Shown: positions 1 to 64,000 of the stretch, one piece after another
How the letters are laid out: the number at the start of each line of letters is the position of its first letter
Position numbering within the stretch: position 1 is the first letter of the stretch
From: a virus
Lineage: Duplodnaviria; Heunggongvirae; Uroviricota; Caudoviricetes
IMG/VR virus record: IMGVR_UViG_3300000439_000006
DNA: 64,000 nucleotides
Reading direction: 5' to 3' (one strand)
Program-made: the position numbers and the translations under genes
Notes under the pieces: model-generated
Database searches by the model: none
Told to the model about the DNA's origin: nothing
What the model saw: the letters and a program-made list of their open reading frames with translations, nothing else

Positions 1-3000
1 ATGCTAAAGAAGATGGTATTTGATCAACCTTCTAATGAGATTAATCCTGTAGATGACGTAGATAAGAGTATAGAACTATATCTAAGAAGTTTACAGATGG
101 AAGGTGACAATGCTTTTGATGAATATGGATACACTGTATCTGTAAACTATTCTAACCTTGTACGTGGATTGTTTGCCGATCTTCAAAATACAACAAGTAT
201 GGATGAGATCGTAAAGCTTCTTCAAGAAAAAAGTGAAGACAATCCAGAATATAAAGCCATACTAAAGAAACTAGTTCTTCCAGAAGGCGCTAGTAAAAAA
301 GATATGGACTTTTATATAAAGTTTAGAAACTCTTTTACTAAAGCTTTTATTCCTTTAATGACTGTATCATTAGAAAGCGATGACACTGTAAAGGTGTTTG
401 CTGCAGCCACAGGTAAAAAAGGAACATATGAAAGAGTTATCCAGGCCAACTTTGCTCTTCGCGGTATGCCAGTTGTGGTAGATGCTGAGAAAGGAGAAGT
501 AATAAACCTAGCTCATAGAGATGAAGATGGTTCATGGGTGATTGATAAAACTGATCTAGATAAGATAACTAACTATATAGAAAAAGCTGGTCCTGATGTT
601 ATAGATAGAAAGATGGAGTTTCTTAAAGCCATAGGTTTTCAGTTTAGTCAAAAGACTGAAGAAACCCTAAGACGTGATGCAAAGTTCATGGGTAATAATA
701 AGTATAGTGGTTTTAATGCTTTATATAATCATCTTGTAACACAACTAAGTGACGGAGTAACCATTAGTAATAACCTAATCACGTCTTTAAAAAGAGATTA
801 TAAGGTTAAGAAAGTTTTGAAGAGTAAGGGACAGTCAAACATAATCAGCGATGTAATCGATCGTGAACTTAAAAACAACAGGGATTACAACGTTGATTAT
901 AGTATGGTTAATGCTGCAGGGGATAGACAATACGCTATACAACTACATAACAACTTCACCATCCTTAACAAGTTCTACTCTGATGTTAATGCATATCCCA
1001 CTCTAGAAAGTATACTAGCAGAACCTTCTATGTTCTGGATGGATCCTAGAACAAATCCATCTATACGTAATAGTTCTATACTTAATAGTCTTTTCTACTT
1101 TGATCCATTAGATCCAAACTTTGGATCTCGTAGGTATGTACAAGAAAGTAAGATAGAAGTTCCTAATCCTACAAAACCTGGTGAGACTATTTTAAAAAGT
1201 GTTTACGAATTCTCACCGACTAAAGGTAAACCTGTAACAATCACTATCAACAATACCGGTGGATTAAATACAAAGTTTGAAGGAGAGAAATCTCAAGGAG
1301 CGTCATCTACATCACTAAATGAAGTGGATAAGCTTTTACAAGATATGCATTCTTTCTTCTCATCAACAGCTTATAACAGTATGTTGAGACTGGGAGATAA
1401 GTCTACAGATCTTGGTATATCTGTTTCTTATTACATGGATCCTTTAACAGGAAAACCAGTTGTAAGTTCAGGTAAAACTATCATACCTGTAAATAAACCA
1501 TTAGGAAATATATCTGAGTATAGCACTATATTCAAAAGTGATAGTTTTTTAAAGTATGTAACAAATGCTTTGAAGGACACTGTAGAGATGAAACGTCTTG
1601 CTAAAGAAGAAGATTTTTTACAAAAGTATAAAGTGTCTGGAGCAGCTATATTAAAAAACTGGAGCTACTTTGATAAGATACTTTCTACAGAAACAAAAGG
1701 ATTGATTAAATCTGTAGATGATGTTGATACTTATAAAGAAAACATAAGACAAGATATTTTAAAATATTTTGAAGGAACAAACGGTGTTGTAGAAACGTTC
1801 ATTAGTAAGTTTGCTAAAGCTAAAGAAATAAATAATAACTTCTGGAACAAAAACATATCCTTTGAAAACGCGGCTAGATATTATTTAGCAAACTCATTTG
1901 TCACTGACATTGAACAGATGAAGTTGTTCTTTGGAGATCCTATATTCTTTAAAGACTTTCATAAGAGAGCATCTAAAGATTCAGCCACTGGTATTTTTAC
2001 ATTTATAGATGAGAACATCATTAACAACTTAAATGACCAGTCAACCGAGTATGGAGCTAACACAAACCTTGCGGCTAAAAGACTTATTGAAAGAGTTTAC
2101 CAGGAAAAGTTAAAAACAATAGAGACATCTAAAGCTTCAGAACAAGACAAAGAAAAACTAAGAAAACAATACGCTGCAGAAAGAGATCAAGCTTTGACAA
2201 GACAATCTGTAAGTAAGTCATATCGTTCAGCTGTTTTAAAAGATGTTGACTTCAAAAGTCCTTATTCAACTAAGATAGTTGAGAACGTAAATAAACTTAT
2301 AGGACTTAACTACTTGTCTGAAAAGATGAAAGAGTTATTTAAAAACTCTTTATCAAAAGTTGTAACGGACAAGTATGGTGGTACAGAAGCAGATGGTCAA
2401 GGTAAATGTACTTTTGACTTCTACCGTACCATGAACATATTAACTGGTCAATGGAGCTCAGACCAAGAACGTGTCTATAAAAAGATTGTAGACTACGCTC
2501 ACTTTAATGAACTAGCTGAGAATGAAACAGATCCAACAAAGCGTCTTGAGTATATAAAACAAAGAGATGATGTTGGTTATGATCCTTTAGAAGCCGTATA
2601 TTTTCCTCCTAAGAAGTTTCAATACTCAGGACCGGATAATAACAACTATGGGATGTATGTTCCCATCTTTGATAAGTTCTCTTTACAACCACTAATTCCT
2701 ACAAACATAAAAGGAACCGCTGACGAACATCTTGCTAAAAGAATGGAGTATAACGGTGTGGGTTATGTTAAGTTTGAGAGTGGATCTAAAACAGAAAGCC
2801 CTAAAGCTAAAGATAGTTATTATAGTGAGTATGATGAAAATAATCCTTCTGAAAGAAGTGTACTGGCGTTTAAACCAGAACAAACTTTTAAATCAGAACA
2901 AGAGCTTTTCTTTAATCACTTTAAAGAGCAGCTAGCTATAGATGCTGAGATACATGACCATGCTATATTTGGTTCACAGATAAGAAAGCTGATCATGATG

Positions 3001-6000
3001 AACCTTGATAAAGCTGAGTTTAAAGAACACTATGATAATTATAACAGATATATATTTCATCTTACAGAACTAGAAAAGACATCTCTTTACAATGAGATGG
3101 GTATAACTCGTAATGATGGTAAGCTGCAGATAGGTGATATGAATAAACTGGTTGAGTATTTCTTTAAAGAGATAAACAAAAAGAACCAGGATTCAAACGT
3201 ACGTAAAGCACTTAAGTATGACGAAGCCACTGGTAAGTTTGAAATACCTTTAGATGCCACTATACAAGCTCAGGTATTAGAAGGGATTATTATATCAGCT
3301 ATTAACAATAGAGCGGTACGATATAAAACAAACGGATCTATGTTAACTCAGATGGCTATTACAGGATCTGAAAAAATAGACAAGTTTAACAAAGCTGCGT
3401 CTGACGCAGCTCTTAAAACTTTTGGTAACAAAGAACTTAAGTATTACGATGTTGTAGAAGAAAATGGTAAAACGGTTGTTAAACCTATGCAGGTTAAGAT
3501 AGGACTCACTGGTCAGTGGTTAAACCTTTTGAATTTAGAACATCCAGATGGTTCTAAAATAGATACCATCGAACGTTTAAACGAAGCGTTAAAGAATGAA
3601 GACTGGATGAAACAAAACAATCGAAGTTTACAACTAGTTGCTTATCGTATTCCTACACAGGGTAGAAACTTTACGGATGTTATGCAAGTGGCTGAGTTTC
3701 TTCCAGCGTCAGTGGGTGACGCCATTATTATGCCAAGTGAGTGTGTTATCAAATCAGGATCTGACTTTGATATTGATAAGATGTTTGTTTTCTATCCAAA
3801 CTTGTATAAACAAGGAGGAGCAGCAAAAACATCATATACAGCTGAAGAACTTAAAGATCCTAAAAACTATGAAAGATTAAAAGCTGGTATACAAAACGAA
3901 CTTTACAACACTATGGCGGATATCATTTTACATCCGTCTAACTATGTAGAACTTGTTACACCTTCTGACAACTTTCACATCATGCCTTATGTGGATGAGT
4001 TGTATAAGTTGCTAGGTAAACCTATGAATTCTGATGACAAACATCAGAAGACCGATTTTGCTAACACAGACATTCTAAACCGTAATATAAACATAGATAA
4101 GTTTATAAGTCTTTTAAAAGGTAAATCAGATCTTGGTATCGCAGCGATCGCTAACACGTTTAACGTAATGTTCCAACGTGGAAAGGCTAACGCAAACATT
4201 GATTTCTTTAAAGAAAAAAACATTATATCTTTCTTTAACGTAGAAGGGTCTGTAGAAAAGAGCAACCTTCTTTTTAAATCTATAGATTATTCAAAAATAT
4301 ATGATGAGGATGGCGTATTAAAAAGTGAGTTCTTTAGTGAGTTTATTAACGCCTTCGTTGATGCCGCTAAGGATGACTATGTATTTGCTGTGAACGTTGT
4401 AACAGAGTTGAGCCCAATCATGTTCTATATGAAATACATGGGTATGTCGACAAAAAAGATTTTGGGACTGATGAACCAACCTGGCGTACGTCAATACATA
4501 AAAACATTATCTACATATCAAAACAAGTTTGTTAAAGGTGAAGAAAGTTTTACAGAAGGTGTGAGAGCTTTGGCTTTAAAAGACACTTTAAAACAACTTG
4601 GATATGATTTAGACCCAGATATAAAAAAAGCTGCAGATCTTGGTGATGACGAAGCTAAAAAAGAAGAAAAAAAGTATGGAAAAAGACAAGGTATATATGA
4701 GTATCTTTTAAGTAAGCTTCCTAAATTACATGATACACTATCTAAGTATTTTACCGGTGACGAGTTGTTTAAACAAGTGAAGAATGAAAACATAAATATA
4801 AAAACATTATCACCTAATACTAAGCTCTTACAGATAGCTTATTTGTTGGAACTAGAAAACATGAAGGTTCAATCAAATAGTATATCGGAAGCTCAAAAAG
4901 TATTAAAGTATGATACAAGTCCTTTCTCTAATACATTTGATATATATCAAAGAGAACAACAATACTTAATAGCTACAGCTGGTAATAATGTATTGTCTCC
5001 ATCATCTATAAAACGTATGTACAGTTCTAGTATTATTGCTCCTCTAAATGTATCAGATGATATAAAGAGTATACTGGAAAAACTGTTCCCTGTAAGAAAC
5101 AATGATAGGTTGAATAGATTTCTTTTAGATAAAGGATTACTACTTAAAAACTATATGGCTAACGAGTTTAGAAAGTTTTTAGTTGATGATGATCTTATGA
5201 AGATGGCTCGTATCGCTAAAAATGATATGATGAACTACATCTTACAAAACTACTTTGACAAGTCTGAGTCTGGAAAAGAATACTTTAAAGAAACATTTGG
5301 TACAGATAAGTCCTTAAATGAGTACTTATTAGACCTTGTACAAGGAGATACACTTGTTAAACAATGGGAAGCTATAAGAACTTCCGAAGACTTTGAAGAT
5401 CTGGCCGCTCAGTTTCCTATGGTGAGAAACATCATCTTAGAAAAAGGAGAAAAGAATAGTAGGATAAAAAGCTTTAGAATACTAGAGAATAGTGCAAACC
5501 CTGTTGAGAAAGAACAAATGATTCAACAGTTTGAAGATATAACTAAGCTACAAGAAAGTAAAGACATATCAACGTTCTTTAAAAACCTTGCGTTATATTC
5601 TATATTCCAATCAGGGATGAACACAACAGACTACAGCTATATGTCTATTGTACCTGCATCACTTGTAAACAAACTTTATGGATCAGCTGTAGATGAGTAT
5701 AACAAACTATCTACAGATGAGAAAGAAAATATGTTGAATAAATTTTATAGTAAGTTTCGATTAAACAACCCTGAGATATTTGGTTTAAAAGCTGACGCAT
5801 CTTTAACAAGAGAGATATCTAAAAGAGGAAAGTGGTATTCTGAAGAAACATCTTTAGCGTGGGCTTCTAAATCTGAAAAAGAAAAAGAACAAAAGAAACC
5901 TGAAGTTATTCCTGAAGGACCTATTGCTGCAACTATTCCACAAAACAAAGTGTCAGGAATAGATAGTAATGGTTCTTTAGTAGAAGCTAGTGATGCTGTA

Positions 6001-6567
6001 AAGAAAGTGTTGGGTCCTGCTCCACACTCTATAGATATGATTGAGGCTGGATTAAGAACCAGAACAACAAGATCTGGTAGTGAGATGGAAAAGTATTCTG
6101 TAAAAGTGGGCGATATTATTAAGAACATAGGAACATCTGCTGATGGATCTACTAAAGTGATATACGCTAGAGTGACTGCTATACATCCTAAAAACTCACC
6201 AGGATGGAGAGGTACATGGGAAAAAGAAGGTTGGAGACAAGAGGATGTTAAAGTGACTGATAAGTTCACAAGACCTGGAGCTGCAGCTATAGAGTTTGAA
6301 GTGATTAAACCTTCTGATAAAACAAACCCTGTAAAAGAAGCTGAACCTATAAAAGCTGATAAAAATGTTGTATCTTTGAATAGTAAAACAACATCCGAAC
6401 GTATAGAAGACTTCACTACTAAAAACAATATCGACATAGAAGAATACCAACGTCAACTTGGTATGACAAAAGAAGAGTTGTTTAAAGTTTGGGAGTTTTC
6501 TTATAACGAAGAAAAGATTGGAAATCAAACCATAGAAGAGTTTCTTAGAGACCTGCTGTGTGAGTAA
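1..6567 (+). CDS. Giant virion-associated RNA polymerase-like protein (crAss-like gp66-type); may be 5'-partial because the ATG sits at window position 1
   Basis: 2188-aa uninterrupted ORF. It contains ...IKSGSDFDIDKMFVFYP..., and a DFDID aspartate triad is the catalytic motif I recall for the virion-packaged RNAP of the crAss-like phage phi14:2. Size and AT-rich context fit. Confidence 0.65.
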   Translation: MLKKMVFDQPSNEINPVDDVDKSIELYLRSLQMEGDNAFDEYGYTVSVNYSNLVRGLFADLQNTTSMDEIVKLLQEKSEDNPEYKAILKKLVLPEGASKKDMDFYIKFRNSFTKAFIPLMTVSLESDDTVKVFAAATGKKGTYERVIQANFALRGMPVVVDAEKGEVINLAHRDEDGSWVIDKTDLDKITNYIEKAGPDVIDRKMEFLKAIGFQFSQKTEETLRRDAKFMGNNKYSGFNALYNHLVTQLSDGVTISNNLITSLKRDYKVKKVLKSKGQSNIISDVIDRELKNNRDYNVDYSMVNAAGDRQYAIQLHNNFTILNKFYSDVNAYPTLESILAEPSMFWMDPRTNPSIRNSSILNSLFYFDPLDPNFGSRRYVQESKIEVPNPTKPGETILKSVYEFSPTKGKPVTITINNTGGLNTKFEGEKSQGASSTSLNEVDKLLQDMHSFFSSTAYNSMLRLGDKSTDLGISVSYYMDPLTGKPVVSSGKTIIPVNKPLGNISEYSTIFKSDSFLKYVTNALKDTVEMKRLAKEEDFLQKYKVSGAAILKNWSYFDKILSTETKGLIKSVDDVDTYKENIRQDILKYFEGTNGVVETFISKFAKAKEINNNFWNKNISFENAARYYLANSFVTDIEQMKLFFGDPIFFKDFHKRASKDSATGIFTFIDENIINNLNDQSTEYGANTNLAAKRLIERVYQEKLKTIETSKASEQDKEKLRKQYAAERDQALTRQSVSKSYRSAVLKDVDFKSPYSTKIVENVNKLIGLNYLSEKMKELFKNSLSKVVTDKYGGTEADGQGKCTFDFYRTMNILTGQWSSDQERVYKKIVDYAHFNELAENETDPTKRLEYIKQRDDVGYDPLEAVYFPPKKFQYSGPDNNNYGMYVPIFDKFSLQPLIPTNIKGTADEHLAKRMEYNGVGYVKFESGSKTESPKAKDSYYSEYDENNPSERSVLAFKPEQTFKSEQELFFNHFKEQLAIDAEIHDHAIFGSQIRKLIMMNLDKAEFKEHYDNYNRYIFHLTELEKTSLYNEMGITRNDGKLQIGDMNKLVEYFFKEINKKNQDSNVRKALKYDEATGKFEIPLDATIQAQVLEGIIISAINNRAVRYKTNGSMLTQMAITGSEKIDKFNKAASDAALKTFGNKELKYYDVVEENGKTVVKPMQVKIGLTGQWLNLLNLEHPDGSKIDTIERLNEALKNEDWMKQNNRSLQLVAYRIPTQGRNFTDVMQVAEFLPASVGDAIIMPSECVIKSGSDFDIDKMFVFYPNLYKQGGAAKTSYTAEELKDPKNYERLKAGIQNELYNTMADIILHPSNYVELVTPSDNFHIMPYVDELYKLLGKPMNSDDKHQKTDFANTDILNRNINIDKFISLLKGKSDLGIAAIANTFNVMFQRGKANANIDFFKEKNIISFFNVEGSVEKSNLLFKSIDYSKIYDEDGVLKSEFFSEFINAFVDAAKDDYVFAVNVVTELSPIMFYMKYMGMSTKKILGLMNQPGVRQYIKTLSTYQNKFVKGEESFTEGVRALALKDTLKQLGYDLDPDIKKAADLGDDEAKKEEKKYGKRQGIYEYLLSKLPKLHDTLSKYFTGDELFKQVKNENINIKTLSPNTKLLQIAYLLELENMKVQSNSISEAQKVLKYDTSPFSNTFDIYQREQQYLIATAGNNVLSPSSIKRMYSSSIIAPLNVSDDIKSILEKLFPVRNNDRLNRFLLDKGLLLKNYMANEFRKFLVDDDLMKMARIAKNDMMNYILQNYFDKSESGKEYFKETFGTDKSLNEYLLDLVQGDTLVKQWEAIRTSEDFEDLAAQFPMVRNIILEKGEKNSRIKSFRILENSANPVEKEQMIQQFEDITKLQESKDISTFFKNLALYSIFQSGMNTTDYSYMSIVPASLVNKLYGSAVDEYNKLSTDEKENMLNKFYSKFRLNNPEIFGLKADASLTREISKRGKWYSEETSLAWASKSEKEKEQKKPEVIPEGPIAATIPQNKVSGIDSNGSLVEASDAVKKVLGPAPHSIDMIEAGLRTRTTRSGSEMEKYSVKVGDIIKNIGTSADGSTKVIYARVTAIHPKNSPGWRGTWEKEGWRQEDVKVTDKFTRPGAAAIEFEVIKPSDKTNPVKEAEPIKADKNVVSLNSKTTSERIEDFTTKNNIDIEEYQRQLGMTKEELFKVWEFSYNEEKIGNQTIEEFLRDLLCE

Positions 6568-6579
6568 AACAAAAATAAT

Positions 6580-9500
6580 ATGATTAGTTGTCCTAATAAA
6601 AACACTAAAGAGTGGAAAGAACTTTCAGCTGCTATTGGAGCTAAACAAGCTATGTTAGCTTTTATACGTAATGGTGACCAAATCCCTTCAGAAGCTGAAG
6701 CTAGAGAACTACTAACTAACAAAGGATTGTTAGAAGGGCTTCGTAATATGCCCATGTTATCTCAGGAAACCGTATTCAGTACACTACAAACTAACAATCT
6801 TCTTACAGGATCTCCTATACAGGATAGAGGTAAGACATGGTATCAGTTAGCTGATAGAGAAGATGTGGCTGAAAAGCTAGGTCAGTACACTAATGAGTAT
6901 GGACCTGTGTTAGAATATGACAATGGGTATGTAACAGTTGCTCAAGACTCTATAGATAAATGGAACGAAGTGGCTCAGCTTAAATCATCTAAACAGATGA
7001 ATGCTACAGAACTTGCTGAAGAGTTTCTTGATAGGATTGGTGTTCCTATACAAGAAAGATCTGATGTACTTGCCCGTCATGGATCTAACGGGGTGGCTAA
7101 CATGGCTGAAAAGATGGTTGAGATACAATCTGGTATGAAGGATGTGGCGCTTCCAGAAGAAGCTTTACACTTCTTCTTAGAAATGCTTCCTCAAGATCAT
7201 CCAGCTTTATTAGAAGCTCTTGATAAGATTAGAAACAAATCTGTTTATGGAGAAACATTAGAACAATATAAGAACAATCCAAACTATCAGGTTGATGGTA
7301 AACCAAACTTTACCAAGATAAAAAAAGAAGCTCTGGCTAAAGAGCTGGCTTCACGTATGAAATCTAAAGACCACGGATGGTTATCTACACTTATAGATGG
7401 AATACTAAACTTTATAAAGAGTCTTACGCTTCAAAAAACAGCTATTGAAAAACTAGAAGACTTGTTTTATAGTAAAGACATTAGTCTTTTAAATATGAAC
7501 TTAAACTCTTCTGAGCTTTATAATCAGTTAGCTGATGAAACAAAGAGTTTCTACGAGGCCCAGTCAGCTAACGAAGCACAAAAGAAAACACTTGATGCCA
7601 TATTAGCTCATACCGCAGCTATAAACTTTGATAAAAGTAATCATATCTTAACACATCACGCAACAGTGACAAGTGATGGTATTGTTATGAGATCTGTAAC
7701 ACAGGTTTTAGGATCTGACTTTTATAGTGAGCTAGATCATATGCAAACTGTAGAAACCATTCTCGATAACTTTGAACAATTCTTTCCGGATATTATAGGA
7801 GAAGACTCTCCAAAGATAAAAAACTATATCGATTCTGTAAGCGGTAAAAAAGATGAAGAAGAGCTTATAAAAAAATATAAAGCAAAAGTTTTACTTGACT
7901 ACTTTACAGAGAAGTTGTTAAACGACACTACAAAAGAAACAGTGGAAGATCTGTTAAAAGTTCTTCCTGCAGGTATAGCTAAACAAATAGTACAAGCTAG
8001 TCAAAACAAACAAAAGACATTGTTTGGTACAGCTGTGCACACTATTGTTGAGAGTATCATCATGGATAAAGAAATCGATCTGGATAATCTGGATCCGATA
8101 ATTTATCAGTTTATGGATAAGAAAACTCTTATGGGTCTCATCTATGGTAAAGGATTAAAAGATACTGGTATAAGAGGATTGATACAAGATCTACAGAAAG
8201 ATGGATCTGTATTAATGAGTGAGGTGGAAGTTGGAAACGGAACTGTTGGTGGGGTTATAGATTTAATAGCTATACGTCCTGATGGTACAGCTGAGGTGTA
8301 TGATTTTAAAACAAAGTTTTTAAGAGAACACAAGTTTAACCAAGCTGATATCAAAGCTGAGTTTGAGCAGGTTACAAGAGAACTTTCTAAGTTTGGTATT
8401 AAAAAAGACCCAGCGATATTAGCGGGACTAGCTGATACCAGACGTAGTTTAAATCAGAAGTACACACAACAACTTTCTTTATATAAGAACTTATTGATGG
8501 AGGCCGGAATTCGTGTAGGTGGATTACACATTATTGGTGTACCATATAGAACAAACGCTGAAGGTAAAGTGACAGAAGTAAAAGCTTTTGTTGCCGACCC
8601 TATCTCCTACAACGATAAAATAGGATCTTATCTGTTTAACATAGCAGATAAATCCATGGATGCATCTAAGAAATCTAAGAAGATGACGATTGAAGATGAA
8701 CGTACAAAGCTTCTAGATGACATCAGTAATGACTCCATGAAAGAAAGCTTTACTAAAGCGCTTACAAGATTACAACAACTCTACGAACACTTTAAAAAGA
8801 ACAAGAATATAAACACTATATATGATCTTCTCACTGACAAGACATCCAAAACAAACAGAGTGGACACTCAGAGAGATCTGGTAAGAACTATTCTTAACAA
8901 CTTTGAAAACTTTGATGATGCTACCAAGTTCTTAAATGTACAAAAAGGTTTCCTAGAGCTTATAGATTCATCTGTAGGTATTATACAAACTGTAGCTAAA
9001 GAGTTTGATCGTCTACGTAAACTCAAAGCTGTTGACGAGAAGTCTGCAGTGCAGCGTATCAATGAGTTACAAAAGGTGAATGACTTTGTAACAGGATATG
9101 AGACAATGTTTAAAGAGATGTTAGGTCACTTAGATAGTGCTGACTTAGATAATCCTTTAGTAAAAAGATTGGCCGATATGATTGGTATCACTACTAGTAT
9201 AAAGAGTCAATATGTAGATAGTATATTTGGAGATGTAACAGATATAATGTTAAGTGAGTTTTCTCCAGATGATCTAGAAAACATGAGAAGACTTTATACA
9301 GAAGACATGATAGCTGCTAAACAAAGAGGTGATGAGAAATTAACAAAGATGTATGAAGAAAGAATAAAAAATCTTCCTTCTAAAGAATCAATAGCTGAGG
9401 TGATAAAAGGGAACAGAGGAGATGTTGGTTGGTTCTGGGGTAAGTTTGTTGCCACTATATCAAACCCTGATATAATTTTGTCGAGTGTTGCCAAACGTCT

Positions 9501-12500
9501 TAAAGCTGTATTAGATAGAGTGAGACTTATGAACAAAGAGTTCAAAGATAACTTAAGTGTTGAGTTCGATAAACGAGCTAAACTTTATGGTAGAGGACTT
9601 GATATCAAAAAGATAAACGAAAGCCTTGTATACGAAGCTAAAGAGTTTAATGCATCTACAGGTAAAGAGATGAATGTGTCATACTTTAAGAGCGAATACC
9701 ATGAAAAACTTTACGCTGATTATAATAAGCTTAAGTATAATCTAAAACAAGCCGAGGAAGAAAAGGATGTAACCAAAATCAAAGCGGCTAAACTAGCTAT
9801 AAAGAACTTTGAACAGAAATACTTTGAGAGTAACTTTACCAATGAATACTTTAAACTAACAAGTGTCTTAGATAAAGAGGTAACTCATGCCGGTAATAAA
9901 ACAACTATACGTGAACTTATCGCTGATATCTATGATAAGATAAATGCTGTACAAAGACGCGGTGGTTACAGTGATGAAGATATAAGCTCAGGTAATATGA
10001 CTGATGAAGATCTTCAAGAACGTATGGATCTGTTTAGACAAATCTCATCTTTAAAAGAAAGTAATGATGAAAATGGTCTTCCTAAAACAGGAGAGGCTTT
10101 AAAGATAGCTGAGGCTTTAAAGGAATACGATAAGAACAAAGAACTTCTTTATGACTATGTAGAACTTACTGACTTGTTTAATCATAAACAACAAGAGATG
10201 AAGTTAAAATATGGTGAAGGAAGCGAAGAATACGAAGCCTGGATGGCCAAGAACACTCGTCTTGCTATCAGTGATGAGTATTACACTCGTAGACAACAAA
10301 TCTTAGATCGTATAAAAGAGATTAATAATAACGATGAGGCTTCTGTTAAAATGGATGAGCTTTATAGAGAGCTTAGTGTTTTAGCTAAACCTTATAAAGA
10401 TGCTGATGGATATATCAGAGGACAAAACATGCCGGCTGATGTAGCTCAAAAGATAAAACGTATTGAGGCTGAGATAGTTACACAACGTCAAAACCTGGAT
10501 AACTTCATCATGAACGGTAACACAGCTGCTGAAAAAGAAGAAATCAACCAGATAAACTTTTTAAAGTATAATGATAAAGCTTACGATCGTGAAAGATTAA
10601 ATGAGCTTATAAGAGAAGGTAAAAACCGTTTACAAGATAGAATAGATAACGATCCTGATTATGCTGAGAAGTATGATGAGATGACAGATCTTTTAAATGA
10701 GCTTTACAAGATGGGTAAAACAGAAATAACTGAGTATTATTACGAAGAGCTTGATAAACAAAGAAGAAACTTTGCTGAAGCAAACAACGTAACATACGAA
10801 GAGTTTATGAATAACCCAGAGATGTATGAAGACTTTGAAAAAAGTGAATGGTTTATAAACAACCACAACATCATTGATAAGATTGTATACGAAGATCCTG
10901 AAACTGGTGAGACACTTGGTTCTAAGATTAGAAATCCTATATGGAGTTGGAAACGTAATATGCCTATAGACAAGTATATCACTAGAAAACCAGCCAATCA
11001 TTTCTATCAAAGAACTCTTAAAGAATCTTACACAGATGCTAATGGTAAAGAAGTGTTACTTAAAAACACTGACAATAAAGATGTTCAAGGTAGATTCAAA
11101 CCAAAGAACGCTGAACAGTATAAAAAAGAATATGGTAAAGAACATCCATATCTAAACAAAGACTTCACTAGTTTAAGAGATAAATACACTAATGGAACAG
11201 CTTCTGAAAAAGAAAAAGTGGACTATGAAAACCTATTGTTTATTCATAAGTCAATGTTAGATGCGCAAGAAGGTATAGAAGTTTCTCAAAGACTTGGTCT
11301 TGCTGTTCCTTTCTTAGAAAAACATGGAAGAGAAAGAACAATTGAAAGTCGCGGTAACAACTTTATAGAAAAAGGAAACAGTATATGGCAAGGTATTAAG
11401 CGTTCGGTTACGTCTACAGAACAGGATGTGGACCAGGAAGGAATACATTCTTCTAAAACCACAGAGTATTCACACTTAGCCACTATGGATAACAATGAAT
11501 ACAAGTTTGTTCCTGTAAGATATAGTACAAAAGGAGAAGCTGATAACGCCAGTTATGACGTATGGGGAGGAGTATTAAACTATGTAGCTGCTACCAATCG
11601 TAAAAAAGAACTTGACCAGGAGATGGCTATGTTAAATGGCTTGGAAAAAATGTTAGGTGACGAACGTAATCAACCTAAAAGTGAAGCAAATAACCTAATA
11701 GCTAATAAAATCTTTAAGAAATATCTTCCAGATATGACTCAAAAGATTAATAGCGGAACCAACACTCGTTTAGAAGTATTAAAAAGCTTTGTAAACAGTG
11801 TTATGTTTAACGAAGAATCCTTCAAAGGATATGAGGTGTTGGGTGTTAACTCTCAGAAAGTGGTAAATAAGATGATGAGAATGATTAGTTTTACCACTCT
11901 TGGGTTTGCTCCATTCAACTGGATGACAAACTTACTATCAGGTCATGTACAAAACATTGTAGAAGCTGTGGGAGGAAACACTATAACCCTTAATGGATAT
12001 AAAGATGCAAAGAACATGATATATATGGGATCTTCTAAATATGGAACTCCTATAAAAGATATGATGAATGACTATTCTAAAGTGGGAAACAAATCATTCT
12101 GGGGACAAATCATGGAATACTTTGATCCTATACAGGGAGAGGTTGATGATGAGTATGGACATAAAACAAGCTTTAACAAGTTTGCCAATATATTACATGC
12201 TGGTGTATACGCTGGTAAGATGTGGGGTGAGTGGGAAATCCAGATGAGTACCTTCATAGCTTATATGCTAAACAACAAAGTGTCTGATGGTAAAGTGGTA
12301 GACAGAGAATCATTTATAACCAAACACATGGGAGATATATCTGATATGTCTATAAAAGAAATCTCTGCTAAAAAGCTTGAAGCTATAAAAGCTTTTGATG
12401 CGCTGGAACATAATCTGTTAGATCTTTTTGAAATGAAAGATGGTAAGCTGGTTGTAAAAGCTCAGTTTAAAGATGTATTTGAACTAGGATCTAAAGACTT

Positions 12501-13290
12501 TAGTAATGTAGTGGCTAAGCTTCACTCTATGCAAAAGAGAATCAACGGATCATATAATAAGTTTGATAAAACATATATTGAGAAAACATCTCTTGGTAAG
12601 ATGGCTACGTTCTTTAGAAAGCACGTTATTCCATTGGGTGTTAATAGACTAGGTACATTAAGAGAAAACTACGAGAGTATGAGTACAGAAGAAGGATTTT
12701 ATATCACCTTCTGTAAAACTATGGGTAAAGATCTGATGCATTTCCGTCTACAAAATATTATAAACTGGGAAAACTATTCAGATAGAGAAAAGAGAGCTAT
12801 CAAAAGAACCCTAACAGATGTAGGTATTATTCTTACATGTATGGCTGCATACACACTTATAGGTGGGTATAACGAGAATGATAAGGATAAGATGAAGAAA
12901 CTAAGAAGAACATCTTGGGCCAATCAGGCTATGGTGTTTGAGTTGTTAAAACTTAAATCTGAAACAGAACAGTTTATACCGGCTCCTGATATGGGATTGA
13001 ACGAGTTGAAAAGACTTTATTCTAACCCATCGCTTATTCTGTCAGAAACAACTCAGATGTTCTACATGACTAGTTTGTTAGCTAAACAAGCTGCACACGC
13101 TATTCCTGGATCTAACTTCTTTGAGAACGATCTTTATTATCAAAAAGATACAGACCAAGGTGGTCTTGGAGATAAAGGAGATTCTAAACTACTACACGAA
13201 CTTGTCAGATCATTTAGTGGATATAGTGGTAAAACATTCCATCCAGCTGACGCGGTCAAATCATTTGAATATGGACAAAGAATCAAGTAA
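6580..13290 (+). CDS. Giant structural or ejected virion protein, function unknown (crAss-like large virion protein block)
   Basis: 2236-aa ORF starting 13 nt after the first giant ORF. No recognisable catalytic motif. Coding periodicity is strong, and only tiny spurious antisense ORFs lie inside it. Confidence 0.6.
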   Translation: MISCPNKNTKEWKELSAAIGAKQAMLAFIRNGDQIPSEAEARELLTNKGLLEGLRNMPMLSQETVFSTLQTNNLLTGSPIQDRGKTWYQLADREDVAEKLGQYTNEYGPVLEYDNGYVTVAQDSIDKWNEVAQLKSSKQMNATELAEEFLDRIGVPIQERSDVLARHGSNGVANMAEKMVEIQSGMKDVALPEEALHFFLEMLPQDHPALLEALDKIRNKSVYGETLEQYKNNPNYQVDGKPNFTKIKKEALAKELASRMKSKDHGWLSTLIDGILNFIKSLTLQKTAIEKLEDLFYSKDISLLNMNLNSSELYNQLADETKSFYEAQSANEAQKKTLDAILAHTAAINFDKSNHILTHHATVTSDGIVMRSVTQVLGSDFYSELDHMQTVETILDNFEQFFPDIIGEDSPKIKNYIDSVSGKKDEEELIKKYKAKVLLDYFTEKLLNDTTKETVEDLLKVLPAGIAKQIVQASQNKQKTLFGTAVHTIVESIIMDKEIDLDNLDPIIYQFMDKKTLMGLIYGKGLKDTGIRGLIQDLQKDGSVLMSEVEVGNGTVGGVIDLIAIRPDGTAEVYDFKTKFLREHKFNQADIKAEFEQVTRELSKFGIKKDPAILAGLADTRRSLNQKYTQQLSLYKNLLMEAGIRVGGLHIIGVPYRTNAEGKVTEVKAFVADPISYNDKIGSYLFNIADKSMDASKKSKKMTIEDERTKLLDDISNDSMKESFTKALTRLQQLYEHFKKNKNINTIYDLLTDKTSKTNRVDTQRDLVRTILNNFENFDDATKFLNVQKGFLELIDSSVGIIQTVAKEFDRLRKLKAVDEKSAVQRINELQKVNDFVTGYETMFKEMLGHLDSADLDNPLVKRLADMIGITTSIKSQYVDSIFGDVTDIMLSEFSPDDLENMRRLYTEDMIAAKQRGDEKLTKMYEERIKNLPSKESIAEVIKGNRGDVGWFWGKFVATISNPDIILSSVAKRLKAVLDRVRLMNKEFKDNLSVEFDKRAKLYGRGLDIKKINESLVYEAKEFNASTGKEMNVSYFKSEYHEKLYADYNKLKYNLKQAEEEKDVTKIKAAKLAIKNFEQKYFESNFTNEYFKLTSVLDKEVTHAGNKTTIRELIADIYDKINAVQRRGGYSDEDISSGNMTDEDLQERMDLFRQISSLKESNDENGLPKTGEALKIAEALKEYDKNKELLYDYVELTDLFNHKQQEMKLKYGEGSEEYEAWMAKNTRLAISDEYYTRRQQILDRIKEINNNDEASVKMDELYRELSVLAKPYKDADGYIRGQNMPADVAQKIKRIEAEIVTQRQNLDNFIMNGNTAAEKEEINQINFLKYNDKAYDRERLNELIREGKNRLQDRIDNDPDYAEKYDEMTDLLNELYKMGKTEITEYYYEELDKQRRNFAEANNVTYEEFMNNPEMYEDFEKSEWFINNHNIIDKIVYEDPETGETLGSKIRNPIWSWKRNMPIDKYITRKPANHFYQRTLKESYTDANGKEVLLKNTDNKDVQGRFKPKNAEQYKKEYGKEHPYLNKDFTSLRDKYTNGTASEKEKVDYENLLFIHKSMLDAQEGIEVSQRLGLAVPFLEKHGRERTIESRGNNFIEKGNSIWQGIKRSVTSTEQDVDQEGIHSSKTTEYSHLATMDNNEYKFVPVRYSTKGEADNASYDVWGGVLNYVAATNRKKELDQEMAMLNGLEKMLGDERNQPKSEANNLIANKIFKKYLPDMTQKINSGTNTRLEVLKSFVNSVMFNEESFKGYEVLGVNSQKVVNKMMRMISFTTLGFAPFNWMTNLLSGHVQNIVEAVGGNTITLNGYKDAKNMIYMGSSKYGTPIKDMMNDYSKVGNKSFWGQIMEYFDPIQGEVDDEYGHKTSFNKFANILHAGVYAGKMWGEWEIQMSTFIAYMLNNKVSDGKVVDRESFITKHMGDISDMSIKEISAKKLEAIKAFDALEHNLLDLFEMKDGKLVVKAQFKDVFELGSKDFSNVVAKLHSMQKRINGSYNKFDKTYIEKTSLGKMATFFRKHVIPLGVNRLGTLRENYESMSTEEGFYITFCKTMGKDLMHFRLQNIINWENYSDREKRAIKRTLTDVGIILTCMAAYTLIGGYNENDKDKMKKLRRTSWANQAMVFELLKLKSETEQFIPAPDMGLNELKRLYSNPSLILSETTQMFYMTSLLAKQAAHAIPGSNFFENDLYYQKDTDQGGLGDKGDSKLLHELVRSFSGYSGKTFHPADAVKSFEYGQRIK

Positions 13291-13296
13291 AAATAA

Positions 13297-13326
13297 AGGG
13301 AGTCACAAAATGACTCCCTTTTCATT
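13297..13326. terminator. Bidirectional intrinsic terminator at the plus-to-minus strand switch
   Basis: GGGAGTCA-caaaa-TGACTCCC hairpin with an A-run upstream and TTTTCATT downstream. It sits between convergent genes. Confidence 0.6.
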
Positions 13327-13771
13327 AGTCTGTCGTAAAAGGATGTTTCATAAGAAAACAATCCTGTGGTTGATCCATGTGTTTTTTAAAGCCGTTAATA
13401 TAGCTTTGTATATTAGCCGCTCCGACAGGGTTGTGGCTATGTACAGAACATGCCTTTAACATCACTTTGTTAGGCTGACAATATTCTTCTATAAGCCAAC
13501 GAGCACACTCGAGCCCGGTCTTTTCTTTGTACTCCTCATACTTGGGAAACTGATGACCTATGAGTCCCACCTGTGTGGCATAGTCATCCATATGTTCATC
13601 TGCAAGATCGTGGTCAAAAGATATAAGATCTGGTATCCCATTCTTCTTAATCCAATCTACAAACTGATCATAGTTTCTTACCACCTGCCATTCTTCATAG
13701 CCAGGTATAGTTGTTGTAGGCGTTCTATTATCGTCCAAGTAAAGGGCTTTTTTAAGCTTTGTTGCTTTCAT
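13325..13771 (-). CDS. Hypothetical protein
   Basis: 148-aa ORF. A DHD-containing acidic segment (ISFDHDLADEH) could be metal-binding. Confidence 0.5.
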   Translation of the reverse strand: MKATKLKKALYLDDNRTPTTTIPGYEEWQVVRNYDQFVDWIKKNGIPDLISFDHDLADEHMDDYATQVGLIGHQFPKYEEYKEKTGLECARWLIEEYCQPNKVMLKACSVHSHNPVGAANIQSYINGFKKHMDQPQDCFLMKHPFTTD

Positions 13772-14240
13772 ATTGGTTTTTTAATGTTTCTATTTCAGCT
13801 TGTAACTTGTCTATTGTTTCTTCATGTCTGGTAACAGCTATCATAAGATTTTCGTTAACATTTACAAGTGTTTCTATAGCGCTAGTGTAACCATCTAAAG
13901 GTAATGTTATATGTGTTTCACAAATAGGAACACCAGCTACACTTATTTCTAAATGAGCGGTCATACTATTATAGAACTGTCCATTTAATGCGAGCTTACT
14001 AACATATGTTCCTCTAGCTGCGGATAGATGTACTGTATGACCAATCTTCATATTATCTTGTAACCAAGCTATGGTCTCATCATGTAAGAAAAATCTAGGA
14101 CTTGGCTTAGCTAGAGGATTAGAATCCTTTTTTTCTTTTGGTTTTTCTGTTGTTGGTACACCATTATGCCAACTAGGTGTTAACTCTATATGTTCATAAC
14201 CTAGTGGATCTAATGGTAATGTTTCCCTACTCATGTTCAA
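13752..14240 (-). CDS. Hypothetical protein
   Basis: 162-aa ORF whose 3' end overlaps the start of the neighbouring minus-strand gene, consistent with an operon. Confidence 0.5.
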   Translation of the reverse strand: MNMSRETLPLDPLGYEHIELTPSWHNGVPTTEKPKEKKDSNPLAKPSPRFFLHDETIAWLQDNMKIGHTVHLSAARGTYVSKLALNGQFYNSMTAHLEISVAGVPICETHITLPLDGYTSAIETLVNVNENLMIAVTRHEETIDKLQAEIETLKNQYESNKA

Positions 14241-14769
14241 AGTTTTTATGCATTAACGATTCTTGTACTCCAGTTTGGTTATGATACTTGGATCCAGCTT
14301 TTTGGTCATAGCTTTCTTCCACTTCACCTTCCACTCTGGCAAACTCTATCTGACATATCTTCATGTTAGGATATACTATGACAGGTCTTGTAGCCACTAG
14401 TTCTAATACTAAACTACCTTCAAAGCCTGGGTCAATAAACCCTGCAGTGACATGTATAAAGAGTCCTAGTCTACCAAGAGAAGACTTACCTTCTACCTTG
14501 GCTCTAATGTTACCCTTAACACCTATTCTTTCATTCACAGCATACAGATACACTTCACCTGGTAGTAAAACATAACCTTCTTCAGGAATAGTTAGTTCTT
14601 CTACATCATTAGGTCTACGTGGATCTAATACACCTGGTTTATAAATTTTAAACTGTGGAGCTAGAGTTAAATCTACACTCACTGGGTTTATATACTTTTC
14701 ATCAAAGGGGGATATAATTATGTTCCCAGCTTCGATCTCTTTCTTAATTGTCTTGTCTGATAATATCAT
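14227..14769 (-). CDS. dcd: dCTP deaminase / dUTPase superfamily enzyme (Dcd-like)
   Basis: N-terminal MILSDKTIKKEI...ISPF and a GFIDPGFEGSLVLEL motif typical of Dcd/dUTPase beta-barrel enzymes. 180 aa. Confidence 0.7.
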   Translation of the reverse strand: MILSDKTIKKEIEAGNIIISPFDEKYINPVSVDLTLAPQFKIYKPGVLDPRRPNDVEELTIPEEGYVLLPGEVYLYAVNERIGVKGNIRAKVEGKSSLGRLGLFIHVTAGFIDPGFEGSLVLELVATRPVIVYPNMKICQIEFARVEGEVEESYDQKAGSKYHNQTGVQESLMHKNFEHE

Positions 14770-14770
14770 G

Positions 14771-15316
14771 TTACTTAATATTTAATAGTTTACAAATAGT
14801 TCTAAACTCGTTGATGGATGGGCACTTACCTTTAAAGTATTGAATGTATCCATCATATCTACCAGAACCATCTCTGTATAGGTTTTTTCTTTTAACTACA
14901 AGATTTTGATTAAGCTCCCAGTACTCAATCTCAACACCACTCTTTTCATAGTCTTGACGTGAAACACTTGATAGATTACCACCTGTATGTGTCCAACCTT
15001 CAGCTTCTATTTGTTCTCTAGTTAGATATAGAGTTCTAAAGTGTTTCATATTTTTTCTCATACACTCTATCCCATAGTTTTCTAAACTTTCTACAGTGAA
15101 TACATGATGTGTCCATCTAGTAAACTGGTCAATCTGTGTTGGATCAGCATGAGTATTCCACTCACACTCATACCCAACACGTATGTCTTCTATGGCTGGG
15201 GTATAATACTTTTTATCTTCCATGTTTTTAGTTTTATAAGGACAGTTTGTGCAACCATTGTTACAACAATATCCTCTGTTTAAAAGAAACTCTCTACTCA
15301 GTGGTTTGGCTACCAT
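14771..15316 (-). CDS. Cys-rich hypothetical protein
   Basis: 181 aa with an N-terminal NRGYCCNNGCTNCPY cysteine cluster. Confidence 0.5.
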   Translation of the reverse strand: MVAKPLSREFLLNRGYCCNNGCTNCPYKTKNMEDKKYYTPAIEDIRVGYECEWNTHADPTQIDQFTRWTHHVFTVESLENYGIECMRKNMKHFRTLYLTREQIEAEGWTHTGGNLSSVSRQDYEKSGVEIEYWELNQNLVVKRKNLYRDGSGRYDGYIQYFKGKCPSINEFRTICKLLNIK

Positions 15317-15713
15317 CTTTCTTTTTTAATAATCTGTCACACTTTTGTTTCCATCCACCAGATTGTACTTGAATCATTGGTACACTACATCCATGGTGTC
15401 TTGCATTAGAGAGTTCCACTTCATCATCATCAAGATGCCATACAAAGTGTGTTCTATCTAAATAGGTCCACTTAGGTTCCATGTTCATAAATCTAACATG
15501 CCACCTTGGGATACCAAGTCTATCCACCACTTCCCAAAGATCTTCTTGTCCAGCTTCTGTCCAGTCTGCTCTATTGTAGAGATGTATATGTGCTTCATCA
15601 TATCTGGATGTAGTAACCCACACCTCATGACCTTGCATAATCAGCTCCTTAGCATACTTCTGGACATGCTCTTTACTAAGCGTCTTATCAAAGTCAAAGC
15701 TCACTCTACTCAT
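15294..15713 (-). CDS. HAD-superfamily phosphatase, possibly a nucleotidase
   Basis: N-terminal FDFDKTL (DxDxT HAD motif I). 139 aa. Confidence 0.55.
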   Translation of the reverse strand: MSRVSFDFDKTLSKEHVQKYAKELIMQGHEVWVTTSRYDEAHIHLYNRADWTEAGQEDLWEVVDRLGIPRWHVRFMNMEPKWTYLDRTHFVWHLDDDEVELSNARHHGCSVPMIQVQSGGWKQKCDRLLKKKDGSQTTE

Positions 15714-15985
15714 AGTTTTAAATATTTTCTTGTTTTTTCAATACGCTCTACATCTTCAGGAAGAGTTCGCGTTAGTCTCACACTCACCATCTTATCTAAG
15801 TTTGGTGAATAAACTGTTGTTTTACTTACACACTTCTTTTGTACTAAGTTAGGCGTAATACCTAGGCGACCCCCAGCTTTATTGAAGTTTTCATAAACAG
15901 CAATAAGTTTAGGAGTAGCCTCGGGATCATACACCTTTATACAAGTGTCTTTATATACATCATTTAAAGAATCTAGCTTACCCAT
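15710..15985 (-). CDS. Hypothetical protein
   Basis: 91-aa ORF in the operon. Confidence 0.4.
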   Translation of the reverse strand: MGKLDSLNDVYKDTCIKVYDPEATPKLIAVYENFNKAGGRLGITPNLVQKKCVSKTTVYSPNLDKMVSVRLTRTLPEDVERIEKTRKYLKL

Positions 15986-16254
15986 TAGGCAAATAGTTGA
16001 TGGTTGTGGTTTTCTTCATTCCAACGACTAACAAGATCTTTCCAATATCCATTCTCGAAGTTAAACCTGTTAATCACTGTAACCAGCTCTGGAAAACCCA
16101 AAGCTATTTTAGCTCGATGTTGTGTATCGAGTTTAAATATAGCGTCTATCAACGCTGTTATACCTGACCCAGTCATTCCCAGTTTGTACATACAAAACTG
16201 TTCTTCAGCCATGGTCACCTTTGTATTTGTATAATCTTTTCCTATCCCGCCCAT
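15985..16254 (-). CDS. Hypothetical protein
   Basis: 89-aa ORF in the operon. Confidence 0.4.
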   Translation of the reverse strand: MGGIGKDYTNTKVTMAEEQFCMYKLGMTGSGITALIDAIFKLDTQHRAKIALGFPELVTVINRFNFENGYWKDLVSRWNEENHNHQLFA

Positions 16255-16568
16255 GTTTCACCTAGTTTATTTATTTCACAATATCTTTCTACACAGTCTT
16301 TAGCTTCTCTTAAACCAAGACCTGTCTCATCCTTATGCTGTTTTACAGCGCTAAACTTTTCACGTTTATGTATATGAGAAATAACTAAGGGACTTAATCC
16401 ATCTGGATTACTTCCTAAAACTGACCAATCAACAGTGGAAGTGTCTTCTCCTGAAAAACCTTGAGCTAGTCTTTTATTTATAGTTTGTATGAATAGGTAT
16501 ATCTCATCGCATGTAGCTTTTTGTTTGAGATATATATTCACAGCAGCTGTGTGTTTTGTTAAGGCCAT
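16242..16568 (-). CDS. Small protein with a ribosomal bL12 (L7/L12) C-terminal-domain-like motif
   Basis: The C-terminal ...AVKQHKDETGLGLREAKDCVE matches the bL12 CTD signature (AVR..TGLGLKEAKDLVE) almost residue for residue. Confidence 0.5.
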   Translation of the reverse strand: MALTKHTAAVNIYLKQKATCDEIYLFIQTINKRLAQGFSGEDTSTVDWSVLGSNPDGLSPLVISHIHKREKFSAVKQHKDETGLGLREAKDCVERYCEINKLGETWAG

Positions 16569-17266
16569 AATCCTTCTTGTTTTAAAATATTCTCCACAGT
16601 GAAGGCGAGACTGGTGAGATCGGATCCATTAAGTATCTTGTACTTAAAGTTCCAATTGTCCAGTCCCACTTCACTTGGATGATTATTGATTGGTTTAACA
16701 CCAGGACGATCTATACGAATAATAATTCCACCCTTAGATTCTATAGCTTCAGCTTCATTAGGAAACCTAGTATCAGTGATAATCCAGTTTGGACAATCCC
16801 AACCATTTGGAGCTAAATCCGCTGGGACACAATGATAATCCGCCATGAGTGCGTTTACCCATACGTTATCATGTAACCCCATTCTCATAGCATCAGTTCC
16901 CAGTTCCTGCAGAAACTGTCTCACTGTCATGGGTCGGATGTCTTCTACATGAAGTGTTTCTTTAGGAAAGAATCTTTTCTCTAACATCACCTTATCCCAT
17001 TGACTAGGAAGGTTTGTCTTCTTAAAGTCCTGATCCTCAAACATATGTTCGGGTATTCCTGTAAGAATAGAAGCTATTTGTTTTAGCTTTCCAGCAAACT
17101 TCTTTATCTCCCATCCAGATTGTTCTTCTAACCACCAATTATGATCTAAAGGATTTTTTAGAATCTCTTCTATAGAGATATCTTTATCTTTAGATAAGTG
17201 ATGTTGTATAATCTTTCCTACAGTGTCTTTTCCTACACCTCCATAAGAGTTTAATCCAATAATCAT
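16559..17266 (-). CDS. Deoxynucleoside monophosphate kinase-like P-loop kinase
   Basis: N-terminal MIIGLNSYGGVGKDTVGKII is a P-loop of the GxxxxGKD(T) type, resembling T4 gp1 dNMP kinase. 235 aa. Confidence 0.55.
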   Translation of the reverse strand: MIIGLNSYGGVGKDTVGKIIQHHLSKDKDISIEEILKNPLDHNWWLEEQSGWEIKKFAGKLKQIASILTGIPEHMFEDQDFKKTNLPSQWDKVMLEKRFFPKETLHVEDIRPMTVRQFLQELGTDAMRMGLHDNVWVNALMADYHCVPADLAPNGWDCPNWIITDTRFPNEAEAIESKGGIIIRIDRPGVKPINNHPSEVGLDNWNFKYKILNGSDLTSLAFTVENILKQEGLWP

Positions 17267-17278
17267 GTTGTATGTTTT

Positions 17279-18346
17279 TTATTTATCAAGTCTTATTCCA
17301 ACCATAACAGGGAACCTAGGTACACCTGTTTCTGAGTATTCAAAGAATCTAAGCTCAGCTGTCTTACCAATGTAAGCTTGTTTGTTAGCCAAAAACTCTT
17401 CACGATCTTTGTGAGAGAACTTAAGTCCAGCTCTAAGCTCATCGTTTGGAGCGCCTGGCCAATGAAACACTGGAACTCCCCATGTAGGTCTAGCTGATGC
17501 CGGTTCGATGTCTTTGATTGGCAAAGATATATCTTTGAAGTCTTTGTATTTCAAAAGATTTTCACTTCTTCCGTTAAGCTTATATCCTTCTTCTCCCCAT
17601 CTCACCATGGTTCCTTCATATCCTGTAGCGATATTAATACCATGATAGCTTTTAAGATCTTCTTCAGATGTAAGAAATACTGTTTGAACCTTCACCAAGT
17701 GTGGGATGTTCTCAAAAATACTTGTTTCATATCTGTTCTTAAAGCTCCATGTAGGTTTAACAACATCATAGATGTTAAACTTCACCTTCTCTGTATCAGC
17801 TCCACGATTCTTTTTAATAAGTCTCATGTTTTCCTGGAAAGATTCTCCATGAGCGTAGAGCTCTCCATCAAGAGTGTGTCCTGCAGGGATCTGTTGTAAG
17901 GCGCTGATGATGTGTGGACATGTAGTTATGTTTCCACCATCTCTACTGGTGAGTGTAGCGTTAGGACCAGTTGTTCCTAAAGCACGCATACCATCTAGTT
18001 TTGGTTGACCATATACATCATCTGTTCCCCATTTAATCTTTTTACCTAACAGCTTATAGTCTTTAGCCAACATAGGAAGTATCACCTGAATGTTCATAGC
18101 TTCATCAACTGTTTCAAAATAGTCTTCTTTTAGCTTTTCAAACACTTTACTCTTCGCTTCAAACTCAGCTTGTTGCTCTGGAGTGGTTTCATTTATCTTT
18201 CCTACGTTCTTTGAAGTACACTTCTTTCTAGCTTCTACTAAAGCTCCATCTAATAATCCTGATTTTTGCACAAGTTCATCACCTTCTACAGTGATATGTA
18301 ACACTCTTATTTTACCCTTTGAATCTTTTTTATATAATACGCTCAT
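17279..18346 (-). CDS. lig: ATP-dependent DNA ligase
   Basis: KLDGMRA matches adenylation motif I (KxDGxR). At 355 aa it is in the size range of the small phage ligases. Confidence 0.7.
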   Translation of the reverse strand: MSVLYKKDSKGKIRVLHITVEGDELVQKSGLLDGALVEARKKCTSKNVGKINETTPEQQAEFEAKSKVFEKLKEDYFETVDEAMNIQVILPMLAKDYKLLGKKIKWGTDDVYGQPKLDGMRALGTTGPNATLTSRDGGNITTCPHIISALQQIPAGHTLDGELYAHGESFQENMRLIKKNRGADTEKVKFNIYDVVKPTWSFKNRYETSIFENIPHLVKVQTVFLTSEEDLKSYHGINIATGYEGTMVRWGEEGYKLNGRSENLLKYKDFKDISLPIKDIEPASARPTWGVPVFHWPGAPNDELRAGLKFSHKDREEFLANKQAYIGKTAELRFFEYSETGVPRFPVMVGIRLDK

Positions 18347-18710
18347 TGTTATTCATTTTATCTATTACTAAATCTTTTGGAAAAGGAAGAGAATCCTTTT
18401 TCCAGTCTTCCACTACTTTTTCCGTGGTCCTCACAACGAGTCCTCGGGAACGTTTTTTTCCGTCCATATAATCTTTGCTATATCTCTCACTACTAAAGCT
18501 GTCCCATTTGGTTAGATGATAACCATGACAAACTCTACATGAATAATAGCGACATTGTTCCACCTTTCCTTTTCTACGATTATACCGCTTACCGGTCATA
18601 TAGTCGTAATAACGAGGAGTGGATTTTAATTGTGTTATCGCGGTTAACGCGTCACCAGGCGTAGGGTATCTAGTTTTCCCTGTTGTCTGGCACTTCGGGT
18701 ATTTTACCAT
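18330..18710 (-). CDS. Hypothetical Cys/His-rich protein
   Basis: 126 aa with CRYYSCRVCHGYH. Confidence 0.45.
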   Translation of the reverse strand: MVKYPKCQTTGKTRYPTPGDALTAITQLKSTPRYYDYMTGKRYNRRKGKVEQCRYYSCRVCHGYHLTKWDSFSSERYSKDYMDGKKRSRGLVVRTTEKVVEDWKKDSLPFPKDLVIDKMNNNERII

Positions 18711-19044
18711 ACTTCTTTTCTATATGATCTCTAGTCATTTCTATGACATATTCTACATCCTCACCCGGAAGACGGAACATCTCTTCGGTGATGAGCATTA
18801 GATAAACAAGGTCTGGTCTATCAAGATGCTTCTTAACCTCCATTACAGATGCTGTATCCGGCATAAGATCACATACATGATTGATAGCCGACCTAGCAGC
18901 TTGTAATGCTTTAGTTAAAGCATACTTTTGCTTTTGACTAGTGAGTCCTTTAGCCGCTTCTATCCTCAACTCTATACACTTAAGATGTTCTAATACACAT
19001 GCGAATAGATTAGAGACACTGTTTTCACTTAATTCTTCGGCCAT
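18670..19044 (-). CDS. Hypothetical protein
   Basis: 124-aa ORF. Confidence 0.45.
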   Translation of the reverse strand: MAEELSENSVSNLFACVLEHLKCIELRIEAAKGLTSQKQKYALTKALQAARSAINHVCDLMPDTASVMEVKKHLDRPDLVYLMLITEEMFRLPGEDVEYVIEMTRDHIEKKYGKIPEVPDNREN

Positions 19045-19071
19045 AAAAATAAAAAGGGGACCGAAGTCCCC
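19041..19071 (-). terminator. Intrinsic terminator (minus strand)
   Basis: On the minus strand, a GGGGACTTCGGTCCCC hairpin is followed by TTTTTATTTTT. Confidence 0.55.
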
Positions 19072-19077
19072 ATGTGT

Positions 19078-19890
19078 TTATAAAAATATTACACCAGGAT
19101 CATGAGCATGCTCTTTGATGTTTATAGTTTCGTAGTTTGGAACTATGATTGGAGCTGTAACTTGAGGAGTTACTAGTCCACCATATGCATCTATAAAGAA
19201 CTTGTGCACCTTCTGATGATCGTCCAGATAGGACATAGGATGTGAATCCTTCAAGCTAAATGTAACGTGGTTATAAAGATCCCAAGCTGAGTCTTTTGAT
19301 CCATAAATATGGCTCGGGTTATCCATCTCACGTTTCACTACGCCCAGCTGAGAAAGAGTTAAGATTTCTTGTGATACAAATAGCTGGCCGATGATGTTAG
19401 CTTTCTCTACTGGAGATAGAATAACCTTCTTTAGCATCTCTTTGTCTTTCACAAGTTGTTCATAATATTCTTTAGCATGGGATATCTGATAGTCGATAGT
19501 TGCTATCACCTCAGATAATGCTTGAGATCCACGATGTTTCTTACGATATTTAGCCAGATCACCGGCAACCATACCGTTCATACAAACTCTCACTTGTGAA
19601 CCTATAGCACATTTGAAGGCCATAGTTTTGTTGTAAGAGTTACTCCAACCAAACATAAGAGTCATATCAGGATCATTCCCATAATCTAGATGGTATATAC
19701 CTTGAGCAACTTCTCCGTTCAAGTTGGTTTTATAGAGCTCGTTAGTGATGTTAAACCCTGCAGCACTTAACTGAGATCTGGTTTGATCAATAACGTCCCC
19801 GTGAGATATGACTGTGTAACTCTTCCCATGTTGTGGAAGAGGTGTCTGTCGCATCAGTTGTTCTGTTGTGAATTCTATCTTAACAGGCAT
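19078..19890 (-). CDS. Hypothetical protein
   Basis: 270-aa ORF. Confidence 0.5.
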   Translation of the reverse strand: MPVKIEFTTEQLMRQTPLPQHGKSYTVISHGDVIDQTRSQLSAAGFNITNELYKTNLNGEVAQGIYHLDYGNDPDMTLMFGWSNSYNKTMAFKCAIGSQVRVCMNGMVAGDLAKYRKKHRGSQALSEVIATIDYQISHAKEYYEQLVKDKEMLKKVILSPVEKANIIGQLFVSQEILTLSQLGVVKREMDNPSHIYGSKDSAWDLYNHVTFSLKDSHPMSYLDDHQKVHKFFIDAYGGLVTPQVTAPIIVPNYETINIKEHAHDPGVIFL

Positions 19891-19909
19891 GTTGTTTGTT
19901 TTTTTGTTT

Positions 19910-21853
19910 TTAAAATAATGATAGTTGGGTACAGTCTCGACTCTTCACCTTTTCTATCTGATTTATCTCCTTGTAGATAGACTCTAAATAATAACTCATA
20001 TCTATGTTATAATCCTGGAAGGGTTTGTTTACAAGCTCATTCATTACAACCTGACGCCACTTACCCGCTTCAACCTGCATTTCTCTTCCATCGTTATGAC
20101 ACTTCAATAGTTTAGTACCTTGTTTAGATACATAATATCGTACAATCTTCTTAAGCTTGTGTTTTACTTCCTGGTTATTGATAAAGTCTCTACCTTCATA
20201 CCACCAGTCCCCTTTGGCTTTAACACCAGCACAATAATCAAAGATGTTTTGGTTAGCTGCTAAGAAGTCTTCTGGTTTTGTTCCGTGTATAAAATATGCG
20301 TGGATAGCTTTAGGGATAATCAAGAATGACTTATTCTTATGAAGAGTAGCCACAGCTTTCTTATCCAGATCTTCCCACTCAAATCTACCTTTACACTTAA
20401 CCTTTCCTTTCTTGTTAACAGCCATATAATTATTTACATCACCAATAATCATCTTTGTATACTCGTCATGTTCTAGCTGCAGCTTAGTTAGGAGCTCCCA
20501 CTGATGACATATCGCCATATACTTTGATGCATCATTCATAGGAATCATCATCTCCAAGCCATCTGTGTTCTGCATCAGCGGTCTGGCGTCCGGGATAGCT
20601 TCTAAAAGCATCTCGTACAACATACTTAGTAGTAGTTGACCATTCACAGTAATCTGCATAGTGAACTTAGGATCATATAGGAAACTATTCTCATCACCAG
20701 ATAACCCGTATGTAGAATTCAGGATGATCTTATACACATAGTTTTTAGGATCACTCTTAGGAATCTTCACTCTCTCATCAAAGAACCACTCATATTGTTC
20801 ACAAAAAGCTTTCTGATTAATATGTTCTGGATGAAAACCATTACGTATGGCTAAATTAGGATAATAACTTGTTACATCTGAGGTCATTATTACCCAGCCA
20901 GGTTTGGCTTCATATACGCCCATCTCTGCAGCACCATGTATTCCACCTAAGCCATAGTCTGTTTTAACACCGCGGTTGGTTACGGAATACTTAAACCCGT
21001 CCTTGGTAGATGTTATAACAGTCTTCTTAAAGAAGTCATGAAGCTTTTGGAAGTTTGGTGTTGTAAACTTAACGTAAGGAAGTATACAATCAGCTAAAAC
21101 TATATGTGTCCGAGGAGTACGCATGTCTCTGATATCATTCTTTTCCATCCCAAGTTTTTTACTCAGGAAGTGTAAGAACAACTCTTTGGATATGCGCGGC
21201 TCTGAAGCAGAGTAAAGATCTATTCCATAATCTTTTGTAAGAAGCTTACGTAAAGCGATCTGTTCTTTAGATAGGTTCAACACTTTCTTAGTGCTTCGTA
21301 CATCATTAATACAATAACTAACAATCTCTTGTAGTTGTTCTTTACTGGTCACCGGAGTGGTGTGATGATGAGGCATCTCTTCAACGTTAAACCAATCCAT
21401 GGAATATTGTATCCACTTAAGAGAAGACATCTTTGCTTTATTATCCCAGTGATTAAGCTTAAACAGATCTATCTGTTTTATCTTAAGTTTCTTAGGACTG
21501 AACTCCGCAAACGAGTTCGTGTTTTTACGGTTGATTACATCCTGTGCGTAGCCATAAAGCCAGGTAGCCACTTGTTCTCCAGTCATACCTGATAACATTT
21601 GTCTTTCTCTGATGATCTTTTCAGATATCTGAGCGTCAAAAGCTAGTCCGTTAAAGCTGATGTGCCACTGTCCTTTCTCTGCGCAAGTTTGTAAGAAAGC
21701 TAATAGTTTTGGAAAATCATTTTGATCTTTGTTAATGATAAAAACTTCAGCTATGTCATCGTCTTTGTAATGCTCGAACACTCCGATAAAGCAATTGACA
21801 AGTGTTTCGTAATCCATCACCCAATGGCATGCCTTAGATTGTTGTGTTTGCAT
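19910..21853 (-). CDS. Compact family-B DNA polymerase with 3'-5' exonuclease
   Basis: Exo I DYET, Exo II FNGLAFD and Exo III YCIND are present. Pol motif A is DVTSYYPN (DxxSLYPS), motif B is KIILNSTYG (KxxxNSxYG), and motif C is NTDG. 647 aa. Confidence 0.75.
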   Translation of the reverse strand: MQTQQSKACHWVMDYETLVNCFIGVFEHYKDDDIAEVFIINKDQNDFPKLLAFLQTCAEKGQWHISFNGLAFDAQISEKIIRERQMLSGMTGEQVATWLYGYAQDVINRKNTNSFAEFSPKKLKIKQIDLFKLNHWDNKAKMSSLKWIQYSMDWFNVEEMPHHHTTPVTSKEQLQEIVSYCINDVRSTKKVLNLSKEQIALRKLLTKDYGIDLYSASEPRISKELFLHFLSKKLGMEKNDIRDMRTPRTHIVLADCILPYVKFTTPNFQKLHDFFKKTVITSTKDGFKYSVTNRGVKTDYGLGGIHGAAEMGVYEAKPGWVIMTSDVTSYYPNLAIRNGFHPEHINQKAFCEQYEWFFDERVKIPKSDPKNYVYKIILNSTYGLSGDENSFLYDPKFTMQITVNGQLLLSMLYEMLLEAIPDARPLMQNTDGLEMMIPMNDASKYMAICHQWELLTKLQLEHDEYTKMIIGDVNNYMAVNKKGKVKCKGRFEWEDLDKKAVATLHKNKSFLIIPKAIHAYFIHGTKPEDFLAANQNIFDYCAGVKAKGDWWYEGRDFINNQEVKHKLKKIVRYYVSKQGTKLLKCHNDGREMQVEAGKWRQVVMNELVNKPFQDYNIDMSYYLESIYKEINQIEKVKSRDCTQLSLF

Positions 21854-22409
21854 CTTGTAAGTAGTTTATAGCTTTTTGAAGAAGTAGTATAGAATCTGCT
21901 AGTTTACCTATACCATTATTACAGTTGTTACATAAGAGACCTCTGACTTTACCTGTACTATGACAATGATCAACGTGAAGAGTACCTACTATTTCAGTAG
22001 ATTTATCACAGATTTTACAACAGTTATTTTGTTGACAAAGCATTTCTTCATAGCGATCATATGTCATATCAAGAATTCCTCGTTCTTTCCATATTTTTTC
22101 TTTGTTTTTCTTCCATCCATTGCGATGATAATAAGAGTTAAGATCTTTTATCTTGTGAAAAGTAGTAGTCGAAACACCATTTTTTCTTAGTCTACGCATA
22201 GCATTTATTCTATCTTTATTTTTGTGATAGTAGTCTAAAGCTTTACTATTATAAGAGACTTGATTATCCTTTCTATACTTTCTTTGTTTTACTGCATTAC
22301 ACTGGTTACAACTAGTTGTATAACCAGTATTGTTATATTGATCTTTACGAAACTCTTTTATAGCTTTTTCTATATTACAATTGTTGCATATTAATGTTAC
22401 ATTATCCAT
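21834..22409 (-). CDS. Endonuclease VII-like (HNH/His-Me) junction-resolving nuclease
   Basis: HVDHCHSTGKVRGLLCNNCN closely resembles the T4 endonuclease VII core (DHDH...GKVRGLLC..CN). An N-terminal CxxC is also present. Confidence 0.7.
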   Translation of the reverse strand: MDNVTLICNNCNIEKAIKEFRKDQYNNTGYTTSCNQCNAVKQRKYRKDNQVSYNSKALDYYHKNKDRINAMRRLRKNGVSTTTFHKIKDLNSYYHRNGWKKNKEKIWKERGILDMTYDRYEEMLCQQNNCCKICDKSTEIVGTLHVDHCHSTGKVRGLLCNNCNNGIGKLADSILLLQKAINYLQDANTTI

Positions 22410-22452
22410 ATATATAGTTGTTCAGTTAAGCTGTTCCCCCGTTTTAGATAAA

Positions 22453-22479
22453 GGCCAAAAAAGGAGACACAAGGTCTCC
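22453..22479 (-). terminator. Intrinsic terminator (minus strand)
   Basis: On the minus strand, a GGAGAC-cttgt-GTCTCC hairpin is followed by TTTTTTGG. Confidence 0.55.
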
Positions 22480-22502
22480 TTCTTAGCCGGTTTTGGTTTT
22501 AT

Positions 22503-22913
22503 TTAGACTGTGACAATAGTCTTAGCTGGAGCTGCAGCAGGTGGGTTAAACGCTTCGTCCAGAATCGTAAGATTACTAAACGTATCAGCGTTTACAGCGA
22601 ACATGTTGATGAAAGCTTTAATCTCATCTTGATCTCCTATGAAATACTCATAGAAAGTCTCGAGAGCTTTTCTTTCTTCCGCATAGTCTTTACCATTAGC
22701 GCGTTTACCTATCTTCATTACAGTAGGATCGCCCCATTCATTCAACTTAGCCATCATATGAAAGGTTTCTTTCTTTTCCTTTCCTATTACAGCTAACACT
22801 TTATCTTCTGGATCAAAGATCACCTCGTTATAAGGCGCATCGTTTGTCACAGGAATCATCTTGAAGGTTTTTCTAACTCCCCAAGAGGACGTGATTAACA
22901 ACATCGATTTCAT
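22503..22913 (-). CDS. Hypothetical protein
   Basis: 136-aa ORF. Confidence 0.45.
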   Translation of the reverse strand: MKSMLLITSSWGVRKTFKMIPVTNDAPYNEVIFDPEDKVLAVIGKEKKETFHMMAKLNEWGDPTVMKIGKRANGKDYAEERKALETFYEYFIGDQDEIKAFINMFAVNADTFSNLTILDEAFNPPAAAPAKTIVTV

Positions 22914-22925
22914 ACATCTAAATAT

Positions 22926-23477
22926 TTAGTTTTGCAAAACTAGTTCTTTTTCTCTTATACTCAAAGTTTCTTTTTCAGAGTTGTATTTATCACACAACTC
23001 ACCGACTTCTTTGAGTAACTTTACACTCACATCTAATAGTTTAGCATATACATCCATAAACTTCTCGGGATAGAGATAGGTCTCTATATACTGATACTCT
23101 GACGAGGTTTCACCGTAATAATTTTTGATAAGGAGTTTTAACTCTCGGGACAACTTAGAATACTTTCCTTCAAGGAAATGTTTCCAGTCGTTAGCCCACT
23201 TATCAAAGTTAAACACATACAGTTTAAACTCATCCGCGTCTATAACATATTCAAATAATGGATTGGATGTTAACACATCACTTTCAAACGTTTTGAAGAT
23301 ATCGCTATCTTCAGCTTTATACGCACATATTAACTTTCTATCCTCTACAGAGATCTTTCCTTCTATTGAAAGATAGACACTTGTTGGATTAAATAAACTC
23401 ATCTTCTTTATACCAAGTGCGGGAAACAAAAAAGATCTTGACTTTTGAAAATACTTTCCGTATAAGCTAGTTATCAT
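22926..23477 (-). CDS. Hypothetical protein
   Basis: 183-aa ORF. Confidence 0.45.
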   Translation of the reverse strand: MITSLYGKYFQKSRSFLFPALGIKKMSLFNPTSVYLSIEGKISVEDRKLICAYKAEDSDIFKTFESDVLTSNPLFEYVIDADEFKLYVFNFDKWANDWKHFLEGKYSKLSRELKLLIKNYYGETSSEYQYIETYLYPEKFMDVYAKLLDVSVKLLKEVGELCDKYNSEKETLSIREKELVLQN

Positions 23478-23486
23478 ATGTTTTTC

Positions 23487-24500
23487 TTATAAGACTACGT
23501 TTCCCGTAGCAAATTCATACGGAAGCGTAAAGTCTTTGTTTATATAATGCCACTCAGCTTTCTTTAGAACGTCTTGCATCCTTTCAAGCCAGCTGTTTAG
23601 CGTTGTTTGACTCACTGGAAACGCATAGGTTTGGAACGTTTTGTCTATAACAACAAAGTGAAACTTAAGATCATAACCTCCTACATCAATAAGATGAGAA
23701 TAACTCATAGCCACTAAGGAACAGTAGATAACTGCTTGTAACCAATATGAATAAAACTCAACTGTTTCAGGAAAATCTTTTAGATCTTTACTGGTAGTTT
23801 TGATATCGTTAATACGAATCTCTTTCTTATCATGATCTAAAACTATGTTGTCTAAAATACCTTTTATACCAAATGGTTTTCCAACCACTTCCATTTGAAG
23901 CTCTGTTTCATTAAGAACTTCAACATTATCAAACTCAGAAACACTACATCCAATAAGCTGACATATTTTTTTATCTTGTTTGATGAGCTCTACGGCTCCT
24001 TTACAATAGTCATAATCTTCTTGAGATATAAGAATCTTTCCTTGTTTCATCTTAAGATGTTCCCAATACGCAATGGTTTCAGGTGTGATGATTTTGGCAA
24101 CCCTTTGTTGATCTGTATTTAACTTCTGGTGTAGGTTGATATCTTTCAACACTTGAACGATCTCAGCTTCATACTCTGTAAGGAGTAGTCTGTTCTCATC
24201 TCTGTATTGTCTAAACACAGTGTCCACCACCTGTCTCGTATTACCTGCAGGAAGTATTTCGGAAGAGATCAGAAACATCTTGTCAAAGTTTTCTTCTTCT
24301 AATAGAAGACAATGGACTAGTCGTCCCTGAACTAAATGACTTTCTGGTTTTTCCTCTTTGTTTCCTAGCACATACAGCTGATAGAAAATGGCGGGGTTCC
24401 ACATAAGCTGTTTTAACGAGCTATAACTAAACACCATTTTCTTTTGATAGAACTCATCTTCCAGATGTTCCATCGTCTCTCTTAATAAATCATCTAGCAT
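23487..24500 (-). CDS. PD-(D/E)xK (RecB/Cas4-like) nuclease; start probably at the internal Met (MLDDLL...)
   Basis: GILDNIVLDHDKKEIRINDIKTT follows the D...(I/V)xDxK(T) pattern of RecB-family nucleases. Confidence 0.5.
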   Translation of the reverse strand: MLDDLLRETMEHLEDEFYQKKMVFSYSSLKQLMWNPAIFYQLYVLGNKEEKPESHLVQGRLVHCLLLEEENFDKMFLISSEILPAGNTRQVVDTVFRQYRDENRLLLTEYEAEIVQVLKDINLHQKLNTDQQRVAKIITPETIAYWEHLKMKQGKILISQEDYDYCKGAVELIKQDKKICQLIGCSVSEFDNVEVLNETELQMEVVGKPFGIKGILDNIVLDHDKKEIRINDIKTTSKDLKDFPETVEFYSYWLQAVIYCSLVAMSYSHLIDVGGYDLKFHFVVIDKTFQTYAFPVSQTTLNSWLERMQDVLKKAEWHYINKDFTLPYEFATGNVVL

Positions 24501-24897
24501 CTTGTATAGATATGTTTTGTTTTTTACGATATTCAAGTTCTTCTTCAAATAGTTTCTTTCTCCACTGATGCATCTCGTATACATCTACGATGGCTCTTAT
24601 ATGACCATCGCTCATTTCTGATAGGGATATATATCTCAATGGTTTATCTCCATCTTTACCTCGGGTTCCCCATATAGGAACTCCACGACAAAGATCAAAT
24701 CCATCTGACAAATATACGGGACGTGGTTCAACTAATGTCATATCTTTTCCACCACAACGTATATAGTCGGTTCCTCCATCAGCCATGGTTTCATTAGGAC
24801 ACCCACACAATACATAGTCGTGTCTATGCATAGACATTATTGTTTTACCACACGCTTTACAAAACACTCTATTAAGTACTAGTTGACTCATCTTCAT
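24490..24897 (-). CDS. Hypothetical Zn-ribbon protein
   Basis: 135 aa with CKACGKT...CGCP cysteine pairs. Confidence 0.4.
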   Translation of the reverse strand: MKMSQLVLNRVFCKACGKTIMSMHRHDYVLCGCPNETMADGGTDYIRCGGKDMTLVEPRPVYLSDGFDLCRGVPIWGTRGKDGDKPLRYISLSEMSDGHIRAIVDVYEMHQWRKKLFEEELEYRKKQNISIQDAR

Positions 24898-25108
24898 TTT
24901 TTTTTGGTTTTTCCCAAACTCCTTTTTCTTCTAAAAATAGACGAATACGATCAGCTGTTCTTTTATCTGTAGTGAAAGCTTCAGTGAGTTCTATAAATCT
25001 ATAAACCTCATGGAGCTCTTTCTCATAATAATCAGCCTGATGTTTAGCTATCGGATTTTCTACGAATGCTGACATGGTTTCTATCATTTTGTGTTTTAAT
25101 GTTTCCAC
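24872..25108 (-). CDS. Hypothetical protein
   Basis: 78-aa ORF. Confidence 0.35.
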   Translation of the reverse strand: METLKHKMIETMSAFVENPIAKHQADYYEKELHEVYRFIELTEAFTTDKRTADRIRLFLEEKGVWEKPKKNEDESTST

Positions 25109-25800
25109 TTATACCCTCCAGCTGTTTTAGATAGCCCAGATAAACAATTTCTAATAGCTCCTCTATAAATACCTAATTGTTCTGAAGGTTCTTTTGTACC
25201 ACTCCATTTTTGTATAAAAGTTCCTTGTTTATCATATTGATAAATCGTTTTACTTTTACTTATACGAGAACTTTTTGGACAATAGGAAGTAATCTTATCA
25301 TATTTTACAAATCTCCATTGGTAACCACCTGCAGAAGGAGTTCGTCCATTTACCGCATTGTATATATCACAGGAGTATTGTTTTTTAGCTTTTGCTATAC
25401 TACTAAAAGATTGTATATAATCCCCAGATAAAGAGTATTGATGTACTTCTTTAGAGTTTTTATTAATAGATGCTTTTGTAGCTAAAGCTTTTATTTCAGA
25501 ATCATCTTTAACTATGTTACATAATATTCCTGTATTATTCCAAGAGTATCCATACTTAATAATCAACTCTGTTTCTTTTAATAAACATTCTTTTTCTATT
25601 TCAAACTCTTCAAGTATCTCCACTTTATAAGGAGTCTTATTAACAATATTCAACCAATAGTTATTTCTAGAATCTTTAGTATAAGCTCTATGATAGATAT
25701 TTCCTTTAGACTTTTTAGTACCTTTTCCAATGTAAAAAATAACATTGGTGTCTAGTCTTCTATGTTGATAAAGATAATATTTCTTGTTTATGTCTTCCAT
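25096..25800 (-). CDS. GIY-YIG homing endonuclease (freestanding)
   Basis: N-terminal YYLYQHRR...IFYIGKG is a GIY-YIG motif. C-terminal GGYQWRF and GGYKWKH are NUMOD-like DNA-binding repeats. Confidence 0.75.
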   Translation of the reverse strand: MEDINKKYYLYQHRRLDTNVIFYIGKGTKKSKGNIYHRAYTKDSRNNYWLNIVNKTPYKVEILEEFEIEKECLLKETELIIKYGYSWNNTGILCNIVKDDSEIKALATKASINKNSKEVHQYSLSGDYIQSFSSIAKAKKQYSCDIYNAVNGRTPSAGGYQWRFVKYDKITSYCPKSSRISKSKTIYQYDKQGTFIQKWSGTKEPSEQLGIYRGAIRNCLSGLSKTAGGYKWKH

Positions 25801-25827
25801 ATAACAAAGATATGAAAATATGACATA

Positions 25828-26235
25828 TTAAACAAGTTTATTTTTTTCTCTATCATCTTTGGTCTTTTTGTCATGGCAATGGGTACACAAAATTTGTAAA
25901 TTATTTTTTTCACAGAAAAGTCTACTGATGAATCCATCAAGATCAGCGCTACAGTTTAACGCTCCGGCACCTATGATGTGATCCACATTAATAAGCTTCT
26001 CTATAAACCATCCTTTACAATGAGCACATTGATACTCGTATTTCTGTCTTTTATTAGGTCCAACATAAAGACGTCTAGCTTCTTGTTTGGCTTGACTTAT
26101 AGGCGGCCACCATCGACTCTTTTGTCTCAGTGCACTACGTATAAATGTCCAATAAGCTGCTTCACTCATTGTACCACCAGCCCTAGTTTTTTCACCACGG
26201 GGCTTCCTCGCTGTCACTTTCTTCTTCGCTTTCAT
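25828..26235 (-). CDS. HNH homing endonuclease (start taken at the internal MKAKKK)
   Basis: CAHCKGWF...INVDHIIG...CTHCHDKKT is an HNH motif. The 5' end overlaps the primase 3' end. Confidence 0.65.
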   Translation of the reverse strand: MKAKKKVTARKPRGEKTRAGGTMSEAAYWTFIRSALRQKSRWWPPISQAKQEARRLYVGPNKRQKYEYQCAHCKGWFIEKLINVDHIIGAGALNCSADLDGFISRLFCEKNNLQILCTHCHDKKTKDDREKNKLV

Positions 26236-27217
26236 TTTGCAAAGATATAAGTTTACTGTTAATAATAGGAACAATCCTATTTCTAACAGACAACGGGCCG
26301 TGGTCACGAATACTATCTGAAGGATCTTTACTCATAGGAAGAAGACACACTTCTACATAAGGATATACTTCCTTATATTTTCTCATAGCTTCTATTCCTG
26401 GTTCATCATTATCAAACAGAACAAGTATCTTCTTATACATCATCACATAGTTATCCATGTCTCCTGGTTTAATCAGAGTGTTCTCTGAATCAGGAGCAAT
26501 AATATCCAGCTTCTGGAGCTTCAGACTTTTTATGGCCATGATGTCCTTGAGACTAGATGTGATGAGTAGATATGGGTTACCTGTTGTCTGATCAGATCCT
26601 TGTATATAATCTTTCACCTTAAGAAACTTTTTATCAAGTGTCTTAGGTTGATAAATCTTATACAGAGTTCCATCCTTTCTAAAGTATCCGTATATATAAC
26701 TTCCGGAAATGGTTAATGTTATAGGACCTTCGTCAGTGTTCTTCTCCATGAGATAACTTTGAAGAGGTCTTACATTGTATTCAGCTAGTAGCTTTGATCC
26801 TATGTTAAACTGAGTCCATAAATACTGATCTTTAGATGTCCAATCTCTAAACGTAACACTGGTAACTTTGTACCTTGAGTGTTTTTTAAAGTCTTGCATA
26901 TCATATCCTCCATTGTTATGAAGGACGTAATCATTGTATGTTTCTATAATTAGCTGTGAGGCTTCGTGGAAAGACATATGATGTAGTTCTTTTACAAGAT
27001 CTACAGCTGAGCCGCCTCGTCCTGTAGAAAAATCTTTATACCTGTATTCACTATTACAATAGATAGTGAAGCTAGGAGTCTTTTCTTTAGGATTAAACAA
27101 ACTCTTTATCTTAACCTCTTGGCCTGTAAGCTTTTCTTTGAGCTTACAAAAATGCTCAAAGATCCATGGAACAGGTACCGATTTAACATCGTGTACAAGA
27201 TTCTTAGTGTTAAACAT
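26192..27217 (-). CDS. DnaG-type DNA primase (zinc-binding domain plus TOPRIM)
   Basis: N-terminal KEKTPSF...DFSTGRGGSAVDLV is CHC2 zinc-finger-like. VLFDNDEPGIEA is a TOPRIM DxD motif. Confidence 0.7.
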   Translation of the reverse strand: MFNTKNLVHDVKSVPVPWIFEHFCKLKEKLTGQEVKIKSLFNPKEKTPSFTIYCNSEYRYKDFSTGRGGSAVDLVKELHHMSFHEASQLIIETYNDYVLHNNGGYDMQDFKKHSRYKVTSVTFRDWTSKDQYLWTQFNIGSKLLAEYNVRPLQSYLMEKNTDEGPITLTISGSYIYGYFRKDGTLYKIYQPKTLDKKFLKVKDYIQGSDQTTGNPYLLITSSLKDIMAIKSLKLQKLDIIAPDSENTLIKPGDMDNYVMMYKKILVLFDNDEPGIEAMRKYKEVYPYVEVCLLPMSKDPSDSIRDHGPLSVRNRIVPIINSKLISLQNESEEESDSEEAPW

Positions 27218-27224
27218 AAAAACT

Positions 27225-27259
27225 TTTTTAAAAAAATAAGGGGCCCTGTTAAGAGCCCC
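27225..27259 (-). terminator. Intrinsic terminator (minus strand)
   Basis: A GGGGC...GCCCC hairpin is followed on the minus strand by TTATTTTTTT. Confidence 0.55.
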
Positions 27260-27278
27260 TTAATATATCTCGACAATA

Positions 27279-27896
27279 TTACATGTCGAATTCACTAGGC
27301 TCGAAGCTTGCCACTTTCTGACTTGGAGCTAATGGTTTGAAATGATAGATGTTAGTCTTATCAAATACATCCAGCTTAGCTTTATTAGCAGCTACAAACT
27401 TATACTTAGGAAGAGACAGTTTTAAAATGGTTTTACCATTATACTCTTCTTCAGTACCTTTTAAGAACCAGTTGGTATCATGTCCTTTAAGAACATCGAT
27501 AGCCAAGCTAACCCATTGTTCAATACTAGTCACTTCGTTAGAAGCGCTGATTTGATCCACTTGTTTTCTTAAGCCAAGTTCGTTAGCGATAACAACAATC
27601 TTACTCAAGATCTCATTTTTGTTAAGCTCTTGTGCGTTGAACTGGTCAGTCCAAGAGGTTGCTGTCACTTTACTACTTTGACCTTTAAACTTAGGTCCTT
27701 CTGGGTTGTTCTTATCGATCGCCCATCCTTCAAAGTCTGGAAGAGCAGGTCCTTCTAGAACAAGCTCTAACACTTTTTTATCACCTTTAGATGACGTTCT
27801 CACTGTGCCACTTACTATATGGGCATTTACTACTCCTGGTTGGAGACTCTTTTGTACTCCACCACCTTTTACTTCTTGTCCTTGTGTACTAAACAT
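27279..27896 (-). CDS. Hypothetical protein; an SSB-like role is possible but unsupported
   Basis: 205-aa ORF inside the replication module. Confidence 0.4.
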   Translation of the reverse strand: MFSTQGQEVKGGGVQKSLQPGVVNAHIVSGTVRTSSKGDKKVLELVLEGPALPDFEGWAIDKNNPEGPKFKGQSSKVTATSWTDQFNAQELNKNEILSKIVVIANELGLRKQVDQISASNEVTSIEQWVSLAIDVLKGHDTNWFLKGTEEEYNGKTILKLSLPKYKFVAANKAKLDVFDKTNIYHFKPLAPSQKVASFEPSEFDM

Positions 27897-27910
27897 ACCG
27901 GATTGGTTTA

Positions 27911-28594
27911 TTAATTTTCGTAATCTATGATAGCTTTTCTTACAACTTCTAAATCATTGGCTATCTCCAATGTTAGAAACATACCTCTCGGAGACTTACA
28001 GGTATTATCTCCTGATGTTTGGGTTTCAAAAACATAACGAAGTAGTCCTTCTTTATCTTTTTTCACTTTACCAAACAGTACAATGGAAAACAAACCTTCT
28101 AGTGTCAGCTTGTCGTCTATAAGTTTGCCAATTGTCTTTGCTTTAACTCTACGTCTTCCTTCAATATCAACACTTTCTTCTGAATGAGTTAGATAAAAAA
28201 TAGTAAGATCTTCTCTTAAATTCTGAGGAAGTCTAGACAATCGAGCTAATTTACCTCCGATCTGACTAAATTTTTCATACCCTTTCTCATTTATTTTATC
28301 AAAGAACTCAAACGAACTTACGTATTGAAAATCATCTACCACTACAGTTTTGATTTCAGGACGTTTTTCGCTTACATAACGTATACAAGCTTCGATACTT
28401 TCCGCGTCACTCTTATTAATGATGTTACCTGTTGGGTTTTCTTTACTCCAACCAACATATCTATTCTTCCATCCTTTGAATGGAAGAGGTTTGTTAGCAA
28501 CGTTAATAATAAAAGTTTCCTTTGGATTAAGGTTTTCGATACTTGTACTTTTGCCGGAGCCACTCTCCGCAATAACTAATACTCCTCTAGCCAT
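27911..28594 (-). CDS. P-loop ATPase, AAA_24 / Sak4-like RecA-fold
   Basis: N-terminal VLVIAESGSGKST is Walker A. VVVDDFQYV is Walker-B-like. 227 aa, typical of small phage recombination ATPases. Confidence 0.5.
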   Translation of the reverse strand: MARGVLVIAESGSGKSTSIENLNPKETFIINVANKPLPFKGWKNRYVGWSKENPTGNIINKSDAESIEACIRYVSEKRPEIKTVVVDDFQYVSSFEFFDKINEKGYEKFSQIGGKLARLSRLPQNLREDLTIFYLTHSEESVDIEGRRRVKAKTIGKLIDDKLTLEGLFSIVLFGKVKKDKEGLLRYVFETQTSGDNTCKSPRGMFLTLEIANDLEVVRKAIIDYEN

Positions 28595-28604
28595 GATACT
28601 TTTT

Positions 28605-29345
28605 TTACTTTTGATTTTTGATTAAATCGTTTAACCAAGACTTGAACGATACAGGGTTTCCTGTATGTATGGCATAGTAGTCCCGGATAGTCATCTCAGA
28701 ATAAGGAGCGTCAGCCTCAGATGCTAAAGCTGGAGCTTGCACCGGAGTTTTGAAGAAAGTGACAGCTTTACCTGTTTCTTTCTTTTCTTGCTTCCTCTCA
28801 CTTTCTAAAAACTTATCACTACTTGTAGCTGCAGCTGTCTTAGCTATTGCTGCGCTAGTTGGATTAACAACTCTCAACTCTTCTAAAGGAACATAGAATG
28901 AACCTCTTTCGTTCATCTCATATTCTTCTTCAAAGTGAGGATTGTAAGGTACACGGTAAACCGTTCTTTCGGGAGAAGCCGGTTTATAGTCTCGATCGAT
29001 CAGCTCAAAGAACAACCCATTGGGCCTTTTGAACTCAGAGGGAAAAATCCCCACTACGGTTTTACCTACATTCTTACCTGTGTTAGTATAAAACCCCATC
29101 TTCATCTGAAAATCGTTGGGTGTTATACCTAGGTCACGGATTAAATCATCGTGATCCTTTCTAATAACTGCAAGCTGATGCGCTTTGTAGTCTGCTTCTG
29201 TTGCGAAGCCATCGTAAACTCCTGACATGTGTCGTGTGTTTGTTGTGAAAAATGTGTTTGTTAGGTGGTTCTCCATCTTGGAGCCTTTCCAGATCCACCA
29301 CCTGTAGGATTGGAAACGGTTGGAGGCATTGATTCCCTCATACAA
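28605..29345 (-). CDS. Hypothetical protein; the true start is probably an internal Met because the 5' end overlaps the helicase gene
   Basis: 246-aa ORF. Confidence 0.4.
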   Translation of the reverse strand: MYEGINASNRFQSYRWWIWKGSKMENHLTNTFFTTNTRHMSGVYDGFATEADYKAHQLAVIRKDHDDLIRDLGITPNDFQMKMGFYTNTGKNVGKTVVGIFPSEFKRPNGLFFELIDRDYKPASPERTVYRVPYNPHFEEEYEMNERGSFYVPLEELRVVNPTSAAIAKTAAATSSDKFLESERKQEKKETGKAVTFFKTPVQAPALASEADAPYSEMTIRDYYAIHTGNPVSFKSWLNDLIKNQK

Positions 29346-30274
29346 CCCTTGTTAAACTCTGCTTTCATGAATACAATGTTAGAACTATTAGGACTATTTC
29401 TAGACTTAATAATATGCATGGCGATGTCATCACTAGTCATCACATAACCATGGGGACCATATACAGGTACATCAGCTATGTAAGGGCGGTTCATCACAGA
29501 CACCATGTCTGAACACTGCATTAGACAATCACCACCAAAGATATCACTACTAGTTGGATAGTTACCTATATTTCCTGGTATTTTTCTTACGGCTTCATCA
29601 ATACTTCTGTTAAGTTGACTTAACATAATAACAATAATAGGGAGATCTCTTTTTACTCTAACTAAAGTTTCACCAGTGTTGTACAAAGTGTTCATCTTTT
29701 CTCTTTCTGAAACGGACTGTTTGATTAACCAACTATGGTCTATCGTGACGATGAGAGGCTTACCACCCAACGCATTATAATAATGGTGGATAGCTTTCTC
29801 CATCTCAAGATGTGTCATAGAGTCGCTAATCAAGTAACGCATAACTCCTAGCTTTTCTAAAGCTAATGTGTCATGCATGTGTTGGATCATCTGTTTATGA
29901 GCGAAGTCTTGCAACTCAGAGTAGGCGCTAAGAACAGTGTTGTAATCTAAAGCTGTCTCTGCAGCGAAAGCTCTTGACGCATACTGTTTAGTTCCCATCT
30001 CAAACTGAAACTCCAAGATGTTAAAATCCACCCCAGGGTTTAACATTCGAGATTCTCTAAGTATCTGACTTACGATCATTGTTTTGCCAGATCCGGGTCT
30101 AGCACCTATCGTCCATAGGGAGCCCCATTCTAAACCATTGACACCGGAAGCGTTAATCCCGGCCCATGGAGTTTTGAAAGACACGTTACGTCCTTTCTTT
30201 CTATCTTCTATATATATCAGACCCTCTCTAAGGATTTCTGAATATCGTCTCGCCCCAAACGGGTTTTTTTCCAT
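29261..30274 (-). CDS. DnaB-like replicative helicase (RecA-fold C-terminal domain)
   Basis: WTIGARPGSGKTMIVSQI resembles the DnaB Walker A (AARPxMGKT). A Walker-B-like LIVTIDHSWLI is also present. Confidence 0.6.
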   Translation of the reverse strand: MEKNPFGARRYSEILREGLIYIEDRKKGRNVSFKTPWAGINASGVNGLEWGSLWTIGARPGSGKTMIVSQILRESRMLNPGVDFNILEFQFEMGTKQYASRAFAAETALDYNTVLSAYSELQDFAHKQMIQHMHDTLALEKLGVMRYLISDSMTHLEMEKAIHHYYNALGGKPLIVTIDHSWLIKQSVSEREKMNTLYNTGETLVRVKRDLPIIVIMLSQLNRSIDEAVRKIPGNIGNYPTSSDIFGGDCLMQCSDMVSVMNRPYIADVPVYGPHGYVMTSDDIAMHIIKSRNSPNSSNIVFMKAEFNKGCMRESMPPTVSNPTGGGSGKAPRWRTT

Positions 30275-30338
30275 ATGCTCTTAGAGATTTTGAGCTTACA
30301 AATATAGATCTTTGATGTGTTATAAACAAAAAAAATCT

Positions 30339-30917
30339 TTAGTAAGCTCGTGTTAAAATTGTTGGATCATCTTGTATCATTTGACAATAATCCGCCAGTT
30401 TAGATGTAACATTCTTATGTACGTCCATCTTCTTTATGAAGTATGAACTAGTCATCGTATACTGATAGGCTGTAAGCTGTTTCTGCATAAGATAATACTG
30501 GGTAGCATCTAAAACAAGGTCCCAGGAAAACTCTGGATAGGTTTTGAAAAACCAAACAAATTTGTCCTTAAGCTCTCGTACGGTTTGTCTAGCCACTTCG
30601 CCAGATGGAAACTTTCCTACAGGAAACAACTCTCTATATTCGTTTAGTTTTCCTAAAAAGTCTTCTCCTAGAACGGATGAGGTGACAGCTTTTTTAGTTT
30701 TTACTAAGAATGTTTCAAATTCTTCCAGGATGTTCATAGCTTCATGACTTAATACTCCATGTTCATCAATAAACCCCTTGGCACGAGCGAGCTTATATTC
30801 TTCCTCTACATTGACTATCTTAGATGGTTTGATCTTCCACCTGCAACAATCCAGAAAGTATAGCTGATTCGGACTTATCTGATATCTGATCAGATTCGTC
30901 CACAATTGGTGACTCAT
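30339..30917 (-). CDS. Hypothetical protein
   Basis: 192-aa ORF. Confidence 0.45.
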   Translation of the reverse strand: MSHQLWTNLIRYQISPNQLYFLDCCRWKIKPSKIVNVEEEYKLARAKGFIDEHGVLSHEAMNILEEFETFLVKTKKAVTSSVLGEDFLGKLNEYRELFPVGKFPSGEVARQTVRELKDKFVWFFKTYPEFSWDLVLDATQYYLMQKQLTAYQYTMTSSYFIKKMDVHKNVTSKLADYCQMIQDDPTILTRAY

Positions 30918-31362
30918 CGGTTTCTATATTTAATGTTTCTCTAAGATGTCTATCAATCATCTGATATTTTGCTCTGAATGTTTCTTCTGTGTCCATCCTA
31001 TCAGCAAAAGACCTTAGATTGTGTATGACAGTGGTATGATCCCGATTTCCTATAGAGTGTCCTATAGTTTTTAAGCTATATTTCATTCTTTTAGCCATGA
31101 AACAATATATGTTTCTTAGCTCGACAAGGTCTCTTTGTCTACTTTTATTGTGAAGATGAAGCTGTCTACCATAACGCATAGGAAGAAAAGGTATAAAAAC
31201 ATCTTTAAGATCTTTTAAACTTATGATTCCTGTGTCATTTGTAGGTAGATTTTCCTTACCAATCACTATGGGGTAGTATCCCATCTTCTCATGAAACTCA
31301 CTACGGAACTTAGTGATAAGTTTCTTTTCCATGTTATACGCGTATAGCGTAGCTGTATCCAT
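30820..31362 (-). CDS. Hypothetical protein
   Basis: 180-aa ORF at the top of the minus-strand block. Confidence 0.45.
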   Translation of the reverse strand: MDTATLYAYNMEKKLITKFRSEFHEKMGYYPIVIGKENLPTNDTGIISLKDLKDVFIPFLPMRYGRQLHLHNKSRQRDLVELRNIYCFMAKRMKYSLKTIGHSIGNRDHTTVIHNLRSFADRMDTEETFRAKYQMIDRHLRETLNIETDESPIVDESDQISDKSESAILSGLLQVEDQTI

Positions 31363-31390
31363 GATAAAATATTTATGTGAATAGATATTT

Positions 31391-32065
31391 TTGTACTCAA
31401 AAAACCGTATATTATATTGTAGATTAAATACAAAAGCTTTATATATGTCTAGAAACTTCTATGCCCAACAAGATCACCTAGGTTTTCCAATACCAGGTAC
31501 AATGATGTTTACAACGGCTCCTTTGCCTATTCCGAAGAATACATTCGCTATTCTTCCGCAAACATACACTCCAGGTGTATACCAACAACAACGTGTTCAC
31601 CCAGGTGGAATTCGTTATTTTGTTCGTAAACTAGCTAATGGAGACATTATTCCGAATACATTGTTCTTAAGTACAACACAACCTGCTGGATTGTGGTGGG
31701 AACTTAAAGTGTTTTACAATGCTCCAGGTATCCATCCTATAGGTAATATTACTACAGGTTTAGACTACACCGGTGCAGGTCCTTCGTCAACAGTTACGCA
31801 GGGTATTTCTTTCTACCATATAGCTCCGGGTGAGATTGTTACTGTTTCTCATACTAATACCAACTTTGAAATATCTACTGATGGTGTAACTTGGACTACA
31901 GGAAGTGTGACATATACTGTTGGAACTACAGATCCAAGTGTTGCTAATCTTTATATAAGATTAAAAGCTGGTTTATCAGTTGCTTCTTATACAGAAACAA
32001 TAACTTTAAGCTCTCATACAGTTGTTACTCCAGTAACTTTCTCAGTGACTGGAACAGTATCTTAA
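31391..32065 (+). CDS. Hypothetical protein, possibly structural or fibre-like
   Basis: 224 aa, rich in T/G/V, on the plus strand. Confidence 0.45.
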   Translation: MYSKNRILYCRLNTKALYMSRNFYAQQDHLGFPIPGTMMFTTAPLPIPKNTFAILPQTYTPGVYQQQRVHPGGIRYFVRKLANGDIIPNTLFLSTTQPAGLWWELKVFYNAPGIHPIGNITTGLDYTGAGPSSTVTQGISFYHIAPGEIVTVSHTNTNFEISTDGVTWTTGSVTYTVGTTDPSVANLYIRLKAGLSVASYTETITLSSHTVVTPVTFSVTGTVS

Positions 32066-32085
32066 TCCTTTAAAACCTCCTTCTG

Positions 32086-32427
32086 ATGGCGACAACCCCA
32101 TTAGCTGAAAAGATAAAAGCCTGGTCTTTTAATGGACTTGTAAGTGTTCTCGGTTTAATGATTTGGACCGACCTACAAACTATTAAAACAACGTTAGCAA
32201 ACGCAACTAATCAAACAACTACAGATAAAGCTAATATAACCAATCTGGAAAACAGAGTGAATAAGTTAGAAGCTGTAGTGTATAAACAACCACGTTTAGT
32301 TAAGTCTGAACAGAACATTCCTTCAGAACCTCCTAAAGATAGCGCTCCTCTTTTTACAAGAGTGATAGCTACCAAACCTGATGAAAGAGAACTAGTAGTT
32401 AAAATCATCAACAAAACAACCTTATAA
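32086..32427 (+). CDS. Hypothetical membrane-anchored coiled-coil protein
   Basis: An N-terminal hydrophobic segment (LVSVLGLMIWTDL) is followed by a coiled-coil-like region. Confidence 0.4.
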   Translation: MATTPLAEKIKAWSFNGLVSVLGLMIWTDLQTIKTTLANATNQTTTDKANITNLENRVNKLEAVVYKQPRLVKSEQNIPSEPPKDSAPLFTRVIATKPDERELVVKIINKTTL

Positions 32428-32960
32428 TGGCATATAGAGGATTATTTGAGTCAATAGATTGGCTTACAAAACAAATGAATATTATTTTAAGACTAGTACC
32501 TATTCCTTATCAAGGTTCTTTTGAAGATAGCACCACACAGTCTAGCGCAGGTATTACATCTGTAAACGTAGTTACATTTAACAGTACATCACAATCTAAT
32601 GGTGTATCTATTGTATCTAACTCTCATATAACATACACGAATCCTGGAACCTATCTTATCAACTTTCTTGGTCAGTTTTTCTTTACAGGTGGAGCTAGTA
32701 ACTATAACATCACTGTTTGGTATAGAAAAAATGGAGTTGATGTACCAGGAACAGCATATACTTTTACAACAACTGGAGCTCAAAACAACCAAACATTAGC
32801 CAACTTAGAAGATATTATCACTGTAAATGCTGGTGATTATATTCAAATATGTTGGTGGGCTGCAGCTGCTGGAGTATCTCTTACACCTACAGTCGCTGGA
32901 ACAAACCCTATAACACCTGCATCAGCAAGTGCTAATCTAAACACTTGGAGAATTGGATAA
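32427..32960 (+). CDS. Hypothetical protein
   Basis: 177-aa ORF. Confidence 0.45.
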   Translation: MAYRGLFESIDWLTKQMNIILRLVPIPYQGSFEDSTTQSSAGITSVNVVTFNSTSQSNGVSIVSNSHITYTNPGTYLINFLGQFFFTGGASNYNITVWYRKNGVDVPGTAYTFTTTGAQNNQTLANLEDIITVNAGDYIQICWWAAAAGVSLTPTVAGTNPITPASASANLNTWRIG

Positions 32961-33261
32961 ACCTTTAAAAATACTCTATATGAAATTTGGACCTCAACAC
33001 TACTTTAGTGTTACCCCTAAGAAAATTGTACAACTAGCTGATGCTATAGTAGGTGCCAGTGTATTCGCTGGATCTATAGCTTCTTTAAATGGACATCCTA
33101 TTACAGGTACTGTTGTGTTTATAGCCGGTGTGGTTGCTAAAACAGCTTCTAACTTTTTCGGTGAAGAAGTTAAAGAAGAATCTGTAACCACTGTTGTAAC
33201 AGAAAATAATCCCGAAGTAGCTGCAGCTGTTTTAGAAACAGCTATTTCTCCACAAGTGTAA
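32953..33261 (+). CDS. Small membrane protein (holin-like candidate)
   Basis: 102 aa with hydrophobic stretches (GASVFAGSIASL...VVFIAGVVA). Confidence 0.35.
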   Translation: MDKPLKILYMKFGPQHYFSVTPKKIVQLADAIVGASVFAGSIASLNGHPITGTVVFIAGVVAKTASNFFGEEVKEESVTTVVTENNPEVAAAVLETAISPQV

Positions 33262-33262
33262 T

Positions 33263-33892
33263 ATGAACAAAAACCTTCTTCCTTATATAGTGATAGCGGT
33301 GTTAGTAATCGTTATATTTCTACAACGTAGTTGTAAATCTGTAGATCTTCCTAAAGAAACTATAGATACGCTATCAAAGAAACATGTTATTGTGTATGTA
33401 CCTATTCACGATACTACCAAGGGAGCTATAATCAGACTTCCAGGTAAACGTGATACAACATGGTTACATGATACAGCTTACACTCCAAGTGAAGATTATA
33501 ATAATCTGTTAAAACAATATGATGAGCTGGGAGATAAATACTTCCGTCTCAACACATATAAAACCAAGTTTCCTATAAAGAACTATGGATCTATCACTGT
33601 ATACGACTCAATAGTTTCTAACTCGTTAGTTGCTACAGTGGCTATAGATAGTCTTAAAATACCGGAATTCCACGATACATTCACCATAACTAAAACAATA
33701 CCTGATGAACCTAAGCGACAGCTTTATTTTGGTGGTAGCTTGTTTACTGGCAAGTTTGATCCACTTAGCGCTGCTCAAGTGGGGTTTATCTATAAAGATA
33801 AACGTGATCAGGTTTTTACTATTGGTGTTATGTATAACGGTGCTCTTTCTGTTGGTGGTGGATATTATTGGAAGATTAAACTTAAACATTGA
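33263..33892 (+). CDS. Signal-anchored hypothetical protein
   Basis: N-terminal TM (LLPYIVIAVLVIVIFL). 209 aa. Confidence 0.45.
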   Translation: MNKNLLPYIVIAVLVIVIFLQRSCKSVDLPKETIDTLSKKHVIVYVPIHDTTKGAIIRLPGKRDTTWLHDTAYTPSEDYNNLLKQYDELGDKYFRLNTYKTKFPIKNYGSITVYDSIVSNSLVATVAIDSLKIPEFHDTFTITKTIPDEPKRQLYFGGSLFTGKFDPLSAAQVGFIYKDKRDQVFTIGVMYNGALSVGGGYYWKIKLKH

Positions 33893-34311
33893 TGAACTGG
33901 AAAAATTTTGGTATTAACCTAGCTGATGGCGTAGCTTCTTTTGTAGGAAGCTGGACTTTTATAATCTGGCAGACAGTGATCCTCGTTATATGGGGAGCTG
34001 TAAATGTTTTACACTTTAGCAACTTTGATCCATATCCTTTTATCCTGATGAACTTGTTATTATCAGCCCAGGCAGCTTATGCCACCCCAATGATTCTAAT
34101 GAGTTCCAATAGACAAGCTATTAAAGATAGAGAAGAACTACTTAAAGATCTTAAAGTTGACCAGGAGTCTAAAGAAATACTACAATCAATGATGATACTT
34201 CTTGTAAAACTAGAAGAAGATCTAGCTTTAGATAGACAAGCTATCAGAGAACATGCTAAGATCTTATCTGAGATTAAGAAAATCAAAAAAACTACTAAAT
34301 CCCATGGCTAA
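33889..34311 (+). CDS. DUF1003-like membrane protein (holin candidate)
   Basis: Two TM helices immediately upstream of, and overlapping, the endolysin start (ATGGCTAA overlap). Confidence 0.45.
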   Translation: MMNWKNFGINLADGVASFVGSWTFIIWQTVILVIWGAVNVLHFSNFDPYPFILMNLLLSAQAAYATPMILMSSNRQAIKDREELLKDLKVDQESKEILQSMMILLVKLEEDLALDRQAIREHAKILSEIKKIKKTTKSHG

Positions 34312-34840
34312 TTTTGACTTATACTTTCCTAAAGAAGTAGCTTTTGAAGGATCCGCTTATGAAAATGTTCCAGGTGATACAGGAGGCTGCACCAAGTTTG
34401 GACTTACACTAGACGATCTTAAAGAATTCATATTAGATACCGATCATAACGGTGTGTTTAACTGTGAAGACGTCAAGGCTATATCAAGAGAACAAGCTCA
34501 TAGTGTACTTAAGAAACTTTACTGGGACTATTTTAAAGCTGATGATATACCTGAACAAAGCTTAGCTGAATTCATAGTTGACTCTGGGCTTAACCAAGGC
34601 CGCGTTTTAATTGTCAAATACATACAGAACCTTCTAGGTGTAGAAGTGGACGGACACTTCGGACCTAAAAGTTTTCAGTTTCTACTGGACAGAATAAAGA
34701 TTGACCAGGGTAAAGCTACATTTAACCAGTTGTATGCTAAAAGATATGAAAGATATAAAGCGATTGTAGCTAACAACGCTTCACAAAATAAATTTTATGC
34801 AGGATGGATAAACCGTCTTAACTCAATTAAATACTCTTAA
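34304..34840 (+). CDS. Endolysin, GH108-type muramidase with a C-terminal peptidoglycan-binding domain (start taken at the internal MANFDL)
   Basis: EGSAYENVPGDTGGCTKFGLTLDD resembles the GH108 EGGxxNDPxDxGGxTxxGIT motif. It is followed by a PG-binding-like helical domain. Confidence 0.6.
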   Translation: MANFDLYFPKEVAFEGSAYENVPGDTGGCTKFGLTLDDLKEFILDTDHNGVFNCEDVKAISREQAHSVLKKLYWDYFKADDIPEQSLAEFIVDSGLNQGRVLIVKYIQNLLGVEVDGHFGPKSFQFLLDRIKIDQGKATFNQLYAKRYERYKAIVANNASQNKFYAGWINRLNSIKYS

Positions 34841-34841
34841 C

Positions 34842-34967
34842 ATGGCTAAAGGTAGTGTAACTAACGCTAACAAAGTGACCTTTGGGTCGCGTAAAGGTGG
34901 GAAGGCAAAGAAGTCTTCCGGACCAAAAGATAAGAAAGTTTCCAAGTATATTGGACAAGGAAAATAG
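34842..34967 (+). CDS. Small basic protein (41 aa); low confidence
   Basis: Reads MAKGSVTNANKVTFGSRKGGKAKKSSGPKDKKVSKYIGQGK. It lies just upstream of the terminator and is too short to appear in the ORF track. Confidence 0.3.
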   Translation: MAKGSVTNANKVTFGSRKGGKAKKSSGPKDKKVSKYIGQGK

Positions 34968-34995
34968 GGGCTCGTAAGCCCCTATTTCATTTTTA
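34965..34995. terminator. Bidirectional intrinsic terminator
   Basis: TAGGGGC-tcgtaa-GCCCCTA hairpin followed by TTTCATTTTT, at the convergent gene junction. Confidence 0.6.
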
Positions 34996-36537
34996 TCTAA
35001 CAACTTTTCCTTTGGTATTCACCTTAAAGATCTTGTGGCCATCAAACATTACAGCTTGTCCTCTATCAGCATATTTAGCTATAGTTTCGGCTATGAAAGA
35101 ACCAAATCTACAACCTTCTACACCAATGAAGAAAGCCTTCTCTGAATAAATACTACAATTATCTTCAGCATCTGTGATGATGAGCGCATTGTCATCGTTC
35201 TTAGATATGTGATCTAATACTTTGTCGATGCTAGTACCACCATTCAAACCGATTCCCGCGATACTAAAGATATTTGGATTCAACTCTGTAACCCTGTCGT
35301 TAAAGACAAAGATCTTGTTTAAGAGATCCATTTGTTGAAGCTTATATGCAAAAGCTTTACAAAAATCAAGCTTATCGATGTTGTTTCCATTAACATCTTT
35401 CACACCACATGTACCGGACATAGAACCAGAGATATCGATATAGATGTTAATCTTACCAATATTCTTTGTATCCTTCACCTGCACATCTTCTATCATAAAC
35501 TTTCTTAGCTTAGGATGTAAAAACAGATAGTCATCAATACCAGCGATGTTGTCAGTGTTGAATAAGTCTTCATACTTAGTCTCCTGTTTAGAAGAAAAAT
35601 AGTTTTTAGATCTATCCATCAGCTTCTTGATGTTTTCCTTAAGAGATCCCATAGAAAGATTGATACGAGCTAGCTTGTCAGCTACACGTTTCATCTCTCC
35701 TGGATCCAGCTTAGCGGCACCTTGTCCACCCTGTGCATTATCAAACATACCTTCTTGTGTAGGTTTGTCCATGGCCTGGTCTATACTCTTACACAGATCC
35801 TGTGCTTGTTGTATAGCTTTTTCCATTTGGTTCTTAGACTGTTGGTTGTCCAACATGTCTTTCATAATCTGATCCAATCCTGGATTATTGGATCCATCTC
35901 CATTCAACCCATCCATCATCTGATCATGTTTATCCGAATCTATATACTCCAGAAGAGTCATCTGACTCAAGAAATATTGTAACACATTTCTTGTGAAGAT
36001 GGAACTCTTTAGATTACTAGTTTCAGACATAATCTTACCGACAGGGTTATTAGCTCTCTCTAAAAACTTGTATTGTGCATAGTTTTTATCAGTGCGTTCT
36101 GTGAACTCCATCTGATTCATCTTATGATAATACATCTTAAAGATGTCGTTCTTCATATGGGCAGGAAACTTTTTATAGTTTTCTTCCATCTTTTTGGTAA
36201 AAGCATTAAGATCTGGTTTCTTATCCTGTGGGATACTTTGGCCAGCCTTACTCTTTATCATACTCTCGAACGCTTCTTTAACGTTGTTAGCATCTTTTAT
36301 ATATGTGTCACATATGTTTTGTAAACGATTTTCATCGATATAGTGCATATGCGGCTTGATAAGATCAGCTTTTTTATAAAAGCTCACCTTGTCAAACAAA
36401 CCACCTTTGTCTTTATAGTGAGATGTGATCTCACCTTTTTTCACTTTCTCTAAGATGGTGTAAGGATTTTTAATATCCTTCTTAGTACTACCCGTTTGTA
36501 ACTTCTGACCTGTACTCAGACTACGTAAGTTTGCCAT
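34993..36537 (-). CDS. von Willebrand factor A (vWA) domain protein
   Basis: IYIDISGSMSG is the MIDAS DxSGS motif. 514 aa, directly downstream of the MoxR-like ATPase gene. Confidence 0.6.
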   Translation of the reverse strand: MANLRSLSTGQKLQTGSTKKDIKNPYTILEKVKKGEITSHYKDKGGLFDKVSFYKKADLIKPHMHYIDENRLQNICDTYIKDANNVKEAFESMIKSKAGQSIPQDKKPDLNAFTKKMEENYKKFPAHMKNDIFKMYYHKMNQMEFTERTDKNYAQYKFLERANNPVGKIMSETSNLKSSIFTRNVLQYFLSQMTLLEYIDSDKHDQMMDGLNGDGSNNPGLDQIMKDMLDNQQSKNQMEKAIQQAQDLCKSIDQAMDKPTQEGMFDNAQGGQGAAKLDPGEMKRVADKLARINLSMGSLKENIKKLMDRSKNYFSSKQETKYEDLFNTDNIAGIDDYLFLHPKLRKFMIEDVQVKDTKNIGKINIYIDISGSMSGTCGVKDVNGNNIDKLDFCKAFAYKLQQMDLLNKIFVFNDRVTELNPNIFSIAGIGLNGGTSIDKVLDHISKNDDNALIITDAEDNCSIYSEKAFFIGVEGCRFGSFIAETIAKYADRGQAVMFDGHKIFKVNTKGKVVR

Positions 36538-36566
36538 ATTGACCGTTTTTTAGGATTTTTAAAAGA

Positions 36567-36593
36567 GAAGCAGAGGCTAGTGGCCTCTGCTTC
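36567..36593 (-). promoter_or_regulatory. Perfect 11-bp stem hairpin between the MoxR and vWA genes (attenuator or terminator candidate)
   Basis: GAAGCAGAGGC-tagtg-GCCTCTGCTTC. The minus-strand downstream flank is only moderately T-rich. Confidence 0.4.
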
Positions 36594-36628
36594 AGTAACT
36601 TATAAGCTGATTGGTAAAAAATCCTGAT

Positions 36629-37628
36629 TTAGAAAGGGTTGTTAATAGCTTTTGCAGCATCAGCGCTCCCACCACTTAATTCACCCATCAAAGTGTCAAA
36701 ATCTTCTACGTTGTAATCTTTACGAGCTGGATGGCTTTGTAAGATGTACTGAATAGATGTTTCGATTTCTTCCACTTGATTTTGATCCATGATACCACGA
36801 GTAGAATACGCGTTGATACCAGCTTCTATCTCAGCGATAGCTAATTCAAGCTGCTCGTTGGTTGTATAAGAAGCTAACATTTCCACTTTACTCATGATAG
36901 CTTTCACTTCAGGAGACATCAGTTTGTTCTGAAGCTCTGAACCTGCAGCTTGAGAGATCATGATTTGGGCTGTCTTTACAAGAGCCTTATCAATGCTGAT
37001 ATCCCAGATGAAAGAAACAGCTTTAGCCAAGCCAGGAACGAAGGTTAACGTTCTGTCTGAGCTATGTTGATAACCCACTTCTAAATACTTCTCAAGCTTG
37101 TTGCTTGGGATAGTAAGAGTGGCCATCTCATCTTTACTAGGAACACCGATAGCAAATCTTTCACGATAGTTACGAGCTCCTTTGTCGAAATACTTAACCA
37201 ATTCACCGGCAGATACACGGTTAACGGTCATTTTCAACATAAATCTGTCCCAGAAAGGACTTCCCACTTCTTCTTTAGGAATCTCATTACAAGTGGCTAC
37301 AAACAGTTTCCACTTACAAGGGATTTTGTGTTTACCATTAAACAAGAACTTCTCGTTCATTACACCTAACATCGCGTTACGGATAGCTGAAGAAGCTTTA
37401 TCCACCTCATTGATGATAACAATCTCTGCGTCAGCGATCGGAGTGTTTAACGCATACTTGTTATGGGTGAACAGCTCTTCCAAATCGGGCATACCTTTAA
37501 TTTCACTAGCCTTAGTACCTTCATCAGTTTCTAAGATGTAAATCTTGTTCGCGAAGTCTTCGGCACTCATGTTACCAGCTCTGTTTAGCCAAGCCTTGGC
37601 ATATTCTATAATAGTTTTGGTTTTAGCA
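36629..37628 (-). CDS. MoxR-type AAA+ ATPase, exon 2 (C-terminal part carrying Walker B and sensor)
   Basis: IVIINEVDKA is Walker-B-like. FVATCNEIP matches the MoxR sensor (hhATxNP). The reading frame stays open 58 nt upstream of the annotated Met and reads ...AKTKTIIEYAKAWLNRAGN-M. Confidence 0.55.
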
Positions 37629-38692
37629 CAATATGTTATCCTATAGGCTCTTTATCCTATAGATCTATACCTTTATATATACGTATAGTTCAGACTATAT
37701 CATCACCAGATTTCTCTGGGCAGGACGCTCGTGTTAGCATTACCATCCTCAACATTAGTTGATAGGACTCGGCTATTAGTCGTTGAACCTTCAAGAGTAT
37801 TACTACTCAAGCTTGGCTTCTGATTGTCTTGTTTCACATCAAGAGTTTCCAGAAATTCATCCTGTTTAACGGGCGCTAGCTTAATCTCATAAGTCAGATT
37901 AGGAAAAAGATAAAGATTTTTTGATAAAAAAGTATATAACATAGAGATAGATGTAAATAAAATGGTTTCTTCTGTTTCTTTTATATGAACAGATATATTA
38001 TTATATTTAGTCATTATTCTACTTTTAGATTGTTTATCAACAGGAATAAAAGGCTCACCATGGTATCTAAATTGATAACCATGACTACTTAATCTTCCAT
38101 CATTTTGACAAACTTTAGATACTTTTCCTGTATTATTATTAGCATATTTTTGAGATGCTTTAGTAATAGATTCACAAGTATCTAGTAAGTTTCCTTCTAA
38201 ATTATACACATCTACTTTTTTACAAGGAGATCCTGTATGTTTTATTATACCTTTTTTTCTTTTATCTTTTAAAGTTTTAGCTATTTTAATAGCGGATTCC
38301 TTAGAAGGAGTATTTCTTATAACTTCTTTGGTTATGTTTATAGATGGATTTGTTAGATTAATATAAGATTGTTCTTTTTGAGTAAGAATTTTTTCTTCAC
38401 ATTGTTCTAATATATCACATCTAAAAGCTTTTAACCCATGTTTATTATATAGGTTTTGCATTATAGGATTGGTATGTTTATTGTTTAGTAGATGAGACTT
38501 GTGATCATGTAATCTACTATAAATATTAATACTACTTCCTATATAAAAATACTCTTTATCTTTTCCTTTTACTGTTATCTTGTAAATACCTGAAATCTTA
38601 TTCCAGTTTTTATGTATAATCATAATATATTAGTTTATATATATTATAAATATACAATGTTTACAAGACTTTACAAAAATTATTTTGTAGAA
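37629..38692 (-). mobile_element. Putative self-splicing (group I-like) intron carrying a GIY-YIG homing endonuclease gene; boundaries approximate
   Basis: The insertion splits the Walker-A codons: exon 1 ends ...LLVGNPGV and exon 2 begins AKTKT.... The proposed 5' splice site follows a U and the 3' splice site follows a G. The joined product reads GNPGVAKT. Confidence 0.45.
37703..38623 (-). CDS. GIY-YIG homing endonuclease (intron-encoded candidate)
   Basis: N-terminal ISGIYKITVKGKDKEYFYIGSS is a GIY-YIG motif. 306 aa. It lies entirely inside the interruption of the MoxR gene. Confidence 0.7.
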   Translation of the reverse strand: MIIHKNWNKISGIYKITVKGKDKEYFYIGSSINIYSRLHDHKSHLLNNKHTNPIMQNLYNKHGLKAFRCDILEQCEEKILTQKEQSYINLTNPSINITKEVIRNTPSKESAIKIAKTLKDKRKKGIIKHTGSPCKKVDVYNLEGNLLDTCESITKASQKYANNNTGKVSKVCQNDGRLSSHGYQFRYHGEPFIPVDKQSKSRIMTKYNNISVHIKETEETILFTSISMLYTFLSKNLYLFPNLTYEIKLAPVKQDEFLETLDVKQDNQKPSLSSNTLEGSTTNSRVLSTNVEDGNANTSVLPREIW

Positions 38693-39300
38693 ACGCCCGG
38701 ATTACCCACTAACAAACAAGGAAGGCCTGTTGCTTCAGCTAAAGCTAGCATTTTAAATACTTCTTCTTTGTTTATCAAAGAAGTTTCGATGGTTCTTACT
38801 TCTTGTGCTGCTCTCTTTGTCAATAATCTTGCTTTTGGCTGTTGAGTCGTACTCATGTTTTTTACTTTTTGTTGTTTAATAATTTTCTCTATATCGAGAG
38901 CAGAGTAATCTGCTAGTAGCTCAAAGGACTTTTCGCCAATAGTATCACTTGTACCAGCGTGTCGTCCATTCTTAGTAAGATATAAATGTTGTCTTTCGAT
39001 TGTATATTCCCAACCAATTACAGGATTTTGTTCTATACACTTATCAATCGTGACGATTTGACCTTTCAAATCAGGATGACAACCCAACCCGGAATTTACA
39101 ATCTTCACTCTGTCTCCCTTTTTAAACTTGGCAACAGATGGTGGTGGTTCTTCTGGTAAAGGTATAGTTCTTAACCATCTATGTACACCACGTAATGTAG
39201 TCACCACTTTATAGTTGAAACCATCATTACCTTTCATGATGGTTCCAACTGGAGTGGCTGCAGCTGATTGACTTGGGGAAGGTCTTGAAACCCTACTCAT
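38693..39300 (-). CDS. MoxR-type AAA+ ATPase, exon 1 (N-terminal domain plus the first half of Walker A)
   Basis: The ORF ends ...GLPCLLVGNPGVSTK*. LLVGNPGV is the start of a MoxR Walker A (LLxGxPGxAKT), which is cut off by the insertion. Confidence 0.55.
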
Positions 39301-39303
39301 AGC

Positions 39304-39657
39304 TTACAACGCTGCAAAACTATCAGCGCTACTTTGCTCTTGAGCTGTAACGTGATGTTCACTTGGAGATACCGGGATGTCAATGTTTTGAACATCCACT
39401 ACGATTGGAGCTTTTTTTTCTTCTGCAGAAGCTTTCTTACTGTCATCTATTATTACAAAGATCTTAGCACTTGTTTGTGCATCTTTTAATAACGGATGTT
39501 TTTTAATAGACTCAAGTTGACTTTCTGGAGCGTTATACTTTTCTTGTATACTACCAAAACCAACATCGTTTTTCTTTAACCAAGTTAAACGATTTTTCAA
39601 ATCTTCTAAAAGATCTTGCGCGGTGATTTGCACCTTCTCGATTTTTTCCTCTATCAT
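39304..39657 (-). CDS. Hypothetical protein
   Basis: 117-aa ORF. Confidence 0.45.
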   Translation of the reverse strand: MIEEKIEKVQITAQDLLEDLKNRLTWLKKNDVGFGSIQEKYNAPESQLESIKKHPLLKDAQTSAKIFVIIDDSKKASAEEKKAPIVVDVQNIDIPVSPSEHHVTAQEQSSADSFAAL

Positions 39658-39674
39658 GTTTGTTGTTTAAAAAT

Positions 39675-40391
39675 TTACCAATTAATACAAAAGCTTGGTC
39701 CGTTCATACCTTTAATAAGCTTGTTACAAGCGTTAAAGACGTTATTACAGTCCCAATCTTTACCAGAATACCCAGCTGATGCGGGATGACTGGCTTTTAA
39801 TATGTGGTGATTTTGTCCTATTATATCTTCAAGCTCTTGAGCTTGTTTTCCTAATAAGATGAAAACCAATCCACTGTTTGTTAGATTCAGCATATCTATA
39901 GTGTAAGAAACGAAGTCTTTCCATATAGCTGTATGTGATCCAGGCTTGTCAATCTGACATGTTAAAGCGCTGTTTAATAACAACACTCCCTGATTAGCCC
40001 AGCGTTTCAGATTAGGATCCTGATTTGTTGGCCATTCCTCAAACACTGTCTTCTCCAGTTGTTTGAATATTTCTTTCAAACTTGGCTGAGGAATACCAGT
40101 GAAACCACATGAAAAAGCCATACCATCGGAAATATTTATTCCCGGATATGGATCCTGTCCCACTATTACAACCTTAAGTTGATCTAGAGGACATTCCTCG
40201 AACGCTCTAAAGACATACTTAAGAGGAGGAGTAAATCTCAATCCTTCTTGTCGTAAATCATAGAGCTTCTTAATAATCTTATCAAAGTCGGAACTTTGGA
40301 TAAATCCTTTTAGCTTATGGGCCCAGCCTGTGGGTTTAAGCTTTTCTATAAGTTTTTCTTTGATCTCTTCGAGATTTGGTTGTTCTATCAT
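39675..40391 (-). CDS. ung: Uracil-DNA glycosylase (family 1)
   Basis: VVIVGQDPYPG matches the UDG GQDPY(H) water-activating motif. LLLNSALT and C-terminal HPASAG motifs are also present. 238 aa. Confidence 0.75.
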   Translation of the reverse strand: MIEQPNLEEIKEKLIEKLKPTGWAHKLKGFIQSSDFDKIIKKLYDLRQEGLRFTPPLKYVFRAFEECPLDQLKVVIVGQDPYPGINISDGMAFSCGFTGIPQPSLKEIFKQLEKTVFEEWPTNQDPNLKRWANQGVLLLNSALTCQIDKPGSHTAIWKDFVSYTIDMLNLTNSGLVFILLGKQAQELEDIIGQNHHILKASHPASAGYSGKDWDCNNVFNACNKLIKGMNGPSFCINW

Positions 40392-40412
40392 ATCTTTGTA
40401 GAAATAATTATT

Positions 40413-40700
40413 ATGTCAAAAGTAACTACGATAAAGAAAGATGCTAAAGTGACCATCACATTAGGTACAGGTTTCATAGAGGTTTTACAGAAAACGTTAG
40501 TCAATCTGTCTTCAGGTAGAACACCTGAAGAAACAGCTAAGTTTTATAAACTAGCTACAGAACAAAATCATGCTGAGCTAGAACCCTGGATGTTTAACAT
40601 ACTTACAATAGCTTCTCTACTAAAAGAGATAGAAACTGAAGCTATTAAAAACAACCTCACTATAGAAGAGGACAGTTCGTCTGTACTCCCAGATCTATAG
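40413..40700 (+). CDS. Hypothetical protein; lone plus-strand gene embedded in the minus block (start at the internal MSKVTT)
   Basis: 95-aa ORF after trimming the hydrophobic, AT-codon N-terminal extension of the 127-aa ORF. Confidence 0.35.
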   Translation: MSKVTTIKKDAKVTITLGTGFIEVLQKTLVNLSSGRTPEETAKFYKLATEQNHAELEPWMFNILTIASLLKEIETEAIKNNLTIEEDSSSVLPDL

Positions 40701-41055
40701 CCGCCTGTATTGCTAGAGATAGTTCTTCTTTAGAACAATCACCGAATGATTTAGCTAGGAAGTATTCTTTACCGGATACTTCCCGGGCTAGACAAAGTCC
40801 GGCTTGATCTTTTATCATAAGCTTAAGATCTTCTACAGAGATTCCAGTATGTATTGACAGTGTTTTTAACATAGCGTGAATCTTAGCCAATTGTGGAAGG
40901 GTTCCATCATCATGAGTTGCTTCATAGAAGAACTCAACTATCTGTCCCTCCTCCACTTTGGAAACAAACAACTCGAATTGTTTTGAGAGCGCGAGAGATA
41001 TAAACTCTAAGCGTCCTCTTTTCTTTCGCATCTTTCCGTTAAAATATCCAGTCAT
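40660..41055 (-). CDS. Hypothetical protein
   Basis: 131-aa ORF. Confidence 0.45.
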   Translation of the reverse strand: MTGYFNGKMRKKRGRLEFISLALSKQFELFVSKVEEGQIVEFFYEATHDDGTLPQLAKIHAMLKTLSIHTGISVEDLKLMIKDQAGLCLAREVSGKEYFLAKSFGDCSKEELSLAIQAAIDLGVQTNCPLL

Positions 41056-42164
41056 ACATCGAAGTATTTTATTTTTGTTGAATCAAAGCCTTTTAAAGCT
41101 TCTTTTACCCATAGATCATCCACTGTATCTTTATAACACAATATGTGAATCACGGCCATGTCTTTAGGATTAAGTCTTAGAAACCTACCTATACGCTGTG
41201 CACTCTTACGTTCGTTTCCGTACGCATGTAGAATGATACCTGCGCGAAGGTTAGGAATATTTACACCCTCATTAAGCTGAAGAACACAAGAAGCCTGGTT
41301 AATATCTCCATTCTTTAGCTTCTCAAGATTGACATCACTGTCTTCATGATTAGCATGTATAGGATATGGAGAGAGTCTTTCAGCTTGTTCTTGTGTGTTA
41401 CAAAATATTAGACACTTTTCATCAATACTTAGGGCTAGTTTTTTAGCATAGGCTTCTTTTGTGGGCCCGCTCATTAAACTCTTCATGCGCATGATAGTAG
41501 CTATCTGTGAAGCTTTTTTACTAGTAGCAGCCAATATAGTGTCACTCCAATAGTTATAGTCGTTCACTTCAGACTTATAGAAATGCCCACCGTCTTTCTT
41601 CATCACCTTGATTGTCTTTGCTGAAGACAGCGACATTCTGTGAACGATGATACGATAGTCATTTAAAATCTGATCATCTATAGCGTCATCTGTTATATAC
41701 GTATATTTAACAGGACATGCGCTAGCCACCATCTTTCCTTTCTCACCGTTTTCATATCGTGGCGGAGTACCGGTTAGTCCCAGTATTCTTCCAGTGTAGA
41801 ATGTTAGAAAAGATAGATGTGAATAGAGAAGATTGTGAACCTCATCGAACACAACAACACTATAATCATTTGGATTTTGTTTCTTAAGAGAGATGTAAGT
41901 GACAAAGTCTATGTTATCCATGATGTCTTTTAGAACATTATGTTTAGCAGCTTCGTCTTTCCAGGTTTGGAATACAGATAGTTTAGGGCCCACAATCAAG
42001 ATTTTTTTACGAATCTTTTTTGTGAGCCATAAACTCTGTAAATATCTCAGTCCTACAAGAGTTTTACCAACTCCCATGGAGACTGCCGCAGTAGCTCTTG
42101 GGGTATCTAACATTATTTGTAAACATTCATTTTGAATATCTTCTCTAGTTTTTTTAATTTTCAC
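41052..42164 (-). CDS. SF2 helicase (DEAH-box ATPase)
   Basis: AAVSMGVGKT is Walker A. VVFDEVHN is a DEAH box. 370 aa. Confidence 0.6.
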   Translation of the reverse strand: MKIKKTREDIQNECLQIMLDTPRATAAVSMGVGKTLVGLRYLQSLWLTKKIRKKILIVGPKLSVFQTWKDEAAKHNVLKDIMDNIDFVTYISLKKQNPNDYSVVVFDEVHNLLYSHLSFLTFYTGRILGLTGTPPRYENGEKGKMVASACPVKYTYITDDAIDDQILNDYRIIVHRMSLSSAKTIKVMKKDGGHFYKSEVNDYNYWSDTILAATSKKASQIATIMRMKSLMSGPTKEAYAKKLALSIDEKCLIFCNTQEQAERLSPYPIHANHEDSDVNLEKLKNGDINQASCVLQLNEGVNIPNLRAGIILHAYGNERKSAQRIGRFLRLNPKDMAVIHILCYKDTVDDLWVKEALKGFDSTKIKYFDV

Positions 42165-42294
42165 TTTTTATTTACTTTTACAAATAAACCCATCGACAAA
42201 GCAATAGTACATCTTGGATTTTCTAAAGCTATCTCGAGAGACTCATTTTGTACTTGCTCGCGCTTATTACTCATAGTCTACAAATGTACGATTT

Positions 42295-44004
42295 TTATGC
42301 GGTTATACCAAGTCTTTGGCGGATAGCTGTAAGCGTTGTTTCGTTGTAGAACTTTCCATCTTTAAAGATGACCTGCAGCTTATTTTCTGAAGAGTTTACA
42401 TCGGCCCAAGACACCTGATCTTTAAGGATGTAATGTCCATCAGCATCTTGTGTAACCATTAATAAACCTTTAGCGCTTTTCTTAACACCATCATCAGTGA
42501 TAGGATCTTTAAAGATTTCTCTACCAACAAGTTTATAATCTGGAGACACACATGTTTCTTCAAAATCTCCACATATTTCCCCATTACCATGATCTGGACA
42601 ACCGTTATGAGCATTGATTCCACCCATAGAACATCTTCCTGTACGTTCTAAAACTTCTACATAAGTAGCTTTCATCGCAAAACCAAATGTATCTCTAGTG
42701 TTATACTGATAGGTAAATGAACCAACACCTAATACAATATTTGTTGAAGCAAATCCTTTAGCTTCTAAACGTTTACAGATTTCGTTTGCTCTATCAATAG
42801 TGATACTATCACCATAAATAGCTCCAATATGTGGATCTAGTACTTTATAACCTTGATCAGTTATAGTACCTCCAAATACTTCCCAAAGTAGTTCTATTAC
42901 TCCTTTATTTTTTGATAATCTTTCATAAGGGATATATCCATCTTTTGTTTTGGTATAAAAAGATTGATTTGTATCTGAAGATTCTTCAATAAAAATAAAT
43001 TTCTGTCCTTCTGGTAAGATATATGGTTTATCTATATCTTCTTTAGAAATTACACGATATGATTCATTTTCACCACAAATAATATCAACCGGATCTCCTG
43101 AGTCAGGGCGAATAACTAGTTTACCATCACGTGCTAAAATCTCTTCTTTCAACGTTACAATATGCTCAGTACATACTTTCCATAGATCCCAAGTATCTGA
43201 TACTATTGATAATATCCCCGTAGGATAGGTTTCTAATAGTCTACTAAAGGTTTCTATTTCATCATCTTTGCTTCCCGCACACATTACTGAGTGTTCAGTA
43301 GCATTAACAGATCCAACTACCACTCCAGTTTCTCCATAATACTTTCTAGCACCATGTATAACAGGAAGTGAGTCTGATCCTTTAAATGATGTAGCGTGAC
43401 CCAAACCTGAGCTGATTACAGCATCAACTGAATCCATTCCTCTCATAGAAAAGTCATGTCCTTGCCAGTCAATAAACCAAGCTTTTTCTTTATCAGTTTT
43501 TTCCATCCAACTAGTTAACACCTTACGATATGTACTAGCTATAGTAGCTGATGTAAGTGGTTTCCATAATAGATTAGAAATGATTGTTTCTAAATAATTA
43601 GTAACCCAATAAAAGTCTGAGTGAGTGTTATGTATACATAACACAGGCACTCTAATATCTACAAAGTTTCCTTCTTCTATAGCTCTGATTTCAACAGGTA
43701 AATACCCAAGATCATGTAAAGCTTCAAAATGAGAAACATCATAGTTTGTATTTAGATACATAGAAAGCTCTCTTTTCATTTCTCCACAAACTTCTTCTTT
43801 TGGTTTAGAGAAAAAATCATTATCAAAAGCTTCGTATATCTGTTTAACAATCATTTGTTGACCAAAAGATACAACTTTATCACACCCTTTTGGAGCGTAT
43901 TTATTACTTCTTGGAGTAAAATTAGAAAACACCAAACTTGTTCCTTCAGGATATTGTTGATGATGTCCTGTCTTATAACCATCTGTTAATAACAATGGAT
44001 TCAT
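42295..44004 (-). CDS. NAMPT-family phosphoribosyltransferase (NadV/Namat-like)
   Basis: N-terminal MNPLLLTDGYKTGHHQQYP matches the NAMPT N-terminus (N..L.TDSYK..H..QYP). 569 aa. Confidence 0.7.
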   Translation of the reverse strand: MNPLLLTDGYKTGHHQQYPEGTSLVFSNFTPRSNKYAPKGCDKVVSFGQQMIVKQIYEAFDNDFFSKPKEEVCGEMKRELSMYLNTNYDVSHFEALHDLGYLPVEIRAIEEGNFVDIRVPVLCIHNTHSDFYWVTNYLETIISNLLWKPLTSATIASTYRKVLTSWMEKTDKEKAWFIDWQGHDFSMRGMDSVDAVISSGLGHATSFKGSDSLPVIHGARKYYGETGVVVGSVNATEHSVMCAGSKDDEIETFSRLLETYPTGILSIVSDTWDLWKVCTEHIVTLKEEILARDGKLVIRPDSGDPVDIICGENESYRVISKEDIDKPYILPEGQKFIFIEESSDTNQSFYTKTKDGYIPYERLSKNKGVIELLWEVFGGTITDQGYKVLDPHIGAIYGDSITIDRANEICKRLEAKGFASTNIVLGVGSFTYQYNTRDTFGFAMKATYVEVLERTGRCSMGGINAHNGCPDHGNGEICGDFEETCVSPDYKLVGREIFKDPITDDGVKKSAKGLLMVTQDADGHYILKDQVSWADVNSSENKLQVIFKDGKFYNETTLTAIRQRLGITA

Positions 44005-44015
44005 ATTAAATATTT

Positions 44016-44483
44016 TTATGGTTTGTAAATAACAACTGTGACATCACAGTTTCTTAGTTCTTTTTCAATAATAGGTTTGATAAGATCCCAATTCCCCCCG
44101 GCCAAATGGGAGCCAATTTGAGGAAGACCAATGTGTTTTCCTCTAAAGATAGCGTTCATCTTTCTCATACAAAGCGTAAACGCTTCATAATCAAAAGGTT
44201 TTGTCTCTGTACTCCACTGATATTGTGTATAAGCGTTGACAACATACACTGCTTTAGCTAGATCTTTTCTAGATATTAAGACAACGTCTATTTGTCCAAG
44301 CTTGTTTATATCACCAGAGTATTTAACATCTTCCAGCTTGAATACATCACAACCAAAAGCTGCAGCCATCTGTGGAGCGATTCCTCGTTTCATCCTACAG
44401 AAACAGTTACATCCGTGGGCAATGACATCAAAGTGTCCTTCTTTAGCCAGCTTTATCAAATCACCTTCTATTTCGTTATACAT
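44016..44483 (-). CDS. Macro domain protein (ADP-ribose binding or processing)
   Basis: DVIAHGCNCFCRMKRGIAPQMAAAFG and GLPQIGSHLAGGNW resemble the macro-domain nucleotide-binding loops. 155 aa. Confidence 0.55.
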   Translation of the reverse strand: MYNEIEGDLIKLAKEGHFDVIAHGCNCFCRMKRGIAPQMAAAFGCDVFKLEDVKYSGDINKLGQIDVVLISRKDLAKAVYVVNAYTQYQWSTETKPFDYEAFTLCMRKMNAIFRGKHIGLPQIGSHLAGGNWDLIKPIIEKELRNCDVTVVIYKP

Positions 44484-45274
44484 GGTGTAAAAGGTATTGT
44501 GGTGATAAAACTATTACTATTGGTAAAACGATAACTATCAGATGTGATGATATGGTTTATATCGTGCTCTGAAAGAGTTTTAAATCCTTTAGAGAATATA
44601 CCATGAGTCACTATCAGTGTAAGAAACGCTGGTTTTATCTGACTGGCTATACCAACAAAGGTGCCGCCTCCGTCACATAAGTCATCAATGATGACACAAT
44701 TTTTTCCTGTACACTTTTCAGGCTCCAACACTTTAAGATCAATCTTTCCATTGCTTAAGTCTCTTGTTTTTGTACAATAGACAACATCAACGATGTTCTT
44801 GTTCCATTCTAAGTATTTTCCCACTTTCTTTACAGCGCCAGCATCTGGACAGATGAGTATAGAATCTGGTTTGTTATAAGCATCTACTAAAACCTTGTTT
44901 GAGATGTTTACACTGTTCTTGATGAGAGCTTTAGCTACATCAGAGTGCACATCATATAACACGACCTTTTCAAACTTACACATGTTGATCAACTCAGCAA
45001 CCACTTCCAGGTCACAAGAGTCTCCATCTTCCATCACTCTATCAAAGCGCGCGGCTATAAGATAGGGAATAACTAACACCTTCTTCTTAGCGAATAGGTG
45101 ATCCAACGCATTACTCACTTCGAGTAGATGCATCATATCTAAGCTGCTTCTTAAGGCGCAACTAACCTCTACTTCATCTCCCTCGTTTACGTCTATAACA
45201 TTGACATGAGGTTGATTGTCCGGAAAAAGCTTTAAGCTAACCCTTTGTTGGTGGTTCAGATCTATCTGTTTCAT
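44468..45274 (-). CDS. Ribose-phosphate pyrophosphokinase (Prs)-like enzyme, candidate ADP-ribose pyrophosphokinase (Adps)
   Basis: CVIIDDLCDGGGT is the PRPP-binding motif (DDxxDTGGT). 268 aa. Immediately upstream of the macro and NAMPT-like genes. Confidence 0.6.
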   Translation of the reverse strand: MKQIDLNHQQRVSLKLFPDNQPHVNVIDVNEGDEVEVSCALRSSLDMMHLLEVSNALDHLFAKKKVLVIPYLIAARFDRVMEDGDSCDLEVVAELINMCKFEKVVLYDVHSDVAKALIKNSVNISNKVLVDAYNKPDSILICPDAGAVKKVGKYLEWNKNIVDVVYCTKTRDLSNGKIDLKVLEPEKCTGKNCVIIDDLCDGGGTFVGIASQIKPAFLTLIVTHGIFSKGFKTLSEHDINHIITSDSYRFTNSNSFITTIPFTPCITK

Positions 45275-45282
45275 AACTTTTG

Positions 45283-45501
45283 TTAATGTTTTGTTTGTTC
45301 AATCATAGGAACCTCTGGATATATTATAAATTTACCATTGTCCCAATCAAAGCCTTTTCTTGCATTAACCACTCCAGTGACTTGAGTACCACCCATTCCA
45401 CCTTTGTTATTAGGAATACAAACCATAAGCTTTGAGTTTCTCTCATTCTGTTCTATAGCACGATCCACTTGTTCTTTTAATGCACCTAATGTTAGTATCA
45501 T
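45283..45501 (-). CDS. Hypothetical protein
   Basis: 72-aa ORF. Confidence 0.35.
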   Translation of the reverse strand: MILTLGALKEQVDRAIEQNERNSKLMVCIPNNKGGMGGTQVTGVVNARKGFDWDNGKFIIYPEVPMIEQTKH

Positions 45502-45503
45502 AG

Positions 45504-45776
45504 TTAAACAATATTAGTTAATGGATATGTGTTCTTCAAAGCTTCTTCTGTAAGTTCATTAAGATCTTCATCACTCATTGGTCTGTTTTCTACTCGTATT
45601 TGTTCTTTTACAGCAGCTTTAACATGCATCTGAGCAAACTCTATCATAGCTCTATACTGAACACCTTTTAAAACATCAGCTACAGTGGTTTGTTCTGTAG
45701 CAGGTGTATTCTTTTTCCAATCTTCTTTGATTGTAAAAAGGAAATCTTTAGCTGTTGGTATTTTAATACTCATCAT
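45504..45776 (-). CDS. Hypothetical protein
   Basis: 90-aa ORF. Confidence 0.4.
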   Translation of the reverse strand: MMSIKIPTAKDFLFTIKEDWKKNTPATEQTTVADVLKGVQYRAMIEFAQMHVKAAVKEQIRVENRPMSDEDLNELTEEALKNTYPLTNIV

Positions 45777-46002
45777 CTTCAGTTGTACTATCCCCTCTTA
45801 CTAGGTCTAGTTGATTACCAATTTCTTTTATTGTACCAGCTAAATGTTTAGCTAGGTTTTTAACTGCTTCTGGATCAAGAGAGCTTAACCACTCATCTTG
45901 CTTTTCTATAGGACAGTCTTCAAAGCACGTAGGCTTTCTTCTGTCTTCATCTTCAAATTTGTGGAAGATGTATATACCACTAAGGTTTCTTCTTTTAGAC
46001 AT
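45763..46002 (-). CDS. Hypothetical protein
   Basis: 79-aa ORF. Confidence 0.35.
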   Translation of the reverse strand: MSKRRNLSGIYIFHKFEDEDRRKPTCFEDCPIEKQDEWLSSLDPEAVKNLAKHLAGTIKEIGNQLDLVRGDSTTEDDEY

Positions 46003-46005
46003 GAT

Positions 46006-46257
46006 TTATAATGTTTTAATGTATTCTTTAATAAGTTCTTCTGTGGTAAAAAGAACATCTAGTAGTTGACCAAACTTTTTTGTCCATTTTATCTCACTAT
46101 TGATAACATAACCATAATAATGTTCAGCAACATACTCAGCAAAACCTTTCATGTGTTTTAAGGTTACTTCTAAATTTTCTAAAGCCTCACTTTCACAATT
46201 ATTATCTGTATGATAATCTTCAGCTATATAGTAATGTTCTTTTTCTATCTTATTCAT
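46006..46257 (-). CDS. Hypothetical protein
   Basis: 83-aa ORF. Confidence 0.35.
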   Translation of the reverse strand: MNKIEKEHYYIAEDYHTDNNCESEALENLEVTLKHMKGFAEYVAEHYYGYVINSEIKWTKKFGQLLDVLFTTEELIKEYIKTL

Positions 46258-46669
46258 CTTCTTTGTTTAAACGTGATTCACTAAGACCCAACTCTTTAGC
46301 TTCTTCAGGGTGAAGCTCGATGTATGTATGACAAGATCTACATGCAGCTAACCATGTACCAACCTTCAACATATATTCACCACGGCCTTTTTTATGGTGA
46401 ACATCAGTGGAAATACCTGTGCATCCTACAAGCTTAGCTTCACAATGAGGCTTAGCTACAAGGAAAGCTTCTCTAAGCTTACTGTATACAGATAGTTCTT
46501 CTTTCTTTTTCTTGCTAACTGGAGCTATTTTGGTAGTAGATCTATCAATACTTTTGGGAGGCTGGATGTTACTCCAGCACTCCTGACATAGTTTTTCTTT
46601 TTTCCCAAGAGACTTCCAGATGTGTTTGAGTTTGTTACAACCGGTACACATTTTAAGTTTACTTAACAT
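46250..46669 (-). CDS. Small HNH / Zn-ribbon nuclease-like protein
   Basis: N-terminal CTGCNK...CQEC; C-terminal DVHHKKGRG...CRSCH is HNH-like. Confidence 0.45.
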   Translation of the reverse strand: MLSKLKMCTGCNKLKHIWKSLGKKEKLCQECWSNIQPPKSIDRSTTKIAPVSKKKKEELSVYSKLREAFLVAKPHCEAKLVGCTGISTDVHHKKGRGEYMLKVGTWLAACRSCHTYIELHPEEAKELGLSESRLNKEDE

Positions 46670-47193
46670 ACGCCTAAATTAAAAAAGTTTACAGGAAGGA
46701 TTTTAGCTTCCACAAGTCTGGTGGCGATCATCACTCGTGTAATCTTAAGTTCTTTAAAAGACATTTTGTTCTTGATCTTGTTATCAACATCCTTCATTTC
46801 AGCTAAGTCTTTTACAACTCTACTGTTAGGAAACATCTTACTAAGAAAGCTATTAACACTTTCGTTAATGATTTCTTGTTTCCAAAGATTTAAAAGGATT
46901 TGTGTCTTATTAAACAAGTCAGTTATCTTTCTCTTTTTAGCTGGAGATAACTCCGCTAATTCTGATTCAGAATAACTACTCAACCCATAAACAACCTGAT
47001 TATAAAGTTGTTGTTGTGTTTTATTAAAGCTTTTAAACTCTAATTGTTGATACTTAGACACGCCCTTAGCTGGATAGTGTTTATTGTTTGGGTTGGTTTT
47101 GTTATCATAATACATCCACTGATGTTTCTGTGAATCTGCGTAACATATAAGTACGCCTGTAGCCGAAGCCGAGATTGTTTTGTTCGGATTCAT
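46663..47193 (-). CDS. Hypothetical protein
   Basis: 176-aa ORF. Confidence 0.45.
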   Translation of the reverse strand: MNPNKTISASATGVLICYADSQKHQWMYYDNKTNPNNKHYPAKGVSKYQQLEFKSFNKTQQQLYNQVVYGLSSYSESELAELSPAKKRKITDLFNKTQILLNLWKQEIINESVNSFLSKMFPNSRVVKDLAEMKDVDNKIKNKMSFKELKITRVMIATRLVEAKILPVNFFNLGVC

Positions 47194-47220
47194 AATATTC
47201 TTTTTATAATGTGTGAGAAA

Positions 47221-47253
47221 TAAAAAGGCTCTATGTGTTATAGAGCCTTTTTC
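47221..47253. terminator. Bidirectional intrinsic terminator
   Basis: AAAAAGGCTCTAT-gtgt-TATAGAGCCTTTTT, a perfect hairpin flanked by an A-run and a T-run. Confidence 0.6.
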
Positions 47254-47268
47254 AAATAAATAATACGC

Positions 47269-47733
47269 CTATAGATCTGCGTCAATGTTCTTACTTAAAA
47301 GACTCATTGTTTTAGATGCTGATTGGGCTTGTTTTATCTCGGTTGAGTTATCATGCGCGATAAACTCATCTCGAGCGTCTTCGTTAGGTGTAAAGTAACA
47401 TTCTCTATAAATCGGTTGTCCATCAATAGTACACACTACACCAGTATCTCCAGCCATCTTAAGATTTTTCTCTGGAGAGTCTGGTTGTGGGGGTATCAAT
47501 GACTCTACAACTACGATTTTACCGTTCACTTTATCACCATCTTTATAGTTACACTCTAAAAGATCTTCAATTTTACCTTTGATAAAAGCTGATCTTTTAG
47601 CTTTGCGTAACCACCCCCTGTCATTTATAACAAGAAGTATTTGTTCTACGCGGATAGACCCATACTCGGGCTTATTAGGATATACATTAATAATGCTTCC
47701 CTGTTTGTCCGCTTTAATTACAACTTTACTCAT
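47269..47733 (-). CDS. Hypothetical protein
   Basis: 154-aa ORF. Confidence 0.45.
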   Translation of the reverse strand: MSKVVIKADKQGSIINVYPNKPEYGSIRVEQILLVINDRGWLRKAKRSAFIKGKIEDLLECNYKDGDKVNGKIVVVESLIPPQPDSPEKNLKMAGDTGVVCTIDGQPIYRECYFTPNEDARDEFIAHDNSTEIKQAQSASKTMSLLSKNIDADL

Positions 47734-47740
47734 AATTTAC

Positions 47741-47772
47741 AAAGCTTGGTTAATAAAAAAGCCCCAGAGACT
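47741..47772 (-). terminator. Intrinsic terminator (minus strand)
   Basis: An AGCCCC...GGGGCT hairpin is followed on the minus strand by TTTTTTATTA. Confidence 0.55.
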
Positions 47773-47785
47773 TCCGGGGCTTGTG

Positions 47786-56789: not shown

Positions 56790-57425
56790 TTACAAATCAG
56801 GATCAGGAGTGTTCGCGATGCTTAATACATCATCAAGAAAACCTTGTTCTGAAGCTAAAGTTTTACCTGTGGCCATCTTGTAATACGTAGGAAAGTGATA
56901 TTTACTCTTTTTTACATATGGTACACACTTGTTAGTCATAAACTTCATGCTGATAGCACCTTCATCTTCAGGTTCTACATCATAATCATCATTTTCTTTA
57001 TCATGAAAACTATCACGAAGTTCTTCCAACATATCTTTGAACTTATCCATAGCACGGATCTTTTTAACCCTATCTCTTTCTTCAGGATCAAAAGAGTTTA
57101 AGTCGTTAGTGTTTATCTTATACTTCCCATAAGCAGCTTGAGCCATCTCATGTAGATGCATAAAGTTTAACAACCCCCACTCATATTCTTGTTGGGTTTC
57201 TGTCATCTTAAGAAACTGAACAAGATCACCTGTTACAGTGGTTAGCTCGCGTGGCGCTAAATCTCTATCATCATAGAGTTCTTCAGATTTCATATGATTA
57301 CTAACAAACACAAAGAAAATCATGTGTCTTAACTTTTGAGACATCGCTGGTGAAACACTGAAACAATCGTTCATGTACTTAGCGTTGTGGTCTGCGTCAC
57401 AAGTGACTAAATAATTTTGGTTCAT
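56790..57425 (-). CDS. Hypothetical protein
   Basis: 211-aa ORF. Confidence 0.45.
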   Translation of the reverse strand: MNQNYLVTCDADHNAKYMNDCFSVSPAMSQKLRHMIFFVFVSNHMKSEELYDDRDLAPRELTTVTGDLVQFLKMTETQQEYEWGLLNFMHLHEMAQAAYGKYKINTNDLNSFDPEERDRVKKIRAMDKFKDMLEELRDSFHDKENDDYDVEPEDEGAISMKFMTNKCVPYVKKSKYHFPTYYKMATGKTLASEQGFLDDVLSIANTPDPDL

Positions 57426-57987
57426 AAACCTTTTTTTTTGTTTTTAAATAATGAGAAAAAAATAACAGGTTTTACCTACCTGTTGTTGTAGAAGATTTGG
57501 TGGTTATACATAGCACTCGTAAGCCTACATACAATCACCTACAATACTGACTCATAAGAGGATTTTTAACTTCCTACCAGGTGTGGATTACCACAATAGA
57601 TGTATGGGTTGATCACTCCCGCGCTCATACAACATCTGTACGTTACTCTGATTTCTCAAAGCAATCTTTTAATAAATGATTTTTGTCTTTGTCCTAGGAT
57701 AGGCTGAGCCAAATCCAACAGACGCCACCCATTGATTGTAATCTGGCTGTTTAGCCGGAAAAACACTAGATTGTATTCTAATGTCTCCCGGCTTTGGTAA
57801 ACAGCTTTCTTGTTTGGGTGTTGTTTTCTTTTTAAAAATATTTTTCATACTAAAATGCTTTTATCATAGCTAATAGTTCGAGAGCTTGTGTATAGTTCTC
57901 GGCCCATATTTTATAATCTTCGATGATGTAAAGTTTTTTACCATCGACCTCCTCTACAGGAGTTGGTTCGTTTTCCATATACTTTGT

Positions 57988-59181
57988 TTAAATGTCATCC
58001 AATGCTACATAAGAGTTTGTATCAATATGAGCCAGCTTCTTACATACCTGCTTAATCTTTTTATCATCTCTTATATCATCAAACCACTTTCTTATAGTGT
58101 TAGATACGTCATCTGGCGGCCAGGCGTTCTTATAACCATATAGCTGATTCCAATACAATCCATATTTAAGACCTTGTACAAGATTAAGACCTAACGTCCA
58201 GTCAACATCATTCATTTTTATATGAAAGATGAGGTATTGACGATCTACAACACGATGCCAGTAGTTAGTGTATACACAATGATTCATTGTGAATCCTTCT
58301 ATAAACGCTTCTTTTTCTGATACAAGTAGTCTCATATTAGGAAGAACAGGTATAGCTTCTTTCAGCTCAAGCAGATGTTCTAAAGGTGTATCACTAAGTT
58401 CTTGACCAAGATAGTTCATGATTTCCATGGTCATCTTAGTATGTTCATTGTGAATACGTTTAATACTCCACGTATAGTCTATCTTACATTCAAGCTGTAA
58501 TGCTTGTTCTTCCATGTCTTGTAGAATCGACCAAATGTTTCTTTTTTCCTGATCAAGCTCTTTTGCTAAGAAAAACTCTAAATAGTGATTAAAGTTTTTA
58601 GATACTTGAAGACCTCGTAACATTTTACGTTTGGTAAAATCATGTATAGGTATAGCTTTCAACAGAAGTTTATGTGACCCGTTCTTAACTCTGTAGAGTT
58701 TAAGAACAGCCCGAGCAAAATCTGTAGGGTTTGTTATTTTACCAGCTATCACTTTTTCCATAAGACCTTTTGTCAAAAACTGAGAATATTCATTCGTCCA
58801 CCAATCAATCTTTAAAGCTTTGAATATAGTAGAAGCGTCAGCTATAAAACTATTGACAGATGTGTTAAACCAAAATTCAAGTTTTTTCTTAGTTGTAAAA
58901 GTGAAACCTATTTTCTTCACTTGTTTGGTATAATACTTTTGTGCTTTACTAATATTTCTTGTAACCTCTGAATAATGAATGGTACCATCGTCTTTTATAC
59001 ACAAATTTGTGTCAAGCCACAAAATACCTATCATATCTTTACGATACTTTATGTTCTTACGAACACCATCTTCCATGTCAAGGAAGTTTCGGACATCGTC
59101 CGGTATTGTTTTTAGAGATATGTTCTCCATTGTTGTTTGTTTTAATGTGTGAAAAAATAGAGCTCCCATATAGAAATACAA
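57988..59181 (-). CDS. Hypothetical protein
   Basis: 397-aa ORF. Confidence 0.5.
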   Translation of the reverse strand: MYFYMGALFFHTLKQTTMENISLKTIPDDVRNFLDMEDGVRKNIKYRKDMIGILWLDTNLCIKDDGTIHYSEVTRNISKAQKYYTKQVKKIGFTFTTKKKLEFWFNTSVNSFIADASTIFKALKIDWWTNEYSQFLTKGLMEKVIAGKITNPTDFARAVLKLYRVKNGSHKLLLKAIPIHDFTKRKMLRGLQVSKNFNHYLEFFLAKELDQEKRNIWSILQDMEEQALQLECKIDYTWSIKRIHNEHTKMTMEIMNYLGQELSDTPLEHLLELKEAIPVLPNMRLLVSEKEAFIEGFTMNHCVYTNYWHRVVDRQYLIFHIKMNDVDWTLGLNLVQGLKYGLYWNQLYGYKNAWPPDDVSNTIRKWFDDIRDDKKIKQVCKKLAHIDTNSYVALDDI

Positions 59182-59216
59182 GAGCTTAACGATTGTGCTT
59201 TACGCAATATGAAAAA

Positions 59217-59292
59217 GTACGAAGAAAAGGAATTGAACCTTTATCTCTGGAATCTATATTCCAACGCTCTACCCACCATCTTTTATTACGGA
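59217..59292 (-). other. tRNA-like 3' fragment (anticodon-arm-like plus T-arm, no matching acceptor or D-stem 5' strands)
   Basis: The minus strand has ...GGTAGAGCG-TTGGAATATAGATTCCAG-AGAT-AAAGG-TTCAATT-CCTTT. The T-arm is canonical, but the 5' third of a tRNA is missing. Confidence 0.3.
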
Positions 59293-59374
59293 TATACAAT
59301 CGTGTACACATAATATGTAGACATCGTATAGTGTCTATCAACCAGGTTTCTTTAAGCTATCCCCGTATATTATG

Positions 59375-59448
59375 CTCTCCTGAATGGATTTGAACCAATG
59401 ACCTACTCCTTACAAAAGAAGCGCTCTAACCAACTGAGCTACAGGAGA
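59375..59448 (-). tRNA. tRNA (Thr/UGU-like anticodon loop TTTGTAA; weak anticodon stem)
   Basis: Minus strand reads TCTCCTG-TA-GCTC-AGTTGGTTA-GAGC-G-CTTCT-TTTGTAA-GGAGT-AGGTC-ATTGG-TTCAAAT-CCATT-CAGGAGA-G. The acceptor stem is a perfect 7 bp. The T-stem has one U-U mismatch. Confidence 0.55.
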
Positions 59449-59454
59449 ACCTTA

Positions 59455-60168
59455 TTAGATAGACAATCCAAAGCATTCTAATATCTTCTTACGAAGATTA
59501 GGCGACCCGGTTGCTATAAGTTTTTTGTTAAACGTAACTCTCATATTCTTAAGTACAGAGTTGTAGTTTATGTTAACACCAGCCATCTTTTCAGTGTAAG
59601 CATCTACATTATCATTATGTTTACCTATACGTTCAACAATCTCTTTACTTTTGTTCTTATAAGTGAACGAAACATTAACCTTGTATTCGTGTGTAGATGT
59701 TACTTCTGAAGTTAACACATCTTTTACCTGAATAAGTACATATCCAGTAATAACACCAGAGGTTTTTAACACCTCTGTGTGATTGTAACGTTCTCTAAAA
59801 ACATTATCATGACCTTTAATAATTGATTTTTTATAAACGTTGAACACATCATAACGATCTTTATCACCTTTAACATATATAGAAAAGTTTAACTTCTGGT
59901 CTTCGCCAAAGATAATACCAAGCTTTTTTAAAGCTTTAATAGCTTCTTTTTTAACTTGTTCTTTCATCAAGTTTTCTTGTTCAATAGCTTGTTCTCGGAT
60001 AGCCATGTATTCAGCCGTGATAGCTGCACATTCAGCATCGATAGCGTCTAAGCGCTCAGTAACTAAGACCTCTAATAGGTCATTTTGATTAAGCTGGGTT
60101 TTTATACCCTCTTCGTTTAAGTCTTGTTGACTTATAGCAAGCTCATTGTTTACTTTTTTAGTTGTCAT
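59455..60168 (-). CDS. Hypothetical protein
   Basis: 237-aa ORF. Confidence 0.45.
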   Translation of the reverse strand: MTTKKVNNELAISQQDLNEEGIKTQLNQNDLLEVLVTERLDAIDAECAAITAEYMAIREQAIEQENLMKEQVKKEAIKALKKLGIIFGEDQKLNFSIYVKGDKDRYDVFNVYKKSIIKGHDNVFRERYNHTEVLKTSGVITGYVLIQVKDVLTSEVTSTHEYKVNVSFTYKNKSKEIVERIGKHNDNVDAYTEKMAGVNINYNSVLKNMRVTFNKKLIATGSPNLRKKILECFGLSI

Positions 60169-60188
60169 AACTAAAAGATTTTTAATAA

Positions 60189-61235
60189 TTAACGAATAAG
60201 CCTTATACAGGCTAGATGGATTGTTGGTTTATAAGACGGAGCTATTGGTGTGGTTGATTTCTCAACATGTCCAATTTTCGTATAAAAGTCTTTTGTAGAA
60301 ATAATCTTAGAAAAATATTCTTTAGCACAATGAGTTCCAAAATAGGTTTTATCACCTTTTTTTGTAATACCCACTATATGTCCAGGTTGTGTATCATTTG
60401 CAGCTAAAGAAACATGATTATTACCTAACCATTTTTTAACTACATCATAGTTTTCTCTTGTAACTTTTACACACCAAGAATCTATAGTAACAGATTGGGT
60501 TTTTCTATCCTCATGATCTGTAGGTAAAAAATTATCAAGTTCACTTTGAGGAAGTAATACGATCTTACTTTTATAATTATCGAGTGTTCCCATACCACGG
60601 CCCGTAGAAGTGTAAACACGATCAGATGAAATAAATTCACTAGCGTAAATATACTTGATACCACCAGTTGTTTTTTTGATTGATTCATACTTAAAGAAAA
60701 TATTTTTATTTTCAAAATGACGGTACCATTTACCAATCTGAAACAAAGTTTCATGTTTCTTAAACGATACACCAGATTTTTCCATCAGTTCATCTAAAGA
60801 CACAGCTCCTTCATCACTAGTATGTATCCAACCATAGTTGTTTTGCCAGTTTGGACGATCAGCACTATTTTGAAAAGTTATATTTCCACTAGGGTATTCC
60901 TCCACAACAGTGGCTTCGATGTAATCAATCTCATCATCTTCTTCTTGAAGATGGTTGATAACAAATATACCGGCCGAGTTTGGCTTATCGTAAAACTTGT
61001 TAACCATCTCATACTGACCTTTTCCTACGTTTATATTTTCGTTGTAGTTTGTAGAGTCAGGTGGGCAAATAATTAATATATCACAAGCTAACATCTCTTC
61101 TTCAGACTTATTTGTCCAAGAAAGCTTAGGGTAGATTATCTCCACCCCATCTTCATATTTCTCGGATAAGTAGTTTCCCACTTTTCTAGGAATAGATGCG
61201 TCTCCTGCTTGTGATCCACTTATGTAGATCCGCAT
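60189..61235 (-). CDS. Hypothetical protein with an N-terminal Rossmann-like domain (LOG/SLOG or nucleoside 2-deoxyribosyltransferase-like; speculative)
   Basis: MRIYISGSQAGDAS...ACDILIICPPD...NVGKGQYEM resembles the glycine-rich loop and acidic core of LOG/NDT-fold enzymes. Confidence 0.3.
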   Translation of the reverse strand: MRIYISGSQAGDASIPRKVGNYLSEKYEDGVEIIYPKLSWTNKSEEEMLACDILIICPPDSTNYNENINVGKGQYEMVNKFYDKPNSAGIFVINHLQEEDDEIDYIEATVVEEYPSGNITFQNSADRPNWQNNYGWIHTSDEGAVSLDELMEKSGVSFKKHETLFQIGKWYRHFENKNIFFKYESIKKTTGGIKYIYASEFISSDRVYTSTGRGMGTLDNYKSKIVLLPQSELDNFLPTDHEDRKTQSVTIDSWCVKVTRENYDVVKKWLGNNHVSLAANDTQPGHIVGITKKGDKTYFGTHCAKEYFSKIISTKDFYTKIGHVEKSTTPIAPSYKPTIHLACIRLIR

Positions 61236-61237
61236 GA

Positions 61238-61681
61238 TTACTCTCCTCCTTCTTGAGCTGCAGCAGCTGTAGCTCTTTTACCATTTCCAGAACGAGTAGC
61301 TTTAGGAGCTGGAGCTTCTACTGGAGCAAACCACTTTTCATAAAGACCTTCAGCCACTTCAAGCTCCACTTCAATGTTTACCAACTGAAGCTCGATGTCT
61401 TGCATACGTCTAGCCCATTTGTCTCCATCAAAGTTACCACCGGCAAACACAAGACTTGTAGTGTTACGAGGAGAAAGATCACTTAAGTTCTCTCTTTCTA
61501 ACAACAACTTGTCTTGTCTGTCGATGATTTCATCGATGATTTTTCTTTGTGATCTTTCAGCTGAAGAACACGCCACTCTTGCACGATCACCTTTGATCGC
61601 GTCATTACCTTTTGTAAGGTTTAAAGTAAAATTGTTTACTGTTTGAGAGTCATTCTGACCTCTTCTTGTTAACTTCGCCAT
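61238..61681 (-). CDS. Hypothetical protein
   Basis: 147 aa with an Ala/Gly-rich C-terminus. Confidence 0.4.
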   Translation of the reverse strand: MAKLTRRGQNDSQTVNNFTLNLTKGNDAIKGDRARVACSSAERSQRKIIDEIIDRQDKLLLERENLSDLSPRNTTSLVFAGGNFDGDKWARRMQDIELQLVNIEVELEVAEGLYEKWFAPVEAPAPKATRSGNGKRATAAAAQEGGE

Positions 61682-61706
61682 TTTATTATTTTTAAGCGTG
61701 AAAAAA

Positions 61707-62483
61707 CTAAGGAATAGAACACAAAACCATATTTATAAGGCTTTGATGTCCTTTTGGAAGACTTGTAAGATATACAGCATTACCTGTAGCTTTTGATCTA
61801 TACAAGAAATCACATCTGTCGTAGTCGACATCAAATGAAGCTATATCATTGAACACTTGATCATTAGGTTCAAAGTTAGATAACGTCTTACATATCTCTA
61901 CAGTATCTAATATTGGCATCTTAGATATAAGTCGCTCAATACACAATATATCATAAAGCTTGAACCCATCCTTTACAAGCTTAGTAGCAAGATCAGCTCC
62001 AAACTCATGTGTTGGTTGTGAGCTCTCTTTAAATATCTTTCTCATCTTCAGATACATCTTAATACTCTCAAATGTTCTCATATGAGAAGACATGTATATC
62101 ACAGGCGCCACTGCTGTTATTTTTGTTAGGTCTGAATATTGTACATCAGTTACATCACCCTTAACAAACGTCACTTTAAGTGATACCCCATGGTCATAGC
62201 GTCCTTCTATGGTTCCATTTAAGTTTTGGTCTGTAAAAGACCCGTCCCAGATTTCCTGGGCCACTTTTCTCTTTAACACATCAGGAATAACCTGATCAAT
62301 AGGAAGAGCTGCATATACACCTAGCGCTGTTTGTAAACAGAAAACCTTAATAAGTAAGAAACTCTTACCAGATCCGTTTTGTCCTGCAAACAAGTTTATT
62401 TGTCTATAGGTTAACGTCTGCATCTTTATCTCCATAGGTTCTGTAAGATCAACTACGATCTCGTTTATACTACCTAACACCAT
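61707..62483 (-). CDS. Small P-loop ATPase (AAA_15/21 or RecF-like Walker A)
   Basis: NLFAGQNGSGKSFLL is Walker A. 258 aa. Confidence 0.45.
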   Translation of the reverse strand: MVLGSINEIVVDLTEPMEIKMQTLTYRQINLFAGQNGSGKSFLLIKVFCLQTALGVYAALPIDQVIPDVLKRKVAQEIWDGSFTDQNLNGTIEGRYDHGVSLKVTFVKGDVTDVQYSDLTKITAVAPVIYMSSHMRTFESIKMYLKMRKIFKESSQPTHEFGADLATKLVKDGFKLYDILCIERLISKMPILDTVEICKTLSNFEPNDQVFNDIASFDVDYDRCDFLYRSKATGNAVYLTSLPKGHQSLINMVLCSIP

Positions 62484-62668
62484 GTTGTTTATTGTTTTGT
62501 TTGTTATGTTATTGTGTTAAGAAGCTAAAGACTTTCCCAAATCTTCAGCCCACATCACCTCTAATGTGTTTCTTAACAATTGGTTTGGGGTTGGTCTTTG
62601 CTATATAGCCAGTGATCCATCAGTTGTACTTCCTGTAAAAGGTTCTATCCTTTAAATCCCCAAATAGT

Positions 62669-62995
62669 TTAATCATCTGAATCATCAGAGCTATCGTCAT
62701 CATCATCCCATGAATCTGTAGCTCCACCGCCACCTGAACTTCCACCACCAAATCCTTGGAAAGAATCTTGTGGATCGTCATTGTCAGGGACAGTAAACGA
62801 GGACGGAAGATCATCTTGTTCTACAGAAAACAAGTTTCCTATAGAAAGATCGTCATCATCATCGTCAGTTACAGAGTTAGCTGTTCTGACATAATACTTT
62901 TTCTCTTGAGCAGGTAGTTCTTGATAGTCATAATCATCTATCACTTTACCTGTCACTGTGTGTTTCCAATTCATAACTCGTTGATTTACAACCAC
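62669..62995 (-). CDS. Highly acidic protein (possible DNA mimic)
   Basis: The C-terminus reads GGGSSGGGGATDSWDDDDDSSDDSDD. 108 aa. Confidence 0.4.
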   Translation of the reverse strand: MVVNQRVMNWKHTVTGKVIDDYDYQELPAQEKKYYVRTANSVTDDDDDDLSIGNLFSVEQDDLPSSFTVPDNDDPQDSFQGFGGGSSGGGGATDSWDDDDDSSDDSDD

Positions 62996-63364
62996 TTAGA
63001 TTGTTTGTTTAAAAATAAGAGGAAACTTTTCCTCCATGTCTTGACGCTGATTCTCATCAACTATAGCATATATCTCTTTTAGAAATACTTCGTCCGGGTA
63101 ATATTCTGTATAAGGTATTAAGTCTTCTGGAGCATAACCATCCGATATAGGGTAATCTACCATCTTTGGATTTTCAACAGATAATACTATAATATTACTA
63201 TTTGTATGTGTATTCCAATACTTCGTTATAGCGTAAAGAAACGGTTGTCCTTTAGCTTGAGCTTTAGCCCATTCACCCATAGGATGTACATATAACTCTG
63301 AATCTCCTACACTTTTACGTAAAGGAACATATTTTCCTCCCACTACTATGTCTTGTGCTTTCAT
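62996..63364 (-). CDS. Hypothetical protein, paralog B of a tandem pair
   Basis: 122 aa. Shares MKA..L..G.KYVP..KS.G...W.KA..KGQ.FLY...YNPED...Y..Y.PD..FLKEI...E..E.KFP with the neighbouring gene. Confidence 0.5.
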   Translation of the reverse strand: MKAQDIVVGGKYVPLRKSVGDSELYVHPMGEWAKAQAKGQPFLYAITKYWNTHTNSNIIVLSVENPKMVDYPISDGYAPEDLIPYTEYYPDEVFLKEIYAIVDENQRQDMEEKFPLIFKQTI

Positions 63365-63738
63365 ATAAGGTAGTTTAACATAAGATGAGGAAACTTCGAT
63401 TCTAGCTCTTTTTTCTCTTCATCTGTAGATATACTCCAGATTTCTTTTAAAAAGGCTCTATCGGGCTTATATGAGTGAATAATAGGATATTCAACCACAT
63501 CTTCAGGGTTATACCATTCTCCTATTTTTCTTCCACCAAGACTAAACGGTTGTTCATGACTAAAAACATGTTTTTTACCACCGTTAGTTGGTCCAAGGTA
63601 ATACAAAAAGTTTTGACCTTTGCCAACAGCTTTATACCAAGCACCATCTTCTTTCATAAATGGTTGACCAATAGACTTCTTTATAGGAACATACTTATTC
63701 CCTATTACCAGTTCTTCAGCTTTCATAATAAAGCTCAT
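63361..63738 (-). CDS. Hypothetical protein, paralog A of a tandem pair
   Basis: 125 aa. Clearly alignable with the 62996..63364 product. Confidence 0.5.
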   Translation of the reverse strand: MSFIMKAEELVIGNKYVPIKKSIGQPFMKEDGAWYKAVGKGQNFLYYLGPTNGGKKHVFSHEQPFSLGGRKIGEWYNPEDVVEYPIIHSYKPDRAFLKEIWSISTDEEKKELESKFPHLMLNYLI

Positions 63739-63761
63739 TTTGTGACTATAATGAGACTAAG

Positions 63762-63838
63762 AGAGCTCAAATATGAGCTCTAATCATACTAGTATATAGA
63801 TATATTATATATTGAGTATGATAGGAGCTCAAATATGA
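63762..63838. repeat. Two copies of the 17-bp palindrome GAGCTCAAATATGAGCT, 60 bp apart, flanking an AT-rich nested palindrome (CATACT...AGTATG)
   Basis: Direct reading: agaGCTCAAATATGAGCtc at about 63762 and ggaGCTCAAATATGAGCtg at about 63822. The centre is atatagatatattatatatt. The site is immediately upstream of the first minus-strand gene. Confidence 0.6.
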
Positions 63839-64000
63839 GCTGTCTTAGGGAAACCCATCAGCCGAAGCTTCCGGGTTTTCTCACCATTAATCTTGTTAAA
63901 AAATATGCCAGGTAGGGAATAACTATGGGAAATCGCTCCACGTCCAGTCGTCTACCCAGCCATATTATCTCTTGTGATGTCCGTTTCAGGACATATTTCT

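Follow-up and report, generated by a model that had tools for sequence, protein, structure and literature searches.

Among the described systems closest to the locus reported here is gp66 of the crAss-like phage phi14:2, a virion RNA polymerase (RNAP) of solved structure (PDB 6VR4; Drobysheva et al.). For phi14:2, virion presence, ejection into the host, and rifampicin-resistant early transcription are known, and gp65 has been found in its virions by mass spectrometry. PhicrAss001 gp47, gp49, and gp50 are the counterparts cited beside gp66, gp65, and gp67, and virion presence is known for PhicrAss001 as well. In some crAss-like phages, a large protein of the transcription block carries a PDDEXK domain (Yutin et al., 2021). 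In a 2026 paper, the storage and ejection of this RNAP-associated cargo of ~700-800 kDa in crassviruses still counted as an open question.

We analyzed a 64,000-nucleotide stretch of viral DNA (IMGVR_UViG_3300000439_000006; hereafter the window). Positions 1-13290 very probably come from an uncultured crAss-like phage and hold the two genes that end its 'transcription gene block', encoding a gp66-family RNAP and a gp65-like co-packaged cargo protein; homology, motif conservation, domain folds, and synteny are what we observed in favor of this explanation. The two adjoining giant ORFs are those claimed in the preliminary description:

1..6567, plus strand: ORF1 (2188 aa), the 3' 91% of the gene for a 2403-aa gp66-family crAss-like virion RNAP, with the first 215 codons upstream of the window
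6580..13290, plus strand: ORF2, a 2236-aa gp65-like RNAP-associated virion protein

The suspicion that the ATG at position 1 is internal and that the window edge truncates ORF1 proved justified: the identical protein P0001 has 2403 aa, so 215 aa are missing from ORF1, and window base 1 is codon 216 of the RNAP gene (L002:10646). ORF1 and ORF2 are a divergent environmental copy of the known crAss-like packaged RNAP and its partner protein. By tblastn, they are no more than 21-27% identical to any deposited phage, and function is therefore transferred over a long distance.

The homology of ORF1 to phi14:2 gp66, proposed earlier from a single motif, is borne out by several searches. The only significant phmmer match of ORF1 among PDB sequences was 6VR4 (E=1.6e-21). 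In the alignment, 'ksgsdfdidkmf' of ORF1 falls on 'ktgsdfdidkmy' of gp66, which places DFDID on DFDID (gp66 1361-1365), and SGSDFDIDKMF does lie where it had been reported, near residue 1255. The RNAP family profile matched gp66 with E=5e-190, collinear across gp66 145-1795, including the connector, bridge helix, and trigger loop. The family comprises 2214 cluster representatives at E<=1e-3, and tblastn with ORF1 returned matches in Crassvirales and in unclassified uncultured-phage records, some of them annotated as 'RNAP catalytic subunit'. An IMG/VR peptide-pattern scan with the ORF1 core gave no confirmed relative. Like gp66, the RNAP lies between gp67-like and gp65-like genes, is of comparable size (2403 vs. 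2180 aa), and has terminal cysteines at both ends; it differs in that local tblastn identity to phi14:2 reaches only 25.7% at best and in its C-terminal ~260 residues, which form an ASCH-like module and a conserved tail peptide here and AlkB-like or ART-PolyVal modules in relatives. Mapped by alignment to gp66, the polymerase core comprises:

2224..2913, plus strand: first double-psi beta-barrel region, directly upstream of the connector (gp66 ~917-1094, ORF1 aa ~742-971; profile alignment, with boundaries inferred from the gp66 paper)
2914..3345, plus strand: connector-domain equivalent (gp66 1095-1238, ORF1 aa 972-1115)
3346..3810, plus strand: second barrel region with the catalytic loop (ORF1 aa ~1116-1270)
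3763..3777, plus strand: DFDID Mg-binding aspartate triad (ORF1 aa 1255-1259, full-length 1470-1474)
4078..4185, plus strand: bridge-helix equivalent (gp66 1529-1559, ORF1 aa 1360-1395)
4318..4434, plus strand: trigger-loop equivalent (gp66 1598-1636, ORF1 aa 1440-1478), with the invariant FINAFVD.A.DDYVF

The first barrel region contains the invariant stretches DGQGK.TFDFYR and PPKKFQY.G...FDKFSL.PLIP, and the alignment to the solved structure 6VR4 suggests that ORF1 has two double-psi beta-barrels. The aspartate triad is kept in relatives: G-x-D-[FY]-D-[IVY]-D-K occurs in all 69 database homologs and, beyond these, in 139/140 representatives from clustering at 50% identity, the one without it being a 392-aa fragment. 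A non-enzymatic structural or cargo protein in which DFDID arose by chance has next to no probability. Such a protein would account for the lack of any Pfam model match to ORF1, but this reading is refuted by the alignment to the solved enzyme, which is significant and residue-exact, by the family-profile match to gp66, and by the motif itself, invariant across hundreds of relatives while the remainder has diverged to about 25% identity; the bridge-helix and trigger-loop equivalents are conserved too. ORF1 thus read as a polymerase would share with Neurospora QDE-1 and other two-barrel RNAPs the single-chain two-barrel architecture, connector, bridge helix, and trigger loop described in the gp66 structure paper. 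It differs from them in having no direct sequence match (the PDB phmmer search was significant for 6VR4 only) and in the fourth motif position, which is Ile and not Gly.

The C-terminal tail is the variable part of the RNAP, its length in relatives ranging from 112 to 1151 aa. Of 16 relatives scanned, eight carry an AlkB-like module and two an ART-PolyVal module, and the ASCH-like module is found in 17 relatives. Two features were delimited in ORF1:

5935..6312, plus strand: ASCH-like (PUA-fold) module in the variable C-terminal tail (aa 1979-2104)
6418..6564, plus strand: conserved RNAP C-terminal peptide (...IGNQTIEEFLRDLLCE), with the terminal cysteine Cys2187 at nt 6559-6561

The ASCH-like module has the invariant residues G-x-RTRTTR, TW.KEGW, and AIEF, and its model adopts the PUA-like beta-barrel fold of ASCH proteins, confidently in only one of five AlphaFold runs. 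None of 15 sequences of the module matched Pfam ASCH at E<=1, and comparison with PDB sequences gave nothing significant (best E=0.34). This lack of a Pfam ASCH match and the fusion to a polymerase distinguish it from the E. coli ac4C amidohydrolase YqfB and the Zymomonas ASCH RNase. The lysine of the YqfB motif G-R-K-T-I-T-I-R is represented by an arginine in the ORF1 module (G-L-R-T-R-T-T-R).

The preliminary view of ORF2 as likely another ejected or cargo protein is supported by its C-terminal homology to phi14:2 g065. The preliminary description was wrong in finding no recognizable motif in it, as both a zincin-like domain and a RecB-like nuclease domain are present:

6847..7479, plus strand: zincin-like domain (aa ~90-300, limits approximate), with the invariant E193-E194-x-x-H197-x-x-x-E201
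7987..8589, plus strand: RecB/Cas4-like PD-(D/E)xK nuclease domain (aa ~470-670), with GTAVH487, D561, D575-x-K577, and Q631xxxY635
11392..13134, plus strand: conserved gp65-like C-terminal region, common to Crassvirales 'RNAP subunit' proteins (ORF2 aa ~1605-2185)

The C-terminal region has its homologs in phi14:2 g065 and the crAss 'RNAP subunit' proteins (tblastn 2e-17 for cr85_1 and 6e-4 for phi14:2), and pairwise blastp of ORF2 1620-2145 against gp65 832-1362 gave 1.8e-10. ORF2 resembles phi14:2 gp65 and the PhicrAss001-type 'RNAP subunit' (1349-1421 aa) in its C-terminal ~550 residues, in its position directly downstream of the RNAP, and in a single N-terminal cysteine at position 3-5, whereas it is ~800 residues longer, contains a PD-(D/E)xK nuclease, and has a paralogous EExxHxxxE domain instead of HExxH. 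EExxHxxxE corresponds to HExxHxxxE in which Glu takes the place of the first His, and the domain qualifies as zincin-like in the broad sense. No HExxH occurs in ORF1 or ORF2, though the canonical motif is reported for gp65 orthologs; a canonical HELIH sits in the upstream 2871-aa gp67-like protein. The nuclease domain shows both the D...(D/E)xK and QxxxY motifs and the restriction-endonuclease-like fold. It differs from the RecB, AddB, Cas4, Exo5, and MGME1 nucleases in being embedded in a 2236-aa protein and in lacking cysteines and a Cas4-type Fe-S cluster; the four-cysteine cluster is absent, the cysteines of ORF2 lying only at 4, 2045, and 2087. Pfam and PHROGs gave no match for ORF1 or ORF2 themselves: on ORF2, no Pfam family was found at E<=0.1, PF12705 (RecB-family) included, and neither Foldseek alone on the ORF2 model (E<=1e-3) nor PDB sequence searches with the single sequence and the family profile returned a significant match. 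The nuclease domain is followed by a highly charged stretch of ~900 residues and then by the conserved C-terminal region. When hydropathy was used to look for transmembrane helices, ORF1 yielded none and ORF2 a single weak candidate (aa 2078-2096), its sole marked hydrophobic segment, located inside the conserved C-terminal region; a channel-forming role is thus unsupported.

Relatives of ORF2 carry ART-PolyVal, His-phosphatase, or PDDEXK domains, the first two being swapped in N-terminally. This exchange, which is typical of polyvalent injected proteins, together with the complete RecB-like catalytic motif set, the conserved zincin-like site, and the lack of any polymerase motif in Pfam and PDB sequence searches, raises the question of whether ORF2 is mainly an injected effector, nuclease and protease-like, directed at host DNA/RNA or defense proteins, with the label 'RNAP subunit' being only positional. 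We consider this rather unlikely as the main role, because all Crassvirales retain the C-terminal region of unassigned function rather than the enzymatic domains, and because the gp65-like gene always adjoins the RNAP or is fused to it. The effector and polymerase-partner readings are compatible, not exclusive.

Cysteines are rare in all three families of giant proteins (0.04-0.11% vs. 1.46% in other window ORFs), and their positions follow a rule to which ORF2 contributes the following feature:

6589..6591, plus strand: invariant N-terminal cysteine of ORF2 (Cys4, MISCPNK)

Single cysteines are kept at the ends that face the neighboring polypeptide, namely the gp67-like C-terminus, both RNAP termini, and the gp65-like N-terminus. 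In the RNAP family, 194/199 proteins have a Cys within the last 10 residues; a Cys within the first 8 residues is found in 146/159 RNAPs that are separate polypeptides vs. 3/37 with the gp67-like part fused in front. N-terminal Cys is present in 117/120 gp65-like proteins and C-terminal Cys in none of the 120, while gp67-like proteins show the reverse (0/68 and 52/68, respectively), the C-terminal cysteine often having no other beside it in a protein of ~2800 residues. Among the fused proteins of 4500-5000 aa, several have no Cys other than a C-terminal one. Phages that follow the rule include phi14:2, PhicrAss001-like phages, crAss002, cr118_1, and cr50_1. In P0069, an RNAP lacking the C-terminal Cys, the gene is split; the continuation ends in Cys and is followed by a protein starting with MKSC. 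We found no mention of the rule in the papers examined. The cysteines might be regarded as left over from a polyprotein cleavage site or from translational coupling; we reject this because fused junctions lack them and because PhicrAss001-like phages have them even with their gp67-like gene on the opposite strand. We tentatively propose, rating it somewhat below an even chance, that, inside the virion, terminal cysteines link the giant crassvirus cargo proteins one after another, most simply by disulfides, the gp67-like C-terminus to the RNAP N-terminus and the RNAP C-terminus to the gp65-like N-terminus. In the window, ORF1 Cys2187 and ORF2 Cys4 would form the linked pair, and a block divided among two or three genes would act like the single polyprotein of other members. 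The linked cargo would pass through the tail as a single quasi-linear chain, whose proteins would come apart by reduction once in the host cytoplasm.

The gene neighborhood upholds the crAss-like placement made in the preliminary description. A gp67-like gene (2871 aa) precedes the RNAP gene and the gp65-like gene follows it, as in phi14:2, and this giant-gene block converges on genes for PolB, ligase, DnaG primase, DnaB, a PDDEXK exonuclease, and an SNF2-like helicase. The two blocks are separated by one feature:

13295..13321, no strand assigned: 12-bp GC-containing hairpin with T-runs on its flanks, between convergent ORF2 and the minus-strand replication block

The hairpin is likely a bidirectional terminator. 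A scan for sigma-70-type promoters gave fewer sites than in shuffled controls. The placement draws on the transcription and replication blocks, the MCP, portal, and TerL genes being outside the window, and an element outside Crassvirales proper, from a neighboring environmental lineage with a giant transcription block and without the crAss structural signature genes, has to be considered. Such an origin would fit the low identity to every deposited crAss-like phage, the absence of a megablast match of the 13.3 kb to GenBank phages and of any PHROGs match, the source contig of 128.7 kb, which is above most crAss genomes, and the environmental phages outside the crAss-like assemblage in the TerL tree mentioned by Yutin et al. 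(2021). We nevertheless judge it improbable: the crAss layout recurs in the gene order, in the convergent replication module, and in the DnaG/DnaB/SNF2-like/AAA+/PDDEXK set, all named tblastn matches are Crassvirales, and the terminal-cysteine rule is common to Steigviridae, Intestiviridae, and Suoliviridae.

For a crAss-like phage, the following course of events may be suggested, with packaging, ejection, early-gene transcription, and enzymatic activities carried over from phi14:2 and PhicrAss001. ORF1 encodes a DNA-dependent RNA polymerase of the gp66 type, single-chain and probably two-barrel, that, by homology, is made late, packaged in the capsid, and ejected with the DNA into the host. 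Its DFDID loop would bind Mg2+, and early genes, here most likely the convergent minus-strand replication module, would be transcribed without the host polymerase. After the polymerase core, ORF1 continues with the ASCH-like module and the short conserved tail ending in cysteine. ORF2, arranged from N- to C-terminus as cysteine, zincin-like EExxHxxxE domain, RecB-like nuclease, charged stretch, and Crassvirales-conserved region, is most likely packaged and ejected together with the polymerase, as cargo that either helps it or targets host nucleic acids. Coliphage N4 and the polyvalent injected proteins offer a parallel in the giant capsid-packaged polymerase, the co-ejected accessory proteins, and the protease-like and other enzymatic modules; however, the N4 virion RNAP is a T7-like single-subunit enzyme of unrelated fold. 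As in the polyvalent injected proteins defined by Iyer et al. (2017), several unrelated enzymatic modules are combined here in one polypeptide and vary among relatives.

These data add a divergent environmental lineage, with a best local match to a deposited phage of ~27% identity, to the known family of crAss-like virion RNAPs. They also illustrate the modularity of the family, in which the polymerase core is fixed and ASCH-like, AlkB-like, ADP-ribosyltransferase, nuclease, and protease-like modules are shuffled among the three giant proteins. The terminal-cysteine rule offers a concrete, testable hypothesis of how crassviruses may store and eject their cargo.

The window opens with two adjoining giant genes, placed and sized as in the preliminary description:

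1-6567, plus strand: ORF1, 2188 aa
6580-13290, plus strand: ORF2, 2236 aa, starting 12 nt after ORF1

The suspicion that ORF1 is truncated and its ATG internal was borne out by the database protein P0001, which is 2403 aa long and 100% identical to ORF1. On contig Ga0214170_1000074, which differs from the window by one base in 14,778, the RNA polymerase (RNAP) gene (L002:10001-17212) starts 645 nt ahead of the site matching window base 1, and the window ATG is therefore codon 216; it lies inside a stretch of ORF1 weakly aligned to the gp66 cleft-blocking domain. The ORF1-ORF2 spacer (window 6568-6582, AACAAAAATAAT ahead of the ATG) is A-rich and lacks a Shine-Dalgarno sequence, as is typical of Bacteroidota-type translation initiation, which hints weakly at a Bacteroidota host.

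Neither ORF matched Pfam or PHROGs. When ORF1 was compared with all PDB sequences (phmmer), the single significant match was 6VR4, the DNA-dependent RNA polymerase gp66 of Cellulophaga phage phi14:2 (E=1.6e-21). The SGSDFDIDKMF segment, expected near residue 1255, places DFDID at residues 1255-1259 (nt 3763-3777), and the alignment sets ORF1 'iksgsdfdidkmfvfypn' opposite gp66 'tktgsdfdidkmyvmlpn', so that the ORF1 motif corresponds to gp66 1361-1365, whose aspartates are essential according to mutagenesis. With a profile made from 69 database homologs, the alignment runs collinearly along gp66 from residue 145 to 1795 (E=5e-190). Published gp66 elements were transferred by alignment to window ORF1 numbering as follows:

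Residues 972-1115: connector equivalent
Residues 1255-1259: catalytic loop equivalent
Residues 1360-1395: bridge helix equivalent
Residues 1440-1478: trigger loop equivalent, in which FINAFVD.A.DDYVF is invariant in the ORF1 family

Conservation of DFDID in orthologs, on which the polymerase assignment had been staked, was found throughout: G-x-D-[FY]-D-[IVY]-D-K is kept in 69/69 homologs. When 1.84 billion cluster representatives were scanned in full with HMMER, 2214 relatives came up at E<=1e-3, and the motif is kept in 139 of the 140 new representatives retrieved, the lone exception being a 392-aa fragment. ORF1 is thus predicted, by its alignment DFDID on DFDID with a solved two-barrel enzyme, to be a gp66-type RNAP. 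Its tblastn matches were Crassvirales or unclassified uncultured-phage records, with 22-27% identity among the 30 matches listed, and no near-identical genome was found among GenBank phages. These sequence comparisons support regarding ORF1 and ORF2 as a divergent addition to the already known crAss-like virion RNAP system.

The ORF1-ORF2 region has a GC content of 33-36% with both GC and AT skew positive; past ~13.3 kb both skews flip, and the majority of genes lie on the minus strand. This convergent block encodes dCTP deaminase, dNMP kinase, DNA ligase, PolB, a PDDEXK exonuclease, DnaG primase, DnaB helicase, a MoxR-type AAA+ ATPase, and an SNF2-like helicase. The layout matches that of phi14:2, in which g067-g066-g065 converge on early replication genes, and that of crAss-like phages generally. 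Located features are:

13295-13321: 12-bp hairpin bordered by T-runs at both ends, between convergent ORF2 and the minus-strand block, likely a bidirectional terminator
13325-13771, minus strand: cREC_REC (cyclic-phosphate processing receiver) domain protein, among the first genes after ORF2, on the opposite strand
14227-14769, minus strand: dCTP deaminase, among the first genes after ORF2
36629-37570, minus strand: MoxR-type AAA+ ATPase
42295-44004, minus strand: nicotinamide/nicotinate phosphoribosyltransferase (NAPRTase and NAMPT_N domains) in the replication module
52108-52180, minus strand: tRNA-Ile(GAT)
53126-53989, minus strand: SPFH/Band-7 protein
59374-59448, minus strand: tRNA-Tyr(GTA)

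The phage-encoded phosphoribosyltransferase would serve NAD salvage. A small island of plus-strand ORFs (31391-34840) breaks up the long minus-strand block. On Ga0214170_1000074, a 2871-aa gene lies directly upstream of the RNAP gene, its stop overlapping the RNAP start, and is itself preceded by another gene, at least 1034 aa long.

ORF2 had been described as motif-free, which proved wrong, as clear domains are present. Its residues ~1605-2185 match crAss-like 'putative RNA-polymerase subunit' proteins and phi14:2 g065, an 'RNA polymerase associated protein'. Since phi14:2 gp65 is a virion protein, this homology agrees with the earlier proposal that ORF2 is a further ejected or cargo protein. 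No convincing membrane segments were found in ORF2. The upstream 2871-aa protein (L002:1386-10001, on Ga0214170_1000074) carries a canonical zincin motif, HELIH, at aa 1903, and the part bearing it matches phi14:2 gp65 residues 208-338. The protease-like domain that gp65 orthologs are reported to carry is therefore located in another giant protein in this phage; domains have evidently been shuffled among the three giant proteins.

PhiCrAssBcn18, a PhicrAss001-like phage, encodes a 2412-aa protein with D-F-D-V-D (L004:9546-16784) and a 1349-aa gp65-like protein matching the ORF2 C-terminus (L004:16787-20836). A remark in Bayfield et al. (2023), which names gp49 (154.5 kDa) as homologous to the crystallised polymerase, looks at odds with this arrangement.

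RNAP tails (window 5773-6564; homologs P0002-P0045) are hypervariable module arrays of 112-1151 aa, including ASCH-like, AlkB-like 2OG-Fe(II) oxygenase, and ART-PolyVal modules and others with no Pfam match, closed by a conserved ~40-aa peptide with a final Cys. The injected polymerase seems to serve as a vehicle for variable effector domains.

Cysteine is otherwise rare in these proteins: ORF1 and ORF2 together contain 6 Cys in 4424 residues, compared with a cysteine content of 1.46% in the remaining ORFs of the window (binomial P about 6e-21). Two of them face the ORF1-ORF2 junction:

6559-6561, plus strand: ORF1 Cys2187, at the C-terminal end
6589-6591, plus strand: ORF2 Cys4, at the N-terminal end

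Cysteine positions in the giant proteins of three phages
phi14:2: gp67 (1797 aa), 1797 only; gp66 (2180 aa), 3 and 2179 only; gp65, 3 only
This phage: 2871-aa upstream protein, 2870 only; full ORF1 (2403 aa), 4, 1018, 1463, 2402; ORF2, 4, 2045, 2087
PhiCrAssBcn18: gp67-like protein (2341 aa, gene on the opposite strand), 2339 only; RNAP (2412 aa), 5, 1334, 2404; gp65-like protein (1349 aa), 5 only

A Cys is present within the final 10 residues of 194/199 full-length-like RNAP-family proteins. One apparent exception, P0069, reflects a split gene, whose continuation has the end ...NPLDCE; the protein after it begins MKSC. Of the 159 RNAPs with the catalytic motif at residues 1200-2600, 146 carry an N-terminal Cys, usually at position 3-5, compared with only 3 of 37 RNAPs that have a gp67-like part fused in front. 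Five such fusions (4490-4981 aa) contain one Cys each, at the C-terminus; two more have only one extra internal Cys, and cr118_1 and cr50_1 have none within hundreds of residues of the mapped internal junction. Gp65-like proteins carry an N-terminal Cys in 117/120 cases, the three exceptions looking like mis-called or incomplete starts, and a C-terminal Cys in 0/120. For gp67-like proteins the counts are 0/68 at the N-terminus and 52/68 in the last 10 residues, often as the sole Cys. In a distant relative (L008:9001-20941), the RNAP is split into ORFs of 3014 and 991 aa overlapping by 80 nt, with DFDID 137 residues before the end of the first, which may represent a frameshift or other recoding event.

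With the proteins taken in the order gp67-like, RNAP, gp65-like, cysteines thus mark exactly those termini at which one polypeptide faces another. Most simply, the giant proteins could form a disulfide-linked, quasi-linear chain mimicking the polyprotein form; because we infer the chemistry, we hold this reading tentatively, at somewhat less than an even chance. Structural disulfides are known from the PhicrAss001 tail. We found no mention of the RNAP-block terminal cysteines in the accessible literature, and a paper from 2026 still treats how the three RNAP-associated proteins relate to one another as unresolved. The terminal-cysteine rule was seen in phi14:2 (L001), Ga0214170_1000074 (L002), and L004-L008, in hundreds of proteins from at least three Crassvirales families, and appears to be general across Crassvirales. 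Two features go beyond the routine here: the modular effector tails and, most of all, this rule, which covers the ORF1/ORF2 junction (Cys2187 and Cys4).

Follow-up and report, generated by a model that had tools for sequence, protein, structure and literature searches.

In a phage gene for a MoxR-type AAA+ ATPase, the Walker-A codons are interrupted by a 1064-nt insertion that is very probably a mobile group I intron of subgroup IA. The insertion occupies 37629..38692 of the 64,000-nt stretch of phage DNA that we analysed (the window) and, like all features of the MoxR locus described here, lies on the minus strand; the assignment is based on an Rfam RF00028 match and on boundaries defined by homologues. 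A first-pass annotation had proposed that an intron with a GIY-YIG ORF splits the MoxR gene at this site, and the group I core, P1 and boundaries described below support that proposal. The ORFs on which it was built (38680..39300, 36629..37570 and 37703..38623) and their motifs were all found at the positions it gave. Gene callers report the same region as three separate ORFs: a 206-aa unknown, a GIY-YIG protein and a truncated MoxR. Our analysis establishes how the ribozyme folds, its P1 and precise boundaries, the restoration of the protein and a presence/absence polymorphism of the intron.

Exon 1 (38693..39300) encodes a conserved N-terminal domain, which is also found in an uninterrupted homologue (L004), after which the AAA+ domain begins and runs halfway through Walker A (LLVGNPGV); the exon closes with the GU of the Val codon. 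The exon-1 frame continues 12 nt into the intron, where it is stopped by a UAA (38680..38682), giving the upstream ORF (38680..39300; 206 aa) that ends ...GLPCLLVGNPGVSTK*. Exon 2 (36629..37628) begins U GCU AAA ACC (..V-AKT) and contributes the Walker A Lys-Thr, Walker B (IVIINEVDKA), the sensor region and the C-terminal domain. At the Walker B position, NE replaces DE in 120/120 family members examined. The downstream ORF (36629..37570; 313 aa), which has IVIINEVDKA and FVATCNEIP, starts at an in-frame ATG located 58 nt past the junction, and its frame is open 5′ of this Met (...AKTKTIIEYAKAWLNRAGN-M). These 58 nt encode AKTKTIIEYAKAW, which is conserved in 119/119 homologues. A terminator-like hairpin (36567..36593) is located just 3′ of the MoxR stop codon.

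The insertion enters the gene between the second and third bases of the Val codon (GNPGV|AKT). Conceptual splicing of 38693 to 37628 is in frame and restores a contiguous AAA+ domain with a Walker A GxxGxxK[ST] motif that reads GNPGVAKT. The predicted ligated exons are GGGCGU|UGCUAAAACC, i.e. ...GGC GU|U GCU AAA ACC..., with a product of 535 aa. This junction had been the first choice of the annotation, and intron-less homologues place the insertion exactly there: GxPG[VT]AKT is present at the junction in all 119 uninterrupted homologues, always with Ala, and the conceptual product is identical over 26 residues to two of them. In the uninterrupted L132 or L004 gene, the junction region is that around CCTGGAGT|GGCTAAAAC. 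At the intron edges we found U at −1 (U38693) and a terminal omega-G (G37629), as had been anticipated for a group I intron, and the boundaries are identical in the MoxR intron copies L125, L126 and L129. The alternative junction, which would give GNPGVSKT, was rejected, as Ser occurs in 0/119 homologues. Its GUUUCU|AAAACC variant would place U before the 3′ splice site, and the sole guide match of a U/G-compatible variant (GGGCGUUU|...GUG|CUAAAACC) falls inside the 3′ strand of P3. Profile comparisons bore out the expectation that the joined protein is a contiguous AAA+ domain: AAA_5 coverage was 2–139 of 139 for the spliced protein compared with 33–139 for exon 2 alone, and the bpMoxR score rose from 60 bits (exon 2 alone) to 81.1 bits (spliced; profile 5–183). 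Two scans of the metagenome collection for a contiguous spliced or intron-less junction, using the codons of the window phage and then those of the L125/L126/L129 group, gave 0 matches, a result that is silent on splicing.

The insertion has a GC content of 27%, compared with 36% for the window. An Rfam group I search of the minus strand, which had been suggested as a check, matched RF00028 over its full model (1–253) at 37672..37939 with 64.8 bits (E about 1e-14 to 1e-15; gathering score 50 bits). The ribozyme core (37629..37864) was delineated from helices, RNAalifold and pair counts, and comprises P3 (37858–64 with 37721–27), P4 (37849–54 with 37818–23), P5 (37840–44 with 37827–31), P6 (37815–17 with 37787–89), a P6a hairpin with a GUAA loop (37795–37808), P7 (37777–81 with 37693–97), a P7.1/P7.2-type insert (37733–76), P8 with a GAAA loop (37706–19; CCAGA-GAAA-UCUGG, identified by eye only), P9 (37665–88), P9.1 (37641–62) and the 3′ tail GAUAACAUAUUG (37629–40). 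RNAalifold independently recovered the same helices. An alignment of 12 sequences (the window core and its relatives) yielded P3, P4, P5, P6, P6a, the P7.1-type helix, P9 and P9.1, with both-side changes in 29/49 pairs and 97.2% of cells paired. None of 500 shuffles was as good, and slid controls were 28–40% paired. P7 (GACUA with UAGUC) and J8/7 (GAUGAUAUAGUC) are invariant in this alignment. A P3–P8 core with the P3/P7 pseudoknot and the J8/7–P7 guanosine-binding region is present and supported by covariation. The intron has no P2 and displays the subgroup IA trait, a 44-nt insert (37733..37776) forming two nested covarying helices between P7 and the 3′ strand of P3.

The first-pass annotation had seen no obvious P1 or internal guide pairing in the AT-rich flanks; a clear pairing exists, but it lies inside the endonuclease ORF. 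The guide sequence GCGCCCG (37870..37876; intron positions 817–823), which provides the 3′ strand of P1 and precedes UUAAA and P3, pairs with the last 7 nt of exon 1 (CGGGCGU, 38693..38699) in a perfect 7-bp P1 with U38693 in a U.G pair at the 5′ splice site. No guide sequence was found within the 69-nt 5′ flank. Wobble-tolerant matches of this length occur somewhere in 11% of shuffled introns, so a 7-bp match alone is not rare and the case for P1 rests on position and covariation. In L125, L126 and L129 the pairing is CUGGGGU with GCCCCAG, two compensatory pairs different from the window. Similarly, in every one of four dUTPase introns of the same lineage, including an ORF-less one of 340 nt, the guide at this spot, immediately ahead of UUAAAC and P3, is complementary to the exon of that intron. 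A candidate P10 is weak, with 3 bp (AGCU at 37878..37881 against exon-2 bases 2–4, GCU), and the P1 loop of ∼800 nt could slow folding in vitro.

The P1 loop contains the GIY-YIG homing endonuclease ORF (37703..38623; 306 aa), which matches Pfam GIY-YIG (PF01541) with 31.3 bits compared with a cut-off of 22.6. On the basis of this match, its motifs (SGIYKI, FYIGSS, YSRLHDH and KEQSYI, containing the GIY, YIG, Arg, His and Glu) and full-length alignment with homologues, the ORF is intact. Full-length homologues with 63–69% identity occur in the same intron of other phages, and a comparison of the protein with IMG/VR gave no confirmed relative. The non-ORF flanks within the insertion measure 69 nt (5′) and 74 nt (3′), in agreement with the earlier figure of about 70 nt each, and the deduction that any ribozyme core must overlap the ORF was correct: the last ∼85 codons (about 255 nt) form the guide sequence and P3–P8. 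The UGA stop (37703..37705) falls in J8/7, and the invariant J8/7–P7 sequence has stop codons in all three frames. In sister introns the same core frame is used by GIY-YIG, HNH and LAGLIDADG ORFs, which share the C-terminal tail KQGELLE..NQQPSL.SN.LEGSTTN..NTSALP, and the frame through the guide and P3–P8 is kept open even in the ORF-less copy. The core-encoded tail is present in 29/81 search matches. One unlikely reading is that the ribozyme core doubles as a shared coding module, supplying a common tail to otherwise unrelated P1-loop endonucleases. If the tail were functional, or if ribosome transit through the guide were a deliberate switch between endonuclease production and splicing, the core would be a built-in platform for capturing and controlling homing endonuclease genes, beyond mere overlap.

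Upstream of the ORF, the 5′ untranslated part of the intron (38624..38692; 69 nt) contains a block, UUUUGUAAAGUCUUGUAAA, without differences among the four aligned MoxR intron copies; it may be an expression signal for the endonuclease. A weak sigma-70-like match is present at 38676..38649. Since a promoter scan of the region gave no more sigma-70-like sites than shuffles, the block remains a candidate signal only; neither a promoter nor a Shine-Dalgarno sequence could be assigned convincingly to the endonuclease.

An independent Logan assembly (L001) matches the sequence of this locus with 100% identity across 6.7 kb, and the 3′ part of the matched sequence was found again in one ENA contig and one JGI contig. 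The same arrangement, with diverged sequence, is present in at least three further phage lineages. These independent assemblies and diverged versions leave next to no room for an assembly chimera, even though the window comes from a metagenome-type assembly. The intron-plus L126 and the intron-minus L132 differ by a precise 1076-nt insertion, with flanks that are 98.2% and 93.5% identical. Intron-bearing alleles share 77–83% identity in exon 2, yet much closer relatives without the intron exist for the window gene (87.9%) and for two of the three other copies (up to 99.7%). How similar two endonucleases are does not follow the similarity of their host genes. The precise polymorphism and the sporadic distribution provide indirect support for homing. 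The window phage itself is unclassified, with a genome of about 125–135 kb and a DNA polymerase ≤ ∼36% identical to that of any collection phage. When the whole region was compared as DNA with cultured-phage records, the only match covered 43 nt of the core.

We propose that the exon-1 tail CGGGCGU would pair with the guide GCGCCCG 816 nt downstream to form P1, the U.G marking the 5′ splice site. The P3–P9 core would then fold, an external guanosine would attack after U38693, and omega-G37629 would set the 3′ splice site, with ligation of the exons predicted to give GNPGVAKT in the 535-aa ATPase. During co-infection the P1-loop GIY-YIG enzyme presumably cuts intron-less alleles, and repair copies the intron in. 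Translation of the ORF and folding of the ribozyme are expected to be mutually exclusive on one RNA molecule; as one RNA cannot be both translated and folded, the endonuclease would come from a different or later RNA population.

Two other explanations of the arrangement were considered. The intron may have decayed and lost splicing, leaving the MoxR gene a pseudogene in the window phage, and the very long P1 loop and weak P10 would be compatible with this, as would P4, where this copy has a private U-A in place of the G-C of the other 11 sequences. We consider decay improbable, because the P4 change is compensatory, all helices are intact in this copy and P1 is perfect at 7 bp. Furthermore, both exons are open, 84–88% identical to uninterrupted homologues and retain all motifs, and the core is nearly invariant across the four diverged MoxR copies despite drift of the endonuclease to 63–69% identity. 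Slightly less probable still is a gene truly split by a free-standing homing endonuclease gene, with two MoxR fragments made separately and perhaps reassembling without splicing, as for other phage genes into which an endonuclease has inserted. The three ORFs of the gene callers and the in-frame ATG in exon 2, 58 nt past the junction, are what such a gene would offer. A start at that ATG would not explain the conserved AKTKTIIEYAKAW upstream of it, exon 1 breaks off midway through the P-loop, and a usable GxxGxGK[ST] would remain in neither fragment. In addition, a split gene accounts neither for a complete, covarying group I core above threshold nor for a guide that follows the exon sequence from copy to copy. 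We favour a spliced intron over both.

The window has a second group I intron, which interrupts a tmRNA-like gene. This gene was not called by ARAGORN, with default or lowered thresholds, or by the Rfam tmRNA models, and was recognised by manual pairing and by comparison with an ARAGORN-called tmRNA that has the same ends.

The MoxR element is well supported and of an ordinary, textbook kind, and what is known of the mechanism of such elements is unchanged. We found no earlier report in the literature linking group I introns with a MoxR-type ATPase gene. For a widespread phage gene, the annotation becomes one 535-aa ATPase and a mobile intron instead of three ORFs, and the P-loop of the MoxR-type ATPase joins the phage sequences colonised by group I introns. 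In addition, the near-isogenic intron-plus and intron-minus genomes provide a natural experiment for homing and co-conversion of flanking exons.

The closest annotated relative is the dUTPase group I intron of crAssphage (Carjivirus communis, BK010471; KP06_gp34/gp35), whose record joins the dUTPase exons and annotates an intron-encoded HNH ORF that overlaps the core. The two introns belong to the same ribozyme lineage, with 77.8% nucleotide identity over 87% of the core. In both, the endonuclease ORF starts 5′ of the core and extends into it, P2 is missing, the guide directly precedes UUAAAC and P3 (P1 of the crAssphage intron is AGACUAU with GUAGUCU), and the intron has entered a phage enzyme gene within a conserved catalytic motif. 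They differ in host gene (dUTPase versus MoxR ATPase), endonuclease (HNH versus GIY-YIG) and phage (gut Crassvirales versus an unclassified phage). The lineage known from the crAssphage dUTPase gene thus circulates in unrelated large phages as well, combined there with another endonuclease family.

The td intron of phage T4, a group I intron of subgroup IA, resides in a phage protein-coding gene and spreads by homing into intron-less alleles during co-infection. It carries I-TevI, a GIY-YIG enzyme whose catalytic domain is N-terminal and whose DNA-binding region is C-terminal; the ORF for I-TevI loops out of P6a and is not known to encode the guide sequence or P3–P8. Both introns are of subgroup IA with a GIY-YIG endonuclease in a phage protein gene; the host genes differ, and the window ORF, placed in the P1 loop, shares about 255 nt with the core, whereas that of I-TevI is in P6a. 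Endonuclease ORFs of group I introns sometimes extend into the core (PMC3984707, Fig. 2b), and the expression of such ORFs must be controlled to avoid disturbing folding (PMC3984707). The window intron fits this core-overlap class, with an overlap that is extensive, from the guide sequence through P8.

The first-pass annotation described three minus-strand ORFs in this region, and all are present exactly as it had placed them. The upstream MoxR ORF (38680..39300) terminates with ...LLVGNPGVSTK, and in the downstream ORF (36629..37570) the bpMoxR/AAA_5 match begins only mid-profile and then continues onward. An assembly artefact was ruled out, because 6.7 kb with the split arrangement is 100% identical to an independent Logan assembly and ENA and JGI contigs show the arrangement as well. 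Joining 38693 to 37628 keeps the frame and produces GNPGVAKT, and all uninterrupted homologues (119/119) carry GxPG[VT]AKT at this position, in agreement with the proposed junction. In contrast, the alternative junction (GNPGVSKT) would require a Ser that occurs in 0/119 of them. Two of the 119 match the conceptual product at all 26 residues across the junction. The conceptually spliced 535-aa protein has a contiguous AAA+ domain (AAA_5 2-139 of 139; bpMoxR 81 bits). Throughout this phage MoxR clade (120/120 family members examined, P0001-P0120) the Walker B position reads hhhhNE rather than hhhhDE (IVIINEVDKA; 37400..37430, minus strand), a family-wide trait unconnected with the intron.

The Rfam group I intron model matched at full length on the minus strand (37672..37939; 64.8 bits compared with a gathering score of 50), consistent with the intron proposal. 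The match sits in the last third (3′) of the endonuclease ORF. The first-pass annotation had reasoned that a ribozyme core would have to overlap this ORF, and its worry that 70-nt flanks are too short for a ribozyme is resolved. Relatives of the core were gathered from IMG/VR by a 16-nt P6/P7 pattern, to which were added the diverged copies of this intron present in three other MoxR genes (L125, L126 and L129). RNAalifold on the 12-sequence alignment recovered P3, P4, P5, P6, P6a, a two-helix insert between P7 and P3′, P9 and P9.1. Once P7 was included as a pseudoknot, pairing extended to 97.2% of cells and both sides had changed in 29 of 49 pairs; 0/500 shuffles reached any of five measures, and slid controls were 28–40% paired. 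The intron is of subgroup IA, since an insert is present between P7 and P3′.

The first-pass annotation saw no obvious P1 pairing, but GCGCCCG (37870..37876, minus strand; intron positions 817-823) is the sole intron site that can pair with the exon-1 tail CGGGCGU via a splice-site U.G without clashing with the core, and UUAAA and P3 follow directly. This match alone proves little, because a 7-bp match with wobble allowed turns up somewhere in 11% of shuffled introns; the case for P1 is carried by position and covariation. L125, L126 and L129 have the exon tail CUGGGGU and the guide GCCCCAG at the same position, i.e. two compensatory pairs. Likewise, four phage dUTPase introns of the same ribozyme lineage have a guide complementary to their own exon directly before (U/A)UAAAC and P3 (exon/guide AGACUCU/GGAGUCU in L024, which is ORF-less and 340 nt; GACUCU/GGAGUC in L086; CGACGCU/GGUGUCG in L104; AGACUAU/GUAGUCU in crAssphage). 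The MoxR intron has no P2, and its P1 loop is the site of the endonuclease ORF. The 3′ splice site follows G37629, where GAUAACAUAUUG, the tail common to all four MoxR copies, precedes U; a short P10 between AGCU and exon-2 GCU is possible.

The endonuclease ORF (37703..38623, minus strand) starts 69 nt into the intron. Its identification as GIY-YIG is upheld by a Pfam score of 31.3 bits (cut-off 22.6) and by the GIY, YIG, Arg/His and Glu motifs, and it aligns at full length with homologues (63–69% identity). The last ∼85 codons span the guide sequence and P3-P8, and the stop is the UGA of J8/7. Sister introns use the same core frame for HNH, GIY-YIG or LAGLIDADG ORFs, and it is open even in ORF-less L024. 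The core-encoded tail (...KQGELLE..NQQPSL.SN.LEGSTTN..NTSALP...) occurs on different endonuclease bodies in 29/81 homologue-search matches. The simplest explanation is that constraints on the RNA keep stops out of this frame; all three frames then end at the invariant GGUGAUGAUAUAGUCUGA. As a separate observation, three unrelated endonuclease families (GIY-YIG, HNH and LAGLIDADG) occupy the same P1-loop position (loci L024, L080, L086, L093 and L104; proteins P0121-P0196), and the shared tail often ends in GDDIV and a stop, which is translated J8/7-P7 sequence. ORFs are known to overlap core sequences in some introns, and their expression must then be controlled (PMC3984707). Translation should unfold P1-P8, and we infer that endonuclease synthesis and splicing must therefore be separate. 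No convincing promoter or Shine-Dalgarno candidate was found for the endonuclease; all four MoxR copies share an identical 19-nt block in the intron 5′ flank.

Exon 2 of the intron-bearing MoxR alleles shares only 77–83% mutual identity, and for the window and two of the other three copies an intron-less relative is clearly closer (window and P0001, 87.9%; L126 and P0027, 99.7%; L125 and P0070, 92%). For L129 the gain was smaller (84.5% against 79%). The similarity between endonucleases does not mirror that between their host genes. L126 differs from intron-less L132 by a precise 1076-nt insertion between flanks that are 98.2% and 93.5% identical; at the site itself the two alleles show just two base changes (A to G at -3, G to A at +1), both of which are synonymous and improve P1 and P10. 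GGGGT joined directly to AGC was not found anywhere in the metagenome collection. Homing would be expected to leave such an allele pattern, whether or not the intron is occasionally lost.

A second group I intron (Rfam 98 bits at 50623..50850, minus strand) lies outside any ORF. Read by hand, it spans 50582..50840 (259 nt; 5′ splice site after U50841, omega-G at G50582) and splits the T-loop of a tmRNA-like gene (about 50558..51343, minus strand; 5′ end GGGCCAG). Splicing would create a T-arm (ACGGG-UUCGACU-CCCGU) and an acceptor (GGGCCAG/CUGGUCC) with a G3.U70 pair. The tag-like frame ends ...VMAAA and a stop. Neither ARAGORN nor the Rfam tmRNA models called this gene; the tmRNA that ARAGORN called in IMG/VR locus L134 has as its 3′ end the exact 23 nt expected here after splicing, and begins with GGGCCAG as well. 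Bacteria are known to have intron-split tmRNA genes, and insertion after the first T-loop base, as placed by the hand-set boundaries, is one of the rarer subsites described (PMC11915505). Nearby, a tRNA-like element roughly 125 nt long (51403..51529, minus strand; acceptor GGGGGAU/GUUCCCC, D-arm-like GCUUAAUUGGUAAAC, T-loop GGUUCGACUCC) has about 75 nt between its D and T regions and was not called by ARAGORN or Rfam; it may represent either a tRNA carrying a long insert or a tRNA-like RNA of another kind. Rfam called a tRNA missed by ARAGORN (51913..51982, minus strand; 38.5 bits), and at least the 5′ part of the 122-aa ORF that it overlaps (51635..52003) is therefore doubtful. Elsewhere, two very large ORFs are adjacent on the plus strand (1..6567, at least 2188 aa, running past the window start; 6580..13290, 2236 aa). 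On the minus strand, 28605..29345 (246 aa, TTG start) overlaps 29261..30274 (337 aa), which matches DnaB-like helicase profiles in its C-terminal part only, and the pair may represent a further replication gene that has been interrupted or frameshifted.

The window comes from an uncultured tailed phage and encodes DNA polymerase, ligase, primase, helicases, NAMPT and UDG. Contigs of its relatives reach 121–135 kb, and its DNA polymerase shares at most ∼36% identity with any phage in the collection. The gene order around MoxR (UDG, small ORF, MoxR, ∼500-aa protein) is kept in relatives whether or not they carry the intron. The split MoxR gene noted in the first-pass annotation is confirmed, and its interpretation as an intron is supported by sequence comparison. 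A literature search found no prior report of such an intron in a MoxR host gene. Among annotated ribozymes, the crAssphage dUTPase intron comes closest (77.8% identity over 87% of the core); in its GenBank record the exons are joined and an HNH ORF is shown overlapping the core. The MoxR intron differs from it in endonuclease family and host gene; its sequence places the MoxR intron in a known lineage and class, i.e. phage subgroup-IA introns with a homing endonuclease inserted at a conserved catalytic motif.

Follow-up and report, generated by a model that had tools for sequence, protein, structure and literature searches.

The 64-kb window analysed here, i.e. the whole stretch of DNA under study, covers about half of the genome of an uncultured phage of ~129 kb. 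It contains three minus-strand ORFs coding for a Prs-like, a macro-domain and a NAMPT-like protein, which we confirmed at exactly the limits given in an earlier note made from the sequence (Table 1). That note had described three co-directional, nearly abutting genes and left the strand unstated, and the description holds: adps and adpp overlap by 16 nt, an 11-nt spacer separates adpp from namat, and namat lies two genes downstream of adps on the same strand. All three ORFs are intact and of full length, every mapped catalytic residue is kept, and the family matches are far above chance (phrog_619, 3e-64; phrog_335, 8e-45; phrog_448, 4e-185; NCBIfam PRK09198, 2e-155). At the edge of the cassette lies an ORF of 37 codons; its product agrees with the N-terminus of the downstream helicase at 15 of 26 residues. 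In public records, homologues of the three proteins are labelled as Prs (ribose-phosphate pyrophosphokinase), phosphatase and NadV (nicotinamide phosphoribosyltransferase).

Table 1. Features of the cassette and their positions in the window.
Feature	Position	Strand	Basis
adps: putative ADP-ribose pyrophosphokinase (Prs-like), 268 aa	44468..45274	-	ORF; Prs/Adps profile scores
Adps PP loop DDLCDGGGTF, aa 197-206	44657..44686	-	aligned to ICP1 Adps D212-F221
Adps Lys169, equivalent of catalytic Lys185 of ICP1 Adps	44768..44770	-	alignment mapping
adpp: macro-domain protein, putative ADPR-1''-phosphate phosphatase, 155 aa	44016..44483	-	phrog_335; identity to Gary Adpp
Macro motif AHGCNCFCRMKRGIAP, aa 22-37	44373..44420	-	invariant residues in seven-homologue alignment
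Macro motif GLPQIGSHLAGGNWD, aa 119-133	44085..44129	-	invariant residues in homologue alignment
namat: predicted nicotinamide ADP-ribose transferase (NAMPT-like), 569 aa	42295..44004	-	SPbetaL1 Namat score; phrog_448
Namat selectivity-clamp loop Lys35-Tyr36	43897..43902	-	K35 aligned to SPbetaL1 R40
Namat catalytic His238 (= SPbetaL1 H245)	43291..43293	-	alignment mapping
Namat variable insertion 1, aa 316-359	42928..43059	-	region expanded in some Namats
Namat selectivity-clamp helix motif GSFTYQYNTRD, aa 428-438	42691..42723	-	exact fit to Namat-only consensus
Namat insertion 2, ~42 aa, four Cys, beta14-beta15 hairpin tip, aa 452-493	42526..42651	-	alignment
Helicase 5'-end duplicate, decayed, at 3' edge of cassette	42161..42274	-	37-codon ORF resembling downstream helicase N-terminus

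The NAMPT-like protein, which starts with MNPLLLTDGYKTGHHQQYP, is by its sequence a Namat. Its best relatives among solved proteins are the crystal structures of the SPbetaL1 Namat (9W5X and 9W5W; 490 bits), whereas the true Nampts of Xanthomonas and human give 196 and ~180 bits, respectively, and phrog_448 also holds the Namats of Bas63, Gary and ICP1. For the selectivity-clamp helix, the Namat-only motif GS-X-Phi1-X-Phi2-X-Phi3-TRD with aromatic X has been described, which is absent from Nampt (PMC12774641). The corresponding stretch here is identical to G390-D400 of the SPbetaL1 Namat. In the clamp loop, we looked for a stacking residue supplied either as Arg or as Lys/Tyr followed by a stacking residue. 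The NAMPT-like protein and ICP1 have Lys-Tyr at this position and Bas63 has Lys-Trp, in each case Lys plus an aromatic residue, and we infer that K35-Y36 would supply the stacking. The Nampt-like core is complete, with D8, Y10, F185, R188, D211, H238, R299 and D301 at the positions of the SPbetaL1 reference residues D13, Y15, F189, R192, D215, H245, R306 and D308. Insertion 1 falls where the validated Bas63 and Gary Namats, as well as that of Thalassa, are likewise enlarged, and ICP1 and SPbetaL1 lack it.

Profile comparisons support placing the Prs-like protein on the Adps side, where it behaves like the validated Adps proteins. With the Prs model TIGR01251 (cut-off 113 bits), it scores 87 bits, compared with 98-138 bits for validated Adps and 423 bits for E. 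coli Prs; it fails every NCBIfam Prs cut-off, and all equivalog models stay far under theirs. Against an HMM of three validated Adps, the Prs-like protein reaches 138 bits, E. coli Prs 84 bits and human PRPS1 77 bits, whereas a Prs HMM gives the Prs-like protein just 49 bits, and BLASTP yields 94-141 bits to Adps versus 43-55 bits to Prs. phrog_619 does not clearly tell the Prs-like protein from E. coli Prs (218 versus 193 bits). The protein is divergent, with 30-34% identity to validated Adps. A comparison with Prs and Adps by tree and by active site, as suggested in the earlier note, placed it with Adps in a small NJ tree that holds two Prs sequences and is not a full phylogeny, and revealed a PP loop of the Adps type. 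This loop lies in the stretch IIDDLCDGGGT (aa 195-205) and agrees with the DDxCDG...F pattern of ICP1 and Bas63 Adps: C200, G202 and F206 correspond to C/G/F in ICP1 and Bas63 and to I/T/L in E. coli Prs, whose loop reads DDMIDTGGTL, and T205 is also as in ICP1 and Bas63. The position of ICP1 F223 is occupied by Gly here and by Glu in Bas63. The remodelled PP loop is the ATP-donor site and is conserved among Adps (ICP1 C215-S220 and F221; PMC13586617). 

We further compared the catalytic Lys185 of ICP1 Adps and its ADPR contacts F18, R87, F92, H121, D161, D212 and D213 with the Prs-like protein. F17, R76, H110, D144, K169, D197 and D198 are conserved, and F92 is replaced by Met81, with Met likewise present in the validated Bas63 Adps. 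The K185A substitution abolishes ADPR-PP formation by ICP1 Adps (PMC13586617); the equivalent Lys169 is conserved in Prs too, as are most of the conserved contact residues, and these positions thus mark catalytic competence and not specificity. Housekeeping Prs/PRPS proteins (TIGR01251) have the fold in common with the Adps described here, together with Arg76, His110, Asp144, Lys169 and Asp197/198. They differ from it in that Adps lies below the family cut-off, has a changed PP loop and lacks the C-terminal region: at 268 aa it is 47 residues shorter than E. coli Prs (315 aa), and the alignment stops before the Prs C-terminal segment with its alpha11-alpha12 region.

The macro protein contains HGCNCFCRMKRGIAPQ at aa 23-38 and belongs to phrog_335 ('phosphatase'), as does the validated Gary Adpp (1e-49). 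Over the full length, it is 39% identical to Gary Adpp (MAFFT; 36% by BLASTP, 1e-26) and 41% identical to Thalassa Adpp (MAFFT). Residues H23, C25, N26, C27, M31, G34, I35 and A36 are invariant in seven homologues, including the Gary and Thalassa Adpp proteins, and G119, P121, I123, G124, L127, A128, G129 and G130 are invariant in the macro-family alignment. The Pfam Macro model PF01661 gives an E-value of 0.004 and 17.6 bits, under its 22-bit cut-off. By profile, homology to the macro domains of TARG1/OARD1, SCO6735, BT1257, DarG and Poa1p is detectable, and the protein has the G-x-G-L-A-G-G phosphate-loop region in common with BT1257 and SCO6735. The catalytic Lys/Asp dyad of TARG1 consists of K84 and D125. 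The macro protein departs from this TARG1/DarG-type dyad at the Asp position: the invariant Ala128 stands in the D125 column of the HMMER alignment, which covers just this one of the two positions.

The gene content, gene order, family membership and diagnostic residues of the operon were determined from the sequence, and based on these we propose, with a probability of roughly 80%, that the three genes form a NARP1-AP operon (NAD+ reconstitution pathway 1 plus associated phosphatase). The enzyme activities and the anti-defence phenotype of the three proteins we infer from their homologues. The combination Adps-Adpp-Namat was reported as NARP1-AP in January 2026, with Adpp acting as an ADPR-1''-phosphate phosphatase that defeats the aRES defence, which two-gene NARP1 is unable to overcome (Osterman et al., bioRxiv 10.64898/2026.01.28.702374). 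In this scheme, a bacterial defence would split NAD+ into nicotinamide and ADP-ribose (ADPR), Adps would move the beta-gamma pyrophosphate of ATP to the terminal ribose of ADPR to give ADPR-PP, and Namat would couple ADPR-PP and nicotinamide directly to NAD+. An aRES-type RES-domain NAD+ phosphorylase would instead yield ADPR-1''-phosphate, which Adps could not use; Adpp would strip off the phosphate, and the resulting ADPR would enter the Adps and Namat steps. The operon most likely rebuilds NAD+ after defences have destroyed it.

The earlier note had suggested a NARP1-type pair, which the clamp motif, the PP loop and the Namat and Adps scores support, and had raised the possibility that the macro domain extends the range to phosphorylated ADPR, an idea that gains weight from the match to the Adpp of the published NARP1-AP and from the Gary gene order. 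Its statement that a macro domain is not part of the described NARP1 is out of date, as 15% of NARP1 phages carry Adpp (Osterman et al., bioRxiv 10.64898/2026.01.28.702374). Consistent with this proportion, we found a macro gene within 3 kb in 15 of 80 loci encoding Namat relatives, and the adps-macro-namat trio recurs in the IMG/VR relatives L008, L009, L010 and L029. The preprint uses as working definition of NARP1-AP a macro-domain protein within two genes of the NARP1 pair (bioRxiv 10.64898/2026.01.28.702374), and here adps and namat flank the macro gene. Read in this way, the operon is a new example of the described NARP1-AP, and its seemingly extra macro gene is already explained in the literature.

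The closest described counterpart is the NARP1-AP of Vibrio phage Gary (Adps gp181, Adpp KNV71_gp137, Namat gp183), which has the same families in the order Adps-macro-Namat, adps and adpp frames that overlap with similarly tight coupling, proteins in the same PHROGs (619, 335 and 448) and conserved macro motifs; the gene order in Vibrio phage Thalassa is also the same. However, the Gary proteins are just 32-39% identical to those described here and the host phages are unrelated, the four-Cys Namat insertion is not found in Gary, and C200 of Adps is a Ser there. The Gary operon has been tested by experiment, whereas ours is known from sequence. The two-gene NARP1 systems of Bacillus phage SPbetaL1, E. 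coli phage Bas63 and Vibrio phage ICP1 (NrsAB) (Osterman et al., 2024, PMC12774641, PMC13586617) resemble the operon in the Namat clamp motif (SPbetaL1) and in the PP-loop pattern of Adps (ICP1 and Bas63) but are without a macro gene, as we saw directly in the Bas63 and ICP1 operons.

Among the alternatives, the one that survives best accepts the NARP1 core as real and sees in the macro protein mainly an ADP-ribosyl hydrolase or O-acetyl-ADPR deacetylase in place of an ADPR-1''-phosphate phosphatase. Such an enzyme might free ADP-ribose from protein or nucleic acid, e.g. after DarT-like defences, or process other ADPR derivatives, possibly feeding NARP1. A Poa1p-like relationship of Adpp has been reported by HHpred (bioRxiv 10.64898/2026.01.28.702374), whereas in our profile search of solved macro domains BT1257 (4e-16), SCO6735 (1e-10), TARG1/OARD1 (2e-10) and DarG (9e-6) all outrank Poa1p (2e-4), whose chains 6LFU and 6LFQ are matched at 2e-4 to 4e-3 over the N-terminal ~50 residues only. 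There is also a weak NCBIfam DarG match (38 bits versus a cut-off of 250 bits). In addition, the macro family is not NARP1-specific: it is matched by 2474 phage records and is common in phages without adjacent NARP1, and in Cellulophaga phage phi17:2 and Salmonella phage 7-11, which we both checked directly, the macro gene has no neighbouring Adps or Namat gene. The phi17:2 protein is the closest cultured-phage relative of the macro protein (43.5% identity), ahead of Gary Adpp, and the nearest IMG/VR relatives (61-73% identity) are NARP1-linked. Because the family occurs without NARP1 neighbours, the phosphatase assignment draws on the operon context together with the moderate identity. Against this alternative, Gary Adpp as the one tested member of the phage family is an ADPR-1P phosphatase needed for anti-aRES activity (bioRxiv 10.64898/2026.01.28.702374), the macro gene has the same place as in Gary, with adps and namat on either side and an overlap with adps, and where TARG1 has Asp125 the family has an invariant Ala. 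Promiscuity is frequent among macro domains, so that phosphatase and hydrolase activities need not exclude each other. We regard a macro protein with mainly these other activities as unlikely.

As the macro protein resembles stand-alone phage macro domains more than it does Gary Adpp, one might speculate that it salvages ADPR from wider sources (O-acetyl-ADPR, ADP-ribosylated macromolecules), which would make the operon a functional variant of NARP1-AP. A separate peculiarity is the four-Cys insertion 2 of Namat, which none of the reference Namats has and which the relatives L008 and L009 (68% identical) also lack, at a site that is hypervariable among IMG/VR Namats. This insertion might act as a module that depends on metal or redox state, or form an arms-race surface, for example to evade a host factor binding or sensing Namat. 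Taken as one reading, these separate proposals on the macro protein and the insertion seem unlikely.

A further possibility is an ordinary PRPP-dependent salvage pathway, in which Prs would produce PRPP, NadV/Nampt would make NMN from it and nicotinamide, and an NMNAT encoded elsewhere in the phage or in the host would complete the route in a NARP2-like manner. In its favour, the two enzymes are members of the Prs and Nampt superfamilies, the public labels of their homologues fit this route, Namat keeps some PRPP-to-NMN activity in vitro (PMC12774641), and the window represents half of the genome. However, the Namat-only clamp motif and the 490 bits to Namat as opposed to at most 196 bits to Nampts do not agree with it, and neither does a Prs-like protein whose scores resemble those of validated Adps and stay under all NCBIfam cut-offs for Prs. 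The Adps clade has been set apart from cellular Prs (Osterman et al., 2024), and in a published survey 97% of its genes adjoin a Namat gene, which bacterial prs genes seldom do. A search for partner domains (CTP_transf_like, NadR and Nudix, E <= 1e-3) covered all other ORFs of the window, and no NMNAT, Nudix, NadR, PnuC or RyR domain came to light outside the cassette in these 64 kb of the ~129-kb genome. NARP2 (KVP40 Nampt plus NMNAT/Nudix) serves the same goal of restoring NAD+ during infection and its Nampt is homologous to Namat, but it runs via PRPP and NMN and requires the NMNAT that the 64-kb window does not provide. NARP3, a PnuC-like transporter plus a NadR-like enzyme, has the same goal, and neither partner was found in the window. 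The clamp motif, a PP loop of the Adps type and the lack of an NMNAT in the 64-kb window all speak against the NadV/Prs salvage pair that the earlier note had kept as a fallback, and we consider this pair highly improbable.

That the genes are decayed, non-functional remnants or adjacent without functional meaning is hardly credible: although the decayed helicase duplicate at the cassette edge speaks for past recombination and there are two unusual insertions in Namat, the ORFs are all intact with conserved catalytic residues, an identical Namat is present on an independent ENA metagenome contig, the trio is kept in diverged relatives, and both insertions sit in loops that are variable in validated Namats or in IMG/VR relatives.

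As a NARP1-AP operon, the locus raises no new question. It lends support to the idea that NAD+ phosphorolysis of the aRES type, together with its phage counter-measure, extends well past the phages of Vibrio and enterobacteria examined to date. It also offers diverged natural sequences in which the published diagnostic motifs, i.e. those of the Namat clamp, the PP loop of Adps and the loops of Adpp, are retained; these can help to improve annotation rules, since public records still say Prs, phosphatase and NadV. The proposed assignment would also add to the range of NARP1-AP an uncultured, deeply divergent phage of ~129 kb, whose family B DNA polymerase has ~34% identity to its nearest counterparts in cultured phages.

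The window carries three nearly abutting genes on the minus strand, a Prs-like gene (adps), a macro-domain gene (adpp) and a NAMPT-like gene (namat), in which adps and adpp share 16 nt and a spacer of 11 nt lies between adpp and namat. The earlier note had read these genes from the sequence alone, and all three are borne out as intact ORFs at exactly the limits it reported, with overwhelming family matches: the Prs-like protein, which contains the motif IIDDLCDGGGT at residues 195-205, matches phrog_619 (3e-64), the macro protein matches phrog_335, 'phosphatase' (8e-45), and the NAMPT-like protein matches phrog_448 (4e-185) and NCBIfam PRK09198 (2e-155). The Pfam domains found in the trio are Pribosyltran_N/Pribosyltran, Macro (weak) and NAMPT_N/NAPRTase. 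When the 3.6-kb region was compared by megablast with 50,697 phage records, no close cultured relative was identified, and the only match was a 230-nt patch in a Namat-type gene of a Leptolyngbya phage. The genes sit inside a long co-directional minus-strand array and, as promoter and terminator scans gave sites no more frequently than in shuffled sequence, no operon boundaries can be claimed. Rfam had no match over 40000-48000, and repeat searches around the cassette returned only short matches at chance level.

Features of the cassette and of the rest of the window
Feature	Position	Strand	Remarks
adps, Prs-like, 268 aa	45274..44468	minus	intact; ORF listing
adpp, macro domain, 155 aa	44483..44016	minus	intact; ORF listing
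namat, NAMPT-like, 569 aa	44004..42295	minus	intact; ORF listing
Four-Cys insertion in Namat, aa 452-493	42526-42651		beta14-beta15 hairpin tip
Decayed copy of helicase N-terminus, 37-codon ORF	42161-42274	minus	15/26 residues match
ResIII/SNF2-like helicase	41052..42164		downstream of namat
Giant ORF, 2188 aa	1-6567	plus	cut at window start
Giant ORF, 2236 aa	6580-13290	plus	adjacent to the preceding ORF
148-aa protein, Pfam cREC_REC (PF20274, 'cyclic-phosphate processing receiver domain')	13325-13771	minus	72 bits
tRNA-Ile (GAT)	52108-52180	minus	
tRNA-Tyr (GTA)	59374-59448	minus	
Homing-endonuclease-type genes	37703-38623, 25096-25800, 21834-22409, 46250-46669	minus	scattered in replication block

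Adps and Namat were defined as the NARP1 pathway by Osterman et al. (2024), and structures and diagnostic features have been reported in 2026 NAR papers for Namat (PMC12774641) and Adps (PMC13586617). Knowledge of the pathway has advanced beyond the paper on which the earlier note drew. According to a January 2026 preprint from the laboratory that published NARP1 (Osterman et al., bioRxiv 10.64898/2026.01.28.702374), the products of NAD+ cleavage by the RES-domain defence 'aRES' are nicotinamide and ADPR-1''-phosphate; the latter is not usable by NARP1, and a macro protein, designated Adpp, removes its 1''-phosphate to yield ADPR. In Vibrio phage Gary, the three-gene operon Adps-Adpp-Namat ('NARP1-AP') defeats aRES, for which every one of its genes is needed, and a macro-domain gene is present in the operon of 15% of NARP1 phages (10.64898/2026.01.28.702374); in agreement with this, a macro gene lies at most 3 kb away at 15 of 80 IMG/VR loci encoding Namat relatives. 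The suggestion in the earlier note that the additional macro gene might extend the pathway to phosphorylated ADPR derivatives anticipated this ADPR-1''-phosphate phosphatase function. The locus is a new, divergent example of a system that has already been described and tested.

We propose NARP1-AP as the best-supported reading of the trio's sequences, and infer the enzyme activities and the anti-defence phenotype from homologues. The predicted Adpp would turn ADPR-1''-phosphate, the aRES product, into ADPR, from which the predicted Adps would form ADPR-PP and AMP at the expense of ATP, and the predicted Namat would afterwards join ADPR-PP and nicotinamide to give NAD+. For defences that release plain ADPR (TIR, SIR2, SEFIR), the last two steps would suffice. 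We assign a probability of roughly 0.9 to the NARP1 core of Adps and Namat, and by analogy with the Gary protein the macro protein is likely to have the specific Adpp activity.

The macro protein belongs to the same PHROG as Gary Adpp and is 39% and 41% identical over its full length (MAFFT) to the proteins of Gary and Thalassa, a Vibrio phage with the same gene order (BLASTP: 36%, 1e-26 and 38%, 7e-29, respectively). Alignment with homologues revealed the conserved blocks AHxCNCFCRMxRGIAP and GLPxIGxxLAGGxW. In IMG/VR, an Adps and a Namat flank its closest homologues (L008, L009 and L010, with 61-73% identity), and the compact order of the trio is repeated in L010 and in a further relative, L029. 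Family membership, motifs and synteny are direct observations of this analysis. Whether the macro protein is instead mainly a de-ADP-ribosylase or deacetylase, which we consider improbable, can be weighed against solved macro domains. A profile built from seven members of the adpp family matched BT1257 (4e-16), SCO6735 (1e-10), TARG1 (2e-10) and DarG (9e-6), and Poa1p (2e-4) in its N-terminal part only; the column aligned to TARG1 Asp125, a catalytic residue of TARG1, is an invariant Ala in the adpp family. The closest homologue from a cultured phage is that of Cellulophaga phage phi17:2 (43.5%). This gene (L014, 302-880) and the macro gene of Salmonella phage 7-11 stand alone, with no adjacent Adps or Namat in the two records checked, and the NARP1-AP model does not explain the role of such copies. 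Because members of this macro family also occur outside NARP1, the phosphatase assignment rests on homology to the one tested member together with the operon position. The Salmonella phage gene is labelled 'Tk.4' (L015, 3986-4486), and 2474 phage records match phrog_335.

An ordinary salvage pair of Prs and NadV would share its protein families with the NARP1 core, and the comparisons that separate these make it very unlikely. Our Adps references were the experimentally studied systems of Bas63, ICP1 and Gary together with Thalassa, which has ~92% DNA identity to Gary across the operon, and E. coli Prs served as the Prs reference. Aligned with the window protein, the Adps sequences share 30-33% identity with it, compared with 24% for E. 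coli Prs. When mapped onto the ICP1 gene product, the residues singled out in the ICP1 structure are kept (F17, R76, H110, D144, K169, D197, D198 and D201), with the sole exception of F92, which is replaced by Met81 as in Bas63. The positions that discriminate Adps from Prs side with Adps (C200, G202, F206 and I178; I, T, L and Q in E. coli Prs), and the window protein (268 aa), unlike E. coli Prs (315 aa), lacks the C-terminal segment of Prs. Phrog_619 separated the two families poorly (E. coli Prs 193 bits, window protein 218, validated Adps 278-333) and was dropped as a discriminator; we therefore turned to the curated Prs model TIGR01251, run alongside control sequences, and to an Adps HMM of our own. 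On TIGR01251, which has a cut-off of 113 bits, the window protein reaches 87 bits, compared with 98-138 for validated Adps and 423 for E. coli Prs. With the HMM built from the three validated Adps only, the window protein scores 138 bits, E. coli Prs 84 and human PRPS1 77, the last from a provisional sequence. A Prs HMM gives the window protein only 49 bits. In BLASTP it scores 94-141 bits against Adps and 43-55 against Prs, and in a small NJ tree that included two Prs sequences it falls with Adps.

Among all PDB sequences, the best matches of the NAMPT-like protein are 9W5X and 9W5W (490 bits), which are SPbetaL1 Namat according to the data-availability statement (PMC12774641), whereas the true Nampts of Xanthomonas and human score 196 and ~180 bits, respectively. 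The Namat-specific clamp-helix motif, GS-X-Phi-X-Phi-X-Phi-TRD (PMC12774641), is present as GSFTYQYNTRD (residues 428-438), identical to SPbetaL1. At the position of SPbetaL1 R40 in the clamp loop, the alignment places K35-Y36, the Lys-plus-aromatic variant described for Bas63 Namat. All core residues could be mapped (D8, Y10, F185, R188, D211, H238, R299 and D301), and with these residues and three intact ORFs it is extremely unlikely that the trio consists of non-functional remnants. The protein also passes the PRK09198 equivalog cut-off (518 vs 405 bits), and public phage records (e.g. L001, L003 and L005) label Adps 'ribose-phosphate pyrophosphokinase', Adpp 'phosphatase' or 'hypothetical protein' and Namat 'nicotinamide/nicotinate phosphoribosyltransferase', so that NARP1 systems are hidden by automatic annotation.

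The window, in which the proposed NARP1-AP cassette lies, is a block of replication and nucleotide-metabolism genes from a novel phage, whose family B DNA polymerase is ~34% identical to the closest cultured-phage polymerases; ligase, primase, DnaB-like helicase, nuclease, dCTP deaminase, UDG and homing endonucleases are also encoded. An identical Namat is found on a 128,725-bp ENA metagenome contig. Pfam scans of every other window ORF, run as concatenated pseudo-proteins, detected no NMNAT, Nudix, NadR, PnuC, RyR or SIR2 domain, and the window contains no NARP2 partner, NARP3 partner or RyDEP.

The window Namat has an insertion of ~42 residues with four Cys (LERTGRCSMGGINAHNGCPDHGNGEICGDFEETCVSPDYKLV), found in none of the reference Namats. 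Across 80 IMG/VR relatives (loci L016-L095), the KAT-to-FKDP segment, which comprises the hairpin and flanking residues, varies from 11 to 61 residues and contains unrelated insertions with 4-5 Cys in six; judged from these sequences, the hairpin looks like a hypervariable, sometimes Cys-rich surface hotspot. The 37-codon ORF with the decayed copy of the helicase N-terminus sits in the 130-nt spacer between the namat stop and the downstream helicase, and is probably a scar left by recombination when the cassette was acquired or exchanged. Both the insertion and this scar at the cassette edge might deserve a look. In L010 (IMGVR_UViG_3300034283_001962, 4535-7841), the Namat gene is in three pieces directly downstream of Adps and Adpp; its gaps of ~850 and ~720 nt, one of which contains a 204-aa ORF, could be introns or homing-endonuclease insertions.

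Elsewhere in the window, neither of the two giant ORFs matches a Pfam family, or a PHROG at E <= 1e-3. The cREC_REC gene adjoins dCTP deaminase and dNMP kinase genes, and the homing-endonuclease-type genes encode GIY-YIG, NUMOD, Endonuclease VII and HNH domains.
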